A stretch of DNA of 64,000 nt from Candidatus Saccharimonadales bacterium (GTDB lineage Bacteria > Patescibacteriota > Saccharimonadia > Saccharimonadales > JAXHNE01): positions 16,850 to 80,849 of the forward strand of contig JBFIJL010000002.1 of assembly GCA_041600755.1 (NCBI GenBank), written 5' to 3'. The notes beneath the pieces were generated by a model, which was not told the DNA's origin, did not search any database, and was given only the letters and a program-made list of their open reading frames with translations. The translations under genes were made by a program, and so were the position numbers. Of the stretch, positions 1-64,000 are shown piece by piece; within the stretch, counting starts at the first letter, position 1, and the number at the start of each line of letters is the position of its first letter.

Positions 1-1
1 A

Positions 2-583
2 AATCCAGATCACGTTATTGCAACAATTGATGACGCAAAAGCAACCCTCACTATTGACCTAGTTGTAGAAACAGGTCGTGGTTATCGCTCAATTGACGAA
101 TCAGCTGCAAAGAAAGCTAGCGACATGATTGCACTCGATGCAGTCTTTAGCCCAGTTACTCGTGTACGTTACAAAGTAGAGAACACTCGTGTCGGACAGA
201 TTACTGACCTCGACAAGTTGCTCATTACTGTCGACACAGACGGAACTATTGCTGCAAGCGACGCTTTTGAAGAAGCGGCTGCAGTACTCGTAAACCAGTA
301 CACCGCGCTTGCAGGATCAACCAAAGTTGAAGCAGTTGCACCGCTTACTGCTGCTGTATTCGAGGATGCAAATGATGCTAACTCTGACGAACCACAAGAA
401 CTCATGACTTCAATCGAAGACTTGAATCTTTCAGCTCGCACAACTAACGCGCTAATTAACAATGACATTCACACACTGAAAGATTTGTTTAGCCTTAGCG
501 ACACTGAACTTCGTGAACTTAAAGGTTTTGGAAGCAAGGCTCTTGACGAAGTAAAAGAAAAAATGGCGGAGTTGGAGCTCTAA
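2..583 (+). CDS. rpoA: RNA polymerase alpha subunit, C-terminal part (5' end lies outside the window)
   Basis: Frame is open from base 2 (NPDHVIATIDDAKATLTIDLVVETGRGY...). The alpha-CTD-like tail reads SARTTNALINNDIHTLKDL...LKGFGSKALDEV. It sits directly upstream of rplQ, as in the conserved pair. Confidence 0.9.
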   Translation, partial: NPDHVIATIDDAKATLTIDLVVETGRGYRSIDESAAKKASDMIALDAVFSPVTRVRYKVENTRVGQITDLDKLLITVDTDGTIAASDAFEEAAAVLVNQYTALAGSTKVEAVAPLTAAVFEDANDANSDEPQELMTSIEDLNLSARTTNALINNDIHTLKDLFSLSDTELRELKGFGSKALDEVKEKMAELEL

Positions 584-584
584 T

Positions 585-1046
585 ATGCATCGACACGGAT
601 ATAAAGGAAGGAAGTTTGGTCGAGAGACAGATCAGCGCCGTGCGCTCATCAAAGGTCTTGCTGACTCACTCGTAAAGTACGAGTCAATCGAAACCACACT
701 TCCGAAGGCCAAGGAAATTGTGCCTTACATGGAAAAACTTGTCACAAAGGCAAAGAAGGGCGATTTACATAATCGTCGTCAGATCATTTCAAAACTACAA
801 ACTAAAGCAAGTGCACACAAACTTGTTGATGAGCTTGCACCAAAAATGCAGTCTCGCACTAGTGGACACCTTCGTGTAGTTCGTACTCGATTGCGTCGTG
901 GCGACAACGCACAGATGGCTCGCGTTAGCTTTATTGCTGACGAAGTGAAGTCTGAAGTTCCAGCGAAAGCTGAAACGACTGCAAAGAAACCTGCGCCAAA
1001 AAAAGCTCCGGCCAAAAAGCCAGCGTCAAAGAAAGAGGCTAAATAA
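585..1046 (+). CDS. rplQ: 50S ribosomal protein L17 with a Lys/Ala/Pro-rich C-terminal tail
   Basis: MHRHGYKGRKFGRETDQRRALIKGLADSLVKYESIETTLPKAKE matches the L17 N-terminus. The tail is AKKPAPKKAPAKKPASKK. Confidence 0.95.
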   Translation: MHRHGYKGRKFGRETDQRRALIKGLADSLVKYESIETTLPKAKEIVPYMEKLVTKAKKGDLHNRRQIISKLQTKASAHKLVDELAPKMQSRTSGHLRVVRTRLRRGDNAQMARVSFIADEVKSEVPAKAETTAKKPAPKKAPAKKPASKKEAK

Positions 1047-1486
1047 TGAAAACTTATAGCGCAAAACCTACAGATGTAACGCGTGAGTGGTATGTCATTG
1101 ACGCTTCTGAAGCACCAATTGGTCGCGTGGCGACACGCGTGGCTCACTTGCTTATGGGTAAGGGTAAGCCAATGTTTACTAACCACATCGACTGTGGTGA
1201 CTTCGTAGTCATCATTAACGCTGGGGATGTACAGGTTACTGGTAAGAAGCTGGACCAGAAGGTCTACTATCGTCACAGTGGTTTTCCTGGTGGAATCAAG
1301 CAACGCACACTGAGTGAACAGATGGAAGCAGATCCAACTGCAGCTATCACGCACGCAGTGCGTGGTATGATGCCTGCAAACAAGCTTCGTGATGGTCGTC
1401 TCATGCGCCTAAAGGTGTATGCTGGTGCCGAACACGAACACGCAGCACAAAAGCCAAAGTTAATTAGCATTAAGGACGTACGGTAA
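1046..1486 (+). CDS. rplM: 50S ribosomal protein L13
   Basis: MKTYSAKPTDVTREWYVIDA...GRVATRVAHLLMGKGKP is typical L13. Its start overlaps the rplQ stop. Confidence 0.95.
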   Translation: MKTYSAKPTDVTREWYVIDASEAPIGRVATRVAHLLMGKGKPMFTNHIDCGDFVVIINAGDVQVTGKKLDQKVYYRHSGFPGGIKQRTLSEQMEADPTAAITHAVRGMMPANKLRDGRLMRLKVYAGAEHEHAAQKPKLISIKDVR

Positions 1487-1887
1487 TGGCAGACAAGCAC
1501 TACACATACGCTCTTGGTCGCCGTAAGGCTGCAACTGCCCGTGTTCGTCTCATGGACGGCACAGGCACCTTCACAGTAAACGGTCTCACTCTTGCTGCAT
1601 TCTTGGATGACAGTAAGTATCTAGAGACTGAAATAATGAAGCCATTTAAAGCACTCGATTTCGATCAAAAGAAATACGATGTGACGGTAATGGTTGCAGG
1701 TGGTGGACAGCACGGTCAAGTTGAAGCAATTCGACTTGGCATAAGCAAAGCCTTCGCAATCAAGAACGAAGATCTCAAGGGTACACTGCGTAAAGCAGAC
1801 CTCCTTGGACGTGACCCTCGCAAGAAAGAACGCAAGAAGTTCGGTCTTAAGGGTGCACGTAAGCAACGACAGTTTACAAAGCGTTAA
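1486..1887 (+). CDS. rpsI: 30S ribosomal protein S9
   Basis: GRRKAATARVRL...GGGQHGQVEAIRLGISKA...RDPRKKERKKFGLKGARKQRQFTKR is typical S9. Its start overlaps the rplM stop. Confidence 0.95.
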   Translation: MADKHYTYALGRRKAATARVRLMDGTGTFTVNGLTLAAFLDDSKYLETEIMKPFKALDFDQKKYDVTVMVAGGGQHGQVEAIRLGISKAFAIKNEDLKGTLRKADLLGRDPRKKERKKFGLKGARKQRQFTKR

Positions 1888-1910
1888 TTTTTTCCGCAAC
1901 TATTGTCGAG

Positions 1911-1950
1911 GCCGTTTGGAGCAACCCTCCAGACGGCTTTTGCTTTTGTT
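1911..1950 (+). terminator. Intrinsic terminator after rpsI
   Basis: 10-bp stem GCCGTTTGGA/TCCAGACGGC (one G-U pair), 7-nt loop, then TTTTGCTTTTGTT. Confidence 0.6.
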
Positions 1951-1966
1951 GGAGTATAGTAGGGCG

Positions 1967-2206
1967 ATGCAGCGTAGCTATAGGAAACTAATCCACAAGA
2001 GCGATGAGTCAGTTCTAGTGGTGTCGCTAGTATCACTATCACTTTTGATATTTTTTGGTGGAGCACTGCGCTTTGTTATGCTTGGGCTTGCACTTGTGAT
2101 CACAACCGGCTATATTATCAGGCATTACGGCGTGTTCCGTGGTGCACTACACATCGTAATCTACATGATAAGTGCTGGTGCTATTTACAAGTACATAATA
2201 ATATGA
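1967..2206 (+). CDS. Small hypothetical membrane protein (79 aa, 2 predicted TM segments)
   Basis: Internal ATG of track ORF 1805..2206. The upstream part of that ORF overlaps rpsI and its terminator. Hydrophobic stretches: VLVVSLVSLSLLIFFGGALRFVMLGLALVITTGYII. Confidence 0.4.
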   Translation: MQRSYRKLIHKSDESVLVVSLVSLSLLIFFGGALRFVMLGLALVITTGYIIRHYGVFRGALHIVIYMISAGAIYKYIII

Positions 2207-2321
2207 TATAATTATAAGATAATGAATATAACTATCCGAACTAACCGATATTGGTTTACCGACTTTAATAGAGGCGGAGTTCGTGCTACTACACAATAGT
2301 TAGCAATAATCACAGAAAACC

Positions 2322-2347
2322 AAACCGCCTCAAAGCAGGCGGTTTTT
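2322..2347 (+). terminator. Intrinsic terminator
   Basis: AAACCGCCT/AGGCGGTTT 9-bp stem, 6-nt loop, then a T5 run. Confidence 0.6.
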
Positions 2348-2367
2348 AATTAAGCAAGGAAAAAACA

Positions 2368-2538
2368 ATGGAAGAGTATGAAGCAAGAGTAATTTTGGAA
2401 GTAAACAAGGTAGAAATGGACATGTGTGACCCAAGGTCATGCGCAGCTGTAGTTACTGCATTGGGTCTTGCGGCAGAGTCAATATCTAATGTGTCGGATG
2501 TAATGGGCGAAATCAATGAATCTATTTATCCAAGCTAA
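2368..2538 (+). CDS. Hypothetical small protein (56 aa, below the ORF-track cutoff)
   Basis: ATG lies 7 nt after AAGGA. Translation: MEEYEARVILEVNKVEMDMCDPRSCAAVVTALGLAAESISNVSDVMGEINESIYPS. No family recognised. Confidence 0.3.
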   Translation: MEEYEARVILEVNKVEMDMCDPRSCAAVVTALGLAAESISNVSDVMGEINESIYPS

Positions 2539-2579
2539 GCAAAAGAATTGAAAAAATGTAGGTTATAATAGGAGTAAAT

Positions 2580-3692
2580 ATGAGTAAACAAGTGATTTTA
2601 ACGGGGCTTCGAGCCAATAATGACCTGCACATTGGGCATGTCTTTGGAGCTATGCGCCCAATTATTGAAATGGCAGCCAATAGATCTGATGAATTTCAGG
2701 TGAATATGTTCATTCCTGATCTTCATAGCTTTACGACGCCAATAGATCATTCGCAGCTGCAAGCACAAATTATGCATAACATTCGATTGTTTGTAGCTGC
2801 TGGATTGCCGCTCGATAACGACAGTATCAACCTGTATCGACAGAGTTATATCCCAGCGCACAGCGAGCTGACAATCATTCTCAACAGCTTTACAGGTATG
2901 GGTGAAATGGGTCGAATGACGCAGTTTAAAGACAAGCAAGAAAAGCTTTCAAGAAATGTAATAGATTCGGGTGAAATTTCAGTTGTTGGTAACGCTGATT
3001 CAGATCGTGCGCGCATGTTGGCATCTGTAGCCTCAACTCGAATCAGTGTTGGACTGTTCGATTATCCGGTGCTCATGGCGGCCGACATTCTGCTGTATGG
3101 TGCTAGCTACGTTCCAGTGGGCGATGATCAATCCCAACATCTTGAGTTTACTCGGGATATAGCGGAGCGCATGAACAATAAGTTTGGTGATGATTTATTT
3201 GTAGTTCCAAAATCTGTAAAAAAGCAACATGCTTTCTTTGGGAAGGAACAGGGGCTGCGCATTCTTGACTTGGTGGATCCTACTAAAAAAATGAGCAAAT
3301 CCGATGAAACTGGCAAGGGCGTAATATTTCTTGGCGATGCTCCAGAGTTAGCGGCTAAAAAGATTATGTCAGCAACAACAGACGACTTGGCATTAATTGC
3401 AAAAAATCATGAACATCAACCTGGCATTACAAACCTACTAGAACTTTACGAACAGCTAGGTGGTGACTCGACTGAGTTCATTGGGCAAACCCAGTACGGG
3501 GCTTTCAAGAAGGCAGTTGCTGACAAAGTCGTGGTTTTTTTGACAGAATTCCAAGCACGAGTTGCAGCAGTTGACGACACTGAGATTCGTGCCAAGCTAG
3601 CTGCAAGCGAAAAAGCAATGAACGAGCAGGCACAAGCTCGCTTATTGCGTGTGCAGCAAGCGATTGGCCTGAGAGACGTTAAGCAGCAATGA
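2580..3692 (+). CDS. trpS: Tryptophan--tRNA ligase
   Basis: Class I aaRS motifs are present: HIGH-like DLHIGH and KMSKS. The overall pattern is TrpRS-like (GDDQSQHLEFTRDIAERMN). Confidence 0.9.
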   Translation: MSKQVILTGLRANNDLHIGHVFGAMRPIIEMAANRSDEFQVNMFIPDLHSFTTPIDHSQLQAQIMHNIRLFVAAGLPLDNDSINLYRQSYIPAHSELTIILNSFTGMGEMGRMTQFKDKQEKLSRNVIDSGEISVVGNADSDRARMLASVASTRISVGLFDYPVLMAADILLYGASYVPVGDDQSQHLEFTRDIAERMNNKFGDDLFVVPKSVKKQHAFFGKEQGLRILDLVDPTKKMSKSDETGKGVIFLGDAPELAAKKIMSATTDDLALIAKNHEHQPGITNLLELYEQLGGDSTEFIGQTQYGAFKKAVADKVVVFLTEFQARVAAVDDTEIRAKLAASEKAMNEQAQARLLRVQQAIGLRDVKQQ

Positions 3693-4552
3693 AGACCTTC
3701 CAGGTAACCGAAGAGCACCATAGAGAACGTGCAGATGTGTTCATGTGCCGAGAATATCCTGATTTGAGCCGGGCCTACATCCAGAAGTTATTCAAGGATG
3801 ACGAACTGACGGTAAACGGTGAACCTGCAAAATCAGGATTTCGTTTGAGGGCAGGCGACACACTTGAGCTTCACCTAGATCTCGATAAAGCTCAAAAGAT
3901 TGAAGATATAGACTTGCCAATTCTGTACCAAGATGACGACATTGCTGTCATCAACAAGCCTGCGGGTGTAATTAGTCACAGCCGGGGACGTTACTGGTAT
4001 GAGCCATCAGTGGCATCATTCATGCGTCAAATTAGCGGACAGGATGGTGAGCGAAGTGGAATCGTGCATCGACTAGACCGCGCCACATCAGGCGTGATGA
4101 TTTGCGCCAAAAATAGCGCTGCACTAGCGCAGCTTCAAAAGCAGTTTGCCGATCGAGATGTGGTGAAGACCTATGTTGCCGTCATAGAGGGCACTCTAGA
4201 TCCCCCAGCTGCAATTATTGACATGCCAATTGAGCGTAATCCAAAAAAACCTCAAACGTTTCGAGTTGGGGCACAGGGCAAGGCAGCTACAACTTCTTAT
4301 GAGGTGCAAGAAGTCGGTGAAAAGTATAGCCTAGTAAAGATGCAGCCACGAACCGGTCGAACTCACCAATTACGAGTGCACTTAGATTATCAAAAGCACC
4401 CAATTGTGGGCGATGTGCTTTATGAAGGAGCAGATGCGCCAAGACTTATGCTGCACGCACAGCAGCTTGAAATTACCATTCCTTCAGGCGAGCGAAAAAC
4501 CTTTGTTGCGCCACTTCCTGAAGAATTTGAAACGATGGTAAAAAGTGCATGA
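3689..4552 (+). CDS. rluD: RluA-family 23S rRNA pseudouridine synthase with an S4 domain
   Basis: GIVHRLDRATSGVMICAKN and RTGRTHQLRVHL motifs. ATGA overlap with the trpS stop. Confidence 0.85.
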   Translation: MKTFQVTEEHHRERADVFMCREYPDLSRAYIQKLFKDDELTVNGEPAKSGFRLRAGDTLELHLDLDKAQKIEDIDLPILYQDDDIAVINKPAGVISHSRGRYWYEPSVASFMRQISGQDGERSGIVHRLDRATSGVMICAKNSAALAQLQKQFADRDVVKTYVAVIEGTLDPPAAIIDMPIERNPKKPQTFRVGAQGKAATTSYEVQEVGEKYSLVKMQPRTGRTHQLRVHLDYQKHPIVGDVLYEGADAPRLMLHAQQLEITIPSGERKTFVAPLPEEFETMVKSA

Positions 4553-5373
4553 AAGCACTGGTTCCAGAAAAACTCGTTGACAGACTTAACTCTTTTGTAG
4601 CCAGTGATGCGCATGGTCTGACGATATTGGGCTCGCACGCGGCCTTGCTTACTGATGAGATTATCCATAAGCTAAGCCTTAACTCCGAGTTTGTAGTGCA
4701 GAAACTTGAACCAGATGAAAAGAAATCAATCACCATCGAGCAAGTAAGGGCTCTCAAAAAAAGCTTTTCACTCAAGCAGATCGTCTCTCAGCCGCGACTT
4801 ATTGTTGTGCCGCATGCAGAGTTGATGGGGCAAGACGCGCAGAATTCAGTCTTAAAGTTACTGGAGGAGCCACCAGCACATGTTAGTTTTGTGCTAATCG
4901 CACAGTCAAAAGAATCATTGCTTTCAACTATTTTATCGCGAACATTATTATGCCGAGTGCCGCAAGCTACAATCGAAGAGACAGTTGCACACTACAAAAA
5001 ACAAGGTGTCGACATGTCTGAAATTCAAAAGTCATTTGTTATAGCATCTGGTGACGCGGGTAAAATTCATGGGCTACTATCTGGCGAGTCCACTTATTAT
5101 GAGTCAATTGAGCAAGCCAAACAATTGATTTCGCAGTCAAGGTTTGAGCGCATTGCTGCAGTTGATGCCATAGCAAAAGACAAGCAAGCCTCTATTCAGC
5201 TACTTTTATCTCTTGAGGATGTGCTGCGTGCACTGTCATCTAGCAAATCCACTACTCAAGATCGGATTGTTAAGTTTACGCAACAAAGGAAAGACATACA
5301 GTCTGCACTTAATTCATTATCGCTCAACGTCAATACCAAGCTAGTGATGCTCGATGTACTTTTGGGTTTGTGA
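4549..5373 (+). CDS. holB: DNA polymerase III delta-prime subunit
   Basis: QNSVLKLLEEPPAHVSFVLIAQS...STILSRT is a clamp-loader box. ATGA overlap with rluD. Confidence 0.75.
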   Translation: MKALVPEKLVDRLNSFVASDAHGLTILGSHAALLTDEIIHKLSLNSEFVVQKLEPDEKKSITIEQVRALKKSFSLKQIVSQPRLIVVPHAELMGQDAQNSVLKLLEEPPAHVSFVLIAQSKESLLSTILSRTLLCRVPQATIEETVAHYKKQGVDMSEIQKSFVIASGDAGKIHGLLSGESTYYESIEQAKQLISQSRFERIAAVDAIAKDKQASIQLLLSLEDVLRALSSSKSTTQDRIVKFTQQRKDIQSALNSLSLNVNTKLVMLDVLLGL

Positions 5374-5393
5374 TGATATACTAATCAATACTG

Positions 5394-6047
5394 ATGTTTG
5401 AACTAGTACTACTTGTAGGTTTTGGGGCTTTTACTCTGCGCAATCTTCATGTTCGCGAGGAAGAGTCTGTCGTGACGCGCACTATCAGCGACAAGTTAGG
5501 AAAATTATGGGATATTGCGCATCAAGGTATGCGTGAGAATCGCTTTCTTCGTGCCGAAAAAGCCCTGCTAACCATCTTGAAACTCGACGAAACTAACGCT
5601 GCGGCCTACAACCGACTCGGCATACTGTATGCCAAGCAGAAAGAGTACAAAGACGCCATTGACTGCTTTGAGATCGCCAGCAGTATTGACCCCAGTCCAT
5701 CAAGTCTTCATAACTTAGGGCTTATTTATTACGAAACAGAAAACTATAATAAGGCTGGAGCGGCTTTTGAACATGCACTTAAACTGGAAGATAGCCTTGC
5801 AGCTCGCCATATTGCATACGCAAAAGTTCAGGAAAAGCTTGGGAACACCAAATTAATGATTAGTGAGCTAGTTAAGGCCACAGAACTTGAGCCGACACAG
5901 GAAAGCTACGGATTGTTGGCCAAAGCCTATGAGGGCGTGGGTAGATTATCCAAGGCAGACGAGATTCGTGAAAAAATGAAAAAATTGATTAAGCCAACCG
6001 GCGGGCGGCCAAAAAAAGTGAAACGACCAAAACGCGTAGTAGTCTAG
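5394..6047 (+). CDS. TPR-repeat protein with an N-terminal TM segment and a basic tail
   Basis: Repeated A..YN.LG..Y....Y..A...FE.A TPR units. N-terminus is MFELVLLVGFGAFTL. Confidence 0.7.
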   Translation: MFELVLLVGFGAFTLRNLHVREEESVVTRTISDKLGKLWDIAHQGMRENRFLRAEKALLTILKLDETNAAAYNRLGILYAKQKEYKDAIDCFEIASSIDPSPSSLHNLGLIYYETENYNKAGAAFEHALKLEDSLAARHIAYAKVQEKLGNTKLMISELVKATELEPTQESYGLLAKAYEGVGRLSKADEIREKMKKLIKPTGGRPKKVKRPKRVVV

Positions 6048-6057
6048 AAGCAATTAA

Positions 6058-6086
6058 TTGCTAAATAACTTCTTATTTGTTACAAT
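6058..6086 (+). promoter_or_regulatory. Sigma-70-type promoter for the tRNA cluster
   Basis: TTGCTA, 17-nt spacer, TACAAT. It lies about 30 nt upstream of tRNA-Thr. Confidence 0.5.
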
Positions 6087-6114
6087 TTCTCGGTACTTTT
6101 ACAATATAACGTTT

Positions 6115-6191
6115 GCCACCTTAGCTCAGTTGGTTAGAGCATCTGTTTTGTAAACAGAGGGTCGTCGGTTCGAATCCGACAGGTGGCTCCA
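6115..6191 (+). tRNA. tRNA-Thr (anticodon TGT), CCA encoded
   Basis: Manual cloverleaf: GCCACCT/AGGTGGC acceptor, anticodon loop TTTGTAA, T-arm GTCGG-TTCGAAT-CCGAC, 3' end TCCA. Confidence 0.9.
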
Positions 6192-6253
6192 AGAGCACAT
6201 GTCCATCCGACAGGTGGCTCCAAGAGCACATGTCCATCCGACAGGTGGCTCCA
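6174..6253 (+). repeat. Three tandem copies of the tRNA-Thr 3' end, separated by a 13-nt spacer
   Basis: ATCCGACAGGTGGCTCCA occurs at 6174-6191, 6205-6222 and 6236-6253. The spacer AGAGCACATGTCC occurs at 6192-6204 and 6223-6235. Confidence 0.9.
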
Positions 6254-6322
6254 TAGATTATTTAACATTGTACATTTTTCGTTTAATTGCCAAATGCACA
6301 GTGTTTAATGATAAATACATAT

Positions 6323-6408
6323 GCAGGGTTAGTGAAGCGGTCAAACACGTCAGACTGTAAATCTGATGGCTTATGCCTTCGCAGGTTCGAATCCTGCACC
6401 CTGCACCA
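6323..6408 (+). tRNA. tRNA-Tyr (anticodon GTA), long variable arm, CCA encoded
   Basis: GCAGGGT/ACCCTGC acceptor, anticodon loop CTGTAAA, variable arm TGGCTTATGCCTTC, T-arm GCAGG-TTCGAAT-CCTGC. Confidence 0.9.
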
Positions 6409-6414
6409 AACAAC

Positions 6415-6678
6415 ATGAAAAATCTCATACACTTTATAAATAAATATGCAATTTGTCCGTTACTGGTGGCTTGTTTTGCGACAGGTGTCATTTTTACGAT
6501 AATTGGAATATATAATTCCCTTAACGGCAATGATACATCAGGCGAGTTTACGTATGGGTTACCCCTTATAGTTATTGGGTTGGTTTCTTTAGTGATCGCG
6601 AAAGTGCAAACGAAAAATTCAGAAGAAAGTATCATGAAATTTTTAGGTGAAGGTATATTCTGGGCTTTGTCACTGTAA
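6415..6678 (+). CDS. Hypothetical small membrane protein (87 aa)
   Basis: ATG lies 7 nt after the tRNA-Tyr CCA. Hydrophobic segments: ICPLLVACFATGVIFTIIGIY and LPLIVIGLVSLVIA. The upstream part of the track ORF is tRNA sequence. Confidence 0.4.
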   Translation: MKNLIHFINKYAICPLLVACFATGVIFTIIGIYNSLNGNDTSGEFTYGLPLIVIGLVSLVIAKVQTKNSEESIMKFLGEGIFWALSL

Positions 6679-6756
6679 CTTGACCAGTAGATTTTATTTT
6701 CCAAAAAGTACACCTACGGTCACTTTTTTGATAGAATAGCCTAAGCGCACAAATTT

Positions 6757-6831
6757 GCCACCTTAGCTCAGGGGTAGAGCACATCCATGGTAAGGATGGG
6801 GTCGTGAGTTCAAATCTCACAGGTGGCTCCA
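6757..6831 (+). tRNA. tRNA-Thr (anticodon GGT), CCA encoded
   Basis: GCCACCT/AGGTGGC acceptor, anticodon loop ATGGTAA, T-arm GTGAG-TTCAAAT-CTCAC. Confidence 0.9.
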
Positions 6832-6879
6832 CGATTTTATGATTGATTTATTAAATGTAACCTGTTAAAGTAGTAATCT

Positions 6880-7083
6880 ATGGCAAAAAAAGGCGGAAAA
6901 CGCAAAATTATCGGACTTGTAAGCGAAGCTACTGGGCATCGTCATTACTACACTGTCAAAAACACGATGAATACTCCTGACAAGATCGAACTTAAAAAGT
7001 ACGATCCAATTGTTAGAAAGCATGTACTATATGTTGAAACCAAGAAAAACCTTGGACGCAACGAAGTAAAGCCAAAGAAATAG
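6880..7083 (+). CDS. rpmG: 50S ribosomal protein L33
   Basis: [44 protein letters not shown] matches the L33 pattern. Confidence 0.9.
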
Positions 7084-7102
7084 TATTCACGTATTGATTA
7101 TT

Positions 7103-7130
7103 AAATAAGCCTCCAATGTGAGGCTTATTT
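7103..7130. terminator. Bidirectional hairpin between convergent rpmG and the 124-aa ORF
   Basis: AAATAAGCCTC/GAGGCTTATTT 11-bp stem with a 6-nt loop. A/T runs lie on both sides. Confidence 0.6.
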
Positions 7131-7499
7131 AATATGTCCAGGAACATATACGGGACTCATCGCTCCAAGTGCTAGAAGAATTTGCTTACCTATACGCCTG
7201 GTAAGTGATTCCCGAGGTTGCTGTAGTTGCGCATCTAACGTGCAAGACGAATCTCCCGTATCTTCATCTGATTCATAGCCATTACATATATTCCCACGCA
7301 TTCTTATGTGATCTGTGAGCATATTTGATCGTATTGTATGCTCCTCGTGGGTGCGAATTTCAACCACTGAAGCTGCAATGCGGGTTAGAGAAGGACAGCC
7401 TATGCAGTTACTTGCATCAAATTCAACCAAAACCATATTGCAGTTATCTGGATTATTGCCCCCGTACATTGGATTGTCTGTGTAGGTGCGTTCACTCAT
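7125..7499 (-). CDS. Hypothetical Cys-containing protein (124 aa)
   Basis: Internal ATG (MSERTYTDNPMYGG...) of track ORF 7125..7571. The longer form would overlap the GH15 3' end. It lies 17 nt downstream of GH15 on the same strand. Confidence 0.45.
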   Translation of the reverse strand: MSERTYTDNPMYGGNNPDNCNMVLVEFDASNCIGCPSLTRIAASVVEIRTHEEHTIRSNMLTDHIRMRGNICNGYESDEDTGDSSCTLDAQLQQPRESLTRRIGKQILLALGAMSPVYVPGHIK

Positions 7500-7516
7500 G
7501 CAATAGTTATAGCAAC

Positions 7517-9451
7517 TTATAGTCGTTTTGCGTAGTCTAGAAGAGTGTTTACTAGTTCCGCATGGCTCCATACGAGTGGAGCAACGCCCACCGGACGTCC
7601 GTCGTTAGGATTTACTTGCTCGGCTAATATTCCACTTGGTAGGGCGTGCTGGAGTGCCCAGTCAATAATTTCTTTTGCGATATCTTCCTGGCTAGCTTTA
7701 AGTGCTAGCTGGGCATACCAAAGCGAAGTCACAAACCATGGATTGCCTAAATATGGCGGGTCAGATTCAAAATAGCGGTCGTGTTCATATCGAGGCGATC
7801 CACCAATCGGTGAACTTTGGTATAGTACTTTCTTAGTTGATTCAAAAGAGGCTAATAGCTGGGGTTTCAAGTTCTTTTCATCTGCGAACATCCAGGCTCC
7901 AAACAAACTTGATACATCAATCGTGTTGTCAAAGCCTAACGAACCATCCGGCTGCAGTAAGATACCCTTCCTGAAGCTTTGTCTCTCCTCATTATATAGT
8001 GCTGTAAAGTTCATCCCAATCTTTTCAACGGCCAACAGCCAGTCTGCTGAATCGTTTTCTTTATGGAGCGATTCAGCAATTTCAGAGGCAGCTAGCAAGG
8101 CCTGATAAGTGATCGAGGTTGTATAGGTGCTTGTTAGGAACTTCTCTTCCCAAAGATCATAGCTAGCGTGCGGCAGGCCAGTTTCTTCATCGATAAATCT
8201 GGTCATGAAGTTAGCTGCTGGCTTCACAAGAGTTTCGTATAAAGAGCCGACGAACACTTTATCTCCAGACACACGCCCATATTCCGCAAGCATAAAAATA
8301 ACCACTGCGGTTTCGTCTTCTTGAATAGCCAACTCTTTGTGATGATTTTGAACTAGGGGATGCCAGGTGCTGCCAATCGATCCGTCAGGCTGGAATTTGT
8401 GCATAAGATAACCTTCTGGAGTGAGAACCTTTTCGCAAAATTTGAAAAATGCTTTGGCTTCTTCCTGATAGCCAAGTCGGATAAGCGGCCACAGTGACAA
8501 TGCTCCATCCCTTGGCCAAACATAGGTATAGTAGTCTCTTCCGTAGTTATAGATTGAGGAGTCACACGAAGCTATAAGGCCACCCCGTTTGTCCAGGTGT
8601 GACTTAATGACAAGCAAAGATTTTTTTAGCATTGATTGGTGAGCTGCGCTTAGCTTAGAAATACTAGGATCGGCTTTGCTAAGCCACTCATTCCAGTGTT
8701 CTTTTGAAGTTTGCAACAGGGATGCCAAGCCGTTTTTAAGGATTATATTGTGAGGATTCTCGGCCTTTACTTGTGTGGAATTCACAGAAATCCAATAATC
8801 AAAATTGTAAGTCTCGCCTTCATCTAGATTTCTTGCAAAACGCATTACAGAATCCACACCTCCATGCTCTACAAGACTTCCAGATAATTCTCCATCTTCG
8901 GCATCCCGAAATGTACCTTCTTTGCCTTCTATGCCGTAGTTTCCAACTGCAAATTGGTCAAAACGATCTCCGTATTGATCGACTCCTGAGATCACCAAAC
9001 AATCGTGACCCTTGTAGTCATATATATAATGCCCATTAGGTTCAAACAAAGCTGTATCTGCACGCCCATTTCTTGAAATTTCGAATACTTGATGCATGAA
9101 TATTCGAATATCACGCGCGCCAGGCAGAAGCGAAGTAACCGCAATTTTACGACCAAATACATCCGTAGAATAGTCTACAAAATCTTCAGTCTGAATATGA
9201 ATGCCTAGCTGGTGATGTGTCATAGAACTATGGGCTACGAGCGCATCGTCACGAAAGTCTACAGATGTATCCCAGCTGTCATCGATCCATGAAAATTCGC
9301 TATCAACCCAAACACCAATTTTGTGGTTGCTGCTTCTGGCATTCGTTAAATTTTCTTGGCCGACATAGGGGTAATAAAAATCATGCACAAGTCCATGCTC
9401 ATCAATACCGACTGTGAGTGATCCATTTCCAAGAACTGCGTGCCGAGCCAC
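7517..9451 (-). CDS. Glycoside hydrolase family 15 (glucoamylase/glucodextranase-like)
   Basis: 644 aa. YTYVWPRDGALSLWPL is a GH15 signature region, and the C-terminal half looks like an (alpha/alpha)6 barrel. Confidence 0.85.
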   Translation of the reverse strand: MARHAVLGNGSLTVGIDEHGLVHDFYYPYVGQENLTNARSSNHKIGVWVDSEFSWIDDSWDTSVDFRDDALVAHSSMTHHQLGIHIQTEDFVDYSTDVFGRKIAVTSLLPGARDIRIFMHQVFEISRNGRADTALFEPNGHYIYDYKGHDCLVISGVDQYGDRFDQFAVGNYGIEGKEGTFRDAEDGELSGSLVEHGGVDSVMRFARNLDEGETYNFDYWISVNSTQVKAENPHNIILKNGLASLLQTSKEHWNEWLSKADPSISKLSAAHQSMLKKSLLVIKSHLDKRGGLIASCDSSIYNYGRDYYTYVWPRDGALSLWPLIRLGYQEEAKAFFKFCEKVLTPEGYLMHKFQPDGSIGSTWHPLVQNHHKELAIQEDETAVVIFMLAEYGRVSGDKVFVGSLYETLVKPAANFMTRFIDEETGLPHASYDLWEEKFLTSTYTTSITYQALLAASEIAESLHKENDSADWLLAVEKIGMNFTALYNEERQSFRKGILLQPDGSLGFDNTIDVSSLFGAWMFADEKNLKPQLLASFESTKKVLYQSSPIGGSPRYEHDRYFESDPPYLGNPWFVTSLWYAQLALKASQEDIAKEIIDWALQHALPSGILAEQVNPNDGRPVGVAPLVWSHAELVNTLLDYAKRL

Positions 9452-10659
9452 TAGACGTCAAATCCTTTCTGGGTTAACCGAAACTTCAGGTCATGATAGG
9501 CATTCATAAATGTAATATGAGCCTGATAAGGAGTTTCATAGGGGCTGAAATAAGCATGAATATCACCGTCGCTAAACCACTTGGTGCACATATAGTAAAA
9601 ATGATCAGACGTCTGAAGTTTTCGCCAGTCCTCAATAAGCGCCAGATCTTCTGATTTGAGTATTGGGGTTTCAAGTTCATAAAGTGCCCGAATTGCTTCA
9701 TGTTGCATCGGGTTGCCAAGCCAAGCGCTTAGGTCGCGCTCTGTATCTGCCCAGGTTGTAGTGTAGGGCGTATCAACTTCATCTTTTACTTCATGGGTAT
9801 CTGCAGCCTCGCTTACAGTCATAAATTGATGTTCTGGATCTTGGAGCCAAGTTGCAGGTAGATGCCTTAGAAAGTCAAAGATACCGCTTTCTGACCATTG
9901 ATGCTCACCAAATGTTTCATAGTCCATAAACAAGTTGAATATTTCGGCATCTGGAGTTTCATTTAGCCAATGTGTGTACTTGTCGGCAGTTAGTGGCCAC
10001 TGCTCCCAGGCTTGATTGCCAAACCTAAAGGCGATGTCGTCGCTAAGTTTATAGTTTTTCATGAGCAGCTTTACGTTATGAGTGTGTGTTGGTTTATATA
10101 CATAATTTGGACTTCGCCAGCCAAGAATTGGATCCCACCCCTCGGCTAGGATTGCTTTGTACCCAGCCCGATCAGCCCATACAGCCAGGTCGTTGTTGTA
10201 GCTAAGCTCGGTATTGCGAAATGCTGTTGGAGTTTGCCCAAACAATTCTTCGATTTTTTCTTTATGCATACGAACCTGCATTTCAAATTCAAACTGAGAA
10301 TAGAAAAACGCAAGGCTATGATGGTATGTTTCGCCAACAAACTCAACGCGACCGGTGCGTGCCAAGTCTTGGAACGAGTGAAGTGATTTTGGAGACCAAG
10401 CCTGCATTTGTTCAAGAACCGTTCCAGTCATTGACAGGCTGATTTTGAATCCTGGGTGCTGATCGAGTAATTGTTTGAGGACTTTGTTAGTGGCTAAATA
10501 TGATTTCTCTGCAACTTTGTGCAGAATCTGCTCGTTTGAGCGTCGGTCGTCATACGGTGCATCAAAATAATCATGATGATTTCCGGCATCAAAAATAGTG
10601 TAGTCACGAACTCGATATGGCTGGTGCACGTGCATATAGAGGACTATCGAGCGCTTCAT
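9451..10659 (-). CDS. Glycoside hydrolase family 57 (alpha-amylase/glucanotransferase-like)
   Basis: N-terminal LYMHVHQPYRV and MDYETFGEHQW motifs are typical of GH57. It shares one base with the GH15 start. Confidence 0.85.
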   Translation of the reverse strand: MKRSIVLYMHVHQPYRVRDYTIFDAGNHHDYFDAPYDDRRSNEQILHKVAEKSYLATNKVLKQLLDQHPGFKISLSMTGTVLEQMQAWSPKSLHSFQDLARTGRVEFVGETYHHSLAFFYSQFEFEMQVRMHKEKIEELFGQTPTAFRNTELSYNNDLAVWADRAGYKAILAEGWDPILGWRSPNYVYKPTHTHNVKLLMKNYKLSDDIAFRFGNQAWEQWPLTADKYTHWLNETPDAEIFNLFMDYETFGEHQWSESGIFDFLRHLPATWLQDPEHQFMTVSEAADTHEVKDEVDTPYTTTWADTERDLSAWLGNPMQHEAIRALYELETPILKSEDLALIEDWRKLQTSDHFYYMCTKWFSDGDIHAYFSPYETPYQAHITFMNAYHDLKFRLTQKGFDV

Positions 10660-11861
10660 CGTGCCAACTCCACATGTCGGTTGTAATGCGCAAATAGGGC
10701 ATCTGCAGCGGTCGACCAGCTCAGCCGGTTGTACTCTGTTAGCGAATTTGCGTGCAATTCGTCACGCAAGGCGTCACTACGCACAACGGCAGTAATCTGG
10801 TTAGCCATTTGATCAATATCCCAAAAGTCTACCTTTAGACAATTAGTAATTACCTCAGACACACCTGATTGTTTGCTGATGAGTGCTGGCGTTCCGTAAC
10901 CAATTGCCTCAAGTGGTGTAAGTCCGAAAGGTTCTGATAGTGACGGCATAACGAATAGATCTGCAATAGTGTAGGCATCTCGCCATCTTTTGCCTCGTTG
11001 GAAGCCAGTAAAAATAACGTTACGGCTAATTCCAAGTGCAGCCGCCTGTTCTAGAAGTTCATACTCAAGCTCACCACTCCCGACTATCAAAAATATCGTC
11101 TTTGGTTCTCGATCGATTACGTGCTTAGCAGCCTGCATGAGATTGCTAAGGCCTTTCTGTACTGTAAGGCGACCAATGTTCACAATAACTTTATAGCCTC
11201 GTTTTTTCATGGCTTCTAAGTATGCGTAAGATGTTTCGTCTTTACTTGATTCAATGGATTTATGGTCAATGCTGTTATGCACCACAGAAATCATGTTTGC
11301 AGGAATATTGTAATCCCTCATGATGGCGCGCTTAGTGTGCTCGCTTACTGCGATCACCTGATCAGCAAGCAGCAGGGAGGTGCGTTCAATTTCGTGAACG
11401 AATGGATTTCCTTTGCCGCCACCGGCACGGTCAGATTCAACAGAGTGGACATGCAACAGGAGAGGCTTCCCCGATCTTTCACGAGCGCGCAGTGCAGCTC
11501 TGAAGGTGAGCCAGTCATGAGCATGAATGACGTCAAAGCTCGTACTATCTACGACGCTGTCAATCGACTCCTCGTATGCTTGATGAAAGTCCATTAGACC
11601 CTTCCACACCACCTTCCCGTCCTCGTACACAAACTTATAGCTATCATAAGCTATGCCGGCTTTTATGACTGTTTGTACATCCACAGGCTGTGCTGGCGTA
11701 ATTTTCATAAAATCAACTTCTGGGTGTTCGGCATCATACGGCAGAATGAATTCAATTTCTGCACCAGAGTCAGCAAGAGACTTACAGAGGTGAAAGCACG
11801 CAACCCCTAGTCCACCACTGTTGTGTGGCGGCAATTCCCAACCCAGCATTAGTACTTTCAT
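10656..11861 (-). CDS. Glycogen-synthase-like glycosyltransferase (GT-B fold)
   Basis: MKVLMLGWELPPHNSGGLGVAC N-terminus and a C-terminal PSLSEPFGLTPLEAIGYGTP motif. 4-nt overlap with GH57. Confidence 0.8.
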   Translation of the reverse strand: MKVLMLGWELPPHNSGGLGVACFHLCKSLADSGAEIEFILPYDAEHPEVDFMKITPAQPVDVQTVIKAGIAYDSYKFVYEDGKVVWKGLMDFHQAYEESIDSVVDSTSFDVIHAHDWLTFRAALRARERSGKPLLLHVHSVESDRAGGGKGNPFVHEIERTSLLLADQVIAVSEHTKRAIMRDYNIPANMISVVHNSIDHKSIESSKDETSYAYLEAMKKRGYKVIVNIGRLTVQKGLSNLMQAAKHVIDREPKTIFLIVGSGELEYELLEQAAALGISRNVIFTGFQRGKRWRDAYTIADLFVMPSLSEPFGLTPLEAIGYGTPALISKQSGVSEVITNCLKVDFWDIDQMANQITAVVRSDALRDELHANSLTEYNRLSWSTAADALFAHYNRHVELAR

Positions 11862-11937
11862 TGCGTGCTACTACCAACTCCGTTTATGTTTAGTTAAAGT
11901 ATACGTTTCAAATCTGTTAAGCACAACCGTAATATAG

Positions 11938-12237
11938 CTAGAGTGTGTACCTGTTGTCTTTGTTGACTTTTAATTTGCTGAGCACTGGATTGAGTACGTT
12001 AGTTTCCGCAATAGTTACTTCAATGGATGATGAAAGTGTTGCGATATATTCCATAATTTTGTTTGGTAATTGATTGCTGTGCAAAGCAAATCTCACCGTA
12101 TTATCTGCGTCTGAGGCATTTTCGACTATCAGTTCAACTCCGTGATGAATTGCGAGTTTACGCAACCTGCCACGCAACATAACCCCATGAAGTTGAGTAG
12201 ACTCTGACGTGGTGTTATATATGTTCCAGATTTGCAT
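11938..12237 (-). CDS. Hypothetical protein (99 aa)
   Basis: ORF only. It weakly resembles an acylphosphatase-sized alpha/beta protein, but the signature is not matched. Confidence 0.45.
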   Translation of the reverse strand: MQIWNIYNTTSESTQLHGVMLRGRLRKLAIHHGVELIVENASDADNTVRFALHSNQLPNKIMEYIATLSSSIEVTIAETNVLNPVLSKLKVNKDNRYTL

Positions 12238-12257
12238 GAATCGAGTTTCTTAAAATT

Positions 12258-12333
12258 TGGCAGGGGTGACAGGACTTGAACCTGCGACACCTGGTTTTGG
12301 AGACCAGTGCTCTACCAACTGAGCTACACCCCT
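12258..12333 (-). tRNA. tRNA-Trp (anticodon CCA), CCA encoded
   Basis: Reverse complement folds as AGGGGTG..CACCCCT acceptor, anticodon loop CTCCAAA, T-arm GCAGG-TTCAAGT-CCTGT, 3' end GCCA. Confidence 0.9.
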
Positions 12334-12419
12334 TTGCGTGCTTGGCAATTATAACCGAACTAGCCCCCTGCAGGCAACTAACCAACACTTTAAATATTTC
12401 CCCATTTCTGTTATAAACA

Positions 12420-13088
12420 ATGGTAATGTCCAAGATTATGCTCAATAAGCCAAGTCTGATTCTTCTTTACGGCTACCCAGGTGCCGGTAAAACCTATTTT
12501 GCACGACAAATTTGTGATGAAATCGCAGCAGCGCACATTCACGATGATAAAATACGTCATGAGATTTTTGAAAATCCACGCTATGACAAGCAAGAAAATC
12601 AAATACTGATGCAACTTATGCAATACATGACCGAAGAGTTCTTGAAAGCCGGTCTAAGTGTTGTCTTTGACACCAATACGATGCGAGTTGGACATAGAAG
12701 GATTATGCGTGATTTGGCGCGTAAGTTTAATGCCAAGCCTGTACAGCTTTGGTTTCAGATTGACCCCGACTCTGCATTTGCAAGAGCAAGCACACGAGAT
12801 CGTAGAAAGACGGATGACAAGTACGCAGTACAGTTAGACGAAAGAACTTTTTCTCAAATTGCAGGCTTCATGCAAAATCCAGGCCCCACAGAAGACTACA
12901 TCGTATTGAGTGGTAAACATACATTTGGAACACAATCAAAAATGTTCATGAAGCGTCTTTTTGACATGGGACTAATCTCACCGCAATCAGCCTCTGCTAA
13001 GGTTGCACGACCAGGATTGATGAACAACGTTCCAAGCCAGCTACACGGTCGCGTAGATGAGTCACGACGTAATATTCGCATTCGCTAA
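12420..13088 (+). CDS. P-loop kinase-like ATP-binding protein (AAA_33/zeta-toxin-like fold)
   Basis: Walker A motif LLYGYPGAGKTYFARQI. The start may instead be ATG 12426, which lies 8 nt after TATAAA. Confidence 0.65.
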   Translation: MVMSKIMLNKPSLILLYGYPGAGKTYFARQICDEIAAAHIHDDKIRHEIFENPRYDKQENQILMQLMQYMTEEFLKAGLSVVFDTNTMRVGHRRIMRDLARKFNAKPVQLWFQIDPDSAFARASTRDRRKTDDKYAVQLDERTFSQIAGFMQNPGPTEDYIVLSGKHTFGTQSKMFMKRLFDMGLISPQSASAKVARPGLMNNVPSQLHGRVDESRRNIRIR

Positions 13089-13091
13089 CAA

Positions 13092-13793
13092 ATGGCTCAA
13101 AAACAAGTAGAGATTGAAGGCATTGGTCTTGTAACTCTTTCAAAGCGAAAGGGAATGAAACAGCTTAGGCTGACAATCAGCACTTCTGGTGTGCCGCAAA
13201 TTACAATGCCTCATTGGGTGCCATATGGTTCAGGGATCGCATTCGCCAAACAACGAGCCGCCTGGATTATTAAGCATTCCAAACAGCCAAGGTTACTTGG
13301 CTTTGGTGACATTATCGGAAAAGATCAAGTATTGAAGTTCGAAAATGGACCGTTTGCTAAAATTAAAACAAGAATCAAGACTGGTGTTGTGTCAGTTCAG
13401 CTTCCTTATGATGTAGATCAACAATCGGTCGCCGCTCAAGAAGCAGCTCAAAAAGCGGTAGCTAGAGCACTCAAGAAACAAACGGAAACACTGTTACTGC
13501 CCAGACTTCAGGATTTATCACTGCTTCATGACTTGCCGTATAGCTCAGCCTCAGTTAAACGGCTCAGAAGCCGCTGGGGAAGCTGTAGCAATACGAAACA
13601 TATAACGCTTAGTAGCTACCTCGTGCAGCTTCCCTGGGATCTTATCGATTATGTTTTACTTCACGAATTAACACACACAAAAATCATGGCTCATGGATCT
13701 GTTTTTTGGAATGAGCTTGCAAACTACGTAGAAGATCTCCCAGCTAAAAGAAAGTCCATTAGGGCCTATAAAGCCAACATCTTGCCGGGATAA
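13092..13793 (+). CDS. YgjP/DUF45-like zinc metallopeptidase
   Basis: C-terminal HEXXH motif in YVLLHELTHTKIMAHGSVFW. Confidence 0.7.
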   Translation: MAQKQVEIEGIGLVTLSKRKGMKQLRLTISTSGVPQITMPHWVPYGSGIAFAKQRAAWIIKHSKQPRLLGFGDIIGKDQVLKFENGPFAKIKTRIKTGVVSVQLPYDVDQQSVAAQEAAQKAVARALKKQTETLLLPRLQDLSLLHDLPYSSASVKRLRSRWGSCSNTKHITLSSYLVQLPWDLIDYVLLHELTHTKIMAHGSVFWNELANYVEDLPAKRKSIRAYKANILPG

Positions 13794-13832
13794 GACCTCG
13801 CAATGCCGCTTATGCTATGCGATAATGCATGC

Positions 13833-14963
13833 ATGCCTGAAATATCTCAGCCGCAACCAACTACCGTGGCGCAAAATGCCGAGCTCGAACGCGAACGTTT
13901 AACGAGCCTAATTAACAGTATGGCTGATGGCGTAATAGCCATAAATAAAGACCTCGACATCGTCGTGAGCAATGGGGCTGCTCTTAATATTCTTGACATC
14001 AACGCAACGGTCACTGCTAAGCCAATATCTGCTTTCCTTAAGCTAATAGACAAAAATGGTCAGTCAGTAAACATCAATAAAGTTATTAGTGACACTAAAA
14101 CTTCTTTTACTTCACGCGATTGGAGGCTGGCTTACAGTGACGATGACATCATAAATGTATACATAAGTATTTCCCCAGTTAGGCTTGGATTCGGCAAGGA
14201 CGGCATGCATGGATACGTTTTGCTAATTCGTGATATAACTCGCGAAAAGTCACTAGAAGAAGAACGAGATGAATTTATAAGTGTAGTGAGTCACGAGCTA
14301 CGTACGCCAATTGCAATCACTGAAGGAAATATTGGCAACATGGAATTTATGCTGGAAAAGGCCGGAATTACGGACGAACCATTACTTGCAGCCGTTAAAC
14401 AAGCGCATGATCAAGTCACATTTCTGGCCGGCATGATAAACGATCTTGCTACACTTTCCCGAGCCGAACGCGGCGTACTGCAAGTTGACGCAGAGTCAAT
14501 AAATGTTCACGAGCTCATTGATGATCTAACAGCTACTTATCAAGCGGATGCCAATGCAAAAAACCTGGATCTCAAATCAGAACAAGATCCAGAACTTGAA
14601 CTGCTTCAATCTAGCAAACTTTATGTCCGCGAGATATTGCAGAATTTCATCACCAACTCTATAAAGTACACCGACAAAGGCAGTGTAACCCTCGGAGCAC
14701 GGCCCAAGACCGGAGGAATTGAGTTTTACGTGTCAGACACGGGTATTGGCATCAGCAAGGCTGATAAAGAGCGAGTTTTTGATAAGTTTTTCAGGAGTGA
14801 AGATTTCCGAACCAGGGCAAATAATGGTACAGGTCTCGGTCTGTACGTGACCATGAAACTAGCTAAAATGATTCATGCCGAGCTGTCAGTAGAGAGCGAG
14901 ATTAATGTTGGCTCAACTTTCACTATTTTTATTCCAAATCTAGATCAGATTGACCAGAAATAA
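13833..14963 (+). CDS. Soluble PAS-domain sensor histidine kinase
   Basis: H-box FISVVSHELRTPIAI, N/G boxes (NSIKYTDKGS, DTGIGI, GTGLGL) and no TM segment. Start chosen at the ATG 6 nt after TGcGATAAT; an alternative ATG is at 13803. Confidence 0.85.
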   Translation: MPEISQPQPTTVAQNAELERERLTSLINSMADGVIAINKDLDIVVSNGAALNILDINATVTAKPISAFLKLIDKNGQSVNINKVISDTKTSFTSRDWRLAYSDDDIINVYISISPVRLGFGKDGMHGYVLLIRDITREKSLEEERDEFISVVSHELRTPIAITEGNIGNMEFMLEKAGITDEPLLAAVKQAHDQVTFLAGMINDLATLSRAERGVLQVDAESINVHELIDDLTATYQADANAKNLDLKSEQDPELELLQSSKLYVREILQNFITNSIKYTDKGSVTLGARPKTGGIEFYVSDTGIGISKADKERVFDKFFRSEDFRTRANNGTGLGLYVTMKLAKMIHAELSVESEINVGSTFTIFIPNLDQIDQK

Positions 14964-14964
14964 C

Positions 14965-16431
14965 TTATTTTAGTTCGGGCAGTTTTTTGTAGACGTGCAT
15001 GGTTGGAATGCAAATATTGCGATCTTTCCAGGTGATTTCCCCAAACTCATAGCCATACATAGAAGCCAGTGTTAGGTATATATCGCTCAGAACTGCAAAC
15101 GGAAAGTTAAAGAATGCCAAGATGCTGTGAAGTGGATGACTAGCCGACATTATAAGATAGTGGCTAAGTATCAGAGGTGCAAGCGCCAGACTAGCTAGTG
15201 CTATGCTTGCAGTAAAGCCATTTAGAAGCCCGTAGCAGGCATATACAATCGGACCACCGAGCAACACAAGTTCACAGCTTATCAGCATCAAGACATTTTC
15301 TGGACGTTTGCGCAGAGAAGGATACCGTGTGCGGATAGCTGTCTTGAGCTGTGCTTCTACGGTTTTGATTGTCCGGACATTTATCATTTCGTCTGATCTG
15401 ATAAAAGAGTATCCGTCGTTCTTTATCGCCTCGCGGGCGAAAGCTCTTTCTGGCAAAATATTATGTGCCGCGCTGGCAAAATAGCCTTGGCTTTTTAAAA
15501 ATTTAGCGGTAATAAGCCAGCATGTACTGAGGACCGGCGGTTTATTAAACAGTCTTCTTGGCAGCGCCAGTTCCCACCAATAACGAAGAGGCTGTATTAA
15601 GGATGTATTTGCGCCACCGCCAATACGGAATGGCAGGACGCTCATCATCGATCTTTCTTTTATTAGCATGCTACTTACTAATGTCCGAATTGTTTGAGGC
15701 CCAAAACGAACGTCCACACCGCAAAACAACAAAACTTGCCCACTGGCTTCATGCGCAAGTTTTTCGTATGCCTGGTTTTTCGCCAGCCAGCGGTCGTGAG
15801 GTGGTTCGCCCGCGATAAATCTAACGCCATCGTGCGCAAAGTCCTTGATAACCTCTGCAGTTCTGTCTTGAGAGCAGTCATCATATACAAGGACTTCAAG
15901 TTTTGGATAGCCATTAGCAAGAATTGTACGCAGACACGAAGCCAATTCGTCCGTTTCATTCCGAGCAGGCACCAGTACGCTTACTGTCGGTAGTTCTTTG
16001 TCTGTGAAGAAGTGACTAGACACGTGATGTCGTGTCTTTTGTAAATTCTTTGTGGTAATAGCAAGTATCGCTAGGCTTAGTGCAAACAAAATGAATGGCA
16101 AGAAAGATAGCGTGGCGTTTAATCGCTCTCCAATTCCAAGTAATGCCACCGACACAATAGATAAATAAAGAGTAGTCCGACGACTTACAGACTTTAAGTA
16201 ACTCAAGTTTAAGTTTCTGCGAACAATTTTGGCGTAACTAATAATGCGAAATACGCTCACAAACAATAGTAGTGAAGCCAGCCAAAATGGGGCGCTCAGC
16301 ATAAAGTAGCCAAGCCAAACAGATAGCAAGGCAAGAGCGACACCTGCAATATAGCGACCAACCTTCCAGAAAGCTGGAATAAACACCATGCAAAGGTCTA
16401 ATAGTACTCCCACACCAAACACTACAATCAT
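14965..16431 (-). CDS. Membrane-bound family 2 glycosyltransferase
   Basis: VSVLVPARNETDELASCLRTILANGYPKLEVLVYDDCSQDRT is a GT2 core, flanked by several TM segments. Start set to the ATG 7 nt after TGaTATAGT, because the longer track ORF overlaps secE. Confidence 0.75.
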   Translation of the reverse strand: MIVVFGVGVLLDLCMVFIPAFWKVGRYIAGVALALLSVWLGYFMLSAPFWLASLLLFVSVFRIISYAKIVRRNLNLSYLKSVSRRTTLYLSIVSVALLGIGERLNATLSFLPFILFALSLAILAITTKNLQKTRHHVSSHFFTDKELPTVSVLVPARNETDELASCLRTILANGYPKLEVLVYDDCSQDRTAEVIKDFAHDGVRFIAGEPPHDRWLAKNQAYEKLAHEASGQVLLFCGVDVRFGPQTIRTLVSSMLIKERSMMSVLPFRIGGGANTSLIQPLRYWWELALPRRLFNKPPVLSTCWLITAKFLKSQGYFASAAHNILPERAFAREAIKNDGYSFIRSDEMINVRTIKTVEAQLKTAIRTRYPSLRKRPENVLMLISCELVLLGGPIVYACYGLLNGFTASIALASLALAPLILSHYLIMSASHPLHSILAFFNFPFAVLSDIYLTLASMYGYEFGEITWKDRNICIPTMHVYKKLPELK

Positions 16432-16540
16432 GACACTAACTATATCAGAATAATTTCGATTTGACGGGGGCGGATTCAAAGAGTAGTATTGACAACGTTG
16501 ACCTACCAAACTATTGGTAGGCTTTTTAATTTGAGGAGAG

Positions 16541-16948
16541 ATGCGCGTGGCAGAAAAGAAACCCAAGCGACAGGTGAAAGCTCGTGAATCAGTTCGCGAA
16601 CAGTCAGCTCGCAAAGCAAATAGTCCAAATAAACCGCGAAAAGTAACTCGTGTAGTAAAGACGGCCGGGAAGCCACTTGGAGCTGCAAAACGAGTATCAA
16701 AGAAAGAGTATCACCCGCTTAACATGCCAGATACCAAAGTAGGTAGGTTTTTGAACCGTCGAGTGCGATTCTTTCCAAGATATTTTACTGATGCTTGGAC
16801 AGAATTAAAATTAGTGACCTGGCCTTCACGTCGCGAGACTGCTCGAATGACTACCGCAGTAGTTATTTTTGCGGTTGCATTTGGTGGAATTGTGTACGGA
16901 CTTGATTACGGATTAGACAAACTATTTAGACAACTATTATTAGGATAA
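16541..16948 (+). CDS. secE: Preprotein translocase subunit SecE with a basic N-terminal extension
   Basis: C-terminal FTDAWTELKLVTWPSRRETARMTTAVVIFAVAFGGIVYGLDY is the SecE core. It precedes nusG. Confidence 0.85.
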   Translation: MRVAEKKPKRQVKARESVREQSARKANSPNKPRKVTRVVKTAGKPLGAAKRVSKKEYHPLNMPDTKVGRFLNRRVRFFPRYFTDAWTELKLVTWPSRRETARMTTAVVIFAVAFGGIVYGLDYGLDKLFRQLLLG

Positions 16949-16958
16949 GGAAATAACA

Positions 16959-17501
16959 ATGGCAAAAAGATACGATTCACATAAACAATGGTATGCAATT
17001 CATACGTATAGTGGTTACGAAGAAAAGGTAACCGAAAGTATAAGGCAACGCTCAGAGAGTCTTGACATGAACGACAAGATTTATCAGATCATTGTGCCAA
17101 AAGAAAAAATGATCGAAGTAAAAAACGGCAAGCGTAAAGTCGTTGAAAAGAAAATCTTCCAGGGCTACGTAATGATAGAAATGAAAATGAGCGAAGATGC
17201 TTGGTATATTGTTCGCAACACTCCATCAGTTACAGGGTTTGTTGGATCTGGTTCTGAGCCAACTCCAATCTCTCAGGATGAAGTAGATAAAATTCTCAAG
17301 CGTATGGGCCGCGACGAGCCTAAACACAAGATCGACTTCAAAGAAGGTGAAGTGGTCAATATTATCGACGGGCCGTTCAAAGGCTTTGACGGCGCAATCA
17401 ATGAAGTTGATGAAGCTAAAGGCAAGCTTAAAGTACTGGTCAACATGTTTGGTCGTGAAACACCGGTTGAGCTAGACAGCCTCCAAGTAAAACGAGTGTA
17501 A
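16959..17501 (+). CDS. nusG: Transcription termination/antitermination factor NusG
   Basis: WYAIHTYSGYEEKV...FQGYVMIEM...FVG (NGN domain) followed by GEVVNIIDGPFKGFDGAINEVD (KOW motif). Confidence 0.95.
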   Translation: MAKRYDSHKQWYAIHTYSGYEEKVTESIRQRSESLDMNDKIYQIIVPKEKMIEVKNGKRKVVEKKIFQGYVMIEMKMSEDAWYIVRNTPSVTGFVGSGSEPTPISQDEVDKILKRMGRDEPKHKIDFKEGEVVNIIDGPFKGFDGAINEVDEAKGKLKVLVNMFGRETPVELDSLQVKRV

Positions 17502-17502
17502 C

Positions 17503-17742
17503 ATGAGTACCTACTCAGAACGTTCCTTAAACTCCGCATTACATGCAAGGTTTATGACCCCTGGTTACAGAGAATCGGATCCTAATATTGATGATGTAGT
17601 GATCTTGGATTATTTAGAGGCAGATCCGGAAGCAACTTTGAAAACCATTTCGGGGATAGAGAGCTGGGCAAAAGAACATGGCTGTGTAACTGAAGCTGGA
17701 AAACGTGTCGTTTCAAAACTTGTCCGAAGCTGTTATGAGTAA
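17503..17742 (+). CDS. Hypothetical protein (79 aa)
   Basis: ORF starts 2 nt after the nusG stop. No recognisable motif. Confidence 0.5.
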   Translation: MSTYSERSLNSALHARFMTPGYRESDPNIDDVVILDYLEADPEATLKTISGIESWAKEHGCVTEAGKRVVSKLVRSCYE

Positions 17743-17763
17743 AAGATTGTAGAGACCTGAAAT

Positions 17764-17940
17764 ATGTCAGAAGAGCTTAATTTTGATGTGCTCGAAGAAG
17801 AGATATTGACTGATTTAGGCAATGTTATTGAAGTAGCTGAACGTACATCGGAGAGATGGTGTATGACTTCGATTGGTCTTACGTCACTAACACTAACCGG
17901 TGGACTAATGAACTTTTGCCGTGAATCTTCGCCAGTGTGA
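17764..17940 (+). CDS. Hypothetical small protein (58 aa); its frame continues past an in-frame TGA to 18072
   Basis: Found by manual translation: MSEELNFDVLEEEILTDLGNVIEVAERTSERWCMTSIGLTSLTLTGGLMNFCRESSPV*. The same frame stays open for 43 more codons. Confidence 0.35.
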   Translation: MSEELNFDVLEEEILTDLGNVIEVAERTSERWCMTSIGLTSLTLTGGLMNFCRESSPV

Positions 17941-18074
17941 ATAGGTTTAAAGACAACTGTTGGTGCATTGGCAGTATGGTCTGGTAAAAAATTCTTTGAT
18001 GCAGAGGAAGTTAGAGCCGAGAGCTCAAACGCACGCTATGATATGTATCTGTGGGATAAAAAGGCCGATTGATA

Positions 18075-18368
18075 ATGGAACTAGTTGAACTCACAAATTT
18101 TAAAAGCTCATATCAGCAAGAAGTAGAACAATGGCGTTCTCCTCATCCTAGAGTTGTACTTGATACTGCAGGTAAGTCATTCCGTCGCGGAGCAGCCGTT
18201 ACGGCTTGCTTAGGGACTTTTATCATGATCGATACGCTGTTTACACAGGATGTGCCCGGAATTGCTGCTGGTGGAGTTGCTTATATGTGTACCAGCGCAG
18301 GCGCCGTAGCTTTGTATTCTGCTAGTGAATTCTTTTTTGATTTACCGGCCGCAGATGACGTAGCTTAG
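18075..18368 (+). CDS. Hypothetical two-TM membrane protein (97 aa)
   Basis: ATG lies 2 nt after the upstream TGA (18070-18072). Hydrophobic hairpin: AAVTACLGTFIMIDTLF...GIAAGGVAYMCTSAGAVALY. Confidence 0.5.
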   Translation: MELVELTNFKSSYQQEVEQWRSPHPRVVLDTAGKSFRRGAAVTACLGTFIMIDTLFTQDVPGIAAGGVAYMCTSAGAVALYSASEFFFDLPAADDVA

Positions 18369-18456
18369 CATATCTTCGGCTTCATTAGTTTTTAACAATT
18401 AAACAACATACTACTATGTAGTATGAACACACAGTGTAGCAGTAACTACAAAGTAC

Positions 18457-18465
18457 TGATATAAT
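18457..18465 (+). promoter_or_regulatory. Extended -10 promoter element, 7 nt upstream of the 591-aa ORF
   Basis: TGaTATAAT at 18457-18465, ATG at 18473, and no Shine-Dalgarno sequence between them. Confidence 0.45.
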
Positions 18466-18472
18466 ATACATT

Positions 18473-20248
18473 ATGAATCCTTTCGAAAATGAAGTAAAAG
18501 TGCCCCCATATTTGATAGAAAGAGCTGAGCGACGACGAGCATTACTTTCAGAGGCAACTGCCAATGAGGAGCAAGACCCTAAGAACACGTTGCACGCAAC
18601 GCTAGCCCTTAGTCGTGAGATGGCTACTAATGGCGTGTGCTCTATGCTTACGCTCGAAGCAATTAATGATGTTCATCAGAATGCAACCGGCAAAACAGAA
18701 AAACTGGCAGTAACCACGCTGGATACAGGTGTCTCCGAAATTGTAAATGCACAAGCGTTTGAACCGACAGCCCGAATTAAAGATGGGTGGGTCGAAGGTG
18801 TCTTGGTTGCAAATCACATTGACGAAGCAACTTCGCAGTTGTTTTTTAAGTTTGACTATGGAAGTAAAGCAATACTCCTTTGGCAGTTAACAGAGAATGA
18901 CCCAAAAACAGGTAGATGCAGTGAAAGTTGGTTTTTGCCGGCGTCACAATCTCACGAAATTGACTACAGCTTAGTAATGACCCCAATGGACGAAGCACGA
19001 CCTGCTTCAGCTGAAGAATTGGTTAGTGAAAAGCCAATGACAAACGCTGTTGTTCTAAAGCAGCTTATAGAATGTCTCAACGGTCGAAACAATAACTTAG
19101 GCGAGCTTATTAAACTAAAAGAGTTACTTGGCGAAACAAAGAACATCATACAACCTGAACTACACACATACTCAGAGGTTGACGATCCTCTTGTGCGGCA
19201 TCTGGGTAAAATCTCTGGATTGGCGGCACTGGCGGAAACTGCCGTTACTAAATCCCATAAGTTTAATGACGAAACTTCAATTTCATTAGAGTTTAGTCCC
19301 GAGGGAAGGGTGGATGTTTCGGCTACGCATCATGACCTTGGCAAAAATGGGTTAAGCACTTCTATGGGTAGTATCGTGCTAAGAGGGCAGCAATTGCTGG
19401 GAGAGTACGGTGGAGTCGAAGCACCAGAGCCAATAGAGCTTGCAAGGGCAGCGCTTGAAATTCCAGAAATTATTGTAGATGAGCAGCTTCAGCAGTTAAT
19501 TCAAGAGGAAATAAGGGATGGGGAAGAATTAGAAATTGTTGATTTTAATATTATAAAACACATTCGCGAATATCGCCGTCGCTTGAATGGCTGGACGATG
19601 CAGGATAGTACAAATTCTGCTGAATATAACGAAGCAGGTGCATATAGACCAGGTGATCCAATTATTGATATAGGGTCGGTTGACTTCCGGTCTTTAAGAT
19701 ATGGAGGGAGAGAGGAAGTTTTTCAAAATGCAATGGGCTTGAAGGCAGAGGTGTATTTAGGGAGATATAATCAAGTCTTCACAGGCGCTTCATACCTATA
19801 TGAATGCACAGTGATTGGCGGTGCTGAAGCATTCTATAATTCCAGATACATTCTCAGAAGTTGTCATAAGCCATCTCAAGCTTCCTTGTTCTCAGGAAGC
19901 TTTCAAAGCGCAAACTACATATCTGAGTGCATAGTTGATGGTGCGACAAGTGCATTTAATAACGCAAAACAAGTAGTAGATTCTCTTGCGGTTGATTGCA
20001 GCAGCGCATTTAGCGAAGCATCAACAACCCGTTGTGTTGCAATTGGATGCCGAAATTCCTTTTATGAGGCCAATGTAGATGAATGCACAGTGTATGACCC
20101 ACGCTTAATTGGCACAAATTTCATGACACACCTATGGAGTGATACGGGCATACCCTCGCTTGGTAGGGGCAGGTTGATTAAAAATCGGCTTACAGGCACG
20201 TATAACAACTACAGACGCAAAAAACAGGCGGCCAACAGTCGACAATAA
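18473..20248 (+). CDS. Hypothetical 591-aa protein with C-terminal Cys-containing repeats
   Basis: Long ORF with no signal peptide or TM segment. Residues ~417-542 form six or seven ~17-22-aa units of the form F-x2-A-x4-6-C-x-[VI]-x-G-x3-A. Confidence 0.7.
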   Translation: MNPFENEVKVPPYLIERAERRRALLSEATANEEQDPKNTLHATLALSREMATNGVCSMLTLEAINDVHQNATGKTEKLAVTTLDTGVSEIVNAQAFEPTARIKDGWVEGVLVANHIDEATSQLFFKFDYGSKAILLWQLTENDPKTGRCSESWFLPASQSHEIDYSLVMTPMDEARPASAEELVSEKPMTNAVVLKQLIECLNGRNNNLGELIKLKELLGETKNIIQPELHTYSEVDDPLVRHLGKISGLAALAETAVTKSHKFNDETSISLEFSPEGRVDVSATHHDLGKNGLSTSMGSIVLRGQQLLGEYGGVEAPEPIELARAALEIPEIIVDEQLQQLIQEEIRDGEELEIVDFNIIKHIREYRRRLNGWTMQDSTNSAEYNEAGAYRPGDPIIDIGSVDFRSLRYGGREEVFQNAMGLKAEVYLGRYNQVFTGASYLYECTVIGGAEAFYNSRYILRSCHKPSQASLFSGSFQSANYISECIVDGATSAFNNAKQVVDSLAVDCSSAFSEASTTRCVAIGCRNSFYEANVDECTVYDPRLIGTNFMTHLWSDTGIPSLGRGRLIKNRLTGTYNNYRRKKQAANSRQ

Positions 20249-20333
20249 GTAGTTTTTGTAGTACAATCTACAAGTTACGCACAAGATCACATGCTTCAGT
20301 GATTACAATGCAAATTTTAGGAGAATAAACACT

Positions 20334-20762
20334 ATGGCAAAGACTATTAAAGCCAATTTAAAGATGAAAATTCCAGCTGGTAAAGCTAGTGCAGGCCCAC
20401 CGGTTGGTAGCACACTTGGTCAGTATGGTGTAAACATGATGGATTTCGTTACACCATTCAACGATCGAACACGTGACATGGGTAATGTAACTGTCACTGC
20501 ACACATCACTATCTTTGATGACCGCAGCATGGACTTCCGTGTTGTTGGTGAGCCAACAGACGACAAGATCCGTCGAGTTCTTGGCATCAAAAAAGGTTCA
20601 GGTCGCCCAAATACGGAAAAGCTTGACCAGAAGCTAACTGATGCACAGCTCACAGAAATTGCTACTGAAAAAGCAGCAGACATGAACGCTGACGACGTTG
20701 AAGCAATTAAAAAGATGGTTGCTGGAACAGCTCGTTCAATGGGAATCGTAGTCGAAGGCTAA
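20334..20762 (+). CDS. rplK: 50S ribosomal protein L11
   Basis: IPAGKASAGPPVGSTLGQYGVNMMDFVTPFN is typical L11. An AGGAG RBS is present. Confidence 0.95.
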   Translation: MAKTIKANLKMKIPAGKASAGPPVGSTLGQYGVNMMDFVTPFNDRTRDMGNVTVTAHITIFDDRSMDFRVVGEPTDDKIRRVLGIKKGSGRPNTEKLDQKLTDAQLTEIATEKAADMNADDVEAIKKMVAGTARSMGIVVEG

Positions 20763-20764
20763 TC

Positions 20765-21040
20765 ATGTCCTCAGTAGAAACTGATATCATGATTGCCGCC
20801 AATGAAGGCATGAATAAATTGCGACATGTTGAGCCTGCAAGGATTGCAGTAAACTCTTTTTTAAGATATCAAGAAGAGCTTTATGAAGCTCAGCAAAAGA
20901 CCCATGCTGCAAGAGATAGAATGCAATCAGCGCTAGTGGGATTGAACAATCCTGTGCTCGCAAATAAGCTTCTACAGGATGCTGGAATTTTTGATTTCAA
21001 CAATGGTCATGGGATTTATGTTGGAGATGATCAAGAGTAA
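20765..21040 (+). CDS. Hypothetical protein (91 aa) between rplK and rplA
   Basis: ORF starts 2 nt after the rplK stop. No recognisable motif. Confidence 0.5.
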   Translation: MSSVETDIMIAANEGMNKLRHVEPARIAVNSFLRYQEELYEAQQKTHAARDRMQSALVGLNNPVLANKLLQDAGIFDFNNGHGIYVGDDQE

Positions 21041-21087
21041 TTAATTAACGTGTGGGAGAGGAAACTCGTTAGCACCACAAAGGAGAA

Positions 21088-22071
21088 ATGACTATGGCAA
21101 AAGCTGACGTATTAAAACAAGCACAAGACCTCGGACTTGATGTAAACGCAAAAATGACTATCGCTGATCTTCAGGCGGCGATTGACGCTGCACCAGCGGC
21201 AGACGTTGCAAAAGATGAAGCACCAGTAGCTACAGCAAAAGCTGGAAAGCGAAGTGCAAAGGGGATTAAAGAGGCCGAAGAAAAGCAAGCAAAGCTCGAG
21301 AAGCAAGCTGGAGACACAGATGATGAAGAGAGTGAAAAACCAAAAGCACCAGTTATTCCAACTCGTAGTAAGCTTGAGCGCCGCGGCAAGAAGTACAAAG
21401 AAGCTGCAAAGCTAGTTGAAGCTGATAAGCAATATGCACTAAAGGAAGCACTTGCACTCCTACCGAAGATTTCAACTGCTAGTTTTGATGCTACTGCAGA
21501 GATGCATGTCAAGCTAAACGTCGACCCAAAGCAAGCTGATCAAAATATCCGCGACACGATCGTACTGCCAGCTGGAACTGGAAACACTGTACGTGTAGCA
21601 GCATTTGTAGACACAGATGACGTAGCGGCAGCTAAAAAAGCTGGTGCAGACATCGCTGGTAGCGATGAATTCTTGCAGCAGCTCGACAAGGGTGAAGTTA
21701 ACTTTGACGTGCTTATCGCTAAGCCACAGCTTATGGGTAAGCTTGGTAAGTACGCACGCCTACTCGGACCAAAAGGACTAATGCCTAATCCAAAGAGCGG
21801 CACAGTAACAAATGACATCGAAAAAGCTATCTTAGAAGCAAAAGCTGGTCGAGTAGAGTACCGCGTTGACGAAGCTGGAATTGTCCACGTAGGATTCGGT
21901 AAGATTAGTTTTGGCAATGAGAAGTTAATGCAAAACGCGTTAGCACTCGTAAAGAGTCTACGAGGCAACAAGCCAGCAAGCATCAAGGGTGCTTTCATTG
22001 AAAGCGCATACGTCACCGCAACGATGGGGCCATCAGTTCCACTCGATGTGAACGAACTAATTGCAATGTAA
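21088..22071 (+). CDS. rplA: 50S ribosomal protein L1 with a ~95-aa N-terminal extension
   Basis: The canonical L1 core begins near GKKYKEAAKLVEADKQYALKEALALL and continues through GPKGLMPNPKSGTVT. The start may be ATG 21094. Confidence 0.9.
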   Translation: MTMAKADVLKQAQDLGLDVNAKMTIADLQAAIDAAPAADVAKDEAPVATAKAGKRSAKGIKEAEEKQAKLEKQAGDTDDEESEKPKAPVIPTRSKLERRGKKYKEAAKLVEADKQYALKEALALLPKISTASFDATAEMHVKLNVDPKQADQNIRDTIVLPAGTGNTVRVAAFVDTDDVAAAKKAGADIAGSDEFLQQLDKGEVNFDVLIAKPQLMGKLGKYARLLGPKGLMPNPKSGTVTNDIEKAILEAKAGRVEYRVDEAGIVHVGFGKISFGNEKLMQNALALVKSLRGNKPASIKGAFIESAYVTATMGPSVPLDVNELIAM

Positions 22072-22093
22072 TAGCTCGTGCTAGAATTGACCC

Positions 22094-22570
22094 ATGGGAC
22101 ACATCCATGAGCTCTATGACTTCACAACAAGCGCGTTCATCATAAATGATGGGCGCGTTTTGCTTCAACATCACAAAAAAATCAAAATGTGGCTACAGCC
22201 CGGTGGTCACGTTGAACTGGAAGAAGATCCAATCGAAGCGTTGTACCGGGAACTAGAAGAAGAGACGGGGCTGCTACCCGAAAACCTTCAGATTATTGAA
22301 TTGGTGAAAGATAAGCGTATTGAAAGCAGTGGAAGTAAGTTATTGCCAATCCCATTTGACTTTAATGTGCACTCTTTTAATAACAATCATAAGCATATCG
22401 ATCTTTGTTATTTAATGATTTCTAACACCAATGATGTGACGCTTGAAGTGGATAAAGCTCACGACATTCAGTGGTTTACGGTGGATCAAATGCGGGCATT
22501 GTTGGATGACAATCTAATTTATCAAGAGACAATTGATTTAGCAGAAATTGCGCTAAGACACGCAGCCTAA
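22094..22570 (+). CDS. NUDIX hydrolase
   Basis: Nudix box GGHVELEEDPIEALYRELEEETGL. Confidence 0.85.
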   Translation: MGHIHELYDFTTSAFIINDGRVLLQHHKKIKMWLQPGGHVELEEDPIEALYRELEEETGLLPENLQIIELVKDKRIESSGSKLLPIPFDFNVHSFNNNHKHIDLCYLMISNTNDVTLEVDKAHDIQWFTVDQMRALLDDNLIYQETIDLAEIALRHAA

Positions 22571-22588
22571 ACCTGCTACAATACGCTT

Positions 22589-23359
22589 ATGATTTTGTTA
22601 GGAATGACCGGCCCTATTAGCCATGGAAAAACCACGTTTGCTGAAGCCCTAGAAGAGCTTGAACCCAAATCTATACACCTTGAGTCAAGTCTTGTTATTG
22701 CTAGAGTTGCCAATGCTATGCATATGGCCCTCGAGCGAGTGCCAGATCCATATGACGTAGATCAGTTAAACAATTGGATTCGTTGCCTTCCAAGGATTCT
22801 GAGCGAAACTGTGCACACTGAGGCAACATTTGACCAGCTTAGACTTGATCAGGCGAGCATAGAGCGTCACCCTGTTGAGTATCAAAAACTTATAATTCAC
22901 GTTGAGCAACTCCGCAAGGACCCGAGTCTTGCTAGGCAGGCCATCACCATAGACAACAAAGAAACCTACAGACCGTTCCTGCAGTGGCTTGGTGGCTATC
23001 TAGTGCATAGAATAGAACCTGGTATTTGGTTCAACGAAATAATCCGTATGGTCTACGATGCAGAATCAACTGGCAGTAAACTGTGTATTGTTGGCGGTTT
23101 GAGATATCCTAACGATGCGGCAACTATTCGTCATGCTGGCGGACAAATTGTAAAAGTTTACCGCCCGGGGCATTTACAAAATGACATGCTAGATCCAACT
23201 GAACGCGAACGTGACAACATTCCTGTGGACTGCACCATTATGAGCAACGGCACGGTTGAGGACGTAAAGGCTTGTGCTGCACACGTTCTTGACGATATTC
23301 GCAACAATCGACTTTCAACCTTGTATCAAACCAAACGTGAAAGTGAAGTGCAGGCTTAG
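22589..23359 (+). CDS. P-loop NTPase, deoxynucleotide-monophosphate-kinase-like
   Basis: Walker A motif GMTGPISHGKTT. The later GGLRYPNDAATIRHAGGQIVKVYRP resembles dNMP-kinase family blocks. Assignment is tentative. Confidence 0.5.
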   Translation: MILLGMTGPISHGKTTFAEALEELEPKSIHLESSLVIARVANAMHMALERVPDPYDVDQLNNWIRCLPRILSETVHTEATFDQLRLDQASIERHPVEYQKLIIHVEQLRKDPSLARQAITIDNKETYRPFLQWLGGYLVHRIEPGIWFNEIIRMVYDAESTGSKLCIVGGLRYPNDAATIRHAGGQIVKVYRPGHLQNDMLDPTERERDNIPVDCTIMSNGTVEDVKACAAHVLDDIRNNRLSTLYQTKRESEVQA

Positions 23360-23362
23360 GCA

Positions 23363-23791
23363 ATGACTGCTAATCGCTCGCGCAAACAAGTTAAGTCTGC
23401 CCACAAGATTCTACCGCAATCCAGCACTGGCTGCCCTTTTTGTAATGTGCACTCATCCGGACAGGATAAGGTTCAAGAAACCAAGCACTTCTTTGTGATT
23501 AAGAATATTCTTCCCTACGACTTATGGGATCACCAAAAGATCAATGACCATCTAATGATCGTTCCGAAAGAACACACAGAACATCTGGGCTCAATTGGCT
23601 CATCTGCGGCTATAGAATATATCGAATTAATAGATAAATATGAAAAACTTGGTTACGATTTGTATGCGCGTTCACCGTTGTCCCAAATGAAATCAGTGCG
23701 ACACCAACATACCCACTTACTAAAGCCACACGGTCGAAGACGAAGATTTGTTTTCTATTTACGCAAACCTTATATACGGTTTCACTTCTAA
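23363..23791 (+). CDS. HIT-family (histidine triad) protein
   Basis: HLMIVPKEH and the histidine triad RHQHTHLL. Confidence 0.7.
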   Translation: MTANRSRKQVKSAHKILPQSSTGCPFCNVHSSGQDKVQETKHFFVIKNILPYDLWDHQKINDHLMIVPKEHTEHLGSIGSSAAIEYIELIDKYEKLGYDLYARSPLSQMKSVRHQHTHLLKPHGRRRRFVFYLRKPYIRFHF

Positions 23792-23895
23792 GCGGAAGCG
23801 TTTTAAATAATATTACAACGTTTTACGCAAAATTATACTTGCTCAATACTCGCTCCTGCCACTACACTGGTACATAGAAATGCGGAGGAGGCATC

Positions 23896-24609
23896 TTGGG
23901 AGTTTTTAGTAATATTCAAATACGTGAAGCAATCGAATCCGGACATATCGTTTGCACTCCGTTTAACCCAAAGCATATTGCTCATGCCAGTCTTGATGTA
24001 ACTCTTGGCTACTATTATTATCGAACAGGACAGGCCAAACGAGGTTACGTTTATAATCCATTCAGTGAAGCCGATACCAAACGCTATTTTGGCGAGGCTC
24101 AACAAGCAGTGTTGCATCGTGACTGGTGTGATGCAAATGGCGTGCAGTTACTCGAGAATATTCCTGCCGATCATCCCGTCATTCCTCTTCGACCTGGAGA
24201 GCGAATCTTGGCGCATACGCATGAATTCTTCGGCATTAAGCCACCGGGAGCCTACCAAGTAAAAGCTCGTTCTAGCTGGGGTCGGAATGGTGTTGCCGTG
24301 TGTTTTGATGCTGGCTGGGTTGATCCTGGATACATCAATAGACTTACTCTGGAAATCTATAACTTGAACGAGCACGAAACAGTACTAATCCCTGTTGGTG
24401 AACGGATCGCTCAGGCGGTTTTTCTTGAAACAGGTGAAGTAGAGGGAAGCTACGGCAAAGGACGCGATGGCGGATTTAGCGGTAAATATCAGCAAGGCGA
24501 TGATCTTGACGATATAATCGCCAGCTGGCGGCCGGAGGCCATGTTGCCACGTGCCTACAAAGACGGTCGGATTCTACCAAGTGAGATCCAAGGTTTAAAA
24601 GCCCGATGA
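23896..24609 (+). CDS. dcd: dCTP deaminase family protein with a C-terminal extension
   Basis: TTG start 7 nt after GGAGGAGG. IQIREAIESGHIV...ASLDVTLG and the trimeric dUTPase-like core GWVDPGY..LTLEI.N resemble Dcd. Confidence 0.8.
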   Translation: MGVFSNIQIREAIESGHIVCTPFNPKHIAHASLDVTLGYYYYRTGQAKRGYVYNPFSEADTKRYFGEAQQAVLHRDWCDANGVQLLENIPADHPVIPLRPGERILAHTHEFFGIKPPGAYQVKARSSWGRNGVAVCFDAGWVDPGYINRLTLEIYNLNEHETVLIPVGERIAQAVFLETGEVEGSYGKGRDGGFSGKYQQGDDLDDIIASWRPEAMLPRAYKDGRILPSEIQGLKAR

Positions 24610-26921
24610 TCGATCAGACTCAGCAAGGGGTCTTTTTTGTAATCGAGGGAACCGATGGTTCTGGAAAGGGTACGCAGTTCGCCAAGCTAAGCGAGCGACT
24701 CGCTTCAGAAGGTTACGATGTCGCTACTTTTGATTTTCCTCAATATGATCAACCGTCGAGCTATTTTGTGCAAAAATATCTAAACGGTAAATACGGTACC
24801 TCTGAAGAAGTTGGCCCATATACTGGATCTTTGTTTTACGCACTAGATAGATACGAAGCGAGTTTTAAAATTCGAGAAGCATTGAGTGCTGGAAAAGTGG
24901 TGCTTGCAAATAGATTCACTGGGTCAAATATGGCTCATCAAGGGACTAAATTTGACCACAGCGAGGAAAGAAGAGGCTATTTTATATGGCTAGATAACCT
25001 CGAATTCCAAATGTTAAATATTCCGAGACCTACGCAAAGCTACGTTTTACGTGTGCCGGCTACAATAGCCCAGAAGCTAGTAGATCAAAAAGATACTCGC
25101 AGTTACACTGACAAAAAGCGTGACATTCATGAGGCTGACCTGAAGCACATGGAAAAGTCTGTGCAAGTTTACGACGAACTTTGTGGCTTATTCCCTAAGG
25201 ACTTCAAGTCAATCGATTGTGTGCGCAACGACAGACTTCTCTCTATAGACCAAATTCATGAGCAGCTGTACTCGACTATTAGATCGAATCTTCCTAAGCC
25301 AAACCTCAAAAAGGAGCAAACTGTGTCTAAGAAAAATACCAATGAGTATCTTGCAAAAGACGAAGCTGGCTACAGTATCACACCTAAGGGCGAGGCATTT
25401 CTGGATAGCGCAGTCACCAGCACCACAGACAACGTCTACGCATTCACAGAAGAGCTGGGGCCATTGACTATTGCTGCCGCTATGGCGCGCTTGTCGCGAC
25501 GTGGTGACGATATGCGCATTACAATACTTGACGAATTCGCTGCAGCTGCCGGAAAAGACGAGAAGCTCTTAAAGCGGGTAATAACAGCGTACGGCGACGA
25601 CTCTGTACAGCAGCTTGTTGGACAACACGTTGTCATAGAGGACGCCAGCAACTTACTGACCAAAAAACTTGAGTGGGGAAGGCTGGCTAGCTATCTTGAT
25701 CAATCAACGCGCTACATTTACTTTGACCAAAAGGATCGTAATGGAAAGTATAAATACTATACGCCACAGCACTTTGACTCAAAAACAACCAAAGTATACG
25801 AAACGGCTATGGACTCAATTTTTGATCAGTACTCTGCAATTGTGCGTGAGCTTACGGACTACGTTCGCAGCAACGACAAGACACCAATATCCGATCGAGA
25901 TATTGCCTGGAAGGGCGCTACACGTGCGCAAGCATGCGACGCAGCACGTAATCTACTGCCAGTAGCCACAAAATCTACAGTAGGAATCTATGCTTCTGGT
26001 CAAGCACTCGAGAGCTTGATTATGCATCTGCAAGGTGATGAACTTCCAGAGGCTCAGATTACAGGTGACAAACTTCTAATACATGCCCGAAAAGTCATCC
26101 CTACATTTCTAGAACGTGCCGACAAGCCTGATCGCGGTGGAGCAACAATTGCGTACAACGCCACCACGAAGTCAAATGTTGCAAAATTAGCCTACGACAA
26201 TCTTCCTGAACAGCACGCACCCGAATCCCCGGCTGTTGCACTCTCTTCATATTGGCCAAAAAACGAACTAGATCTTGTTCCTGACATACTATACGAACAC
26301 AGTTCGTTATCACTTCAGGCAATCCAGGAAGCTGTCGCAACCTGGCCAATAGCAAAAAAGTACGAAGTTTTTGAAGCCTTCATTGGTGAACGACTTAATC
26401 GGCGCCACAAACCAGGAAGAGCCCTTGAAAAAGCTCACTACAGCTGGGATTTGGTGTGCGACTACGGAATCTTCCGCGACTTACAGCGTCATAGAATTGT
26501 CGATGATCTTAACTGGCAGCAATTATCGCCACGGTTTGGCTATGAAACACCACAGCTCATTGAAGACGCGGGGCTCAGTGACGCTTACGACGCCTGTTTT
26601 GATGAGAGCCTCAAGCTTTACAGTTTTATGCAGTCTGCTGGATATGCACTTGAGGCACAGTACGCCACATTGCTTGGACATAAGATGCGCTGGAAGATCA
26701 CCTATAATGCCAGAGAGGCCTTCCACCTGCACGAGCTGCGCACCAGTCCACAAGGTCATCCCGGTTATCGAAAACTAGTATTAGAAATGCATGAGAAACT
26801 GAGCGAAGTTCACCCAGTACTTGGCGAAGCTATGAAGTTCGTAAACAAAGGCGAGGACGAAACGCTAACTAGACTGGCCGCAGAACGATACACGCAATTC
26901 AAACTTAATCAGTTGAAATAA
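24606..26921 (+). CDS. Fusion protein: thymidylate kinase (N-terminal) plus a double-length ThyX-like flavin-dependent thymidylate synthase (C-terminal)
   Basis: N-terminus FFVIEGTDGSGKGTQ...LANRF..SN.AHQ is Tmk-like. The C-terminal ~520 aa carries LDQSTRYIYF and FRDLQRHRIVD (ThyX RHR/S-x-RY-type motifs). ATGA overlap with dcd. Confidence 0.75.
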   Translation: MIDQTQQGVFFVIEGTDGSGKGTQFAKLSERLASEGYDVATFDFPQYDQPSSYFVQKYLNGKYGTSEEVGPYTGSLFYALDRYEASFKIREALSAGKVVLANRFTGSNMAHQGTKFDHSEERRGYFIWLDNLEFQMLNIPRPTQSYVLRVPATIAQKLVDQKDTRSYTDKKRDIHEADLKHMEKSVQVYDELCGLFPKDFKSIDCVRNDRLLSIDQIHEQLYSTIRSNLPKPNLKKEQTVSKKNTNEYLAKDEAGYSITPKGEAFLDSAVTSTTDNVYAFTEELGPLTIAAAMARLSRRGDDMRITILDEFAAAAGKDEKLLKRVITAYGDDSVQQLVGQHVVIEDASNLLTKKLEWGRLASYLDQSTRYIYFDQKDRNGKYKYYTPQHFDSKTTKVYETAMDSIFDQYSAIVRELTDYVRSNDKTPISDRDIAWKGATRAQACDAARNLLPVATKSTVGIYASGQALESLIMHLQGDELPEAQITGDKLLIHARKVIPTFLERADKPDRGGATIAYNATTKSNVAKLAYDNLPEQHAPESPAVALSSYWPKNELDLVPDILYEHSSLSLQAIQEAVATWPIAKKYEVFEAFIGERLNRRHKPGRALEKAHYSWDLVCDYGIFRDLQRHRIVDDLNWQQLSPRFGYETPQLIEDAGLSDAYDACFDESLKLYSFMQSAGYALEAQYATLLGHKMRWKITYNAREAFHLHELRTSPQGHPGYRKLVLEMHEKLSEVHPVLGEAMKFVNKGEDETLTRLAAERYTQFKLNQLK

Positions 26922-27147
26922 CCTTATCAGGATCATGGCCAGAAGTTTCATCTACATCTGAAGTGACAGCACCTTCATTCGTGAAGGTAGCGCCAAAAAT
27001 TTTTTTGTCCAAGTCTATTAACTCAGAAGCTGATGTGAAGGCCGCGGCCACAGCCTCCTCGCCAATGTCTTTGGCACGGCTTCGAAGTGAAGATATTTCT
27101 CTTGAAATCCTCTGGATATCATCCGGTATTCGTTCAAAAAATTCCAT
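26905..27147 (-). CDS. Hypothetical acidic protein (80 aa)
   Basis: ATG (MEFFERIP...) lies 1 nt after the stop of the upstream 120-aa ORF. No motif recognised. Confidence 0.4.
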   Translation of the reverse strand: MEFFERIPDDIQRISREISSLRSRAKDIGEEAVAAAFTSASELIDLDKKIFGATFTNEGAVTSDVDETSGHDPDKVISTD

Positions 27148-27148
27148 A

Positions 27149-27511
27149 CTAACTAGCCGCATCAATAAATGCTTCAGTGCTGTAAGAGATCTGAAAAGCA
27201 GTAGTTTTACCGTCCATCTCGTAACTCAATTCTTCGAAGTAAAGCTTTTTACCGTCACCGTAAACAATGTAGTCTGTCTCTATTTCCGAAATTCCTATCA
27301 TATCCAAGAATAGATCATGAGCAATATCGTTTACGCCAACCCCACGACCATTGCCATCATATCCAGATAAATTAATTGGAAAAACTGCAGAAAACCTATC
27401 TTCCTCGCCGCATTCGTACTGGCGCAGACTATCACGAAGTCTAGCAGCCATGTATTCAGCTGCTTTCTCAGTGTCATTTACTGGGTTTAGGTAAATTTCT
27501 GCTGTGCTCAT
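27149..27511 (-). CDS. Hypothetical protein (120 aa)
   Basis: GAGGA RBS 5 nt upstream of the ATG. No motif recognised. Confidence 0.55.
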   Translation of the reverse strand: MSTAEIYLNPVNDTEKAAEYMAARLRDSLRQYECGEEDRFSAVFPINLSGYDGNGRGVGVNDIAHDLFLDMIGISEIETDYIVYGDGKKLYFEELSYEMDGKTTAFQISYSTEAFIDAAS

Positions 27512-27523
27512 AATTCCTCATAA

Positions 27524-27556
27524 AAAAACCGAATCTCTTGCTCGAGTTCGGTTTTT
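27524..27556. terminator. Hairpin flanked by A7 and T5 runs; on the minus strand it abuts the RBS of the 120-aa ORF
   Basis: Plus-strand sequence is AAAAACCGAA(T)CTC-ttgctc-GAGTTCGGTTTTT. On the minus strand the hairpin is followed by TTTTTTT, then ATGAGGAATTATG. Confidence 0.6.
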
Positions 27557-27676
27557 GTTTCTTGTCTTGATTTATCTAACCGCTACGAGCATTATGCGCA
27601 CATCTTGATGTAGCCACCCATTAGGTAACTTCGCAAGATTACGAAAATGTGTTGCAGTAGGGTTTTCACAACTCCA

Positions 27677-27705
27677 ACTTTACGCTAGCACCCCATTATT
27701 GTCAA
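27677..27705 (-). promoter_or_regulatory. Candidate promoter driving the 120-aa/80-aa gene pair
   Basis: Minus strand reads TTGACA, 17-nt spacer, TAAAGT. The predicted TSS is near 27670, giving a ~159-nt leader. Confidence 0.45.
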
Positions 27706-27935
27706 CCAGCACAAACCTAAAGTTAGGCTGTCGCCCCCTGGCATTTGACAGCAAATCGGCTTTAATGTAATTATTTACACAATATGAGCTCTTACGCGTA
27801 CTTATCATATCTCCTCCTCAGCCTTCCAAGGCTGTGCTTCGATTCAGTTGAAGCCTAGGTCAATAGACCTGAAGACACAGCCGCACAAACAAAAGGGCTT
27901 CAGCTAGACAGTTACTTATATATAAGGAGATTATT

Positions 27936-28127
27936 ATGGGGCAATCTTGGGAAAATTGGCATGAAATTGAGCATGAAAGCATAGATAATTATATAAAGCA
28001 GGATGCACAGCAGCCTATTACAGGATCTTCAGAGCGGACGAATTCACAAGATACTGTAGAGAGCGTTGCTGCACTGGGCGCTGTTGCTTCTCAGACCGCT
28101 AATAGCTCGCTTGACACGAAATCTTAG
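27936..28127 (+). CDS. Hypothetical small acidic protein (63 aa)
   Basis: ATG lies 6 nt after TAAGGAGA. No motif recognised. Confidence 0.4.
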   Translation: MGQSWENWHEIEHESIDNYIKQDAQQPITGSSERTNSQDTVESVAALGAVASQTANSSLDTKS

Positions 28128-28138
28128 CGGCGTATTAT
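28111..28138 (+). promoter_or_regulatory. Strong sigma-70-type promoter
   Basis: TTGACA, 16-nt spacer, TATTAT. Confidence 0.55.
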
Positions 28139-28145
28139 TACAGGC

Positions 28146-28252
28146 ATGACTCATCAATCAATCATTATCGTGATTAAGGAAAACCCTCAACAGCGGGCGT
28201 GAGTTTGTAATTTGCAAAAAAATCATAGCGGCCCCGCACAAGGGGTCGTTTT
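28146..28252 (+). promoter_or_regulatory. Leader region: 18-codon Ile-rich ORF followed by a terminator-like hairpin
   Basis: An ATG at the predicted TSS encodes MTHQSIIIVIKENPQQRA. The hairpin CGGCCCC-gcacaa-GGGGTCG (28229-28248) is followed by TTTTAAATTT, just before the RBS of the next ORF. Confidence 0.3.
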
Positions 28253-28271
28253 AAATTTAAGGAGAGAATCT

Positions 28272-28463
28272 ATGAGCGCAACAACAAGAATGCATGGAAG
28301 AACTGAGGAGCTACGAGAGCCAAGCTCTATATCGCCAGTTGACAATTGGCTTGAGCCTGAGCCATTGTCGCATGAAGATCGTTTACTGATATTGGGGCAA
28401 CACTGCGTAGAGAAAGCGCAGGGCACAGGCACTAGCCCTCAAGATCTAGAGACAACTGATTGA
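28272..28463 (+). CDS. Hypothetical small protein (63 aa)
   Basis: ATG lies 7 nt after AAGGAGAG, and is internal to track ORF 28212..28463. No motif recognised. Confidence 0.4.
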   Translation: MSATTRMHGRTEELREPSSISPVDNWLEPEPLSHEDRLLILGQHCVEKAQGTGTSPQDLETTD

Positions 28464-28488
28464 CACACATAGCATATTTTGCTATTAT
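28460..28488 (+). promoter_or_regulatory. Promoter of the rplJ-rplL operon
   Basis: TTGACA, 17-nt spacer, TATTAT. Confidence 0.6.
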
Positions 28489-28495
28489 TTCATCT

Positions 28496-28603
28496 GTTAC
28501 CAAAGACAGCGACTGCAGAAATGCTTAATTTGTCGCCGAGGTGTACGAAACAATTATTTCGACACTTTATCTAGAGCCTTTTGGTAACAAAAAGGCTCTT
28601 TTT
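28496..28603 (+). promoter_or_regulatory. Structured rplJ leader with alternative helix/terminator pairing (L10-leader-like attenuator)
   Basis: GTTACCAAA (28496-28504) is complementary to TTTGGTAAC (28580-28588). That segment overlaps the terminator AGAGCCTTTT-ggtaaca-AAAAGGCTCT (28573-28599), which is followed by TTTT. Two internal hairpins lie between. Confidence 0.5.
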
Positions 28604-28674
28604 AGTTACTTGGCCCAGGTCGATCCAAGCAACACACATTAATCAACCTACTCGGAAACAAGAGGAAGATATAC

Positions 28675-29199
28675 ATGGCTTTAACCAAAGCAAAAAAACA
28701 AGAAGTAATCGCTGAAGTTTCAGGTCTTTTAAACGACTCAAAGCTTACTGTAGTTGCTGCCTACAAGGGCACACCAGTAAAGGCGATGCAGGCACTACGT
28801 AAAGCCGGAAAAGAAAACGGAACCTCACTTAAAGTAGTGAAGAACCGTCTTGTTATCCAGGCGCTGAAGGCAACCGACACATTCAAAGATGCAGATACAT
28901 CTGCACTTGAAGGAATGTTGCTTTACGCGTTTAACAACGAAGACGAAGTTGCTCCTGCGAAAACATTGGCTGAATTTGCAAAGAAGCAGCCAACACTCGA
29001 GTTCATTGGAGCCTACAACGCTGCTGGTACATTCATGCCAGCCGAGGACGTAAAAGCCCTCGCAAGCTTGCCAAGCAAGAATGATCTTATTGCGCAGGTT
29101 GTGGCAACACTACTTGGGCCGGTCAACGACATTACAAATGGTTTGTCGGGCAACCTACATGCACTGCTTGATGGCGTAGAAGCCAAAGCCACAGCTTAA
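28675..29199 (+). CDS. rplJ: 50S ribosomal protein L10
   Basis: MALTKAKKQEVIAEVSGLLNDSKLTVVAAYKGTPVKAMQALRK is typical L10. Confidence 0.95.
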   Translation: MALTKAKKQEVIAEVSGLLNDSKLTVVAAYKGTPVKAMQALRKAGKENGTSLKVVKNRLVIQALKATDTFKDADTSALEGMLLYAFNNEDEVAPAKTLAEFAKKQPTLEFIGAYNAAGTFMPAEDVKALASLPSKNDLIAQVVATLLGPVNDITNGLSGNLHALLDGVEAKATA

Positions 29200-29285
29200 G
29201 CTGGGGCATAGGTGATAGGTGATAGATAGAATCTTGCATCACCCATAATCGTTAAACAATTAACTATAAATCGGAGAATATTAAA

Positions 29286-29666
29286 ATGGCAGACGTAAAA
29301 AAATTAGCAGAAAGCCTAACTAAGCTTACTGTTTTGGAAGTAAACGAACTAAAGACAATCCTAAAAGACGAGTACGGCATTGAGCCTGCTGCTGCAGCTG
29401 TTGCTGTTGCTGGCCCAGCTGCTGGTGGCGACGACGCTGGTGCTGGTGACGAGAAGAGCGAATACGACGTTGTTCTTAAAGATCCAGGTTCTCAGAAGGT
29501 TGCTGTTATCAAGGCTGTTAAAGACATCACTGGTCTTGGTCTTGGTGAAGCAAAAGCAATTGTTGACGGTGCTCCAAAAGCAGTTGTTGAAAAAGTTGCT
29601 AAAGACGAAGCTGAAGAAGCTAAGAAAAAGCTTGAAGAAGCTGGTGCTTCAGTCGACCTCGTATAA
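29286..29666 (+). CDS. rplL: 50S ribosomal protein L7/L12
   Basis: [18 protein letters not shown], an Ala/Gly hinge, then [28 protein letters not shown]. Confidence 0.95.
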
Positions 29667-29685
29667 TAGCGAAGTCAAGCAAAAA

Positions 29686-29718
29686 AACCGCTTGGGAGCA
29701 ATCCCAGGCGGTTTTTTT
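29686..29718 (+). terminator. Intrinsic terminator after rplL
   Basis: AACCGCTTGGGA/TCCCAGGCGGTT 12-bp stem, 4-nt loop, T7 run. Confidence 0.8.
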
Positions 29719-29847
29719 AGGTTTAAGTCTGCGGCAGGAATATTGCAGTTTTCCACAGATTTCTTTATATTTTTGACTTGCAAAATAGAATATGATACTT
29801 TTATGCCAGAAGTGTGCAAAAATAAACCACTTTAGAGAGACAACAAA

Positions 29848-30360
29848 ATGGCGGAAGTACCAGAGAAACAAATAAAAAGACTGAAAGCTCTTTTGCAAGA
29901 ATCAGAGACATCTCTGGCTGCTGCAAAGGAACTTTTGTTGAGCCTTATTGGTGATGAGCCAGTTGCAGCAAGACTTGCTGGAGAAGATCAGCCACTTGGA
30001 AAAATTATTGAAGGCGTGTTTGACGGCCAAAACATGGTTGGTTCTGACGCCAAGACATACCCAGTTCCAGCTAACTACGCTAGTAAATCTAAGCTGGTTC
30101 AGGGTGACATCCTAAAGCTGACTATTTCTGATGACGGTTCATTCCTATATAAGCAGATTGGCCCAATTCCACGTAAGCAAGTGGTTGGAGAGCTTGTTCA
30201 AGAAAACGGACACTATATTGTAAAAGTAGGAGAACGGGAATTCCGAGTACTCCTTGCTAGCGTCACTTACTTCAAGGCTAAGCCTGGCGACCAAGTAAGC
30301 ATCAACATCCCAGAAGATGACACTCACGCCGAGTGGGCAGCGCTCGAAGCCGCACTCTAG
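29848..30360 (+). CDS. Hypothetical protein (170 aa)
   Basis: ORF with an N-terminal coiled-coil-like segment and a beta-rich C-terminus. No family recognised. Confidence 0.6.
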   Translation: MAEVPEKQIKRLKALLQESETSLAAAKELLLSLIGDEPVAARLAGEDQPLGKIIEGVFDGQNMVGSDAKTYPVPANYASKSKLVQGDILKLTISDDGSFLYKQIGPIPRKQVVGELVQENGHYIVKVGEREFRVLLASVTYFKAKPGDQVSINIPEDDTHAEWAALEAAL

Positions 30361-30456
30361 ATCTATAGATTACTGTTATTTGCAATGACCATTCGATAAA
30401 AGTAATCAAATAAACAACAGACTTACCTGCCCTGCGTAGCGTATACTCAATCGTAC

Positions 30457-31989
30457 ATGGGGCAGGCATTATACCGACAATATCGATCTAAGAATTTGGC
30501 TGAAATAGTTGGCCAGGAACACATTACACGCACGCTCGGCAATGCATTGGAAAAAGGCAAAGTTGGGCACGCCTACTTATTAACTGGGCCGCGTGGTGTC
30601 GGTAAAACCAGCATTGCTAGAATCCTGGCACATGAAATCAATGAACTACCTTACGACAAAGAGCAAGTACATCTGGACATTATAGAGATCGACGCAGCTA
30701 GTAATCGCCGAATTGACGAAATTCGAGATCTGCGCGACAAGGTACACGTTGCTCCGACCAGTGCGCAGTACAAGGTCTACATCATAGATGAGGTGCACAT
30801 GCTCACCAAGGAGGCCTTCAACGCACTACTCAAAACGCTTGAAGAACCACCAGCGCACGTAATCTTCATTCTTGCTACTACAGATGTTCATAAGCTGCCA
30901 GACACAATAATTAGCCGTACGCAACACTTTACCTTTAAGCCAATTCCTCTACTTAAAGTCGTAGAACACCTCAAAACAATTACCAAGACCGAGAAAATTA
31001 CGATTGATGACGGCGCCTTGGAGCTGATTGCAGCCCACGGTGGTGGCTCTTTTCGTGATAGCATTGGGCTCCTAGAGCAAGCTCGAGGACTTGGTGATTC
31101 CGTAACTGAGGATTTAGTACGTGACATGCTTGGGGTGCCGCCAGAAACTCTGATTGATCAGCTATATGATTCTGTGGCGAGCAATGACATGAAGCAGGTG
31201 ATAGAACTTATGAAACAGTTGCTTACCCAGGGGTATCTTGCAGAAGAAATAAGTAGCCAGCTCTCAGCTAAAATTCGTAACATGATAATAGTTGGCCAGG
31301 GAACTTCGGAAGCAGCAGCTCTACTCAAAGACTTATTAGATGTGCCGGTGTCGCGTGAGCCAGCAACTATGCTCGAGATTACCCTTCTATCCCATATGCA
31401 GCCAGCAACAGTAGCCTTGGAGCCAAAATCTCCAGCTACGAATCATAATAAGCCGAAGACCGAATCACGAGAACCAAAATCAGAACCCAAACCAGCACCA
31501 GTAAAAGAAACAGCAAAAGTAGAATCATCGCCCAAGGTAAGCAAGTTTGAATCTGAACCAGCGGCAACCAAAGAAACTGTTCAGTCAAAGCCTGACAAAG
31601 AATCTTCCTCGCAAGGGCCTGCCAGCCCGCCAACTAAAGGAACGTCGATTGTAGACGAGTCAGTGTGGGAGGCGGTGCTCTCGCGTCTCAAGAAGACTCA
31701 CAGCACGCTATACAGTGTAGGGCGCATGGCTACATTTGACAGCGACGGGCAAAACATCACCCTTACGTTTGGATTTGCTTTTCATAAGAAGCGGATGGAA
31801 AGCACTAAGCATAAAACAATTATCACCGATTTAATCCATGAAATTGCCGGCACAAAGCCAGTCATTACTTGTCTTGTGGTTGAAAAAAAAGAAGAAAAAC
31901 CTGTAAAAATCCTGAAGCCAGAGCCAAAATCTGACCATCTATCAGACATAAGCAATATCTTCGGTGGCGCAGAAGTGCTAGAATCCTAA
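30457..31989 (+). CDS. dnaX: DNA polymerase III gamma/tau subunit
   Basis: GPRGVGKTS Walker A, IIDEVHMLT, LLKTLEEPPAHVIFILATT, and a SRT box. Confidence 0.9.
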   Translation: MGQALYRQYRSKNLAEIVGQEHITRTLGNALEKGKVGHAYLLTGPRGVGKTSIARILAHEINELPYDKEQVHLDIIEIDAASNRRIDEIRDLRDKVHVAPTSAQYKVYIIDEVHMLTKEAFNALLKTLEEPPAHVIFILATTDVHKLPDTIISRTQHFTFKPIPLLKVVEHLKTITKTEKITIDDGALELIAAHGGGSFRDSIGLLEQARGLGDSVTEDLVRDMLGVPPETLIDQLYDSVASNDMKQVIELMKQLLTQGYLAEEISSQLSAKIRNMIIVGQGTSEAAALLKDLLDVPVSREPATMLEITLLSHMQPATVALEPKSPATNHNKPKTESREPKSEPKPAPVKETAKVESSPKVSKFESEPAATKETVQSKPDKESSSQGPASPPTKGTSIVDESVWEAVLSRLKKTHSTLYSVGRMATFDSDGQNITLTFGFAFHKKRMESTKHKTIITDLIHEIAGTKPVITCLVVEKKEEKPVKILKPEPKSDHLSDISNIFGGAEVLES

Positions 31990-32003
31990 GCAAAGAGGGA
32001 AGT

Positions 32004-33362
32004 ATGCCGCCAAACCAATCTCACATTCCACCGCAAAACGCCGAAGCAGAAGCTTCGCTTCTTGGCGCAGTATTGTTAGACCCAGAAGCGGTGGTAAAAA
32101 TTGCTGATCTAGTGCGAGCAGAAGATTTTTACGAGCAACGACACCAGCACATTTATACAGCCATTCGAACGTTATACGAACGTCACAGCCCGATTGACGT
32201 ACTAACATTGAGTGATGAACTGCGTGGGACTGGGTTTCTTGATATGGTCGGCGGGCCAGCCTACCTCACAGAACTTACTAACTTTGTGCCAACCGCTGCT
32301 CATGCCGAGCAATATGCAACAATCGTCGCTCAAAAAGCTACTCGACGACGACTCATTAAGGTGTCGCAAGACATTGCTGGGCTCGGCTATGACGAGAACA
32401 ACACGCTTCAGTCACTTATTGAATCAGCCGAATCAAAGCTATTTGAAGTTAGCCAAACTCATGTAAAGCAAGATGTTACAAGCCTAGAGACAATCTTGAG
32501 CGATAGTTTTGAGCGATTAGACGAACTACATAAAGACAAAGGCAAGATTCGGGGTGTGCCTACCGGCTTTCGCGATCTCGACAACATACTTGCGGGTCTA
32601 CAAAAGAGTGACCTATTTATTCTGGCTGCGCGACCTTCAATGGGAAAAACTGCTTTAGCCCTAAACCTTGCTCACAGTGTTGCAGTACAATCCAACCAAC
32701 CAGTGCTAATCTTTAGCTTAGAAATGAGTAAAGAGCAGCTAGTAGATCGCATGCTTTCTATGGAATCAGGAGTTGATGCCTGGGCGCTTCGAACAGGGAA
32801 TTTGTCTGACAGCGATTTTGAAAAAATTGGACAAGCCATGGGAACACTATCGGAAGCGCAGATATATATTGACGACACGCCGGGTATTACCGTCAGCGAA
32901 ATGAGAACCAAAGCCCGCCGTGAAGCACATCAACATCCACTAGGGCTTATAATAGTCGACTACTTGCAGTTGATGAGTGGTGGCGCACGATTCGGAGGTG
33001 ATGGAAATCGCGTTCAAGAGATATCAGAAATTTCACGTGGCCTCAAGGGAATTGCGCGTGAGCTTAATGTGCCACTAATTTCACTCAGTCAGTTAAGTCG
33101 TTCAGTGGAAAGCCGTAGCCCACAAATCCCGCAACTTTCTGACCTGCGTGAGTCTGGTTCGATTGAGCAGGATGCCGATGTTGTAGCATTTATCTATCGT
33201 GAAGATTACTACAACCCTGAATCAGATCGAAGAAATATTACAGACATTTTCATCAAAAAACATCGAAACGGACCAACCGGAGGTGTCGAACTGTACTTTG
33301 ATAAAGAAAAACAACGTTTCCGAAGTCTCGATACCAAGCATTCCACGCCATTTGAATCATAA
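32004..33362 (+). CDS. dnaB: Replicative DNA helicase
   Basis: PPQNAEAEASLLGAVLLDPE, ARPSMGKTALALN, IIVDYLQLM, and SQLSRSVESR motifs. Confidence 0.95.
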   Translation: MPPNQSHIPPQNAEAEASLLGAVLLDPEAVVKIADLVRAEDFYEQRHQHIYTAIRTLYERHSPIDVLTLSDELRGTGFLDMVGGPAYLTELTNFVPTAAHAEQYATIVAQKATRRRLIKVSQDIAGLGYDENNTLQSLIESAESKLFEVSQTHVKQDVTSLETILSDSFERLDELHKDKGKIRGVPTGFRDLDNILAGLQKSDLFILAARPSMGKTALALNLAHSVAVQSNQPVLIFSLEMSKEQLVDRMLSMESGVDAWALRTGNLSDSDFEKIGQAMGTLSEAQIYIDDTPGITVSEMRTKARREAHQHPLGLIIVDYLQLMSGGARFGGDGNRVQEISEISRGLKGIARELNVPLISLSQLSRSVESRSPQIPQLSDLRESGSIEQDADVVAFIYREDYYNPESDRRNITDIFIKKHRNGPTGGVELYFDKEKQRFRSLDTKHSTPFES

Positions 33363-33386
33363 TTCTGTATACTAGTGCTTATTGTG

Positions 33387-34583
33387 ATGAAGAAATTATT
33401 GAAGTGTCGATTTGCAAAAACTCTAAAGGAAGAGGCTCAGCCACTGTTTATTGGCGCAATCTTTTTGACTCTTCTGGGAGGGGCGCTTGGCTATAGCTCA
33501 CAAAAACTTGTCCCGTTTGTGCTTTCAGGAGAGATGAACTTCGTAGCACGATCTTTGTCTGAAGTGCTACAAAATCCTGTATTTTTTCATGTACAAGTTA
33601 TCCAAAAGCTGGTTCACGCCGCAACTGGTAACCTGCTGATCTCGGTTCGCACACCTGGGGTGATTACAGCACTCATATTTACTTTCTGCTATTTTACTAT
33701 TGTCCGAAACTGGTTCTCTAGGCGCATTGCGTGGCTGGCAACCGTGCTAATAGTTTCATCCTCCTGGTTCTTGCACATGACTGGCGTGAGCCTTCCCGAA
33801 GCATCGTATCTGCTGCTACTAGTGCCTTTTGTGTGCGGTATCTATATGCGCGCCAATCGTTATAGTGAACTTGCAACCTGGGGATTTACTACAGCCTGCA
33901 TTATGCTACTTTATGTGCCAGGAATGTCATGGTTTGTTGTGCCAGCCTTAATATGGCAGTGGAAACAACTCGTATTGTCAGTTAAGTCTTTATCTTTGCC
34001 TGGGAGAATCATTGGCGGCCTACTACTAATATCTGGGACTGCTCCTCTTGTTCTTGGTGCTATTCATGACACTTCACTACTTTTGACACTGCTGAATATT
34101 CCCAACGAAATCAGTAGCATTACATCAGCCCCATCAACGATGCTAAGTTCGGTTGGTATGCTGCTCTGGCGTAGTACAGATCTTCCAATTCTGGGCATTG
34201 CTAACCTACCAATCTTAAACGGAACAATGATTTTATTGTTCGTGCTGGGCATGTACCATATGTATCGCAAGAAAAATCTTGACCGGGCTAAATTACTTGT
34301 TGCATCTCTTGTCTTTGGCCTGATTGTTATTGGGCTGAGTGGAGCAAAAGTACCGATCAGCATCTTATTGCCTAGCGCCTCAATTGCTATCGCTGCTGGC
34401 CTTGCGTTACTTCTGCAACGCTGGCTTGTAGTGTTTCCAAAGAATCCATTTGCAAGACGACTCGCGTTGGCTTTTCTAATAACTACCGTAGTAGTGAGCG
34501 GCGTCTATGAAACTACTAGATATTTTATTGCATGGCCACATAGTGATGATTTTGCTCGTGTCGAAAAGACCGCCCAAGAATAA
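33387..34583 (+). CDS. Polytopic membrane protein (possibly an ArnT/PMT-like glycosyltransferase)
   Basis: At least 9 hydrophobic segments. The function call is weak. Start set at ATG 33387, downstream of a TATACT box (33368-33373). Confidence 0.55.
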   Translation: MKKLLKCRFAKTLKEEAQPLFIGAIFLTLLGGALGYSSQKLVPFVLSGEMNFVARSLSEVLQNPVFFHVQVIQKLVHAATGNLLISVRTPGVITALIFTFCYFTIVRNWFSRRIAWLATVLIVSSSWFLHMTGVSLPEASYLLLLVPFVCGIYMRANRYSELATWGFTTACIMLLYVPGMSWFVVPALIWQWKQLVLSVKSLSLPGRIIGGLLLISGTAPLVLGAIHDTSLLLTLLNIPNEISSITSAPSTMLSSVGMLLWRSTDLPILGIANLPILNGTMILLFVLGMYHMYRKKNLDRAKLLVASLVFGLIVIGLSGAKVPISILLPSASIAIAAGLALLLQRWLVVFPKNPFARRLALAFLITTVVVSGVYETTRYFIAWPHSDDFARVEKTAQE

Positions 34584-34631
34584 TCTTGTAAATTTTGATA
34601 CAATGTTACAGATATAATCAACGGAGATATT

Positions 34632-34925
34632 ATGAGTAAATTTGACCAAGCGAAAATGCTTTTGCAGGCTAAAAAACTTCAAAAAGAGTTAAAGAAAATG
34701 GAAATTGAAGTTGAGCAGGGTGAAGGCGCAGTAAAAGTTGTTATTACTGGCGAACAGAAAATCAAGAAAATCAGCATTGATCCAGAGTCAGTGGATCTTG
34801 ATGATATTAGTGAACTTGAGCGCTGGGTAGAAGACGCGGTCAAAGAAGCGATTGCCGAAAGCCAAAAGATTGCAGCCGAAAAAATGGCTCCAATGATGGG
34901 CATGCTCGGAAACCTTGGAATGTAG
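34632..34925 (+). CDS. ybaB: YbaB/EbfC nucleoid-associated protein
   Basis: Size, the KKLQKELKKM...GEGAVKVVITGEQKIKKISIDPE pattern, and its position between dnaX and recR. Confidence 0.85.
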   Translation: MSKFDQAKMLLQAKKLQKELKKMEIEVEQGEGAVKVVITGEQKIKKISIDPESVDLDDISELERWVEDAVKEAIAESQKIAAEKMAPMMGMLGNLGM

Positions 34926-34933
34926 CCAAGTAA

Positions 34934-35542
34934 ATGTCAGTTCTGCCGCAAGCCCTCCAGAAAACCATCGAAGCACTTGGATCTATGCCAGGAGTTGGGC
35001 CACGCACTGCTGAACGATATGCCTACCATTTACTGAGGGCACATCCATCAAAAGCTGCTGACATTGCTGAGCGACTATCTTCATTGCATGAAAGCATTGC
35101 CTATTGCCCAAAAACTTTTGCACTAATTTCCAAAGACTCTGATGTTTCGCCGCTGTATACCGACCCAGACCGCAACAAACAACTCATTGCAGTCGTTGCA
35201 GAACCATTCGATATAGTCGCACTTGAAAACGCTGGAGGATTCAAAGGTACATATCATGTGCTTGGAGGACTCGTATCGCCAATTGACGGGATTGGGCCCG
35301 AGCAACTACACATAAAAGAGCTTATTCATCGCATAAAGGAAGATGAAGTTACAGAGATAATTTTGGCAACCAATGCAAGCGTTGAGGGTGAGTCAACTGC
35401 ACTGTACATCCAACAACAGCTTACCGGCATGGACGTAAAGTTATCTCGATTGGCGAGAGGCTTGCCAGTTGGCATTGATCTTGAATATGCCGATCATATA
35501 ACCCTCAGTCGAGCACTCGAAGGACGGACGCTGCTACTATGA
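34934..35542 (+). CDS. recR: Recombination protein RecR (zinc-finger cysteines mostly absent)
   Basis: HhH GVGPRTAERYAYHLL and a Toprim region (VAEPFDIVALE...ILATNASVEGESTALYI). Confidence 0.9.
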   Translation: MSVLPQALQKTIEALGSMPGVGPRTAERYAYHLLRAHPSKAADIAERLSSLHESIAYCPKTFALISKDSDVSPLYTDPDRNKQLIAVVAEPFDIVALENAGGFKGTYHVLGGLVSPIDGIGPEQLHIKELIHRIKEDEVTEIILATNASVEGESTALYIQQQLTGMDVKLSRLARGLPVGIDLEYADHITLSRALEGRTLLL

Positions 35543-36546
35543 ATCAGGAATCTGCAAACACAATTAATGGTGCGATTAAAGCAGCAAATCATATCCTTGT
35601 CATTCAAGCTGACAATCCAGATGCCGACAGTCTAGGTTCAGCTTTAGCGCTAGAAGAGTTACTAGAAAATGCAGGCAAACGAACCACAATGTACTGCGGT
35701 GTTGATGTCCCAGGCTATTTACGCTACCTAGAGGGCTGGGATCGAGTTACATCTGAAGTTCCCAAGGACTTTGACCTCAGCATCATTGTTGATGCATCAA
35801 CCAGAACATTATTGCAAAAACTGAATGATGCAGGTGAGTTGTCAATTGTAGAATCCAAACCGCACATCGTAATAGACCACCATACAACCGTAAGTGAAAA
35901 TCTATCAAAGGCGCTAATAAGCGTAGTAGATCCCAACTCAGCATCGACTGGTCAGCTGCTTTTTGAACTTGCGAACCACCTAGAGTGGCCAGTCACTGCA
36001 CTCGCAGCAGAAGCTATCATGACTTCAATTCTCGGCGATACACAGGGCCTCAGCAATGATTTAACCAGCGCCACGACGTATCGGACCATGGCGGCATTAG
36101 TTGACGCGGGAGCAAATCGTCCCAAACTAGAGGAACTCCGACGCGAGCAATCCAAAATGCCGGCAATTATTACCAAATATAAGGGGCGGTTATTGCAACG
36201 AGCAACATTGAAGTCAGGTGGTCAAATTGCAAGCGTTACCATTCCAAATGATGAAATAATTCAATTCAGCCCACTCTATAATCCAGGACCTCTGGTACTT
36301 GGTGATTTACTACAGACCCAGGACGTGCAAGTGGCTGTCATCTTTAAAGTATACGATTCTGGGCGGGTTACGGGCTCTATACGCTGCAATAACGGCTCAG
36401 CGATTGCAAACACCCTTGCTGAGGCCTACGGAGGCGGTGGGCACCCTTATGCTGCAGGATTCAAAGTCAATAAGTCTCACGATCCATCGAAGCTGATAAA
36501 CGAAGTACTGGCAAGTGCAGAGGAGCTCTTACGACGTGAAGACTAG
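35539..36546 (+). CDS. DHH/DHHA1 phosphoesterase (NrnA-like)
   Basis: DADSLGS, VIDHHT, and GGGGHPYAAGF motifs. Confidence 0.8.
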   Translation: MNQESANTINGAIKAANHILVIQADNPDADSLGSALALEELLENAGKRTTMYCGVDVPGYLRYLEGWDRVTSEVPKDFDLSIIVDASTRTLLQKLNDAGELSIVESKPHIVIDHHTTVSENLSKALISVVDPNSASTGQLLFELANHLEWPVTALAAEAIMTSILGDTQGLSNDLTSATTYRTMAALVDAGANRPKLEELRREQSKMPAIITKYKGRLLQRATLKSGGQIASVTIPNDEIIQFSPLYNPGPLVLGDLLQTQDVQVAVIFKVYDSGRVTGSIRCNNGSAIANTLAEAYGGGGHPYAAGFKVNKSHDPSKLINEVLASAEELLRRED

Positions 36547-37915
36547 TATAAAACTCTATAATACGATGTCGCGCTCTGTTGAAGCTCTTACGCCTCAGCA
36601 AGCAAATACGGTAAGCCTCTATACCTGTGGCTTAACAGTGTATAGCCAGCCGCACATTGGCAATTGGGCTGCATACATTTATTGGGATGTCTTGGCTCGC
36701 ATGCTTGAAGCTAACGGACTGAAAGTCGCGAGGGTTCAAAATATAACTGATGTTGGACACCTAGTAAGTGATGGTGACGATGGAGAAGATAAGCTAGAAA
36801 AAGGCGCGAAGCTGGAAGGCCTAACAGCATGGCAAGTGGCTGATAAATATACGGCAATCGCTGAAAACGAAGCATACGATCTTCTAAAACTTAAAAAACC
36901 AACGCATATGCCGAAGGCAACTGATTATATTCAGCAACAAATTGAATTTGTGAGTGACCTAGAAACCAAAGGCTACACTTATGTGATAGAAGACGGAGTA
37001 TATTTCGACACAAGCAAGATTAAAGATTACGGAAAGTTAGCCAAACTGGATATTGACGGCCTGCGATCTGGCGCTCGAGTCAAAGACACTGGGAAAAAGA
37101 ACCCTACAGACTTTGCTCTTTGGAAGTTCTCACCAAAAGGAGTCATTAGAGATATGGAGTGGGAGAGCCCTTGGGGTGTTGGATTCCCGGGTTGGCACCT
37201 AGAATGCTCCGTCATGGCGGAAGCTTTGCTCGGTCAGACTATAGATATTCACACCGGAGGAATTGACCACATACCAATTCATCACACAAACGAGATAGCT
37301 CAATCTGAGGCTCATACCGGTAAACCATTTGCGAAGACCTGGCTACACAATAATCATTTAAAGATAAATGGAACAAAGGTAAGCAAAAGCCTAGGCAATA
37401 TCATTACGCTGCAGGACATTCAAGATAGAGGTTATTCATTGCAGGCTTACAAGCTCATGATTCTATCAAAACACTATCGAACAGAAGGCAACTTCACATG
37501 GAAGATTCTTGAAAGCTTTCAAACACGACTTAACAGCTGGCAAGCAACCGTAAATCTAATGCACCAGCTTGAATCATCAAAGGATACTTCAGCAACCAAC
37601 GAAATGCTTGAAGCACTATCAAACGATCTCAATACACCCCAAGTACTTGCATTAATCGACGAGTACTTTAACAAATTGCTAAATAATGAACATAAAGCCC
37701 CGAACGCCGAGGTTGTTTCATTTATCGAAACTAATTTAGGCATTTCGTTCGACAAAAATGATATTTCTTCTGATGTAAAAGAATTAATGAACAGACGAAA
37801 AAAGGCTCGCGACAATAAAGACTTTAGCGCCTCGGATGAATTACGCGATGAAATCAACGAACTAGGTTATGGCATCGGGGACAGCCCCTTAGGCCAAATC
37901 TGGTATAAAAAGTAA
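36515..37915 (+). CDS. cysS: Cysteine--tRNA ligase
   Basis: KLYNTMSR..., HIGNW (HIGH motif), WHLECS, KVSKS (KMSKS motif). The start may be GTG 36536. Confidence 0.9.
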   Translation: MQRSSYDVKTSIKLYNTMSRSVEALTPQQANTVSLYTCGLTVYSQPHIGNWAAYIYWDVLARMLEANGLKVARVQNITDVGHLVSDGDDGEDKLEKGAKLEGLTAWQVADKYTAIAENEAYDLLKLKKPTHMPKATDYIQQQIEFVSDLETKGYTYVIEDGVYFDTSKIKDYGKLAKLDIDGLRSGARVKDTGKKNPTDFALWKFSPKGVIRDMEWESPWGVGFPGWHLECSVMAEALLGQTIDIHTGGIDHIPIHHTNEIAQSEAHTGKPFAKTWLHNNHLKINGTKVSKSLGNIITLQDIQDRGYSLQAYKLMILSKHYRTEGNFTWKILESFQTRLNSWQATVNLMHQLESSKDTSATNEMLEALSNDLNTPQVLALIDEYFNKLLNNEHKAPNAEVVSFIETNLGISFDKNDISSDVKELMNRRKKARDNKDFSASDELRDEINELGYGIGDSPLGQIWYKK

Positions 37916-37930
37916 CTGAAACGAAGCTTT

Positions 37931-39001
37931 TTATTTACTATTGTCTACTGGATAGCGGTCGAGTAACCACACTCTTAGACAGCCGGCGAACGGTATGGCC
38001 GCAAGAGCGCCAAGCAGTCCACCAACCCCCGCACCGATTATCGCTGCAACAAACACAATAAGGGGTGTTAGCTCATTCGATTTGGATTGTATATAAGGCT
38101 GAAGTGTTGCGTTCTCGACTTGCTGGTAAATAATGAAAAACACCGCCATTATGATTGCCAATGTTGTCGAGCTGAATAGAGAGAACAGAACAACAAGCGA
38201 AGCTGCCAATATGTTTCCAATTAGTGGTATTAGTCCAAAAATAAACACAATTCCAGTTAGTGCGATTATGTTGATCGTTGCATCAGTCAGCGAGCTAGCA
38301 ATCAGTAGAACTAACATTGCAAAACCAGCTGCAATGCTGGCGATTAACACCTGTCCATTAACATACGCTGTAACCACGTTGTACATTTTTTTGATCATTA
38401 TTTTCTTCTTTTTGCGTTCACTGGCTGGGACGTACCTAAGGGCTTTATCGATAAGTGAGGGCCCTTCAACTAACATCATAAAAGTAAGTACGAGGACAGT
38501 TATGAAAGAAATTAATGTCCCGCCGACTCGACTGGCAGTATCCAATGCTCCTTGAGCTCCACCAAACCTATCCACCAAATCATCAGCTGCGGACGTTAGC
38601 TGCTCGTCCAGGTTATTTGATCTAACAAACCTTGCAATCGCAGTGTCCTGACTCTGGAAGCTTTCAACACTAGATGGAATGTTTTTTACAAATCTTGACG
38701 TCTGACTTACTAACGGAGGGACGATTAAGGCCATGAATGCCATTAATGTCGATATAACTACTACGTAAGCGAGCCCAACTGCACGCACGCGACTTTTAAT
38801 TTTTAGTCTATTGAGAATGCCGGATACAGCAGGGTTGAGAGCCAGAGCTAAAAATGCAGAAACACCAATTAGGCGTAGTTGATGAGTAATTGAAAATATA
38901 AACTGCAGCAGTATGAATGCCGCAACCGTATAGACAATACTACGAACGATTGTGTCAGAGCTTATTGATATTGTCGTGTCAGATTTTTTGTATAGTTTCA
39001 T
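37931..39001 (-). CDS. AI-2E/PerM-family transporter
   Basis: ~8 TM segments with the family's typical topology and size (356 aa). Confidence 0.75.
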   Translation of the reverse strand: MKLYKKSDTTISISSDTIVRSIVYTVAAFILLQFIFSITHQLRLIGVSAFLALALNPAVSGILNRLKIKSRVRAVGLAYVVVISTLMAFMALIVPPLVSQTSRFVKNIPSSVESFQSQDTAIARFVRSNNLDEQLTSAADDLVDRFGGAQGALDTASRVGGTLISFITVLVLTFMMLVEGPSLIDKALRYVPASERKKKKIMIKKMYNVVTAYVNGQVLIASIAAGFAMLVLLIASSLTDATINIIALTGIVFIFGLIPLIGNILAASLVVLFSLFSSTTLAIIMAVFFIIYQQVENATLQPYIQSKSNELTPLIVFVAAIIGAGVGGLLGALAAIPFAGCLRVWLLDRYPVDNSK

Positions 39002-39028
39002 AAATAGTACCTCTTGTTCTTTAGTATG

Positions 39029-40162
39029 CTAATCTTTCTTAACTTTTGCAATTGCTTCTTCGTAGACAGACATCACTTTAGATGAAACTTGCGATATATC
39101 GAACTGCAGTACATGCTTCTGCTGCCATTTCTGAGCATGAGCTCTAGCTTTAGGATTTTGAATAAAATGTAACATTTGAGCTGCAAACACCGCTGTATTA
39201 TGCGGCTCAACAAGCTGCTGTTCATTGTCGTTCATAACACTCCTGTAGCCTGGGTTGTCGCCAGCAAGCACAACAGGCGCACCAGCGGCCATTGCCTCAA
39301 TTAAAACAATCCCAAAGCTCTCGCCACCAGTGCTTGGAAATACTGCAATATCAGCTGATTGAAGCCTATTAATCTTGTCTTGCTCGCTCACTCTTCCATA
39401 GAAAGTTACAACTGAATGCAATTTATGAAACTTTACATATTGTTCAAGCAATGTTCGCTGCACACCATCGCCACAAATACTAACCCGAACATTACCAAGA
39501 TGGCCACGCTCATTTAGCCATACCAATGACTGCAGTAGCTCATGGCAACCTTTACGGGCCACGAGCCGCCCCACAAATAGAATATGAATGACATCGGCGG
39601 TGATTTCTTTAAGCTTATTGGGTTTGTATGTATGAATATCTACGGGGTTTGGTACCACTTTTGCTGGCATTGTAAATGTTGATTCAGCACATACTTTTGC
39701 CGGAGCCGATACGGCCATTATCTTCGCAATATTGACCTTGGAGCGTGTCAAAATTTTCCCCAATAATTTAATACTGAACGCTTCAAATCTACTTGCGGGC
39801 AAAATGTGAAAAGTCCCAACAACCGGCAAGCGCATTCGGCCTGCCTGTCCTAGCACCCTTCCAGCCATAAACGGACTATATGGCATTTGCACATGAAGTA
39901 CGTCAAATGATTCGCGAACAAGTAGGCTTCTTATTTTTCTCTTAGAAGCGGGCAAGGGAGTTGATAAAGTGTTTTTATTAAAACCAACTTTAATATTGCG
40001 GCTCAAACTATGTACATGCGAGATGTCTGAACGCTTAGACTGACCAACCAAATAGTGAACTTCGTGACCTTTTTTTGTAAATTGTGCACCGAGAGCAAGA
40101 ATGCATTGCTGCACACCATCCGTTGAGTCAAGCGTATCATCAAATACAAAACCTATCTTCAT
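39029..40162 (-). CDS. Family 4 (GT-B) glycosyltransferase
   Basis: C-terminal FPSTGGESFGIVLIEAMAAGAPVV (E-x7-E region). Confidence 0.8.
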   Translation of the reverse strand: MKIGFVFDDTLDSTDGVQQCILALGAQFTKKGHEVHYLVGQSKRSDISHVHSLSRNIKVGFNKNTLSTPLPASKRKIRSLLVRESFDVLHVQMPYSPFMAGRVLGQAGRMRLPVVGTFHILPASRFEAFSIKLLGKILTRSKVNIAKIMAVSAPAKVCAESTFTMPAKVVPNPVDIHTYKPNKLKEITADVIHILFVGRLVARKGCHELLQSLVWLNERGHLGNVRVSICGDGVQRTLLEQYVKFHKLHSVVTFYGRVSEQDKINRLQSADIAVFPSTGGESFGIVLIEAMAAGAPVVLAGDNPGYRSVMNDNEQQLVEPHNTAVFAAQMLHFIQNPKARAHAQKWQQKHVLQFDISQVSSKVMSVYEEAIAKVKKD

Positions 40163-41283
40163 GTCTGTAGCAGTCGCCTGTAATATGCTTCGTAGGCCTC
40201 AACAACCACATCGTAATCATACTGCTGCACGTAAGTGGTCGCCCAGTCTACCCAAGTATTTCGCATTCTTTCGTCATGCAACAAAAGGTGAAGTTGGCGA
40301 GAAAAAGCTAACTCATCTTTTGGATTCACTATCGAAGTTGCGCCAAAGTCACGCATCACACCACTGTATCCTGGGTTGTCGCCGGCCACAACTGGTAATC
40401 CATAAACCATAGCCTCCAATAAAACGATGCCAAAACTTTCACCGTACAGGGCAGGCGAACAGAAGACGCCAGAAGTTTTTAGCAAGCTAGCCTTTTGTTC
40501 GTCACTGATATAACCCAAAAATTCAACACTTTTAGTGACGCCTAGCTGTGCTGCGAGGAGTTCCAATTTTGCTCTGTCTGGGCCATCTCCAGCAATTATG
40601 AGTTTAGTCTCGGGGCTATTCGACAAGAGTGACGCGAACGCACGGATTAAATACTTAACTCCCTTGCGTCTTTCCAGCCGTCCAATATACAGAATTGAGT
40701 TGTCACGGGATGATACTTTAGGAATTTTGACCTTCGGAATATGGATTCCGTTTGGAATAATCGTAATATGCTCGTCTGAAAGACTTGCAACATACTCTGC
40801 TGCCGCATTTGAAACTGCAGTAAAACCATCCAAATAATTCATAATTGATCGTGTGTACGGTGTAATTACTTTTTCAATAGTCTTAGCCATCATCGTATCT
40901 GGCAATTTGGCATGAAATGTAGCTACATTTTTTGCCGATGAACGAGATAATATTTGCCTGCTCACGATTGGAACCCACGGCTCGTGGAAATGAATTATAT
41001 CGAATTTCTCACGCTCCAAAACCTCTTCCAGGGTCCTAGTGTTCAGACTAACTGAAATCTGACCAACAGTAGCAAATGGAGATTTAATATCTCGCGCACG
41101 ACCCACATATATAACGTCTTCTTCGTGGGCAAAATCTTTTTGGCGGGGAACGGGCGTAATGATTTTGACCTGATGACCTTTTGCCGCAAGCCCACGCTGC
41201 AAGGCACGTACACATTCCTGCACGCCACCACCTTTTGCCATATTATAAGGGCAAACCAGACCAATGCTCATCTGTTTTTTCAT
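40159..41283 (-). CDS. Family 4 (GT-B) glycosyltransferase
   Basis: PALYGESFGIVLLEAMVYGLPVV motif. 4-nt overlap with the downstream GT gene. Confidence 0.8.
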   Translation of the reverse strand: MKKQMSIGLVCPYNMAKGGGVQECVRALQRGLAAKGHQVKIITPVPRQKDFAHEEDVIYVGRARDIKSPFATVGQISVSLNTRTLEEVLEREKFDIIHFHEPWVPIVSRQILSRSSAKNVATFHAKLPDTMMAKTIEKVITPYTRSIMNYLDGFTAVSNAAAEYVASLSDEHITIIPNGIHIPKVKIPKVSSRDNSILYIGRLERRKGVKYLIRAFASLLSNSPETKLIIAGDGPDRAKLELLAAQLGVTKSVEFLGYISDEQKASLLKTSGVFCSPALYGESFGIVLLEAMVYGLPVVAGDNPGYSGVMRDFGATSIVNPKDELAFSRQLHLLLHDERMRNTWVDWATTYVQQYDYDVVVEAYEAYYRRLLQT

Positions 41284-41304
41284 ACTTAGTCCTAGTATAA
41301 CAGG

Positions 41305-42234
41305 CTATGCTTTAGACAGCACGCGACGAATTTTTGCAGGAATAAACTGTTCGGCTTCTTTTGCATCTGCAATGACTGACGGAGCATGTGCCTGCATAGT
41401 TGTAGGTACGACTGTCACCTTTTCATAAATTACCTTCAAATGCTGTTCGACAACGTCATTGTTGAAATATCTATCGTTAGCAACAGCAATATGGTAAACG
41501 TTTGATGGAACTCGCTGGTTACATAAATCAACTGTCAGCATTTGAGTACCGGTGTACATATAAGTCTGAACGTCGTTGCACTGCCACAGCTTTATTTCAA
41601 AATCTACACGTCGTTTCACTTCCAATTTATCAGCATCCTTTAGTTTTGAATGTGATTTTTCAACTATCCTATAAGCCAAACGAATAAGTGGAGCCTGTAA
41701 AATAACATGTCGGACGAATCGTGCTGGCAATTTATGAGAGAATATCGTACCTGTACTGCGGAGCGCCCAATAATTCTTTCGTTTGAACTTAAAGTCTTCA
41801 TGGTGGGCAAATCCAACAATGCTCACAACAAGATCGACCTTTTTGGCAACCTCTGGGTGTCGTTGTAGCATGCGAGTCACAACCAAGAAACCAAAACTCA
41901 TACCAGCGATAGTAACTCGACGTCGCTTGTAGCGCAGCTTAACAAATGCAGCAAGATAGTCAGCCATGTTGTCCAGTGTTGGCTTTTCTCCAATGCTGTA
42001 AAAAGTATCCATGCCCCCAAACCCAGGCAGATCTGGCATAGTCACTGTACCGTATTTACTAAGGTATGCGGCCAGTCCGTACATTCTCTCAAGACTGCAA
42101 TGGTGACCATAAACAAGTAGAATCTGTCTTTTTTTGGATCCTGAAGGCGGCATGTGTAGCATGCGACCACGCAAACCGTCCATGTTTAATGGCATTATAA
42201 ATTTATCAGCAGGACTTTTTACTTTTTTCTTCAT
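41305..42234 (-). CDS. Alpha/beta hydrolase
   Basis: Nucleophile elbow GMSFG and an HG-type N-terminal LLVYGHH. Confidence 0.6.
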   Translation of the reverse strand: MKKKVKSPADKFIMPLNMDGLRGRMLHMPPSGSKKRQILLVYGHHCSLERMYGLAAYLSKYGTVTMPDLPGFGGMDTFYSIGEKPTLDNMADYLAAFVKLRYKRRRVTIAGMSFGFLVVTRMLQRHPEVAKKVDLVVSIVGFAHHEDFKFKRKNYWALRSTGTIFSHKLPARFVRHVILQAPLIRLAYRIVEKSHSKLKDADKLEVKRRVDFEIKLWQCNDVQTYMYTGTQMLTVDLCNQRVPSNVYHIAVANDRYFNNDVVEQHLKVIYEKVTVVPTTMQAHAPSVIADAKEAEQFIPAKIRRVLSKA

Positions 42235-42287
42235 AGGTTATCAATACTTTACGGTGCGAGCATCAAACAGGCAAGCGTAAGCAAGGA

Positions 42288-43160
42288 TTATTCATATAAA
42301 TTAATTCTTCCTACCCAAATGAATTCCCACGGCTCTGGTTCAGGACCCTGCGCCTCGGCCTCCTCGGGGTAACTTGGAATCCAACCATGAGTCTTTGCTA
42401 TCTCAAAATTATTTTCTGATATCCAATCGTAACATGATGTATTTTGGAAGCCGTACAATCCAATGCCGTCACAGGCTAGGTCGATTGTATAGCCGTTATG
42501 ATGACGAGAGAAACCGGGAGGGGCGACCTTGTCCATAACACGGTTTATTGCCAGATCAGAATAGCCGTCAGCAACACCTGGCGCAGTTACACCTTGAGCG
42601 CGCATTTCTTGAAGAAATACACTACGCTGAAACTCAATAGAGCGATAAGCCGATGTAATCTGTATTGGAATTCCGGCTTCTTGTGCTGCAGACTGCAAAC
42701 CATCCCAGCCGATTTTGGCGTTTTGCTGAAGCAAATCGTCGTCGGTTAAATAAGGTTCATCAATTTTAATAATATTTGAAACTGGAACTGCACTCAATTT
42801 ATAGCCCCGCGAAATTGCAATTTCATATATCTTTTCATCGGCCGCTTCATTTCCAGTTATTTTAGGGTAATTTACTAGTCGCTCGGTATTTGGGTAAGCA
42901 AAAGCTGTGTAAAGATTCTTGAATTCCTCATCAGTAAACATCTTAAGCTCAGTTCCCTGTGGTGTGGGTTCAGGCACAACCACTTCACTTTCCAGCATTG
43001 GCTGTGGCTGAGACTTATGCACTAATTGCTGTCCGAAAGTTAAATACCCAAATGCAAGAATGACAACCAAAGTCACTGCAGATATAGGGCCCCGAAACGA
43101 GCGTCGTTTTTTACGATTTTTTTGCAACTTCGAAAACTGGTGTGGCTCGACAACTCTCAT
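42288..43160 (-). CDS. VanY/M15-family D-alanyl-D-alanine carboxypeptidase with an N-terminal membrane anchor
   Basis: SAYRSIEFQ and FSRHHNGYTIDL metal-binding motifs. TM segment VTLVVILAFGYLTF. Confidence 0.75.
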   Translation of the reverse strand: MRVVEPHQFSKLQKNRKKRRSFRGPISAVTLVVILAFGYLTFGQQLVHKSQPQPMLESEVVVPEPTPQGTELKMFTDEEFKNLYTAFAYPNTERLVNYPKITGNEAADEKIYEIAISRGYKLSAVPVSNIIKIDEPYLTDDDLLQQNAKIGWDGLQSAAQEAGIPIQITSAYRSIEFQRSVFLQEMRAQGVTAPGVADGYSDLAINRVMDKVAPPGFSRHHNGYTIDLACDGIGLYGFQNTSCYDWISENNFEIAKTHGWIPSYPEEAEAQGPEPEPWEFIWVGRINLYE

Positions 43161-43268
43161 TTCAATTTAGTATACCCCGAATCTGCTTATGTAAAAACTA
43201 CTTGACACCACAAAAATCAGGCGCATAGTAAATTTATAAGATGCAAACTATAACAAAAAGGAAGTTAC

Positions 43269-43766
43269 ATGTCTGGTGCACAGTCAATCAAGTTTAGCCC
43301 AATGGATATTACCAATGGATCTCACCTTCAAGAAGTTGATCCATGTTTGAGATTGAATGACTTCTTGAACAACCCAAGACCTATTGATCCTATACCAGAG
43401 AACGCACAACTAACTGATTTCTTAGTGGAAGAAGGTTACGGTGAACGCGAACGCAACCTATTTACTGAACTTGGCAAAATCACAGTGTTGCCACAAACCG
43501 GGAGGGAGCGCATTAGTCAATCTGTAACAAACTTTGGTGACGTGAAATTCAATATTTCACTAATGCCTCAGCACCCCGAGGGATACACACAAATAACCAG
43601 CCTCATCGCAGTTGACGGTCTATTTCTATTTGGATGCGCGTACGCTTCAAAGCAAACAAAAGAAGCTACACGCAACACGACGCCAGCACCACTTCGATCA
43701 TCACAAATCAATAGATTCAAAGCACTCGCAGATCGAGCAAGACTTTTATTGCCTACCCCTAGTTGA
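43269..43766 (+). CDS. Hypothetical protein (165 aa)
   Basis: ORF with an AAGGAAG RBS. No family recognised. Confidence 0.5.
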   Translation: MSGAQSIKFSPMDITNGSHLQEVDPCLRLNDFLNNPRPIDPIPENAQLTDFLVEEGYGERERNLFTELGKITVLPQTGRERISQSVTNFGDVKFNISLMPQHPEGYTQITSLIAVDGLFLFGCAYASKQTKEATRNTTPAPLRSSQINRFKALADRARLLLPTPS

Positions 43767-43812
43767 GATATTTAGTGTTTTCAGGTAAAATCCATCTGTT
43801 ACGCTCAGTAGT

Positions 43813-43839
43813 GGGGCGTGGCCAAGTGGTAAGGCACCA
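43813..43839 (+). repeat. 27-nt exact copy of the tRNA-Gln 5' half (truncated pseudo-tRNA)
   Basis: GGGGCGTGGCCAAGTGGTAAGGCACCA at 43813-43839 is identical to 43936-43962. The sequence diverges afterwards. Confidence 0.85.
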
Positions 43840-43935
43840 CCCGTTTTGCTTGCAAAACAAAATAAACAATATGGTACTTGTACCAAAAACGGTCCGAAAA
43901 GACTTTAAACTAGCTTAAAAACTTAAATTATTATT

Positions 43936-44009
43936 GGGGCGTGGCCAAGTGGTAAGGCACCAGTTTTTGGTACTGGCATTCGCAGGTTCGATCCCTGCCG
44001 CCCCAGCCA
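43936..44009 (+). tRNA. tRNA-Gln (anticodon TTG), CCA encoded
   Basis: GGGGCGT/CGCCCCA acceptor, anticodon stem CCAGT/ACTGG with loop TTTTGGT, T-arm GCAGG-TTCGATC-CCTGC, 3' end GCCA. Confidence 0.9.
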
Positions 44010-44011
44010 AT

Positions 44012-44039
44012 AAAAAGCAGTCCAATTGGACTGCTTTTT
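44012..44039 (+). terminator. Intrinsic terminator after tRNA-Gln
   Basis: AAAAAGCAGTCCA/TGGACTGCTTTTT perfect hairpin with a T5 run. Confidence 0.75.
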
Positions 44040-44212
44040 ATTTCTTCTACTCTGAGTACTTAATTTAGTCCCATACCACAAATATGTCATCGATATAGTC
44101 GGACAAAACACCTTAATTGAGTTAAGAAGCAGAAATTTAACCACAGCACTCACATAAGGTATCAAGCCGTTTATGGTTGCGTAGAGGTATATAATAGTAT
44201 GTAGGGGAGTTT

Positions 44213-44863
44213 ATGAGTGAAGGTTTAGCAGCCAAGATGGATGCTTTTTTCCCGGAATACCCTATACGCGAGTACCATCGTGGTCAAATACTAATATACG
44301 ATAAGGATATTGTTCAACAAATATTCTTTCTTTTTTCTGGCAAAGTCAGACAATACCGAATTGCCGACGAAGGAAACGAAGTAGTTGTTGAAACTTTTCA
44401 CGATAATTCTTTTTTCCCGAGCTTATCAAATTATTTTTCCAAAACACCTAGTGATTTTTTCTACGATGCCACCACTGATATTAGAATTAAAGCAGTTCCG
44501 ATGTCACGAGTGATCGAATTACTAAAAACTCAGCCAGAAACACTTATAGATCTTGTTATCCACGCCCAAGAAGCAATGGAAAATAGCCTAAAGCGCATGT
44601 CGCATGTCATGTCCAGTACTGCTTATTACAGACTAACCTACGAGTTACTGCTTGAGTGTGAACTTGCTTCTAGAGATAGAAGAGGGCAGTACCGGCTTTC
44701 GCTCCATGAATATGAATTAGCAAATCAAGCGGGTGTGTCTCGTGAGACTGCTAGTCGAGAACTCCAAAAGCTAAAACGCAAAGGCATGGTTGCGGTCAAC
44801 AAACAATACATTGTAGTGAAAGATGTAATCAGACTGAGAAAAGAATTGGGCGATCACCTCTGA
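44213..44863 (+). CDS. Crp/Fnr-family transcriptional regulator
   Basis: N-terminal cNMP-binding-like beta-roll and a C-terminal HTH (ELANQAGVSRETASRELQKLKRKGMV). Confidence 0.85.
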   Translation: MSEGLAAKMDAFFPEYPIREYHRGQILIYDKDIVQQIFFLFSGKVRQYRIADEGNEVVVETFHDNSFFPSLSNYFSKTPSDFFYDATTDIRIKAVPMSRVIELLKTQPETLIDLVIHAQEAMENSLKRMSHVMSSTAYYRLTYELLLECELASRDRRGQYRLSLHEYELANQAGVSRETASRELQKLKRKGMVAVNKQYIVVKDVIRLRKELGDHL

Positions 44864-44868
44864 ACTAG

Positions 44869-44884
44869 TGTGATGCAGATCACA
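44869..44884. promoter_or_regulatory. Perfect CRP-type palindrome TGTGA-N6-TCACA
   Basis: TGTGATGCAGATCACA begins 6 nt after the regulator's stop codon. It lies ~120 nt upstream of the next gene. Confidence 0.55.
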
Positions 44885-45000
44885 TACAAATACTGACGAG
44901 CATCAATGTTATGGATTGTTTCGATTGTTAAGCTGAACTAGGGTCGCGAGATGAGAGGTCAAGAAATATAAGCTTAAGACAGCGGCCTTGTGAGGTGATT

Positions 45001-45588
45001 ATGCAGTTACTGTATGAGCCACGTACAAGCAGTATTTATCAAATTTTCAAACAGATGCTACAGCATCGAAACAATATTGTAGTTGCATTTATAGCCTCAA
45101 TTTCGCTATTAATTTTTGCCGGAGCGGGAGCTTTATCGATCAACAGCCCCAAAGGTATGGAGCTCGATACAGGTCAAGACAACAATACTACGTCAAATAG
45201 TTCCAGTAGCAATAACTCAAGTGCAGAAATGGCCACCCCTGACGATAATCACGACTTTCAAACCAATGGAACAGATACCCACGAAGAAAATGAGCATAAC
45301 TTAAACGCGCAGCTGCACACTGACAGCTCCAATAGCACCCAGAACAACTCAAGTTCTAATAACGTAGATATTTCAATAAAATCTGATGCCACAGACAGCG
45401 GCCAATCTGCAGTAGTGCAAGTAAATGGTCAACAAGTTCCAAATATCGATAACGGGCGAACTCAACGCATCAAACTGAACGACGGGACCGACGTCAGACT
45501 GAAGGTGCGTGAAAGTTCAAGTGATAATAACTCAAACTCAGTCCAAATTTCCGTAAGTAATAATGCAAACGAGAAAGGAGGAGAATGA
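45001..45588 (+). CDS. Membrane-anchored Ser/Asn-rich protein
   Basis: TM segment IVVAFIASISLLIFAGAGALSI followed by low-complexity NNTTSNSSSSNNSS regions. GAGGTG RBS. Confidence 0.5.
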   Translation: MQLLYEPRTSSIYQIFKQMLQHRNNIVVAFIASISLLIFAGAGALSINSPKGMELDTGQDNNTTSNSSSSNNSSAEMATPDDNHDFQTNGTDTHEENEHNLNAQLHTDSSNSTQNNSSSNNVDISIKSDATDSGQSAVVQVNGQQVPNIDNGRTQRIKLNDGTDVRLKVRESSSDNNSNSVQISVSNNANEKGGE

Positions 45589-45716
45589 GTACATTTAAAT
45601 AAAGCACAATGGGCATCATCGTCCTGCCCGAGTGCGCCCACCCACTACCAGGCACACTTAGGCTGGGCGAGGGTCCGAGCTAACATTAAATCACGAAAGC
45701 TTAACAAGGAGATTTT

Positions 45717-46301
45717 ATGAATAAACTTCTTAAATCAACCGCTATTTCACTCACTAGTCTGGTTTTTTCCGTGGGATTAGTAGGAGCACATGCGGGTTCA
45801 ATCGATACCACTGGGCCGGATTCTGACAATTTAGTTAGAGTCACAAATACGGCCGATGTGGATCTCGACAACGACACTGATGTTGATGCCGATATCGATA
45901 TCGATCAGGATGCAAATAGTGGAAATGCAGACGTCAAGCACAACACTGATGCAGGCGATGCAGAAACTGGTGACGCTGAGAATGACAGCGACATCGATGC
46001 ATCAATAGACATCGACAATAGCGACTCATCTTCAGCTGCTTTAAGCGGCTTTGACTTCGGAGGAGGTGGTGAAGGTTCAATCGATAGGACTGGGCCCGAC
46101 TCAAACAATAGAGTCATCTTCCGTAACGACATGAAGGTCCGCGTAGACAATGACACGGACGTTGATTTTGATGTCGATGTCGACCAAGATGCAGATTCTG
46201 GAGATGCAGAAGTAAGCGGAAACACAATGGGCGGAAATGCTACTACCGGAAACGCTAGTAACACGAGCTCAACATCGTTTTCACTCACAGTGCGTAACTA
46301 G
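45717..46301 (+). CDS. Secreted repeat protein (two ~85-aa Asp/Asn/Gly-rich modules)
   Basis: Signal peptide MNKLLKSTAISLTSLVFSVGLVGAHA. Duplicated GSIDxTGPDSxN...DNDTDVD...DQDAxSGxAxVxxNTxxGxAxTGxA. Confidence 0.7.
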   Translation: MNKLLKSTAISLTSLVFSVGLVGAHAGSIDTTGPDSDNLVRVTNTADVDLDNDTDVDADIDIDQDANSGNADVKHNTDAGDAETGDAENDSDIDASIDIDNSDSSSAALSGFDFGGGGEGSIDRTGPDSNNRVIFRNDMKVRVDNDTDVDFDVDVDQDADSGDAEVSGNTMGGNATTGNASNTSSTSFSLTVRN

Positions 46302-46436
46302 ATAACTGAGGAGGATATGCTCTTTAGTTTGCGGAATCCTCGGTAGCGAGAGCTGCTCGGACTCACCCAGCGCCACCGAGGATCCGCATAGGCAAACTCC
46401 TCAAATTCCATACTATTTATTAAAGGGAGACCAACA

Positions 46437-48497
46437 ATGCGCAACGTAACACACCTACTCAGACTCAAAATACAGCCCTTGCTAGTTGCGCTGTTATTAA
46501 TTTTAGCTCCAACCAGCAATGCAATTATTCTGGCTCAGGAAGCTACTTCAGCTCCGGACAATACAACACAATCGGCTGAAGTCACTCCTCCGCCTAAATA
46601 TGTATATAATGCAGAAACTGGACTATGGGAGAACGGCACATACTCCTGGAACCCTGTTACCCATAAAACAACCCCACTACAGACCAAGACCTACAGCTAC
46701 AACACAGCAACTGGAACTTGGGATACAAACTCATGGGCATATGATGAACAGGCGGGTGCTTACGCAGAAAACAAACCTGCAGCCCCCGCACAAGACCCAA
46801 AGCCCCCAGTACAGAGCCAAGCTACTGATATCCCAACTCAATCTACTTCCAGCTCATCATCTGGAGATACAGGCGCCATTCAAACATCCGCACCAGGCTC
46901 TGACAATAAGACGGGTTCGGCCAATATAAGTGCACTCAATACGGGTCCCGGTTCTACGAATAATGCGCAAAACCAAAACGACCAATCTCAATATTTCAGT
47001 AACTTTTTCAACGCTTCAATCAGCGGCAACATAAATTCAAATTCCCAGAGTGGTGATGCTTCAATTCTTCACAACACGGTCGGGGGTGATGCGACAACAG
47101 GGGATGCATTATCAATGGCCACAATCCTTAATATGATTCAATCAGCGTGGGGATCTGGAGAACTTTCACCAAATCTTTACACCTCAACCATTCAGGGTGG
47201 GTACACAGGAGACCTAACTATCAACCCAGGGGACTTGGGCCTGACAAACTCTTCGAACAACCATCCGCAAACAGACCTGAAGGTTGTAAGTAGCCAGGAC
47301 GCATCTATAAAGAACGACGTAAACTTGGCTGCAACTAGCGGTAACGCTCTAGTGTCAAACAACACACAAGCCGGTGACGCCAGAACAGGGGATGCCGCTG
47401 CAGTGGCAAACATAATGAACTTTATTAACTCATCGATCAGTGCTAATAAATCGTTTATTGGCGTATTGAATGTCCTGGGGGACCTAGAGGGCGATGTATT
47501 ACTACCCGGCGACCTAACTAAACATTTACTTGCGGCAAATATTCCTACGGCCAATATCAACCTTAGCCCCTCGGCCTCCTTGGATATCACCAATGAAAAT
47601 GATTTCTCTATTAGCAATGAAATTAATACCACAGCGACCAGCGGAGATGCAGAGGTTAGCCACAACACGGTCGGGGGTAATGCGACAACAGGAAATGCAG
47701 AAACAAGCATAACTGTGTTCAACCTTGTTGGACAAAACATAGTCGCAGAAAATGCACTATTGGTTTTCGTAAACGTGATGGGAGACTGGGTTGGATTCAT
47801 AACCAACGCACCAGCTGGGTCGACATCAGCAATGTTAGGCTGTTGCGCAGGCACTTCGTCATCTGACGATCTACTTAACGGCGTAGACACGGAAATACTC
47901 TCGAAGAATAAATTTTCTATCGATAATAATATTAATCTATCCGCGGTGTCTGGCGATGCGACTGTTAGCGACAACACAGTCGGAGGATCTGCCGAAACTG
48001 GAGATGCGGCGGCAGCAGCAAATGTGCTAAATGTCATGAACTCGAGCCTATCGCTATCAACCTGGTTTGGCGCCCTTTTCATTAACATATTCGGAAACTG
48101 GAATGGAAGCTTTGGAACAGATACTGCATTCGGTGGCTATAGCACTAAACCGAACTCGAGTAATCCCGATCCAGCTAAGCCACCAACTACCGGAAATACA
48201 GTGACAACAAGCTCTGGAGAGACTATTCGATATATAGTAATTGCTTCGACCAGTAGCTCAGTAAGCGGCGGACAATCAAATACCCAAAATTCGCTGGAGC
48301 CTCAATCAATCCCAGAAGTTAACGCAGCAACTACTGAGACCGTCGCAAATTCCAATGCAGATGAACCGTTAAGTACAAACACAGAGACAGATTCAAGCGT
48401 ATTGTCTTACTGGGTTCTCCTCATTATCCTCACAATCACTGCAATTATGCTAATACGGTCAATACTAAAGGCAGACGACGAATCGATAACCGTCTAG
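46437..48497 (+). CDS. Large surface protein: signal peptide, Y-x-Y-N-x2-T-G-x-W repeats, four modules sharing the SGDAxVxxNTxGGxAxTGxA motif, C-terminal TM anchor
   Basis: 686 aa. The motif occurs four times (SGDASILHNTVGGDATTGDA, SGNALVSNNTQAGDARTGDA, SGDAEVSHNTVGGNATTGNA, SGDATVSDNTVGGSAETGDA). C-terminal anchor is VLSYWVLLIILTITAIMLI. Confidence 0.75.
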   Translation: MRNVTHLLRLKIQPLLVALLLILAPTSNAIILAQEATSAPDNTTQSAEVTPPPKYVYNAETGLWENGTYSWNPVTHKTTPLQTKTYSYNTATGTWDTNSWAYDEQAGAYAENKPAAPAQDPKPPVQSQATDIPTQSTSSSSSGDTGAIQTSAPGSDNKTGSANISALNTGPGSTNNAQNQNDQSQYFSNFFNASISGNINSNSQSGDASILHNTVGGDATTGDALSMATILNMIQSAWGSGELSPNLYTSTIQGGYTGDLTINPGDLGLTNSSNNHPQTDLKVVSSQDASIKNDVNLAATSGNALVSNNTQAGDARTGDAAAVANIMNFINSSISANKSFIGVLNVLGDLEGDVLLPGDLTKHLLAANIPTANINLSPSASLDITNENDFSISNEINTTATSGDAEVSHNTVGGNATTGNAETSITVFNLVGQNIVAENALLVFVNVMGDWVGFITNAPAGSTSAMLGCCAGTSSSDDLLNGVDTEILSKNKFSIDNNINLSAVSGDATVSDNTVGGSAETGDAAAAANVLNVMNSSLSLSTWFGALFINIFGNWNGSFGTDTAFGGYSTKPNSSNPDPAKPPTTGNTVTTSSGETIRYIVIASTSSSVSGGQSNTQNSLEPQSIPEVNAATTETVANSNADEPLSTNTETDSSVLSYWVLLIILTITAIMLIRSILKADDESITV

Positions 48498-48610
48498 GCT
48501 AGCATTATCGAATATTCAAGACGAGGAAACTATTAACCAAAGGAACCCTACCTCTGAACTTACAGATGCGCGCCTCAGAAATAGCTGTAAATCAGCTGTA
48601 TAGTAACAAT

Positions 48611-48868
48611 ATGGTTAAAGAATTCTTTTCAAATAAAAATGGAGATGTCGTAATTGCTCAACGTCCAAATTCACCACTTATAGCATGGATTGCAATGACG
48701 CTTATAGCACGATTCACTAGCGGCGATATCGCCAGGTATGCCTCAATCTTAAGCACAGGCGCCGTCCTAATCTGGGCTGGTCTGGAGATTGTCTACGGAG
48801 CTAGCTTGTTTAGGAGATTTCTAGGCTCATTCGTAGCCGTCATGGTGATTTACGGCGCACTGAGCTAG
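48611..48868 (+). CDS. Hypothetical small membrane protein (85 aa)
   Basis: ATG lies 6 nt after TATAGT (48599-48604). TM segments: LIAWIAMTLIARF and GAVLIWAGLEIVYG...FVAVMVIYGAL. Confidence 0.45.
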   Translation: MVKEFFSNKNGDVVIAQRPNSPLIAWIAMTLIARFTSGDIARYASILSTGAVLIWAGLEIVYGASLFRRFLGSFVAVMVIYGALS

Positions 48869-48917
48869 TTTACGGAGTTTACACGGGATTAATAACTCAA
48901 GACTGTATAATGAGCGC

Positions 48918-50135
48918 ATGAACGAGATAATTTGTCCGCACTGCAAGAAGGCGTTTAAGATTGATGAAGCTGGTTATGCCGACATTCTTAAGCAAGTTCG
49001 GGACTCTAAATTTGAAGTTGAGCTTCATGAGCGTCTATCTCTTGCCGAAAAAGATAAGCTCAGCGCTGTTCAACTTGCCGAGGAAAAAACCAAGAGCCAG
49101 CTACGCACTGAGTTTGTACAGTTGCAAAAACAAATGACGGAAATTCAATCACAAAAAGAGTCAGAAATTGCCAAACTACAAGCTAGACTTGAAGCCAGCG
49201 AAACTGAAAAGAAACTAGCCTTGACTGAAGCGGTAAATCAGCTTGAAAAAGAACGTGATGCTCTTGCCAACAAACTCAGCAGCAAAGATACCGAACAAAA
49301 ACTACTAGAGACTTCACTCATCAATAAATACGAAACAGAACTTAAGTCAAAGGATGAAGCAATAGCTCTGTACAAAGACATGAAAGCCAAGCTGAGTACA
49401 AAGATGGTTGGAGAGACTTTGGAGCAGCACTGTGAAACTGAATTTAATCGTTTGCGAGCCACGGGGTTTCAAAACGCTTATTTTGAGAAGGACAACGACA
49501 CCAGTGGCGGTACAAAAGGTGACTATATCTACCGTGAAACTGACGCCAGTGGCACCGAAATAATTTCTATCATGTTTGAAATGAAAAACGAAGGAGACGA
49601 AACTGCCTCCAAAAAGAAAAATGAAGATTTTTTATCAAAGCTTGACTCCGACCGAACCAAAAAAGGCTGTGAATATGCAGTACTCGTATCGTTACTGGAA
49701 TCTGATAATGAGCTCTACAACACAGGGATAGTAGACATGTCACATAAACACCCAAAGATGTATGTAATCCGTCCACAGTTTTTTATTCCAATAATTACTC
49801 TGCTACGCAACGCTGCTATGAGCTCCTTGCAGTATAAATCTGAGCTTGCTGTCGTGAAAGCTCAGAACATTGATGTCACTAACTTTGAAGAGCAGCTGAA
49901 CGACTTCCGTGATTCATTTGGCCGCAATTACCGACTAGCTTCAGACAAATTCAAAACAGCAGTGGAAAGCATTGATAAATCAATTTCTCAGTTACAAAAA
50001 ACTAAGGAAAACTTGCTGCGATCCGAAGATAACCTGCGCATCGCCAACAGCAAAGCTGATGATTTATCCATCAAAAAGCTAACGCGAGGTAACAAAACGA
50101 TGACCAAAAAGTTCGAAGACCTTCAAAATAAATAG
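48918..50135 (+). CDS. DUF2130-family protein (zinc-ribbon N-terminus, coiled coil, C-terminal nuclease-like domain)
   Basis: MNEIICPHCKKAFKIDEAGYADILKQVRD is the characteristic DUF2130 N-terminus. A long coiled coil follows. Confidence 0.7.
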   Translation: MNEIICPHCKKAFKIDEAGYADILKQVRDSKFEVELHERLSLAEKDKLSAVQLAEEKTKSQLRTEFVQLQKQMTEIQSQKESEIAKLQARLEASETEKKLALTEAVNQLEKERDALANKLSSKDTEQKLLETSLINKYETELKSKDEAIALYKDMKAKLSTKMVGETLEQHCETEFNRLRATGFQNAYFEKDNDTSGGTKGDYIYRETDASGTEIISIMFEMKNEGDETASKKKNEDFLSKLDSDRTKKGCEYAVLVSLLESDNELYNTGIVDMSHKHPKMYVIRPQFFIPIITLLRNAAMSSLQYKSELAVVKAQNIDVTNFEEQLNDFRDSFGRNYRLASDKFKTAVESIDKSISQLQKTKENLLRSEDNLRIANSKADDLSIKKLTRGNKTMTKKFEDLQNK

Positions 50136-50161
50136 TGCAGAGCGTTGGTAGAATCTAGGTG

Positions 50162-50680
50162 TTAATTATGTGCAGTGTGAGTTACTTCGATAGAGTCGCT
50201 GATGACAACTCCGTCAATTGCATATTCGCTGTGGTCATTAGCGTTTAAAATCACCTTAAAAGTTTTGGTTCCATCAAATGGCTCAGAATAGTGAAACGTA
50301 GACCCGTAAAGTCTTGCAACTTTCTTGCCGTCTACATACAGGTGAGCATGGCCCTCATTGGCAATATTTTCATCGTTTACGTTCTCTGGAGTAAAAGTGA
50401 AGTTTTCGGTGGTTAAAGTTACGTTCCACCCCGAGACCGCGTCTTCTTCAGCTGCCACAGTTACACTTGGCGCATTGGCAGCTTCAACTTCATACATTCC
50501 GTGACTCATTTCACTGTGATCATCACTCTCCGGCATTGTCTCATCATCACTGTGCTCGTGTTGTATCGTGTCCTGTGTCGCTACAGCATCGTCTTCCTCG
50601 CCATAGTTTGCAATTACATAACCACCAGAAACACCAATAACCAATGAAAGAACCACAGAGACTACGAATTTTACTGACAT
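50162..50680 (-). CDS. Membrane-anchored extracytoplasmic protein with a His/Asp/Met-rich linker (putative metal binding)
   Basis: N-terminal TM segment, HEHSDDETMPESDDHSEMSHGMYE linker, and a beta-rich C-terminal domain containing EGHAHLYVDG. AAGGAG RBS. Confidence 0.5.
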   Translation of the reverse strand: MSVKFVVSVVLSLVIGVSGGYVIANYGEEDDAVATQDTIQHEHSDDETMPESDDHSEMSHGMYEVEAANAPSVTVAAEEDAVSGWNVTLTTENFTFTPENVNDENIANEGHAHLYVDGKKVARLYGSTFHYSEPFDGTKTFKVILNANDHSEYAIDGVVISDSIEVTHTAHN

Positions 50681-50736
50681 GAATCACTCCTTATTTAGTT
50701 CGATATATCTAACCATGAACACTATGACACAATCAA

Positions 50737-51687
50737 GTGATGTATTTGGTATACTTGAACCAAATGACAAAAGACAAAAATATTTCAGCGGAGCAATCTG
50801 TTGGCACGTCGGTTTTAGTGAGTATTGGCGATATCGTGATCAATCTTGGGCTTGCACTGCTATCCGGAAGTGCCGTCATGCTGTCACAGGCTCTTCAGGG
50901 GACTGCAGACTTACTTTCTGCAACACTACTGCTTGTTGGTGTCAAAAAGTCGAGCAGACAAGCCGACGATACACATCCTTTTGGATTTGGCCGAGAGATA
51001 TTTTTTTGGGCTTTGCTTGCTAGCATCTTCACTCTTGTTGCGACTGGTATTTTTGTAGTCACCAAGGGCGTTGGTCAAGTAGTTGCTCAAAATAAACTAG
51101 ACTACGCAAATTACGCAATTATAGTACTGGCTTTTGGACTGCTCAGTAACGGATATTCTATGCGGATTAGCCTCAAGCGAATCGGTAGCGGATTGAGTTC
51201 AGCAAGTATCAAAGATGTCATAAACCGAGTTATCCACTCATCGTTAATTGAAACTAAGACAACTTTGCTTATCGACACCATGGGCTCAGTGTCTGCCGCT
51301 ATTGGGCTACTGTCGCTGGCAATGTACCAAGTTACTGGAGCGGCAATCTTTGATGGTATTGGTGCGATAGCGGTTGGCCTAATCACTATGGCTGGGGCAC
51401 TGCTACTCATTTACAATCTCAAGAATTTACTCGTAGGCGTGAGTCCTCGCCCAGAAGTCATAAATCAGATAAGGGATATTGCAAGCAACATCAAGCACGT
51501 CAACGATGTTCTAGACTTACGCGCCATTACCATCGGATCAGGCAAAATTCTTGTTATCTTAGAAATACATTTCGAGGATAAACTAACTACTGATGAGATC
51601 GAAAAAATAACCGACGAAATTAAAGATGCGTTGAAATCACAAATGAATATAATACACCGCGTTCAAGTCGAGGCCGAGACCCCGTAA
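50737..51687 (+). CDS. Cation diffusion facilitator (CDF) family transporter
   Basis: Six TM segments with SQALQGTADLLS and HPFGFGRE motifs, plus a C-terminal cytoplasmic domain. The start is uncertain (GTG 50737, ATG 50740 or ATG 50764). Confidence 0.85.
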   Translation: MMYLVYLNQMTKDKNISAEQSVGTSVLVSIGDIVINLGLALLSGSAVMLSQALQGTADLLSATLLLVGVKKSSRQADDTHPFGFGREIFFWALLASIFTLVATGIFVVTKGVGQVVAQNKLDYANYAIIVLAFGLLSNGYSMRISLKRIGSGLSSASIKDVINRVIHSSLIETKTTLLIDTMGSVSAAIGLLSLAMYQVTGAAIFDGIGAIAVGLITMAGALLLIYNLKNLLVGVSPRPEVINQIRDIASNIKHVNDVLDLRAITIGSGKILVILEIHFEDKLTTDEIEKITDEIKDALKSQMNIIHRVQVEAETP

Positions 51688-51692
51688 ATGCC

Positions 51693-52463
51693 CTAGGCGA
51701 GTCTTTGACTTAAGCCGATACCTTGAAATTCCTTAGCAATATATACAGGTTCGTTATACGTACTAGACGCTTCATCAAAAACATAGCCAAGGTCTGAAAA
51801 GTTAGCGACATCAGGCATTTCTGGTAGTTGACTTCGTATAATCCACCTGGCATACGCTCCGCGGGCAATTTTTGCGTGGACTGCCACAAACTTTGGTTTT
51901 GAGCTGTCATTTAGCACACTCAAGAATTTCGGCTTAATTATTCGCACGTCACCCAGGTGAGGCATTAACAGTTTTTCATATTCAATAGATGTGCAATTAA
52001 TCAGCAAATTTACATTATCAAACTCATTGGCTATTGAGCCTCCCCAGTAATCATATATGCTATTAAACTGTTTTTTGGGAAACTTATATGCGGCTTCAAG
52101 CCGATAGGGTGCTATGCCATCGTAAGGTCGCAATACTCCGTATAGCCCTGACAAGATAGCAAGATGCTGTTGCGCAAAATCTCGCTCTGACTGAGTGAAG
52201 TCAGTAGCTCGGAGCCCACTATAAATGTCTCCTCTAAATACTTCAGCGGCAGCCGACAACTCAGTTTCGCTAGCGTAGATTGAATGCACCTTATCTGCCA
52301 ACGTCTTGGAAATATGCATCGTTGTCTGTAGCTGCGAAACTGAAAGTCCTGCTAGGTATTCTCTGAGTATATCGGCTTTGATTTGTAGCGCAGGAACCGA
52401 CAGATTTTGACTAGGCTTGGTCGTAACCATGGTTTTGGATGAATGTATGAGAACTTTAAACAT
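51693..52463 (-). CDS. yaaA: YaaA-family (DUF328) peroxide stress protein
   Basis: FRGDIYSGL...FAQQHLAILSGLYGVLRPYDGIAPYRLE closely follows E. coli YaaA. Confidence 0.8.
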   Translation of the reverse strand: MFKVLIHSSKTMVTTKPSQNLSVPALQIKADILREYLAGLSVSQLQTTMHISKTLADKVHSIYASETELSAAAEVFRGDIYSGLRATDFTQSERDFAQQHLAILSGLYGVLRPYDGIAPYRLEAAYKFPKKQFNSIYDYWGGSIANEFDNVNLLINCTSIEYEKLLMPHLGDVRIIKPKFLSVLNDSSKPKFVAVHAKIARGAYARWIIRSQLPEMPDVANFSDLGYVFDEASSTYNEPVYIAKEFQGIGLSQRLA

Positions 52464-52586
52464 GATTCCTTCTGAGTTATCGACATGAGTGCTATTTGCT
52501 GTGTATTAGTATACTTTACTGAATCACTTTGCATCCAGCTGCTTGCAAATCATGCAATAAATTACAGTAGATGTATACTAACTGTC

Positions 52587-53336
52587 ATGAGACCAAGTAT
52601 TGAACTTCCAAATCATAAGACAGTTTATGAATTTTACGAAAGCTACAATCCCAGCCAACGAACTTCACGTGTGCTCCATGGTGCAATGTCCAGAATCTTC
52701 AAACCAGAGGTCACTTACGTTGACGACGCAAAACAAAAAATTGGTGAAATATTTGAAACTGGCAGGGGAGTTGTAATCGCGTCAAACCATGCAAAAGCTG
52801 TCGATCCTTGCATAATTGCATCAATGCCAATGCGCGAGCCAGTTTTTGCGCCTCTTTTAAATAACACTTTTATTCCATCCAAAGAATCGATACAGGCAAT
52901 TCCAGTAGTAAGGCATCTAGTTGATGGGCTTGGAGCAATTCCGGTGTTTAGAGAGGAGCGTCTTAATGACCCTTCGGATAAAGCACAAAAATCACTACTA
53001 AGTGGTGCAGCACGAAATTTAATGAAGACTTCAATTGCAAGATTAAATGCAGGACAAAATATGGCCATCTTTCCCGAAGGAACACGCAACGATGGCGATC
53101 TTCGTACGCTTCAAGAACTCAAGAAAGGTATTGGACTAATGGTCTGTAAAGTTTCAGAAGTTCAACAGCCAGCAATTGTACCAATGGCAATCAGGTACCA
53201 AGATGGAGCACGAAAACCGTTAGTCGTTGTTGGGGAGCCTTCGACTGAACCATTCGTTCGGGGCAGAGAAGTAATGGAATGGCTTCCCGAACATATGCAA
53301 GCGTGTGTTGACGAAGCCTACAATATCCCAGCTTAA
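52587..53336 (+). CDS. 1-acyl-sn-glycerol-3-phosphate acyltransferase-like protein
   Basis: H-x4-D motif (NHAKAVD) and FPEGTRN motif. Start set at an internal ATG. Confidence 0.7.
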   Translation: MRPSIELPNHKTVYEFYESYNPSQRTSRVLHGAMSRIFKPEVTYVDDAKQKIGEIFETGRGVVIASNHAKAVDPCIIASMPMREPVFAPLLNNTFIPSKESIQAIPVVRHLVDGLGAIPVFREERLNDPSDKAQKSLLSGAARNLMKTSIARLNAGQNMAIFPEGTRNDGDLRTLQELKKGIGLMVCKVSEVQQPAIVPMAIRYQDGARKPLVVVGEPSTEPFVRGREVMEWLPEHMQACVDEAYNIPA

Positions 53337-54142
53337 GCGTTAGTTTTTGTGCGGAACATGCGCGATGCTATCGGCACAGCGATAACGAGCAGCAGTATGC
53401 TCCATCCAAGCGCCAACCAACCATGATTCCCAATTGGCGTACCCAAGAATAACGCCCGAATTGATTCAATAACCTGTGTAATTGGCTGATTTTCTGCAAA
53501 AGCTCTTAGATATTTACCCATGCCATCGGTTGGGGTAAATGCGCTACTTGCGAATGTAAGCGGGAAGATAAGAACAAAGGTCAGCCACTGTACTGCCTCA
53601 ACACTTTTGGCCATAACTCCAATTATTGCAGCGAGCCATGAAAATGACAGTGTAAATATTAGTAATATTCCCACAATTTGCAGCCACTCAAAAAGGTTGG
53701 CTTGCGGCCTAAACCCTATTGCCAGGCCAACAAGAATCATGACAATCGTACTAATTGCATTCCTGAAGATATCCGAAATAACATGCCCAGTTAGCACCGC
53801 TAGATTACTCATGGGCAAACTACGAAACCTATCAACTATGCCTTTTTGAAGGTCATTAGTGACTGCGATCGCCGTAGTTGTGGAGCCGAAAGCAACTGTC
53901 TGCACAATAATACCGGCCATCAAAAAGCTAATATAGCTAATTCCTTCTGGGAGAGCCTTAGAAATTGAACCACCAAAAACTGATGCAAACAATATAAGAA
54001 ACATGATTGGCTGAAAAAAGGCACCAAGCAATTGATCTTGATTGCGCAAAATATGCGTACTGCTGCGCTTTATCATTAGCAGTGAATCACTCAAAACAAG
54101 TGCAATTTTTGATTTTTTCTCAAATACTAGTTCGTCTGACAT
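53333..54142 (-). CDS. ABC-2-type transporter permease
   Basis: Six TM segments. Immediately downstream of the ATPase gene. Confidence 0.8.
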   Translation of the reverse strand: MSDELVFEKKSKIALVLSDSLLMIKRSSTHILRNQDQLLGAFFQPIMFLILFASVFGGSISKALPEGISYISFLMAGIIVQTVAFGSTTTAIAVTNDLQKGIVDRFRSLPMSNLAVLTGHVISDIFRNAISTIVMILVGLAIGFRPQANLFEWLQIVGILLIFTLSFSWLAAIIGVMAKSVEAVQWLTFVLIFPLTFASSAFTPTDGMGKYLRAFAENQPITQVIESIRALFLGTPIGNHGWLALGWSILLLVIAVPIASRMFRTKTNA

Positions 54143-55099
54143 TTATTTACCCTCCTTGGCGGCTGAAGCATCTTCTGTGAGACTCAGGAATACATCGTCT
54201 AATGTTGGTTTATGAATGTCCATGGCAGCGATTGCAGCCTTGGCCTCATTGAGCTCATCGAGTATGCCGCGCACGTCGCTTCCACTGCCAGCAATCTGTA
54301 AAGTAACTTGTAGTAATTCTTTGTCGCCAAGCACAACGCGCTTACCAAGTGTTTTTACGGCTTCGTCGTATGAATTAGGCTCTTTGAAGGTGATCATCAA
54401 TCGATCTTTACCAACTTTCTGCTTGAGCTGCTTTGCAGTTCCTTCTGCGACAACTTTACCGCCGTCAATCAATATAATATTATCTGCCAACTGATCTGCT
54501 TCTTCTAAATATTGTGTGGTTAGAAGAATCGTAGTCCCAGCAGCTTTAAGCTTGGTGATAATATCCCACATAACAAGGCGTGAACGTGGATCTAGGCCAG
54601 TTGTTGGCTCATCAAGGAAGATCACCGGAGGCGCAGCAATCAGGCTAACTGCAAGGTCAAGCCGCCGGCGCATACCACCTGAATAGGTCTTTACGGGGCG
54701 TGACGCTGCTTCAACCAAGTCAAACTCAGTTAAGAGTTCTTCGGCGCGGGCAACAGCACTTGCTTTCGTGAGTCGATATAATCGGCCCATCATGATCATA
54801 TTCTCGCGTCCTGTTAATAATTCATCGACAGCAGCTGATTGCCCGGTTAGTCCTATGACCTTGCGAACCTCCTCGGCATCAGTTACGACGTCATGACCCT
54901 CAACAGTGACTTTGCCGCCATCGGGTTGCAACAAAGTGCTCAGAATTCTTACGGTGGTTGTTTTGCCGGCACCATTAGGGCCAAGTAACGCTAGCATCGT
55001 CCCGCGCTCTACAGACAAATTAATACCGCGCAGCACCTTGTTGTCTCCATAAGATTTCTTTAAATTTTTTGCGCTAATGACTGTATCGCTTGTTTTCAT
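54143..55099 (-). CDS. ABC transporter ATP-binding protein (DrrA-like)
   Basis: Walker A GPNGAGKTT, signature YSGGMRRRL, Walker B VIFLDEPTTGLD. Start set at the ATG (MKTSDTV...) 7 nt after a minus-strand TATAAT. Confidence 0.9.
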   Translation of the reverse strand: MKTSDTVISAKNLKKSYGDNKVLRGINLSVERGTMLALLGPNGAGKTTTVRILSTLLQPDGGKVTVEGHDVVTDAEEVRKVIGLTGQSAAVDELLTGRENMIMMGRLYRLTKASAVARAEELLTEFDLVEAASRPVKTYSGGMRRRLDLAVSLIAAPPVIFLDEPTTGLDPRSRLVMWDIITKLKAAGTTILLTTQYLEEADQLADNIILIDGGKVVAEGTAKQLKQKVGKDRLMITFKEPNSYDEAVKTLGKRVVLGDKELLQVTLQIAGSGSDVRGILDELNEAKAAIAAMDIHKPTLDDVFLSLTEDASAAKEGK

Positions 55100-55155
55100 G
55101 CAAACTATTATACGCCTCACAACAGAGGTACACAACCACCAGGGTCCCAAATTAC

Positions 55156-55184
55156 TTGACAATTCGCCGACTCTGTGCTATAAT
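55156..55184 (+). promoter_or_regulatory. Consensus sigma-70 promoter with no protein-coding gene downstream
   Basis: TTGACA, 17-nt spacer, TATAAT. Both hexamers match the consensus exactly. Confidence 0.65.
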
Positions 55185-55190
55185 GAAATT

Positions 55191-55380
55191 ATACAGTTGT
55201 ACATTTGGTACTTTTTTAAACAAAAACCAGACAAATTGTAAATGCTTCTGCCGCTTCAGCAGAACGTACGAACTACCAAAATATAGGCAAAATGAAGCCT
55301 TGGAGTCGTAACGTACATACATTGCAATAGTACATATGTAAATACGGGCACAGTGGGGTTTAACTCTTCTGTGCTTTTTT
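55191..55380 (+). ncRNA. Candidate ~190-nt small RNA of unknown class
   Basis: Bounded by the consensus promoter and the terminator GCACAG-N15-CTGTGC plus T6 (55348-55380). Internal hairpins include TTCTGC-cgcttca-GCAGAA and an imperfect ~12-bp helix. No ORF starts downstream of the predicted TSS except a 14-codon one. Confidence 0.4.
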
Positions 55381-55717
55381 AGTTGTGAAACAAAATACCG
55401 AGCACAATAAGCAAGTTTGCTGCCACTAGTGGTAAATAAGTAAGCTTTAGTGGCAAGACCCTGTGATAGGTTGCATATATAGCCATCATGAGTGAGGAAA
55501 ATAGCAAAACACTCCAGGTAATCAACGACAGTCCATCGCCTTTATCCAAGAACCATAATTCATACACTTGGAAAAAAACTGCAATTGGCACTAGTGGTCC
55601 AGCAAAGACAACAACGTGATCTATGAAGCTGAAATTGACCCTGCCACGGAGTTGTCGAACCGTCATGTGGTGCTCAGCTTGAGTGCAGCTATCTGCAGTT
55701 ATTCTTGATTTTGCCAT
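55379..55717 (-). CDS. Small 3-TM membrane protein, PQ-loop/SemiSWEET-like
   Basis: Start overlaps the upstream stop (TAATG). The pattern PIAVFFQVYELWFLDKGDGLSLITWSVLLFSSLMMAIY resembles SemiSWEET topology. Assignment is tentative. Confidence 0.45.
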   Translation of the reverse strand: MAKSRITADSCTQAEHHMTVRQLRGRVNFSFIDHVVVFAGPLVPIAVFFQVYELWFLDKGDGLSLITWSVLLFSSLMMAIYATYHRVLPLKLTYLPLVAANLLIVLGILFHN

Positions 55718-56460
55718 TATTGATACTCGGGGTTGTCGGTCTTGGCGTTGGTGACTGACTCCCAGCCACTGGTTGTATTTCCAATTGCAGGGATGCCACC
55801 AGCGTCCTTTAGTGCCCGCGCTGAATGCATTAAGTTCCAAGCCATAAATGTAGTATTGCGGTTTGTAAACTCATTATCGAATCCAGCAGGCGCTCCATCT
55901 TCATGAATCTTCTTGCCATCCCACTCGGTGTCGCCATAACTTGGTCCAGGCCCAGCCTCACCTAGCCAAGCACAATCAGCCTGAGGCGGGATTGTGTATC
56001 CAATGTGCTGCATGGCGTACAGAATATCCATGGCACAATGCTTGGCTCCGTCCTCGTTGCCAGTAATCACACAACCACCGGTTTTGCCGTAATAAACATA
56101 CTGACCCTTGTTATTGCGGTCGCCGCTATATGCATACATCCGTTCTATTACAAGCGTTGCAACGCTAGATTTTACCCCAAGCCAAATAGGCGTACCGAGT
56201 ACCAATATGTCGGCTTCTTGAATCTTGGCTTGGATTGTTGGCCAATCATCTTGCTGGCCGTCTTCGGCTCCATCTTTTATCATGCCGTAGGCGATTTGGT
56301 GATCCAACGCGTATATATGCTCTACGCTAACACCCTCTGATTGCATAATTCCGGCTGCCTTGTTGATGAGAAGCTGAGTGTGAGAGTTTGCGCTGTCTTT
56401 TTTTATAGAACAATTGATAAACAGGGCTTTTAAGTCTTTAAAATCTTGTTTAGTCTGCAT
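55717..56460 (-). CDS. Flavodoxin-like fold NAD(P)H-dependent FMN reductase family protein
   Basis: KALFINCSIKK...SHT and ADILVLGTPIWLG motifs. Confidence 0.7.
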   Translation of the reverse strand: MQTKQDFKDLKALFINCSIKKDSANSHTQLLINKAAGIMQSEGVSVEHIYALDHQIAYGMIKDGAEDGQQDDWPTIQAKIQEADILVLGTPIWLGVKSSVATLVIERMYAYSGDRNNKGQYVYYGKTGGCVITGNEDGAKHCAMDILYAMQHIGYTIPPQADCAWLGEAGPGPSYGDTEWDGKKIHEDGAPAGFDNEFTNRNTTFMAWNLMHSARALKDAGGIPAIGNTTSGWESVTNAKTDNPEYQ

Positions 56461-56550
56461 ACGAATATTATACCACTAGCACCTATCTGGCTTTTTTGAC
56501 CCTCAACCCTAAGCGGTTGCGGTACCGAAGACGGTCAACAGAGCTTAAAG

Positions 56551-57081
56551 CTACAGTCGCTTAGCGATTGCTCGAAGAGTATTGATGTTGCGGACGGTCA
56601 TAAGCCTGTAGTTTGGGGTGCCAACAATCTTAGTAAGTGCACTTTTACCGGTTAGCTCCCGCGGTACGCGCCACACAACTGCCCCTGGCGAATATATCGC
56701 CTCGTCAACATCTTGCCTTGGGCTTAGTAGCTGAATGATATCTGGCGTATCAAGCTCCCTCCATAAAAATAAAACATCAGTTTTTTGGTTTTTGTCATTT
56801 TCCCAGGTTGCAGGAACGATAGAAAGTGTCTGCTCTATTTGGTCTTTAGAACGCACGAGTACTGGGATGTTCAGCTTAAAGGTAGTGAGGATTTCTTGTT
56901 CAATCATAGCCTCCAAAATATTGTTAGGCGATTTTTCTACTTCAAAAAACACATTGCCTGAATTTATGTACGTTGACACTTCATTGAACCCCAGCTTCTC
57001 ACACATGAGTTTCAGCTCGCTCATCACAAGCTTATTATTTCCCCCAACATTTATTCCTCGCAGTAACGCAACGTATCTCAT
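56551..57081 (-). CDS. DUF1697-family protein
   Basis: MRYVALLRGINVGGNNKLVMSELK is the characteristic N-terminus. Confidence 0.75.
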   Translation of the reverse strand: MRYVALLRGINVGGNNKLVMSELKLMCEKLGFNEVSTYINSGNVFFEVEKSPNNILEAMIEQEILTTFKLNIPVLVRSKDQIEQTLSIVPATWENDKNQKTDVLFLWRELDTPDIIQLLSPRQDVDEAIYSPGAVVWRVPRELTGKSALTKIVGTPNYRLMTVRNINTLRAIAKRL

Positions 57082-57824
57082 TTCAGACTAGAGCCCAATG
57101 CTTTTCTAGAAATCGCCCTAGGTAGCAAACGAAGCAGGAATATCTGTACTCTGTTTTTCCAACCATGAATCGCTACTGCTTGGTTTTGGTCTAGCGCTTT
57201 GTAGCCAAAACGCGCAACATCTTGCGCGGTCGGAAGAGAACCCCTAAATATTGAAGCAGACCCTGCTTGGGCATTTTGGCTAAACTGAGACTTTGTTGGG
57301 CCAGGGCAGAGCGCGGTGACCGAAACTCCAGAACTTTTCAATTCTTCATGAAGTGCCTCACTAAATGCCAAAACATAATGTTTGGTCGCGAAGTAGACGT
57401 TCATGTACGGTCCAGGTGCAAAAGCAGCCGTACTGGCCACATTCAAAATTTTACCTTTTGACTTCAAAATCTGCGGCAGCAGTAGATGAGTAAGCTCTGT
57501 AAGAGTATTCATGTTGAGCTGCATCATTGAGGTAAGCTTTTCGATATCGCTTTCTACAAACGCACCATAATCACCAAAACCAGCATTGTTTACAAGTACG
57601 TCAATTTTAATCTTTTTGGCTGCTAATTTTTGTGCAAGCTCCTTAGCTGAACTGGACTTGCTTAAATCCTGACTGAAGTAGACTACATTCTTAAATTCGT
57701 CATCAAGATCCGGCATCGTGTCAGAGCGAGAGGCAACAATCACTTTAAAATCATTGGCTAAAAATAGACGCACAAACTCTAGACCAATTCCAGAACTTCC
57801 ACCTGTAATAAGAACAGTTTTCAT
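57078..57824 (-). CDS. Short-chain dehydrogenase/reductase (SDR)
   Basis: TGGSSGIG cofactor motif, NNAG, Y-x3-K (YFATK). Confidence 0.9.
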   Translation of the reverse strand: MKTVLITGGSSGIGLEFVRLFLANDFKVIVASRSDTMPDLDDEFKNVVYFSQDLSKSSSAKELAQKLAAKKIKIDVLVNNAGFGDYGAFVESDIEKLTSMMQLNMNTLTELTHLLLPQILKSKGKILNVASTAAFAPGPYMNVYFATKHYVLAFSEALHEELKSSGVSVTALCPGPTKSQFSQNAQAGSASIFRGSLPTAQDVARFGYKALDQNQAVAIHGWKNRVQIFLLRLLPRAISRKALGSSLK

Positions 57825-57890
57825 ATGCCCATTATAGATTGTTTGCGCAACAATACTAATCTTGCTATCATTTTAACACTTTAACAATTA

Positions 57891-57997
57891 AAAATATCAA
57901 GAGTGCAGTTAGGGATCTAGCCCGAAGACCTGCCAGCAACCTGTCTGAAGAGATAAGGTGCTACGTCTAGCCCGCCAGGTGCGGGGAAGATGATTTT
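57891..57997 (+). promoter_or_regulatory. SAM-I (S-box) riboswitch aptamer
   Basis: ATCAAGAG...TTAGGGATCTAGCCCGAAGACC..GCCAGCAACC...AAGGTGCTACGTC...GAAGATGAT follows the S-box consensus blocks. It lies upstream of metK. Confidence 0.85.
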
Positions 57998-58081
57998 AAT
58001 TTCTCTTAGAATCTCGTATCTCCGCGACCTAGCAGAAAGGATATTTATGCTAAGTACTACTAACCACGGAGAAAACGCAAA

Positions 58082-59203
58082 ATGAGCAAAACTAACTATT
58101 TTACTAGTGAGTCAGTGTGTGCTGGACATCCAGATAAAATCGCCGATGCGATTAGTGATGCAATTTTGGATGAAGCCCTACGCCAAGACCCCAATAGCCG
58201 CACCGGAATAGAAACTGTAGTTGGCGCCGATCAAATATGCTTATTTGGCGAGATTAAAACAACTGCAAAAATTGACTTCGAATCAATTGCGCGGACTACT
58301 ATCAAGAGCTTAGGCTACACAAACGAAGCCTGGGGGTTTAGTGAAAAGTCTAACTTCCAGAACTTTATTCACAAACAATCACCTGAAATTGCTCAAGGAG
58401 TTGATGCTGATGGTGCGGGTGATCAGGGAATGATGTTTGGCTACGCCTGCGACCAAACTGATTCATTTTTACCACTGCCGATCGTGCTTGCTCACGCCCT
58501 GTGTAAACGTATCGACGACGCAAGAGAAACGAAACGAATTAGCTGGCTACGACCAGACGGCAAGGCACAAGTGACGATTCGCTACGAAGACGATAAGCCG
58601 GTGGCTGTCGAAAAAGTAGTGATAGCTGTGGCTCATTCTGAGGATGTCGATGCAAATGAGGTTAGGAAGGGTGTGATCAAGAACATCATCGAACCCATTT
58701 TGAAGCAATATAAACACAAGGCGCCAGCCGATGAGGCGATAATCGTCAACGGTACAGGATTGTGGCACATTCCGGGACCCGACTCAGATGCTGGACTTAC
58801 CGGACGAAAAATTGTCGTCGATGGATATGGTGGATATTCAAGAGTTGGGGGCGGTGCATTTAGCGGCAAAGACCCGAGCAAAGTTGATAGAAGTGGCGCA
58901 TACGCTGCAAGGTATATTGCCAAGAACCTGGTCGCAAACGGCTTCGCAACTGAATGCGAGGTAGGGCTCGCTTATGTAATAGGTCAGCCTCAACCACTCA
59001 TGCGCAGCATCAACTGTTTTGGGACCGAGACTGAATCGGCGGATGTTATTGAAAAGCTTGCGGACTTACTACTAGATACTAGCGTCAAGGATATCGGCGA
59101 ACAGCTTAATTTAAAAAATCCAATCTATAGCCAAACTAGCGCCTACGGTCACTTTGGTAAATCTGACCTCCCATGGGAGAAAGTTGTCGCAATAGAGAAG
59201 TAG
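58082..59203 (+). CDS. metK: S-adenosylmethionine synthetase
   Basis: FTSESVCAGHPDKIADAISDAILDE, GAGDQGMMFGYA, and GGGAFSGKDPSKVDRSGAYAARY motifs. Confidence 0.95.
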   Translation: MSKTNYFTSESVCAGHPDKIADAISDAILDEALRQDPNSRTGIETVVGADQICLFGEIKTTAKIDFESIARTTIKSLGYTNEAWGFSEKSNFQNFIHKQSPEIAQGVDADGAGDQGMMFGYACDQTDSFLPLPIVLAHALCKRIDDARETKRISWLRPDGKAQVTIRYEDDKPVAVEKVVIAVAHSEDVDANEVRKGVIKNIIEPILKQYKHKAPADEAIIVNGTGLWHIPGPDSDAGLTGRKIVVDGYGGYSRVGGGAFSGKDPSKVDRSGAYAARYIAKNLVANGFATECEVGLAYVIGQPQPLMRSINCFGTETESADVIEKLADLLLDTSVKDIGEQLNLKNPIYSQTSAYGHFGKSDLPWEKVVAIEK

Positions 59204-59269
59204 ATTGAGAATCTTTTGCAATTAGAGTCTCCTGTCATTTAGTCTTAATGGCAGGAGAACTAATACATT

Positions 59270-60193
59270 ATGGCAACTTACTTACACGTTTTTATATTTT
59301 CATTAATCGGTGGCATCGTTTCGCTTATCGGCGGTTTTTTACTGTTAGCTCACAAAAAGCGCGCAGCAAAACTAGTAACCTATGCAACGCCGTTTGCTGC
59401 AGGGGCTCTGCTAGCGACTGCTTTTTTGGATTTGCTTCCAGAAGCTGCACACGAAGGAAACATAGAACGAGCACTTCTAGGAACGCTGGGCGGTATATTG
59501 CTCTTCTTTTTACTAGAAAGGTTTCTTCGCTGGTTTCACCATCATCATGACGAGGAAGATGCCAATCACGAAGACGCCAACGCAAATCTTATTGTCATCG
59601 GTGATACTATCCATAATTTTATTGATGGTATTGCTATTGCTGCCGGATTTCTTGTAAGCGTGCCCACTGGAGTTTTAGTTACTCTCGCGGTTGCAGCTCA
59701 TGAAATACCACAGGAAATTGGAGATTTTGGACTACTTCTTAAAAAGGGCTTTTCACCCAAAAAAGTATTGTTGGTTAATATTCTCTCTGCATTCGCGACG
59801 GTAGCCTCTGCACTACTCTTCTTCTCTCTAGGCACGACTGCATTAGAATATCTGGATGTAGTGCTTGGCATAACTGCTGGATTCTTTATCTACATAGCAG
59901 TAAGTGACATCATCCCAGATATCCATCGTGCCGAGGATAAAACTATTGCTGGACCGCAGACAATGCTTCTAGTGTTAGGCGTGGTTGCGGTAGGCATAGT
60001 GACGACAACACTTCACGACTATATCGACACACATGATCACAATGAAGATCAGCATAGTCACCAGGAGCTTCATGATGATCACGACGAGGAGCATGATAGT
60101 CACTTTGAACTTCATGATGAAGATCATCACGACGAAGAACATGATGAAGACCATCACGATGATGAGCACACGGAGTCTACACACCAGCATTAG
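59270..60193 (+). CDS. ZIP-family zinc/iron permease with a His/Asp/Glu-rich C-terminal tail
   Basis: HNFIDGIAIAAGF and HEIPQEIGDFGLL motifs. The tail reads HDHNEDQHSHQELHDDHDEEHDSHFELHDEDHHDEEHDEDHHDDEH. Confidence 0.85.
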   Translation: MATYLHVFIFSLIGGIVSLIGGFLLLAHKKRAAKLVTYATPFAAGALLATAFLDLLPEAAHEGNIERALLGTLGGILLFFLLERFLRWFHHHHDEEDANHEDANANLIVIGDTIHNFIDGIAIAAGFLVSVPTGVLVTLAVAAHEIPQEIGDFGLLLKKGFSPKKVLLVNILSAFATVASALLFFSLGTTALEYLDVVLGITAGFFIYIAVSDIIPDIHRAEDKTIAGPQTMLLVLGVVAVGIVTTTLHDYIDTHDHNEDQHSHQELHDDHDEEHDSHFELHDEDHHDEEHDEDHHDDEHTESTHQH

Positions 60194-60233
60194 CAGTTTG
60201 CAGTTCGCCTTCAATCTGGGTACTATTTAAGCA

Positions 60234-60872
60234 ATGAATCCAGCAGAGACCGAAGAAGCGTTTGAAGACATAGACCGCGTTCCAATAAGCGTACTCGATC
60301 ACATGAGTGATTATTGGAGACAAATTGCTGAGCGAAAAATACGCCAGCATGACGTAAGTATTCGTCGCATATTATTCGGACAACTCCTGACAATTATTTT
60401 CGTGGCAGCCAGCAGCCTGTTGATAGAATCCCGTGCTGAAGCATTCTTACTGGTTGGAACAACACTACTTTTGTATCCATCCCTAACGGATATACTGATG
60501 TCTAGCGGATCCGTGCTAGCTGCAAATATCCATCATGACCTCGAACGCCAAGATGAATCGCCATTTAGATATAGCTTGTTCGCCCTGATTCGTTCAATAT
60601 TCGGTACAATTTGCGCAAGCATCCTGGTGGGCGCAGTCGCCTCAAGTATTGGCTACTTTGCACTCGGCATTAGCTTTTTGGTGACCATGAAGCTGGCAAT
60701 TATTGCCACTTCAATCGCAGCGACTCTGGGGCTGCCAATTATTTTAATTACTACGCATGTCGTCAGAAACCATAAATCTAACCCAGATGAAATTGTGCCA
60801 GCACTAGAAAGCAGTTTGTTTAATGTCGTAATGCTGTTTGCGATTGCAATTGGCTCAAGGTTTATAACATGA
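60234..60872 (+). CDS. MgtE-like divalent cation transporter TM-domain protein
   Basis: Five TM segments. LLLYPSLTDILMSSGSVLAANIHHDL and a C-terminal NPDEIVPALESSLFNV resemble the SLC41/MgtE TM-domain family. Confidence 0.55.
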   Translation: MNPAETEEAFEDIDRVPISVLDHMSDYWRQIAERKIRQHDVSIRRILFGQLLTIIFVAASSLLIESRAEAFLLVGTTLLLYPSLTDILMSSGSVLAANIHHDLERQDESPFRYSLFALIRSIFGTICASILVGAVASSIGYFALGISFLVTMKLAIIATSIAATLGLPIILITTHVVRNHKSNPDEIVPALESSLFNVVMLFAIAIGSRFIT

Positions 60873-61405
60873 AGACCATAACACCACATAATCGACTACT
60901 GGCTGGAATACTATTGTCCAGCTTGTTGGCATCGATTGGACTGCTTGGTGGCCTTGGGCTGCAACTAGTAAAAAGAGATATCTTGGAATTTTTGCCACTT
61001 TTGATTGCTCTACCTGCAATGAACGCTATAGCCGGCAATTATGCTGCTCTTACTGCTGCCCATCTGTCTGACCCAGAGAACTATCGCAAGAGAACTCAGA
61101 AACTTATCCTTGCACTGTTGGTTAGCATTCCGGTTTGCGGCGTTGCGATTGCTGGCATGAGTCTTGGTGTTGCGCATCTTCAGGGCTTTGACGTATCTAA
61201 AGCTTTGGCAATTGAATATTCACGTCAAATCTGTTTAACCTTGCTAGTTGTCATAACCCTACTTTTTGTGATCATATTTTGCAGTAAAGCGATATTGACC
61301 AAAAAAGGCTTTAACGTGGATGATACCTTGATTCCGATTGCCAACACCATTGCATCAGTTCTAATGCTGCTTGGTTTTGCTCTTCTGGCTGCCAGAGTGC
61401 TATAA
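60869..61405 (+). CDS. MgtE-like divalent cation transporter TM-domain protein (paralogous partner)
   Basis: LIALPAMNAIAGNYAALTAAHLSD and FNVDDTLIPIANTIASV motifs. 4-nt overlap with the upstream paralog. Confidence 0.55.
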   Translation: MKTITPHNRLLAGILLSSLLASIGLLGGLGLQLVKRDILEFLPLLIALPAMNAIAGNYAALTAAHLSDPENYRKRTQKLILALLVSIPVCGVAIAGMSLGVAHLQGFDVSKALAIEYSRQICLTLLVVITLLFVIIFCSKAILTKKGFNVDDTLIPIANTIASVLMLLGFALLAARVL

Positions 61406-61426
61406 ACAGGGTATAATTACAAGTCT

Positions 61427-64000
61427 ATGGATTTCGCCTCAAGCTATACACAATTAAACTACAAACAGCGAGAGGCGGTTGATGAAATTGACGGACCAGT
61501 TCTTGTCGTTGCCGGACCCGGCACAGGCAAGACGCAACTACTAAGTGTTCGAGTTGCAAACATCTTGAGCAAGACCGACACTAGGCCTGAAAATATTTTG
61601 TGCTTAACTTTTACAAACAAAGCTGCCACCAATATGCGCGAACGACTTACTGACATCATTGGCCCAAGCGCGCGCAATGTCATGGTTAAGACATTCCATA
61701 GCTTTTCTGCAGAAATAATGAATCAATACCCTGATTATTTTTGGAATGGCGCCAAGCTCACTGCCGTACCGGATAATGTACAGCTAGACATTATTCAGTC
61801 CATTCTCACTAATCTGCCAATCGACAACCCTCTAGCCATGACATTTGCTGGTAAATTCAGCTCTCTCAAACCTGTAAAAGAGGGGCTTAAGCTGACAAAG
61901 GAAGCTGGGCTTACACCTGCAAAACTACGTGCATTAATAGAAGCAAATATTGCATATATTGATTTGGTCGAGGCCGACATAGTTGAAGCGCTGAGCGGTA
62001 CGGTATATGCAAAGAACCTTGATACGCTCAAAGCTTCAATTGAGGCGCTGCCTAGTCAGCAAATTCACACTGCAATAATGAGACCACTAGATGAAGTACT
62101 TCTAGAGACACTTGAACAAGCCATTGCTCGCGATGAAGGAACTGGCAAGGCCGCTAACACCAGCGCCTGGAAAAGAACATGGGTGAAGTCACTTGAGGGC
62201 CAAAAATGTTTAGCCGATGAACGGAAGCGCAACGCTTGGTGGCTGGCCCTTGCCGACGTCTACGAAACATATCGTGCCGTGCTGCACGACCGAGGGTTTT
62301 ATGACTATTCAGATATGTTGGTGGAGGTCATAGCCCAGCTTGAACAGAACGAAAGCCTGCGCTCCGACGTACAGGAGCGATTTCTGTACGTACTTATTGA
62401 TGAGTTTCAAGATACCAACCCAGCACAAATGCATTTAGCGCACTTAGTTTCTGACCATGAACTCGCAGATGGCAAGCCAAACATAATGGTGGTGGGCGAT
62501 GACGATCAATCAATTTTCAAATTTAACGGCGCAGAGCTCAACAATATGTTGAATTTCCGTCATGAATACCAGGTTAAAAAGCCCATCGTACTAGAGGAAA
62601 ACTATCGATCATCTCAAGCAGTTTTAGATGCTGCGCAAGTTATCATCGAACAGGCTGAAGACAGATTGGTTACTCGCGAGCCAGATATATCTAAAAATTT
62701 AGTTGCACGAAACCAACCAAAACAAGCCGGACGGCTTGAACACCAGCGCTATGAAACCTACGAAGCACAACTTCATGGTGTTGCTGAATACATTCGTAAA
62801 CTTAAAGAGTCGCAGCAGGGAAGTGTAGCCGTTCTAGCACGTGGTCACAAATCACTTGAACAGCTAGCTCATATTCTGGTGAGCTATGACGTACCGATCA
62901 GCTATGAGCGTCAGAGAACTGTAACCGATAATGAAGCTGCGTCGCAAATTATTGAGTTGTCGCGTTTGCTAGTTTCAATCTCCGCGGGTGATCAAAATCA
63001 GGTTAACGCACTACTCAGTACACTGCTACGGCATCCAATGTGGGAAATTAACACCTCTCTGTTATGGCAACTTGCAATAAGTAATCGATCAAAGCCAGAT
63101 TGGTACAAATCTTTACTGACGAGCGAAAATTCACAGCTTCAAGCAATTGGAGATTGGCTAGCCTGGATGGGTAAAGAAGGTGCTTCGCTGCCCCTTACGG
63201 TGACACTAGAGCATCTAATTGGGCTACGAACAAACGGTAACTTCACTTCTCCAGTCAGAGATTACTTTAGTCAAGAGTCCCTAGGAACACAGCGCTATAT
63301 CGAAGGCCTATCGGGCATTCAGCTACTTAGAAAAATGGCTCAAGAATTTGTCATGCATGGAGCTGCTAATCTGCAAGATTTTGTGCGTATGATTACAATC
63401 AGCATTGAAAATAATCAGCTCATTTACGATCAATCACCGTTTATTACAGGCAAGGATGCAGTTGAGCTGCTAAGTGTACACAAATCAAAAGGTCTAGAGT
63501 TTGATTCGGTGATTATTATTGATGCGATAGAAGACAATTGGAAACCGCGGCAAGGGGGGCGCAAGCCGCCTGCAAACCTAAGCTTAAAGCCCTACGGCGA
63601 CAACTACGACGACTATGTTCGACTTCTTTATGTTGCAGCAACGCGCGCCAAGCGTACTCTCATAGCAACCAGTTACTCAAGCGACAGCGTAAGTGAGCCA
63701 GTACTTGCAACGCCATTGATTCATGACGCACTACCAAGCAGAGAAATAATCACTGCAACAGAAGATATTCCGACCATACTAGAGGAAACATTTGCTTGGC
63801 CTGAACTAGCTACAAACAACGAGGAAATATTACTGAGACCAATACTTGATGGCTTCAATATGAATCCTACAGCTCTTTTGCAATTTTTAGATGTAACTAG
63901 TGGCGGCCCGCAAACATTCAAAGAAAGAGCCTTGCTTAGAATTCCAGAAGTTAAGTCAGTGCACCAGTCTTACGGAACCGCAATACATGATGCCCTCGAG
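61427..64000 (+). CDS. UvrD/PcrA/AddA-like superfamily 1 helicase (3' end lies outside the window)
   Basis: Not in the ORF track because no stop codon is reached. Manual translation gives MDFASSYTQLNYKQREAVDEIDGPVLVVAGPGTGKTQ... and later VVGDDDQSIFKFNGA, ENYRSS, and VHKSKGLEFD motifs. Confidence 0.85.
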   Translation, partial: MDFASSYTQLNYKQREAVDEIDGPVLVVAGPGTGKTQLLSVRVANILSKTDTRPENILCLTFTNKAATNMRERLTDIIGPSARNVMVKTFHSFSAEIMNQYPDYFWNGAKLTAVPDNVQLDIIQSILTNLPIDNPLAMTFAGKFSSLKPVKEGLKLTKEAGLTPAKLRALIEANIAYIDLVEADIVEALSGTVYAKNLDTLKASIEALPSQQIHTAIMRPLDEVLLETLEQAIARDEGTGKAANTSAWKRTWVKSLEGQKCLADERKRNAWWLALADVYETYRAVLHDRGFYDYSDMLVEVIAQLEQNESLRSDVQERFLYVLIDEFQDTNPAQMHLAHLVSDHELADGKPNIMVVGDDDQSIFKFNGAELNNMLNFRHEYQVKKPIVLEENYRSSQAVLDAAQVIIEQAEDRLVTREPDISKNLVARNQPKQAGRLEHQRYETYEAQLHGVAEYIRKLKESQQGSVAVLARGHKSLEQLAHILVSYDVPISYERQRTVTDNEAASQIIELSRLLVSISAGDQNQVNALLSTLLRHPMWEINTSLLWQLAISNRSKPDWYKSLLTSENSQLQAIGDWLAWMGKEGASLPLTVTLEHLIGLRTNGNFTSPVRDYFSQESLGTQRYIEGLSGIQLLRKMAQEFVMHGAANLQDFVRMITISIENNQLIYDQSPFITGKDAVELLSVHKSKGLEFDSVIIIDAIEDNWKPRQGGRKPPANLSLKPYGDNYDDYVRLLYVAATRAKRTLIATSYSSDSVSEPVLATPLIHDALPSREIITATEDIPTILEETFAWPELATNNEEILLRPILDGFNMNPTALLQFLDVTSGGPQTFKERALLRIPEVKSVHQSYGTAIHDALE

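Follow-up and report, generated by a model that had tools for sequence, protein, structure and literature searches.

Five genes on the plus strand of a Candidatus Saccharimonadales contig are inserted between the ribosomal protein genes rplKA and rplJL, and they encode a Nudix hydrolase, a homolog of phage dNMP kinases, a histidine-triad (HIT) protein, a dCTP deaminase (Dcd) and a fusion of Tmk with ThyX. The question raised by this locus is whether the five genes make up one pathway, and whether that pathway supplies ordinary dTTP or a modified pyrimidine. The window, as used here, is the whole stretch of 64,000 nucleotides that was analysed. The features of the island and its flanks are as follows.

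20334..20762, plus strand: rplK (ribosomal protein L11), upstream flank; Pfam Ribosomal_L11_N and Ribosomal_L11, on the identical contig
21088..22071, plus strand: rplA (ribosomal protein L1, 327 aa); Pfam Ribosomal_L1
22094..22570, plus strand: Nudix hydrolase, 158 aa; Pfam NUDIX 2e-17
22589..23359, plus strand: T4-gp1-family dNMP kinase homolog, 256 aa; Pfam DNMK 8.4e-7, P-loop GPISHGKT
23363..23791, plus strand: Hint-type HIT protein, 142 aa; motifs CPFC ... HQHTHLL
23896..24609, plus strand: Dcd, 237 aa, TTG start; Pfam DCD 1.4e-31
24606..26921, plus strand: Tmk-ThyX fusion, 771 aa; Pfam Thymidylate_kin 3e-15 and Thy1 6e-35, the latter in two stretches
24606..25295, plus strand: Tmk domain of the fusion, about residues 1-230; NF005923 dTMP kinase 1e-33
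25431..26195, plus strand: ThyX repeat 1, about residues 276-530 (borders approximate); TIGR02170 over residues 313-500
26238..26921, plus strand: ThyX repeat 2, about residues 545-771 and the stop codon; Pfam Thy1 over residues 591-738
26922..28481, no strand: hypervariable spacer from the island to the rplJ leader, with two small minus-strand ORFs
28482..28613, plus strand: L10 leader RNA; Rfam RF00557, 63.8 bits against a gathering score of 44
28675..29666, plus strand: rplJ and rplL (L10, L7/L12), downstream flank; Pfam Ribosomal_L10 and Ribosomal_L12

The original prediction of five tightly spaced genes on one strand was correct, and profile and structure matches agree with the identity that it gave to each of them. 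The ORFs (22094-26921) are co-directional, with gaps of 18, 3 and 104 nt followed by a 4-nt overlap between dcd and tmk-thyX, and only 22 nt separate the end of rplA at 22071 from the Nudix gene. The wider context, secE-nusG-rplKA ... L10 leader-rplJL-dnaX-dnaB, is cellular and housekeeping. The L10 leader is the downstream boundary of the island and the start of a separate rplJL unit; a consensus scan places promoter-like sites near it at 28111 and 28460 (11/12 matches each) and another at 20239-20267, near rplK, the probable start of the upstream transcription unit. For comparison, related 22-kb loci from 80 species-level Saccharibacteria genomes were used, and 72 loci were scored for the content of the slot between rplA and dcd. 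Co-transcription of the island genes is plausible, given their tight spacing, the lack of a convincing plus-strand terminator anywhere from rplK through the fusion, and an rplA-dcd distance below 300 bp in 15/72 loci, and the island is probably read through from rplKA. The two small ORFs of the downstream spacer were found on this contig alone; in relatives this spacer measures 601-6013 bp, and its 207 ORFs fall into 150 clusters.

The constant core and its doubled ThyX

Only two genes of the island are constant: dcd adjoins tmk-thyX in every species genome (80/80), and in nearly all of them the pair lies between rplK-rplA and rplJ-rplL. The fusion is not an assembly artefact, since clustering at 90% identity gives more than 120 clusters of it, and 80 species genomes encode it. 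It is a widespread (more than 3700 proteins), apparently unstudied three-domain enzyme, composed of Tmk and a doubled ThyX. The Tmk domain matches the M. tuberculosis TMPK 1G3U at 1e-16 and many Tmk structures in Foldseek, with target-normalised TM scores of 0.72-0.87 (mostly 0.80-0.87), and its P-loop and DRY motifs are invariant among orthologs.

The ThyX part consists of an internal tandem duplication whose copies retain complementary sets of catalytic residues. Repeat 1 keeps the equivalents of S88, R90, Y91, R147 and R80, and its counterparts of RHR and GH.S are WGR and GDDS; in repeat 2, RHR, NAR and the LR(174) equivalent are preserved, and that of R147 is missing. Across 42 orthologs, no variation is seen in the motifs GDDS, WGR, QSTRY, RHR and NAR or in R712 and H718. 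The sequence is very divergent, and single-sequence searches with the ThyX part reached no solved ThyX. Family profiles aligned repeat 1 to residues 48-228 of M. tuberculosis ThyX (E 1.4e-13) and repeat 2 to residues 69-191 of a T. maritima ThyX chain (E 4e-5); the AF2 model of the ThyX part is poor in repeat 2. At 50% identity the tandem family forms 3257 clusters, of which 633 match at E <= 1e-30, and it occurs as unfused forms of ~510-560 aa and longer forms (~720-800 aa) whose ThyX match begins around residue 260; P0341, the one of the latter that was examined, has a Tmk N-terminus. The chlamydial ThyX, of ~530 aa, may, we presume, be of the tandem type too.

Relatives show other architectures. 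Unfused sets occupy the same site, in the arrangements rplA-tmk-thyX (L083), rplA-dcd-dut-tmk-thyX-rplJ (L085) and rplA-dcd-tmk-thyX-glyA (L086), and the fusion most likely originated from adjacent, overlapping tmk and thyX genes, still separate in these more distant relatives. The island of L082 contains thyA, folA and a gene for dCMP deaminase; there, the ThyX motifs that are invariant in the 42 orthologs are lost, while the Tmk domain is still 62% identical. Such decay beside thyA is the pattern expected if ThyX does the job of ThyA.

We favour, with a probability of roughly 0.75, the reading that the island is a housekeeping, canonical dTTP supply of a Saccharimonadales chromosome, with lineage-specific accessories. 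In the conserved core, Dcd would deaminate dCTP and most likely also release pyrophosphate, giving dUMP directly. The doubled ThyX part, from its family membership and motif conservation, would convert dUMP to dTMP with flavin and methylene-folate, the N-terminal Tmk would form dTDP, and a nucleoside-diphosphate kinase elsewhere in the genome would give dTTP. Paired as a dimer, two fusion chains would resemble the ThyX homotetramer but probably have fewer equivalent active sites. The route from dCTP through dUMP and dTMP to dTDP had been proposed in the original prediction, and it is supported by the constant adjacency of its genes and by the unfused sets between rplA and rplJ. A separate tmk, which had been named as telling against it, does not discriminate, as 13/72 relatives have a second, free-standing Tmk-family gene inside the island.

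Formation of dUMP and the Nudix protein

The N-terminus of Dcd aligns residue for residue with the L086 homolog, and the protein scores 87.7 bits against TIGR02274, slightly below the cut-off of 92.8. Its top PDB matches, with which the catalytic Ser, Arg, Asp and Glu positions align, are 4XJC from B. halodurans, which we take to be a bifunctional Dcd, M. tuberculosis Dcd:dut (2QXX/2QLP) and the M. jannaschii enzyme 1OGH, described as 'dUMP-forming'; the E. coli Dcd is absent among the matches at E <= 1e-3. The island Dcd belongs to a long (~230 aa) subfamily and, by relative similarity, is probably bifunctional and dUMP-forming.

The Nudix protein contains a perfect Nudix box, GHVELEEDPIEALYRELEEETGL, as read from its sequence. 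The nearest solved structure, 3F6A (3e-18), is named merely 'Hydrolase, NUDIX family', and the best NCBIfam matches of the island protein, RppH, MutT and NudG, are all far under their cut-offs; substrate specificity is not readable from the sequence. Clearance of dUTP is a possible, candidate role. A stronger version of it, in which Dcd is monofunctional (dCTP to dUTP) and the Nudix protein takes the place of Dut as dUTP pyrophosphatase, making dUMP for ThyX and keeping uracil from DNA, is tentative at best. In its favour, the Dut of L085 as query had no homolog in the window or across the 80 related loci of 22 kb, and the L085 Dut occupies the corresponding neighbourhood position. Nudix homologs (44-58% identity) are also found directly upstream of dcd in six relatives (L002, L050, L074, L078, L089 and L090); in the ThyA-type island L092 a homolog adjoins folA. 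Of four homologs sampled from long contigs, three belong to thymidylate islands beside rplA. A separate dUTP-clearing enzyme would be needed anyway, as in mycobacteria even a bifunctional Dcd:dut, documented for M. tuberculosis, sanitises dUTP poorly (PMC5519681). However, the gene adjoins dcd in just 4/80 relatives by tblastn (L002, L050, L074 and L078), all with the same type of Dcd, and its family counts 133 clusters at E <= 1e-10 against more than 3700 fusion proteins; being so rare, it cannot be the general dUTP solution of the lineage. A Dut may also be encoded outside the sequence analysed. With a Dcd nearest to dUMP-forming enzymes, the Nudix protein is not needed for dUMP; its recurrence in the island nevertheless makes clearance of dUTP a possibility.

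The variable slot between rplA and dcd

The proposal of a five-gene module holds for dcd and tmk-thyX, whereas the other three, for Nudix, dNMP kinase and HIT, are accessories that vary among the occupants of the rplA-dcd slot. This slot measures 84-4586 bp. Of the 72 loci, 22 have the dNMP kinase in it, 13 a second Tmk-family gene, 9 HIT and 3 Nudix; all five island genes occur together on this contig only.

The dNMP kinase passes the Pfam DNMK cut-off (29.2 against 27.1 bits) and matches PHROG 139 'dNMP kinase' at 8e-20 over its full length, and the best PDB fold for its AF2 model (pLDDT 90) is T4 gp1 (1DEK), with a TM of 0.57-0.63. Its family comprises 390 clusters annotated as 'hypothetical', the named members being Saccharibacteria, and in the 22 loci, as well as in L088, it is found immediately upstream of dcd. 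The enzyme is a cellular relative of T4 gp1. Its probable role is the phosphorylation of dNMPs from salvage, dCMP among them, and it would thereby supply Dcd with dCTP. De novo synthesis of nucleotides is reported to be missing in Saccharibacteria (PMC7786006), which are tiny parasitic bacteria, and dNMP salvage would suit such an organism.

The single HIT sequence had no match in Pfam, but a profile of 12 island homologs reached the Hint-type adenosine 5'-monophosphoramidase 6IQ1 in the PDB at 7e-10. C24, C27, H114, H116 and H118 (CxxC and HxHxH) are invariant among the 12, and the gene is also present in the ThyA-type islands L082 and L092. Both Nudix and HIT proteins are sporadic yet recurrent in this island, and their recurrence makes a connection with thymidylate metabolism plausible. 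Their repeated presence suggests that these putative nucleotide hydrolases might, speculatively, clean up the pool, for example of dUTP.

Alternatively, only dcd and tmk-thyX would be functionally linked, and the other three would be chance housekeeping occupants of a recombination-permissive slot by rplA. Co-location is indeed weak evidence for the function of the accessory genes, because the slot in relatives also carries unrelated genes, among them lipid and envelope genes such as lysyl-phosphatidylglycerol synthase and Wzy, and many uncharacterised ORFs; moreover, gene order varies (HIT precedes the kinase in other genomes and follows it here), and the region downstream of the fusion is still more variable. 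Yet 47/63 co-directional slot ORFs belong to nucleotide-handling families, and the kinase, Nudix and HIT genes recur in both ThyX/Dcd-type and ThyA/dCMP-deaminase-type islands. The kinase and the second Tmk-family gene never share a slot (0 overlap, hypergeometric P = 0.005, uncorrected for phylogeny), and the genes here are 3-22 nt apart. Chance occupancy is rather unlikely.

Synthesis of a non-canonical, hypermodified pyrimidine, raised in the original prediction by analogy with phage modules of dNMP kinase, pyrophosphatase and thymidylate-synthase homolog, would fit a kinase family otherwise typical of phages and a ThyX part so far from all solved ThyX, but it is highly improbable for a chromosomal island without phage context, kept among ribosomal genes in 80/80 species, whose ancestral unfused versions accompany dut and glyA, the classical dTMP set, whose ThyX part matches only 2 phage records and has decayed motifs in L082, the single thyA-bearing relative examined, whose fused kinase has a bona fide Tmk fold, and which contains neither transferase or glycosylase genes nor a ThyA-type hydroxymethylase, the known phage hydroxymethylases being, to our knowledge, ThyA homologs.

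Comparison with known systems

As a canonical dTTP supply, the island is ordinary, and its main points of interest are the Tmk-ThyX fusion and the cellular dNMP kinase. The latter resembles T4 gp1 (1DEK; Pfam PF21448; PHROG 139) by HMM membership and best structural match, with only 14-15% identity, while actinophage and jumbo-phage dNMP kinases are ~30% identical to its C-terminal half. Unlike T4 gp1, it is chromosomal, belongs to a cellular lineage and has a fixed position upstream of dcd.

Residues 1-230 of the fusion find their best sequence and fold match in mycobacterial-type Tmk (1G3U; NF005923), from which they differ in being covalently joined to ThyX and in scoring 116 bits against an equivalog cut-off of 193. 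Each half of the 500 C-terminal residues is a Thy1 domain (Pfam PF02511), as are T. maritima TM0449 and M. tuberculosis Rv2754c. Known ThyX enzymes are homotetramers of ~220-260-aa subunits, whereas here each chain has two diverged, Tmk-fused repeats, neither of which holds the full residue set.

The island Dcd has RSSxGRxG ... AGW(V/I)DPG(F/Y) ... TLE in common with the bifunctional Dcd:dUTPases (1OGH, 2QLP/2QXX, 4XJC) but exceeds them by ~45 aa and shows an insertion after residue ~40 as well as an extended C-terminus. In L085, a canonical-type Dcd is paired with Dut, whereas the island Dcd has no adjoining dut. Compared with the classical dTTP genes (dcd, dut, thyX or thyA, tmk, glyA and folA), the full set of which appears at this locus in relatives, the reaction sequence is identical; what distinguishes the island is its clustering between rplKA and rplJL, the fusion of tmk with thyX and its variable accessories.

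Genomic setting of the thymidylate island

Five neighbouring genes lie between rplA and rplJ, and plus-strand ORFs, tight spacing and family matches bear out the identities given in the original prediction: a Nudix protein, a P-loop protein resembling dNMP kinases, a histidine-triad (HIT) protein, Dcd and a 771-residue Tmk-ThyX fusion.

Genes of the island (all ORFs)
22094-22570, plus strand: Nudix gene, starting 22 nt past rplA
22589-23359, plus strand: dNMP kinase gene (the P-loop protein), 18 nt past the Nudix gene
23363-23791, plus strand: HIT gene, 3 nt past the kinase gene
23896-24609, plus strand: dcd, 104 nt past the HIT gene
24606-26921, plus strand: tmk-thyX fusion, overlapping dcd by 4 nt

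On the 5' side, the order is secE, nusG, a 591-aa ORF, rplK, a 91-aa ORF and rplA; on the 3' side, two small minus-strand ORFs are followed by an L10 leader RNA (Rfam RF00557, 63.8 bits), rplJ, rplL, a 170-aa ORF, dnaX, dnaB, recR and cysS. The rest of the window is housekeeping (the C-terminus of rpoA, L17, L13, S9, tRNA synthetases, tRNAs and glycosyltransferases), and the GC content of 41-47%, which has no compositional break, is that of a cellular chromosome fragment. A phage or mobile-element origin of the region is rejected on this unremarkable composition and on the housekeeping genes at its flanks. The close homologs of the fusion gene carry the names Candidatus Saccharibacteria, Saccharimonadales or Patescibacteria.

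A promoter-like site is located 5' of rplK (20239-20267), and a consensus scan detected no convincing plus-strand terminator from rplK to the end of the fusion. Upstream of rplJ there are two promoter-like sites with 11/12 matches, together with the L10 leader and its attenuator hairpin. The genes from rplK and rplA through the island may form one transcription unit, separate from rplJL, a reading that we keep conditional because the promoter and terminator scans yield little more than background (33 sites where 22.6 were expected, and 18 where the expectation was 13.1).

Several other features of the neighbourhood deserve a record. The 591-aa ORF between nusG and rplK (18473-20248, plus strand) has no Pfam match and no homolog across the 80 related loci, and it therefore has the look of an insertion peculiar to this lineage, at a place where the genes normally follow one another closely. 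The 91-aa ORF between rplK and rplA (20765-21040, plus strand) has no Pfam match either, and at this position three relatives (L088, L089 and L090) carry unrelated small ORFs of 78-104 aa. Ribosomal protein L1 (21088-22071, plus strand) is 327 aa long, about 100 aa of which form an N-terminal extension rich in Ala, Lys and Glu, and is likewise long in relatives (303-407 aa). The 170-aa ORF right after rplL (29848-30360, plus strand), again without a Pfam match, is 73-87% identical in 61/80 related genomes, a conservation at least equal to that of L10/L12. After rplL come dnaX and dnaB, not rpoB and rpoC. The interval from the fusion to the rplJ leader (26922-28481) is a second slot, even more variable than the one between rplA and dcd: in relatives it spans 601-6013 bp, and its 207 ORFs fall into 150 clusters, an M20 peptidase, a threonine dehydratase and an HMGL-like enzyme among them; in the window it contains two overlapping minus-strand ORFs (26905-27165 and 27149-27511) unique to this contig.

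Farther away, a SAM riboswitch (RF00162, 57891-57996, plus strand, 58.6 bits) is found upstream of an ORF at 58082-59203, and genes of glycogen or starch type (GH15, GH57 and GT4/GT5 starch-synthase-like) follow one another at 7517-11861 on the minus strand of this otherwise minimal genome. Another small kinase outside the island is a 222-aa P-loop protein (12420-13088, plus strand; AAA_33 at 1e-18, with a weaker Zeta_toxin match), which adjoins a YgjP-like metallopeptidase.

A conserved pair with exchangeable neighbours

A scan of species-representative genomes identified 230 that encode a relative of the fusion, and the best 80 of the 230 were taken with 10-kb flanks. In tblastn searches that used the proteins of the window as queries, every one of the 80 loci has Dcd next to the fusion. 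The pair is flanked in nearly all of them by rplA (73/80) and rplJ (69/80), and the tblastn counts are 23 for the dNMP kinase, 10 for HIT and 4 for Nudix. ORFs between rplA and dcd were clustered in 72 loci, in which this interval measures 84-4586 bp and is shorter than 300 bp in 15.

Content of the rplA-dcd interval in 72 related loci
22/72 loci: dNMP kinase
13/72 loci: free-standing Tmk-family gene of about 214 aa (Pfam 4.6e-17; TIGR00041 72 bits)
12/72 loci: lysyl-phosphatidylglycerol synthase, minus strand
9/72 loci: HIT
3/72 loci: Nudix
Remainder: singletons

The interval has 63 co-directional ORFs, and 47 of them come from four nucleotide-handling families. No locus has both the dNMP kinase and the extra Tmk-family gene there (hypergeometric P = 0.005, uncorrected for phylogeny), which suggests either functional alternatives or a lineage pattern. 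Exactly these five genes stand together on the contig of the window alone; in L002, the nearest species, Nudix and the kinase are present and HIT is missing, and HIT precedes the kinase elsewhere and follows it in the window. The idea of a five-gene module thus gives way to a conserved two-gene core with interchangeable accessories, and the deoxypyrimidine pathway proposed for the cluster holds for dcd plus tmk-thyX, plausibly with the kinase.

Dcd matches Pfam DCD (PF22769, 1.4e-31), and its RSSWGR, DPG and TLE motifs align with the catalytic Ser, Arg, Asp and Glu positions of solved enzymes; against TIGR02274 it scores 87.7 bits, under the cut-off of 92.8. Its best solved relatives are 4XJC, a bifunctional enzyme of B. 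halodurans, the Dcd:dut of M. tuberculosis (2QXX, 2QLP) and M. jannaschii 1OGH, labelled by its depositors as bifunctional and dUMP-forming. These bifunctional enzymes match at 54, 47 and 33 bits in the PDB search, a relative similarity by which the Dcd of the window may itself form dUMP plus PPi instead of dUTP. At E <= 1e-3, the PDB matches of Dcd do not include E. coli Dcd and do include E. coli Dut. A literature search on the B. halodurans enzyme and on thymidylate or dUTPase genes of Saccharibacteria returned no relevant paper.

The P-loop protein is a T4-type dNMP kinase by profile, fold and P-loop. It exceeds the cut-off of Pfam DNMK (PF21448) barely (29.2 against 27.1 bits) and matches PHROG 139, 'dNMP kinase', over its full length (residues 1-251, 8.3e-20), and its AF2 model (pLDDT 90) finds T4 gp1 (1DEK) as the best PDB fold, with an E-value of 1e-5 and a TM-score of 0.57-0.63. 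Its homologs form 390 clusters annotated as 'hypothetical', and those with an organism name belong to Saccharibacteria, whereas the match to phage dNMP kinases is confined to the C-terminal half, at about 30% identity. In a further relative, L088, the kinase again lies directly 5' of dcd.

The Nudix protein matches Pfam NUDIX (PF00293, 2e-17) and carries the Nudix box GX5EX7REUXEEXGU at residues 37-59 with all positions matching. The closest solved structure, 3F6A (3e-18), is named only 'Hydrolase, NUDIX family', and the scores against the NCBIfam equivalogs RppH, MutT and NudG are far below each cut-off. With 133 clusters at E <= 1e-10 this is a small family, and its gene stands directly 5' of dcd in L002, L050, L074 and L078. 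Four homologs were sampled on long contigs: two (L089, L090) belong to an island of the order rplA-(folA)-Nudix-dcd-...-fusion, one (L092) adjoins folA within a ThyA/dCMP-deaminase/HIT island beside rplA, and one (L091) lies elsewhere in its genome.

As a single sequence, the HIT protein has no Pfam match; a homolog on the contig L082 matches PF01230 weakly. A profile of 12 island homologs matches Hint-type HIT structures (7e-10), and the motifs CPFC (CxxC) and HQHTHLL (HxHxH), invariant in the 12, place the protein in the Hint branch of the HIT superfamily. It recurs in both types of island, the one with ThyX and Dcd and the one with ThyA and dCMP deaminase. Since Nudix, HIT and the kinase all recur in these islands, a functional tie to deoxypyrimidine metabolism is likely for all three.

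The Nudix protein had been proposed as a possible substitute for Dut. Apart from L085, no Dut homolog was detected in the window or the loci searched; in that relative (L085:2152-3195), a canonical-type Dcd (TIGR02274 193 bits) has a 142-aa Dut right behind it, and tmk and thyX, here unfused, come after the two, in contrast to the window's long Dcd type without a neighbouring dut. The mycobacterial Dcd:dut is documented as bifunctional, and mycobacteria require a true Dut despite having it (PMC5519681). For these two reasons, the scarcity of Dut and the mycobacterial requirement, a dUTP-clearing Nudix enzyme stays a reasonable, unproven proposal. It is not a general solution of the lineage, because most relatives have no Nudix gene; the substitution is possible, not required.

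The Tmk-ThyX fusion

Residues 1-230 of the fusion are a thymidylate kinase of the mycobacterial type (1G3U, 1e-16), with matches to Pfam PF02223 (3e-15) and NF005923 (1.2e-33, below the equivalog cut-off), an invariant P-loop, EGTDGSGKGT, and an invariant DRY motif. Target-normalised Foldseek TM-scores of 0.72-0.87, mostly 0.80-0.87, agree with this fold. The remainder matches Pfam Thy1 (PF02511) in two stretches (6.1e-35, 121 bits against a cut-off of 24.8) and TIGR02170 at 52.9 bits, below the equivalog cut-off of 87.9. Two Thy1 domains are delimited in this way, TIGR02170 covering residues 313-500 and Pfam Thy1 residues 591-738.

Single-sequence PDB searches with each ThyX half found no solved ThyX, and the structures were reached only by a profile of 44 family members, in which repeat 1 aligns with residues 48-228 of M. 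tuberculosis ThyX (E 1.4e-13) and repeat 2 with chain positions 69-191 of T. maritima ThyX (E 4e-5). Because hhalign of repeat 1 against repeat 2 is not significant (probability 0.2%), the support for a duplication is the ThyX match of each half. The AF2 model of the whole fusion is of middling quality (its pLDDT is 71.5 and drops under 50 at the active-site regions of repeat 2), and its Foldseek list is filled by Tmk structures.

Active-site residues were assigned from the profile alignments and invariant columns, using the T. maritima numbering (R78, H79, R80, S88, R90, R147, R174), which agrees with the chain offsets of the alignment. Repeat 1 keeps the equivalents of R80, S88, R90, Y91 and R147 (R359, S367, R369, Y370 and R448), has WGR for RHR and GDDS for GH.S, and has no equivalents of H53, N163/R165 and R174. 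Repeat 2 has RHR, NAR and LR (the R174 equivalent), with Gln at the R147 position. As each repeat keeps different active-site residues, the halves are complementary, and the full ThyX set (RHRxxS...SxRY plus the dUMP/FAD-binding Arg and His) is present only when both are combined. A dimer of fusions would then mimic the tetramer that ThyX forms, probably with a smaller number of equivalent active sites.

At 50% identity, the tandem ThyX family falls into 3257 clusters, of which 633 match at E <= 1e-30. Chlamydial ThyX, of about 530 aa, may be of this tandem type too. Unfused members have about 510-560 aa and longer ones about 720-800 aa, with the ThyX match starting near residue 260; the sole longer member examined (P0341, the L082 fusion) has a Tmk N-terminus. 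Pipelines name the tandem proteins 'thymidylate synthase ThyX' or 'thymidylate kinase/thymidylate synthase ThyX', and a literature search found no paper on a Tmk-ThyX fusion or a tandem ThyX. An assembly or frameshift artefact is rejected, since the fusion recurs in homolog clusters and in species genomes.

Contigs with more distant tandem ThyX proteins all carry them at the same site between rplA and rplJ. Separate tmk and thyX genes with an 8-nt overlap follow rplA in L083; the order is rplA-dcd-dut-tmk-thyX-rplJ, with the canonical Dcd, in L085, and rplA-dcd-tmk-thyX-glyA in L086, the Dcd of which is of the window's long type (57% identity). Neighbouring tmk and thyX genes are therefore the origin of the fusion. 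In L082, rplA is followed by thyA, folA, HIT, dCMP deaminase, a cytidylyltransferase-like gene and a Tmk-ThyX-like fusion (L082:8001-10256), the Tmk domain of which is 62% identical to the window's. Its ThyX motifs are lost (GDDS to GISQP, QSTRY to PRDSY, RHR to RSE, NAR to TAM and ELR to FQS), and the ThyX part appears to be a pseudo-enzyme domain kept on an active kinase. Motifs that are invariant in the window's lineage have thus decayed in one relative, where ThyA and DHFR are encoded in the island. Of the in-silico evidence available, this one case speaks best for the ThyX of the window being an active, canonical thymidylate synthase.

Relation to known pathways

The suggestion that the cluster makes a non-canonical pyrimidine finds no support. 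The ThyX part has 2 matches among 50,697 phage records, none of the cluster's genes is ThyA-like or a transferase by Pfam, and the ribosomal and replication housekeeping context is not that of a phage hypermodification module; a modified-pyrimidine pathway is rejected on these grounds. The island is a classical dTMP set.

Saccharibacteria, like the rest of the Patescibacteria, have other bacteria as hosts and are reported to be unable to build nucleotides de novo. The way in which they secure balanced dNTP pools is part of what defines their host dependence. The lineage keeps a compact, positionally fixed thymidylate island beside ribosomal-protein operons, in which tmk and a duplicated thyX are now one polypeptide and accessory enzymes (a phage-type dNMP kinase, Nudix, HIT) enter and leave.

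A more far-reaching picture can be drawn, unlikely to hold in all its parts together. The fusion would be an obligate asymmetric machine in which repeat 1 gives the S88, R90 and R147 equivalents and repeat 2 gives RHR and R174, its dimer being a pseudo-tetramer with half the canonical active sites that hands dTMP directly to the attached kinase. Salvage through the broad-specificity T4-type dNMP kinase (or, in other lineages, through a second Tmk-family kinase that takes its place) would let Saccharibacteria produce the four dNTPs from dNMPs of the host and depend little on ribonucleotide reduction, and Nudix would be a non-orthologous replacement of Dut.

For ThyX enzymology, the tandem with its complementary residue loss is a natural experiment on what each subunit contributes to a composite active site, and so is the decayed version in the thyA-carrying lineage. 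The Tmk-(ThyX)2 fusion is worth a biochemist's attention, yet it is a variant and not a new system, and the same is true of the cellular T4-type dNMP kinase. Known biochemistry is not overturned: the pathway is the textbook route to dTTP, in an arrangement specific to this lineage.

Follow-up and report, generated by a model that had tools for sequence, protein, structure and literature searches.

The present locus raises the question of whether a perfect CRP-type palindrome, which directly follows the gene of a Crp-family regulator and precedes three genes for predicted envelope proteins (g1, g2 and g3), serves as the operator through which this regulator controls them. The whole stretch of DNA that was analysed, 64 kb in length, is referred to here as the window. 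The palindrome TGTGATGCAGATCACA matches TGTGA-N6-TCACA, which is the operator consensus of E. coli CRP, without any mismatch. Its arms are TGTGAT and ATCACA around a 4-nt centre, GCAG, and it also fits the extended CRP core TGTGAT-N4-ATCACA perfectly. Five nucleotides separate it from the stop codon of the regulator (TGA, 44861-44863), its first base being the sixth after the last base of the stop, and 116 nt lie between its end and the start of g1. Regulator and operon are co-oriented and 137 nt apart. Inverted GTGA/TCAC half-sites, a spacing of 6 bp and a non-coding location, as sought in an operator, are thus all present at site 1. A preliminary description, made from the letters of the window, had placed a perfect palindrome right after a Crp-family gene, about 120 nt before the first of three envelope-protein genes and with no second perfect copy in the window; its sequence and coordinates were verified, the distance agrees with the one measured here and the motif scan gave one copy only.

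Table 1. Features of the window and the box that follows the regulator stop codon in the tandem loci.
Feature	Locus	Position	Strand	Sequence	Remarks
Regulator, Crp/Fnr-family transcription regulator, 216 aa, Saccharibacteria-specific clade	window	44213-44863	+		Pfam PF00027, PF13545
Site 1, 16-bp CRP-type palindrome	window	44869-44884 (centre 44876.5)	.	TGTGATGCAGATCACA	predicted primary operator
Site 2, degenerate box	window	44893-44906 (centre 44899.5)	.	CTGAcgagcaTCAA	23 bp downstream of site 1
Block C, conserved promoter-like element	window	44927-44934	+	GTTAAGCT	invariant T69, T70, A72
g1, membrane-anchored Ser/Asn/Asp-rich protein, first operon gene	window	45001-45588	+		ORF, ATG at 45001; RBS GAGGTG at 44992-44997
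g2, secreted 194-aa protein	window	45717-46301	+		signal peptide, two modules (from translation)
g3, 686-aa protein	window	46437-48497	+		signal peptide and C-terminal hydrophobic anchor (translation)
Box after regulator stop	window			TGTGATGCAGATCACA	0 mismatches
Box after regulator stop	L003			AGTGACGTAGGTCACT	0 mismatches
Box after regulator stop	L004			AGTGACTCGTGTCACT	0 mismatches
Box after regulator stop	L006			AGTGACAATAGTCACA	0 mismatches
Box after regulator stop	L005			AGTGTCACAAATCACA	1 mismatch
Box after regulator stop	L007			TGTGATACTCATCAAG	1 mismatch
Box after regulator stop	L048			aTTGCcattcaTCACa	right half only (TCACA)

The number of copies was examined in the window and in shuffled versions of it. 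The single perfect TGTGA-N6-TCACA compares with a chance expectation of 0.16 and at least one perfect copy occurred in 14 of 100 shuffled windows, so that one such copy per 64 kb is not significant alone and significance must come from context. When up to two mismatches were allowed, 21 copies were observed in the window against 35.7 expected, which is no enrichment and, if anything, a deficit. Likewise, the 8-base core with one mismatch is not enriched in the window, and neither type of relaxed match is preferentially intergenic. By these relaxed scans a wider regulon is not visible within the 64 kb. The regulator's own upstream region in the window holds no box with one mismatch or fewer.

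The preliminary description had assigned the adjacent gene to the Crp family, and this label is confirmed by the Pfam models cNMP_binding (PF00027; residues 19-106, E = 6e-10, 39.4 bits for a cut-off of 27.5) and HTH_Crp_2 (PF13545; residues 145-210, E = 5e-13), in addition to PF00325 at 22.0 bits (cut-off 21). Both domains of the Crp/Fnr family, an N-terminal beta-barrel and a C-terminal Crp-type HTH, are present. Among solved structures NtcA was the best match (8e-13) and E. coli CRP scored ~ 4e-5; other matches were a cyclic-nucleotide-binding protein, Rv3676-type CRPs (3d0s and 3i54; E ~ 1e-6) and Vfr. Against the equivalog models of NCBIfam, the regulator reached 44.8 bits for CRP (NF008732, cut-off 266), 49.3 for NtcA (cut-off 245) and 33.8 for FNR (cut-off 228). 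Since these scores are far under every cut-off, the protein is a Crp/Fnr family member but an orthologue of no named regulator. Its relatives belong to Candidatus Saccharibacteria / Saccharimonadales; a word-indexed search of 5.8 billion proteins returned 8 homologues, and scans with a regulator profile gave mostly distant actinobacterial Crp homologues in genomes (25-31% identity) and 5 loci in metagenomes. With the addition of sequences derived from the loci, the regulator alignment comprised 13 proteins.

Profile alignment with E. coli CRP gave a probability of 98% and set SRETASRELQKL of the regulator against SRETVGRILKML of CRP, R177, E178 and R182 corresponding to R180, E181 and R185. 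These three CRP residues read the GTGA half-site. The CRP-type recognition feature, Arg-Glu-x-x-x-Arg in the recognition helix, is hence found in the regulator; indeed, the helix reads R-E-T-A-S/N-R in all 13 aligned regulators, R177, E178, T179, A180 and R182 being invariant, and the hinge has a near-invariant 'EC' pair. The effector side of the protein is different from that of CRP. The cAMP contacts E72, R82 and S83 of CRP align with L/S, S and D and are not conserved, as seen in the segments FIGELG (CRP) vs FFPsLS (regulator) and QERSAWVRA (CRP) vs TPSDFFYDA (regulator). Their replacement makes cAMP improbable as a ligand, and judging from these residues it is unlikely to be the regulator's effector, so that a cyclic-nucleotide binding test may use the wrong ligand. 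On both the cAMP contacts and the equivalog score, the regulator would not be classed as CRP proper.

The context of the palindrome was next considered across related loci. Eleven operon loci were inspected among more than 120 genomes that contain g2. Seven loci, the window included, are tandem loci in which the regulator is followed by g1, g2 and g3 or its start (L003, L004, L005, L006, L007 and L048 being the other six). In these six relatives a (G/T)TGA-N6-TCA(C/A) box occupies the equal place, three times exactly, twice with one mismatch and once as a half-site (Table 1). The surrounding DNA has diverged and is otherwise unalignable across the loci that share the box. Within the box, the TG and TCA of the half-sites are invariant columns in the seven-locus alignment, and the six central positions and the flanking bases vary freely. 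Further invariant columns are a G 22-23 nt downstream, preceded by T in six of the seven loci, and TCAATG (block B). The spacing between these elements is fixed, as 17-18 nt separate the box from [A/C]TCAATG and 17-19 nt separate TCAATG from block C in 7/7 tandem loci, block C taking the form GTTAAG, GTTAAC, GTTGAC or GTTTAAA. The box is in this respect conserved across orthologous regulatory regions as an operator would be. L048 retains only half of site 1, an observation that speaks against the operator reading.

A second, weaker box lies 22-23 bp downstream of site 1 in the tandem loci. In the window, its right half falls within the invariant block ATCAATG (44902-44908). The equivalents are GGTGACTGCCATCAAT in L006, GGTGAGCAGACTCAAT in L007 and ATGC-N6-TCAA in L003, L004 and L048. 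On the opposite strand TCAA reads TTGA, which is a half-site of the FNR type. The same 23-bp spacing recurs in L047, where a tandem pair, CGTGATACCGCTCACA and TGTGAGCGTGGTCATA, is located upstream of the regulator, and the tandem spacing also surfaces as an enriched pattern, TCAC-N9-GTGA.

Boxes are also found in other gene arrangements. In L005 an exact box precedes the regulator start by 63.5 nt, and in L044-46, three fetched stretches that are identical over the box region, AGTGACAATAATCACA lies 30.5 nt upstream of the start of a regulator that is a 29%-identical homologue. Regulator and operon diverge in L051 and L052, where the regulator adjoins cytochrome-oxidase genes; a hybrid FNR/CRP box lies between regulator and operon (ATTGATTCAGATCACA and TGTGATATTTATCATTGATGCAGATCACG, respectively), its left half being CATTGAT, the reverse complement of the site 2 block. 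The core of L052 differs from that of the window by one base. The box thereby accompanies regulator and operon through three gene arrangements. No box follows the stop codon of regulators that lack the downstream operon (L001, L043, L044-46 and L047), and for this reason the element belongs to the operon control region and not to the regulator 3' end. Nor is a box found in L049/L050, L053 and L054, whose operons lack a regulator directly upstream. The near-consensus promoters TTGACA-17-CACTAT, TTGTCA-17-TATAAA and TTGACA-17-CATCAT are present there instead. In L053, a Crp-family gene is found further downstream, beyond g3.

From this comparative evidence we infer that the adjacent regulator quite probably uses the palindrome as its operator and controls g1-g3 through it, and the earlier suggestion that the regulator likely binds here and governs the downstream locus gains support. 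A dimer of the regulator would read both GTGA/TCAC half-sites through R177, E178 and R182 of its CRP-type helix, site 1 being the predicted high-affinity operator, and a second dimer probably occupies the weaker box CTGA-N6-TCAA 23 bp downstream. GTTAAGCT would mark a weak promoter, with both boxes upstream of it or at it. The regulator would then most likely activate g1-g2-g3 (45001-48497) as at CRP/FNR promoters of class I or class III, with an effector that is probably not cAMP.

The mode of control depends on how block C is understood. A canonical sigma-70 promoter was searched for in 44864-45000 and none was found, which fits activator dependence; elsewhere, sigma-70-like promoters are used upstream of tRNA genes (TTGTTA-17-TACAAT and TTGCCT-18-TATAAT). 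Known RNA families were also searched for in the intergenic region and none was found, the scan giving only a tRNA-Gln and sub-threshold noise. The invariant T, T and A of block C fall on key positions of the -35 hexamer (TTGACA), and in L048 the block reads TTGACT. A weak -35 is the likeliest identity of block C (TTAAGC compared to TTGACA), the alternative being a -10 (TAAGCT), and the position of both boxes relative to the transcription start is something that we infer from this assignment. As a -35, block C would place sites 2 and 1 near -63.5 and -86.5, respectively, so that both would be located before the polymerase as in CRP promoters of class I and class III; as a -10, it would place them near -41.5 and -64.5, an arrangement that resembles class II. 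These are computed offsets. Canonical CRP sites are centred near -61.5 (or -71.5, -82.5 and -92.5) in class I and near -41.5 in class II, and neither reading of block C reproduces these positions exactly. Two other assignments were rejected. Block B as -35 with block C as -10 would have a spacer of 19-20 nt, and block B as an extended -10 is followed by hexamers that are not conserved.

The best surviving alternative is that binding of the regulator at the box leads to repression of g1-g3, the box acting as a roadblock or operator that limits read-through or promoter activity towards these genes and the operon being off when the regulator is active. Read-through from the regulator gene is conceivable in the window, where both lie on the same strand and the 137-nt gap contains neither a convincing terminator nor a canonical promoter, and in L044-46 the box, ~ 30 nt from the regulator start codon, has a position typical of autorepression. 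However, blocks B and C of L003 and L004 come after a terminator-like hairpin and its T-run, an order that implies that a separate promoter lies further downstream, and a roadblock to read-through is inapplicable in L051 and L052, where the regulator is divergent. Moreover, the boxes of the tandem loci lie upstream of the promoter-like block and not over it. A near-consensus -35 is found only in operons without an immediate upstream regulator, as expected for activator dependence; the best promoter scores are 7-9/12 in regulator-linked loci vs 9-10/12 in regulator-less ones, a small contrast from few loci. Boxes at activating positions rather than over the -10 or the start, along with strong -35 elements in regulator-less operons, favour activation. 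Provided that the regulator binds, activation is slightly better than an even bet over repression, and repression of g1-g3 from this box, as an account of the whole locus, is rather unlikely.

If the palindrome is instead mainly an RNA hairpin, i.e. a weak terminator, an attenuator or a 3'-end stabiliser for the regulator mRNA, it would not be a binding site for a protein. Such a stem would start 6 nt past the stop codon and form 7 pairs with a free energy of -7.7 kcal/mol. In L003 and L004, moreover, the palindromes are followed by 7-8 T, pass the terminator scan and have fold z-scores of -4.8 and -3.2. The window palindrome differs on these points, as it lacks a T-run, is absent from the output of the terminator scan and has z = -1.08, 31 of 200 shuffles folding equally well or better. 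Judged as intrinsic terminators, in which a stable G+C-rich hairpin runs directly into a T-run, the palindromes of L003 and L004 qualify and that of the window does not. The half-site and the spacing persist in L005, L007 and L048, where no equivalent hairpin forms, hence the conserved feature is a protein-binding site in its sequence and geometry, and not an RNA stem. Indeed, what is conserved is the GTGA/TCAC sequence and not any pairing stem. Furthermore, boxes upstream of regulators and in divergent intergenic regions cannot end a regulator transcript, and operon-less regulators have no hairpin after their stop. A palindrome working mainly as RNA is thus quite improbable. The preliminary description had offered a weak terminator as an alternative and noted the lack of a T-run; the latter was verified in the window and the former does not stand there. 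In L003 and L004, the palindrome may also end the regulator transcript as a second role, and since with its T-run it scores as a terminator, part of its conservation there could be structural.

To return to the palindrome as an operator, its core was counted in related loci, which amount to 145 kb after removal of redundant sequence. Exact GTGA-N6-TCAC occurs nine times, seven of these copies being located in the 3.8 kb of non-coding sequence next to the regulator genes, with 0.05 expected (binomial P ~ 2e-13), a statistic that overstates independence given the shared ancestry of these homologous loci and whose intervals were chosen by the analyst. Only two exact cores occur in the other 141 kb. 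Eight of the nine are intergenic, the eighth being at position 1883 of L045, and the sole coding one is at 50501 of the window. In an unbiased enumeration of all inverted repeats made of 4-mers 0-10 nt apart, GTGA-N6-TCAC ranks first and is found in 7/13 loci; the next patterns, TGAT-N4-ATCA and TGAC-N4-GTCA, are register shifts of it. Placement and conservation of the palindrome exceed chance, unlike its copy number. A functionless chance occurrence, with which the perfect copies in shuffled windows and the lack of enrichment of relaxed matches would agree, is effectively refuted by the retention of the box at one place, and at a fixed distance from the other blocks, in diverged loci, by the strong enrichment of exact cores beside regulators and by the first rank of the motif in the unbiased enumeration.

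The putative targets of the regulator are three genes whose products can be described from their translations. g1 has an N-terminal hydrophobic anchor, recognised by inspection, and a g1-type gene takes the equal position in L003, L004, L006, L048, L049 and L051-L054. The module SG[DN]A.V..NT.[GA]G.A.[TS]G.A occurs twice in g2 and four times in g3; the two proteins are mutually related. g2 shares 52-57% identity with the gene in second place in L003, L004 and L006, and g3 shares 44-45% with the one in third place in L003 and L004. For g2, 125 homologues were found, and all those with a named source come from Saccharibacteria/Saccharimonadales or Parcubacteria. Searches of Pfam, NCBIfam and PDB sequences gave no relative of g1, g2 or g3. 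An AlphaFold2 model of g2 built with 60 homologues is all-beta with low confidence (pLDDT 53.8). Tandem DNA repeats were searched for within the operon and none was found. Given the anchors and signal peptides, to call g1-g3 surface or envelope proteins, as the preliminary description did, is reasonable. As secreted and membrane repeat proteins outside known families that occur in more than 100 Saccharibacteria-type genomes, they are plausible host-facing surface components of episymbionts.

Saccharibacteria and other Patescibacteria have very small genomes and few regulators, and to our knowledge gene regulation in Saccharibacteria (TM7) is almost unstudied. Our literature search found no paper on the regulator, its site or the g1-g3 proteins, and no described transcription-factor/operator pair for Saccharibacteria or other Patescibacteria. 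The locus offers a testable unit in which one regulator is joined by a perfect putative operator, a weaker box beside it and a conserved operon as the probable target. In addition, the boxes found with an adjacent regulator, set beside the consensus promoters found where it is missing, amount to a small natural experiment in promoter rewiring. A more speculative scenario, which we put forward tentatively and consider rather doubtful, is that a Saccharibacteria-specific clade of regulators lost the cAMP contacts and came to sense another signal, acting through 23-bp tandem hybrid boxes as a dedicated on-switch for a surface operon that is widespread in the phylum, and that lineages without an adjacent regulator exchanged the activator-dependent promoter for a constitutive TTGACA promoter. 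If this were true, and if g1-g3 form a surface layer or host-contact structure, it would be the first defined surface-remodelling circuit in Patescibacteria. Redox or oxygen is a candidate signal, considering the near-invariant hinge Cys and the cytochrome-oxidase neighbours in L051 and L052.

Several known systems resemble this one in part. With E. coli CRP the regulator shares the barrel and the Crp-type HTH, the R-E-x-x-x-R residues found at R180/E181/R185 of CRP and the matching operator core; site 1 precedes a non-consensus promoter, and the second site 23 bp downstream is reminiscent of tandem-site (class III) CRP promoters. Unlike E. coli CRP, its similarity to the CRP model is low (44.8 vs 266 bits) and the cAMP contacts are replaced; and unlike the global CRP it appears to be local, given that no other good site was seen in the 64 kb. 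FNR, whose box is TTGAT-N4-ATCAA, belongs to the same family. FNR-type halves (TTGAT/ATCAA) are seen in site 2 of all tandem loci and in the boxes of L051 and L052, and the regulator has a Ser at the position of FNR S212, its helix reading RETASR where that of FNR reads ETISR. However, it lacks the N-terminal Cys cluster that would hold an Fe-S centre and its primary site is of the GTGA and not the TTGA type.

NtcA, the cyanobacterial regulator with the box GTA-N8-TAC, gave the top-scoring solved structure and NCBIfam model, with full-length alignment. Its score of 49.3 is nevertheless to be set against a cut-off of 245, and where NtcA has Val (TRVTVTR) the regulator (SRETASR) and CRP have Glu, which fits a G and not an A as third base of the half-site (GTG...CAC). 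The CRP/GlxR proteins of actinobacteria (Rv3676 of Mycobacterium and GlxR of Corynebacterium) also use TGTGA-N6-TCACA, bind cAMP and act globally. They resemble the regulator in operator type, and its nearest genomic relatives outside Saccharibacteria are actinobacterial, but identity is 25-31% and for the regulator cAMP binding and global action are unsupported. Taken together, the type of mechanism would be that of a textbook Crp/Fnr operator, and what appears to be new is the presence of such a circuit in Patescibacteria and the handle that it would provide on an uncharacterised surface operon.

In the related loci L049, L053 and L054, the surface-protein operon g1-g2-g3 has no Crp regulator immediately upstream. 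Each of these loci lacks a Crp-type box upstream of g1 and displays a near-consensus sigma-70 promoter there (see the table below). Together, these promoter sequences and the lack of a box suggest that activator-dependent and constitutive promoters have been swapped for one another. The regulatory genes that follow the operon at L053 could represent a different regulatory module for it.

Features in the window and in the related loci, with their coordinates
Feature	Locus	Position	Remarks
Near-consensus sigma-70 promoter	L049	4217-4245	5' of g1; TTGACA-17-CACTAT
Near-consensus sigma-70 promoter	L053	3234-3262	5' of g1; TTGTCA-17-TATAAA
Near-consensus sigma-70 promoter	L054	5211-5239	5' of g1; TTGACA-17-CATCAT
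CHASE-domain histidine kinase, response regulator and convergent Crp-family gene	L053	6974-9640	directly 3' of g3
COX1, COX3 and COX4_pro cytochrome oxidase genes	L051	1-3238	directly adjoin regulator
COX1, COX3 and COX4_pro cytochrome oxidase genes	L052	1-2196	directly adjoin regulator
Small basic ORF, 56 aa, MGRVLDKINVRYFQEKDGYAEQVHLNEHWQTRARKLKNRKWRELNRKILNDQHVAF	L051	4134-4304	conserved
Small basic ORF, 56 aa, MGRVLDKINVRYFQEKDGYAEQVHLNEHWQTRARKLKNRKWRELNRKILNDQHVAF	L052	about 3070-3240	conserved
Strong hairpin, aaaaagcagtccaattggactgcttttt	window	44014-44040	A and T runs flanking; directly 3' of tRNA-Gln
One-mismatch box, ACTGACATGAATCACT	window	50674-50687	
Exact box, AGTGACCAAGATCACT	L045	1883-1896	intergenic gap

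At L051 and L052, where the regulator is divergent from the operon, its cytochrome oxidase neighbours hint that it may be connected to oxygen or redox. Between g1 and the regulator, both loci contain the small basic ORF, and on the 5' side of this ORF a stretch resembling a hairpin (gaaactac...gtagttgcgagaatc) is conserved as well. The window showed no evident equivalent.

In the regulator protein, a Glu-Cys pair, E148-C149 (window 44654-44659), is located at the hinge joining the dimerisation helix to the HTH domain and is kept in 12 of the 13 aligned homologues. C149, the sole conserved cysteine in this alignment, is a candidate redox-sensitive residue. A perfect TATAAT (window 44190-44195) with no recognisable -35 element lies 17 nt 5' of the regulator ATG, a position which implies a very short mRNA leader; 5' of this regulator gene in the window, no Crp-type box was found. 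The strong hairpin that follows tRNA-Gln, for which Rfam returned sub-threshold noise only, is probably a bidirectional terminator shielding the regulator locus from transcription that arrives from upstream.

Two other boxes may point to further targets. The one-mismatch box in the window is found at the 5' end of a 172-aa minus-strand gene of no known function (50162-50680) and faces a CDF cation-efflux gene (50737-51687) that is transcribed divergently. This box could serve as a weak second target, but boxes with one mismatch show no overall enrichment. The exact box of L045 precedes a 139-aa minus-strand ORF by about 35 nt and may mark an additional regulon member; the regulator of that genome, with an upstream box of its own, is 2 kb away.

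As for the operon products, g2 and g3 (window 45717-48497) have in common a motif of roughly 20 residues, SG[DN]A.V..NT.[GA]G.A.[TS]G.A, present in two copies in g2 and four in g3. This motif has no relative in Pfam, NCBIfam or PDB, and the family counts more than 120 members, of which all named ones come from Saccharibacteria-type or Parcubacteria genomes.
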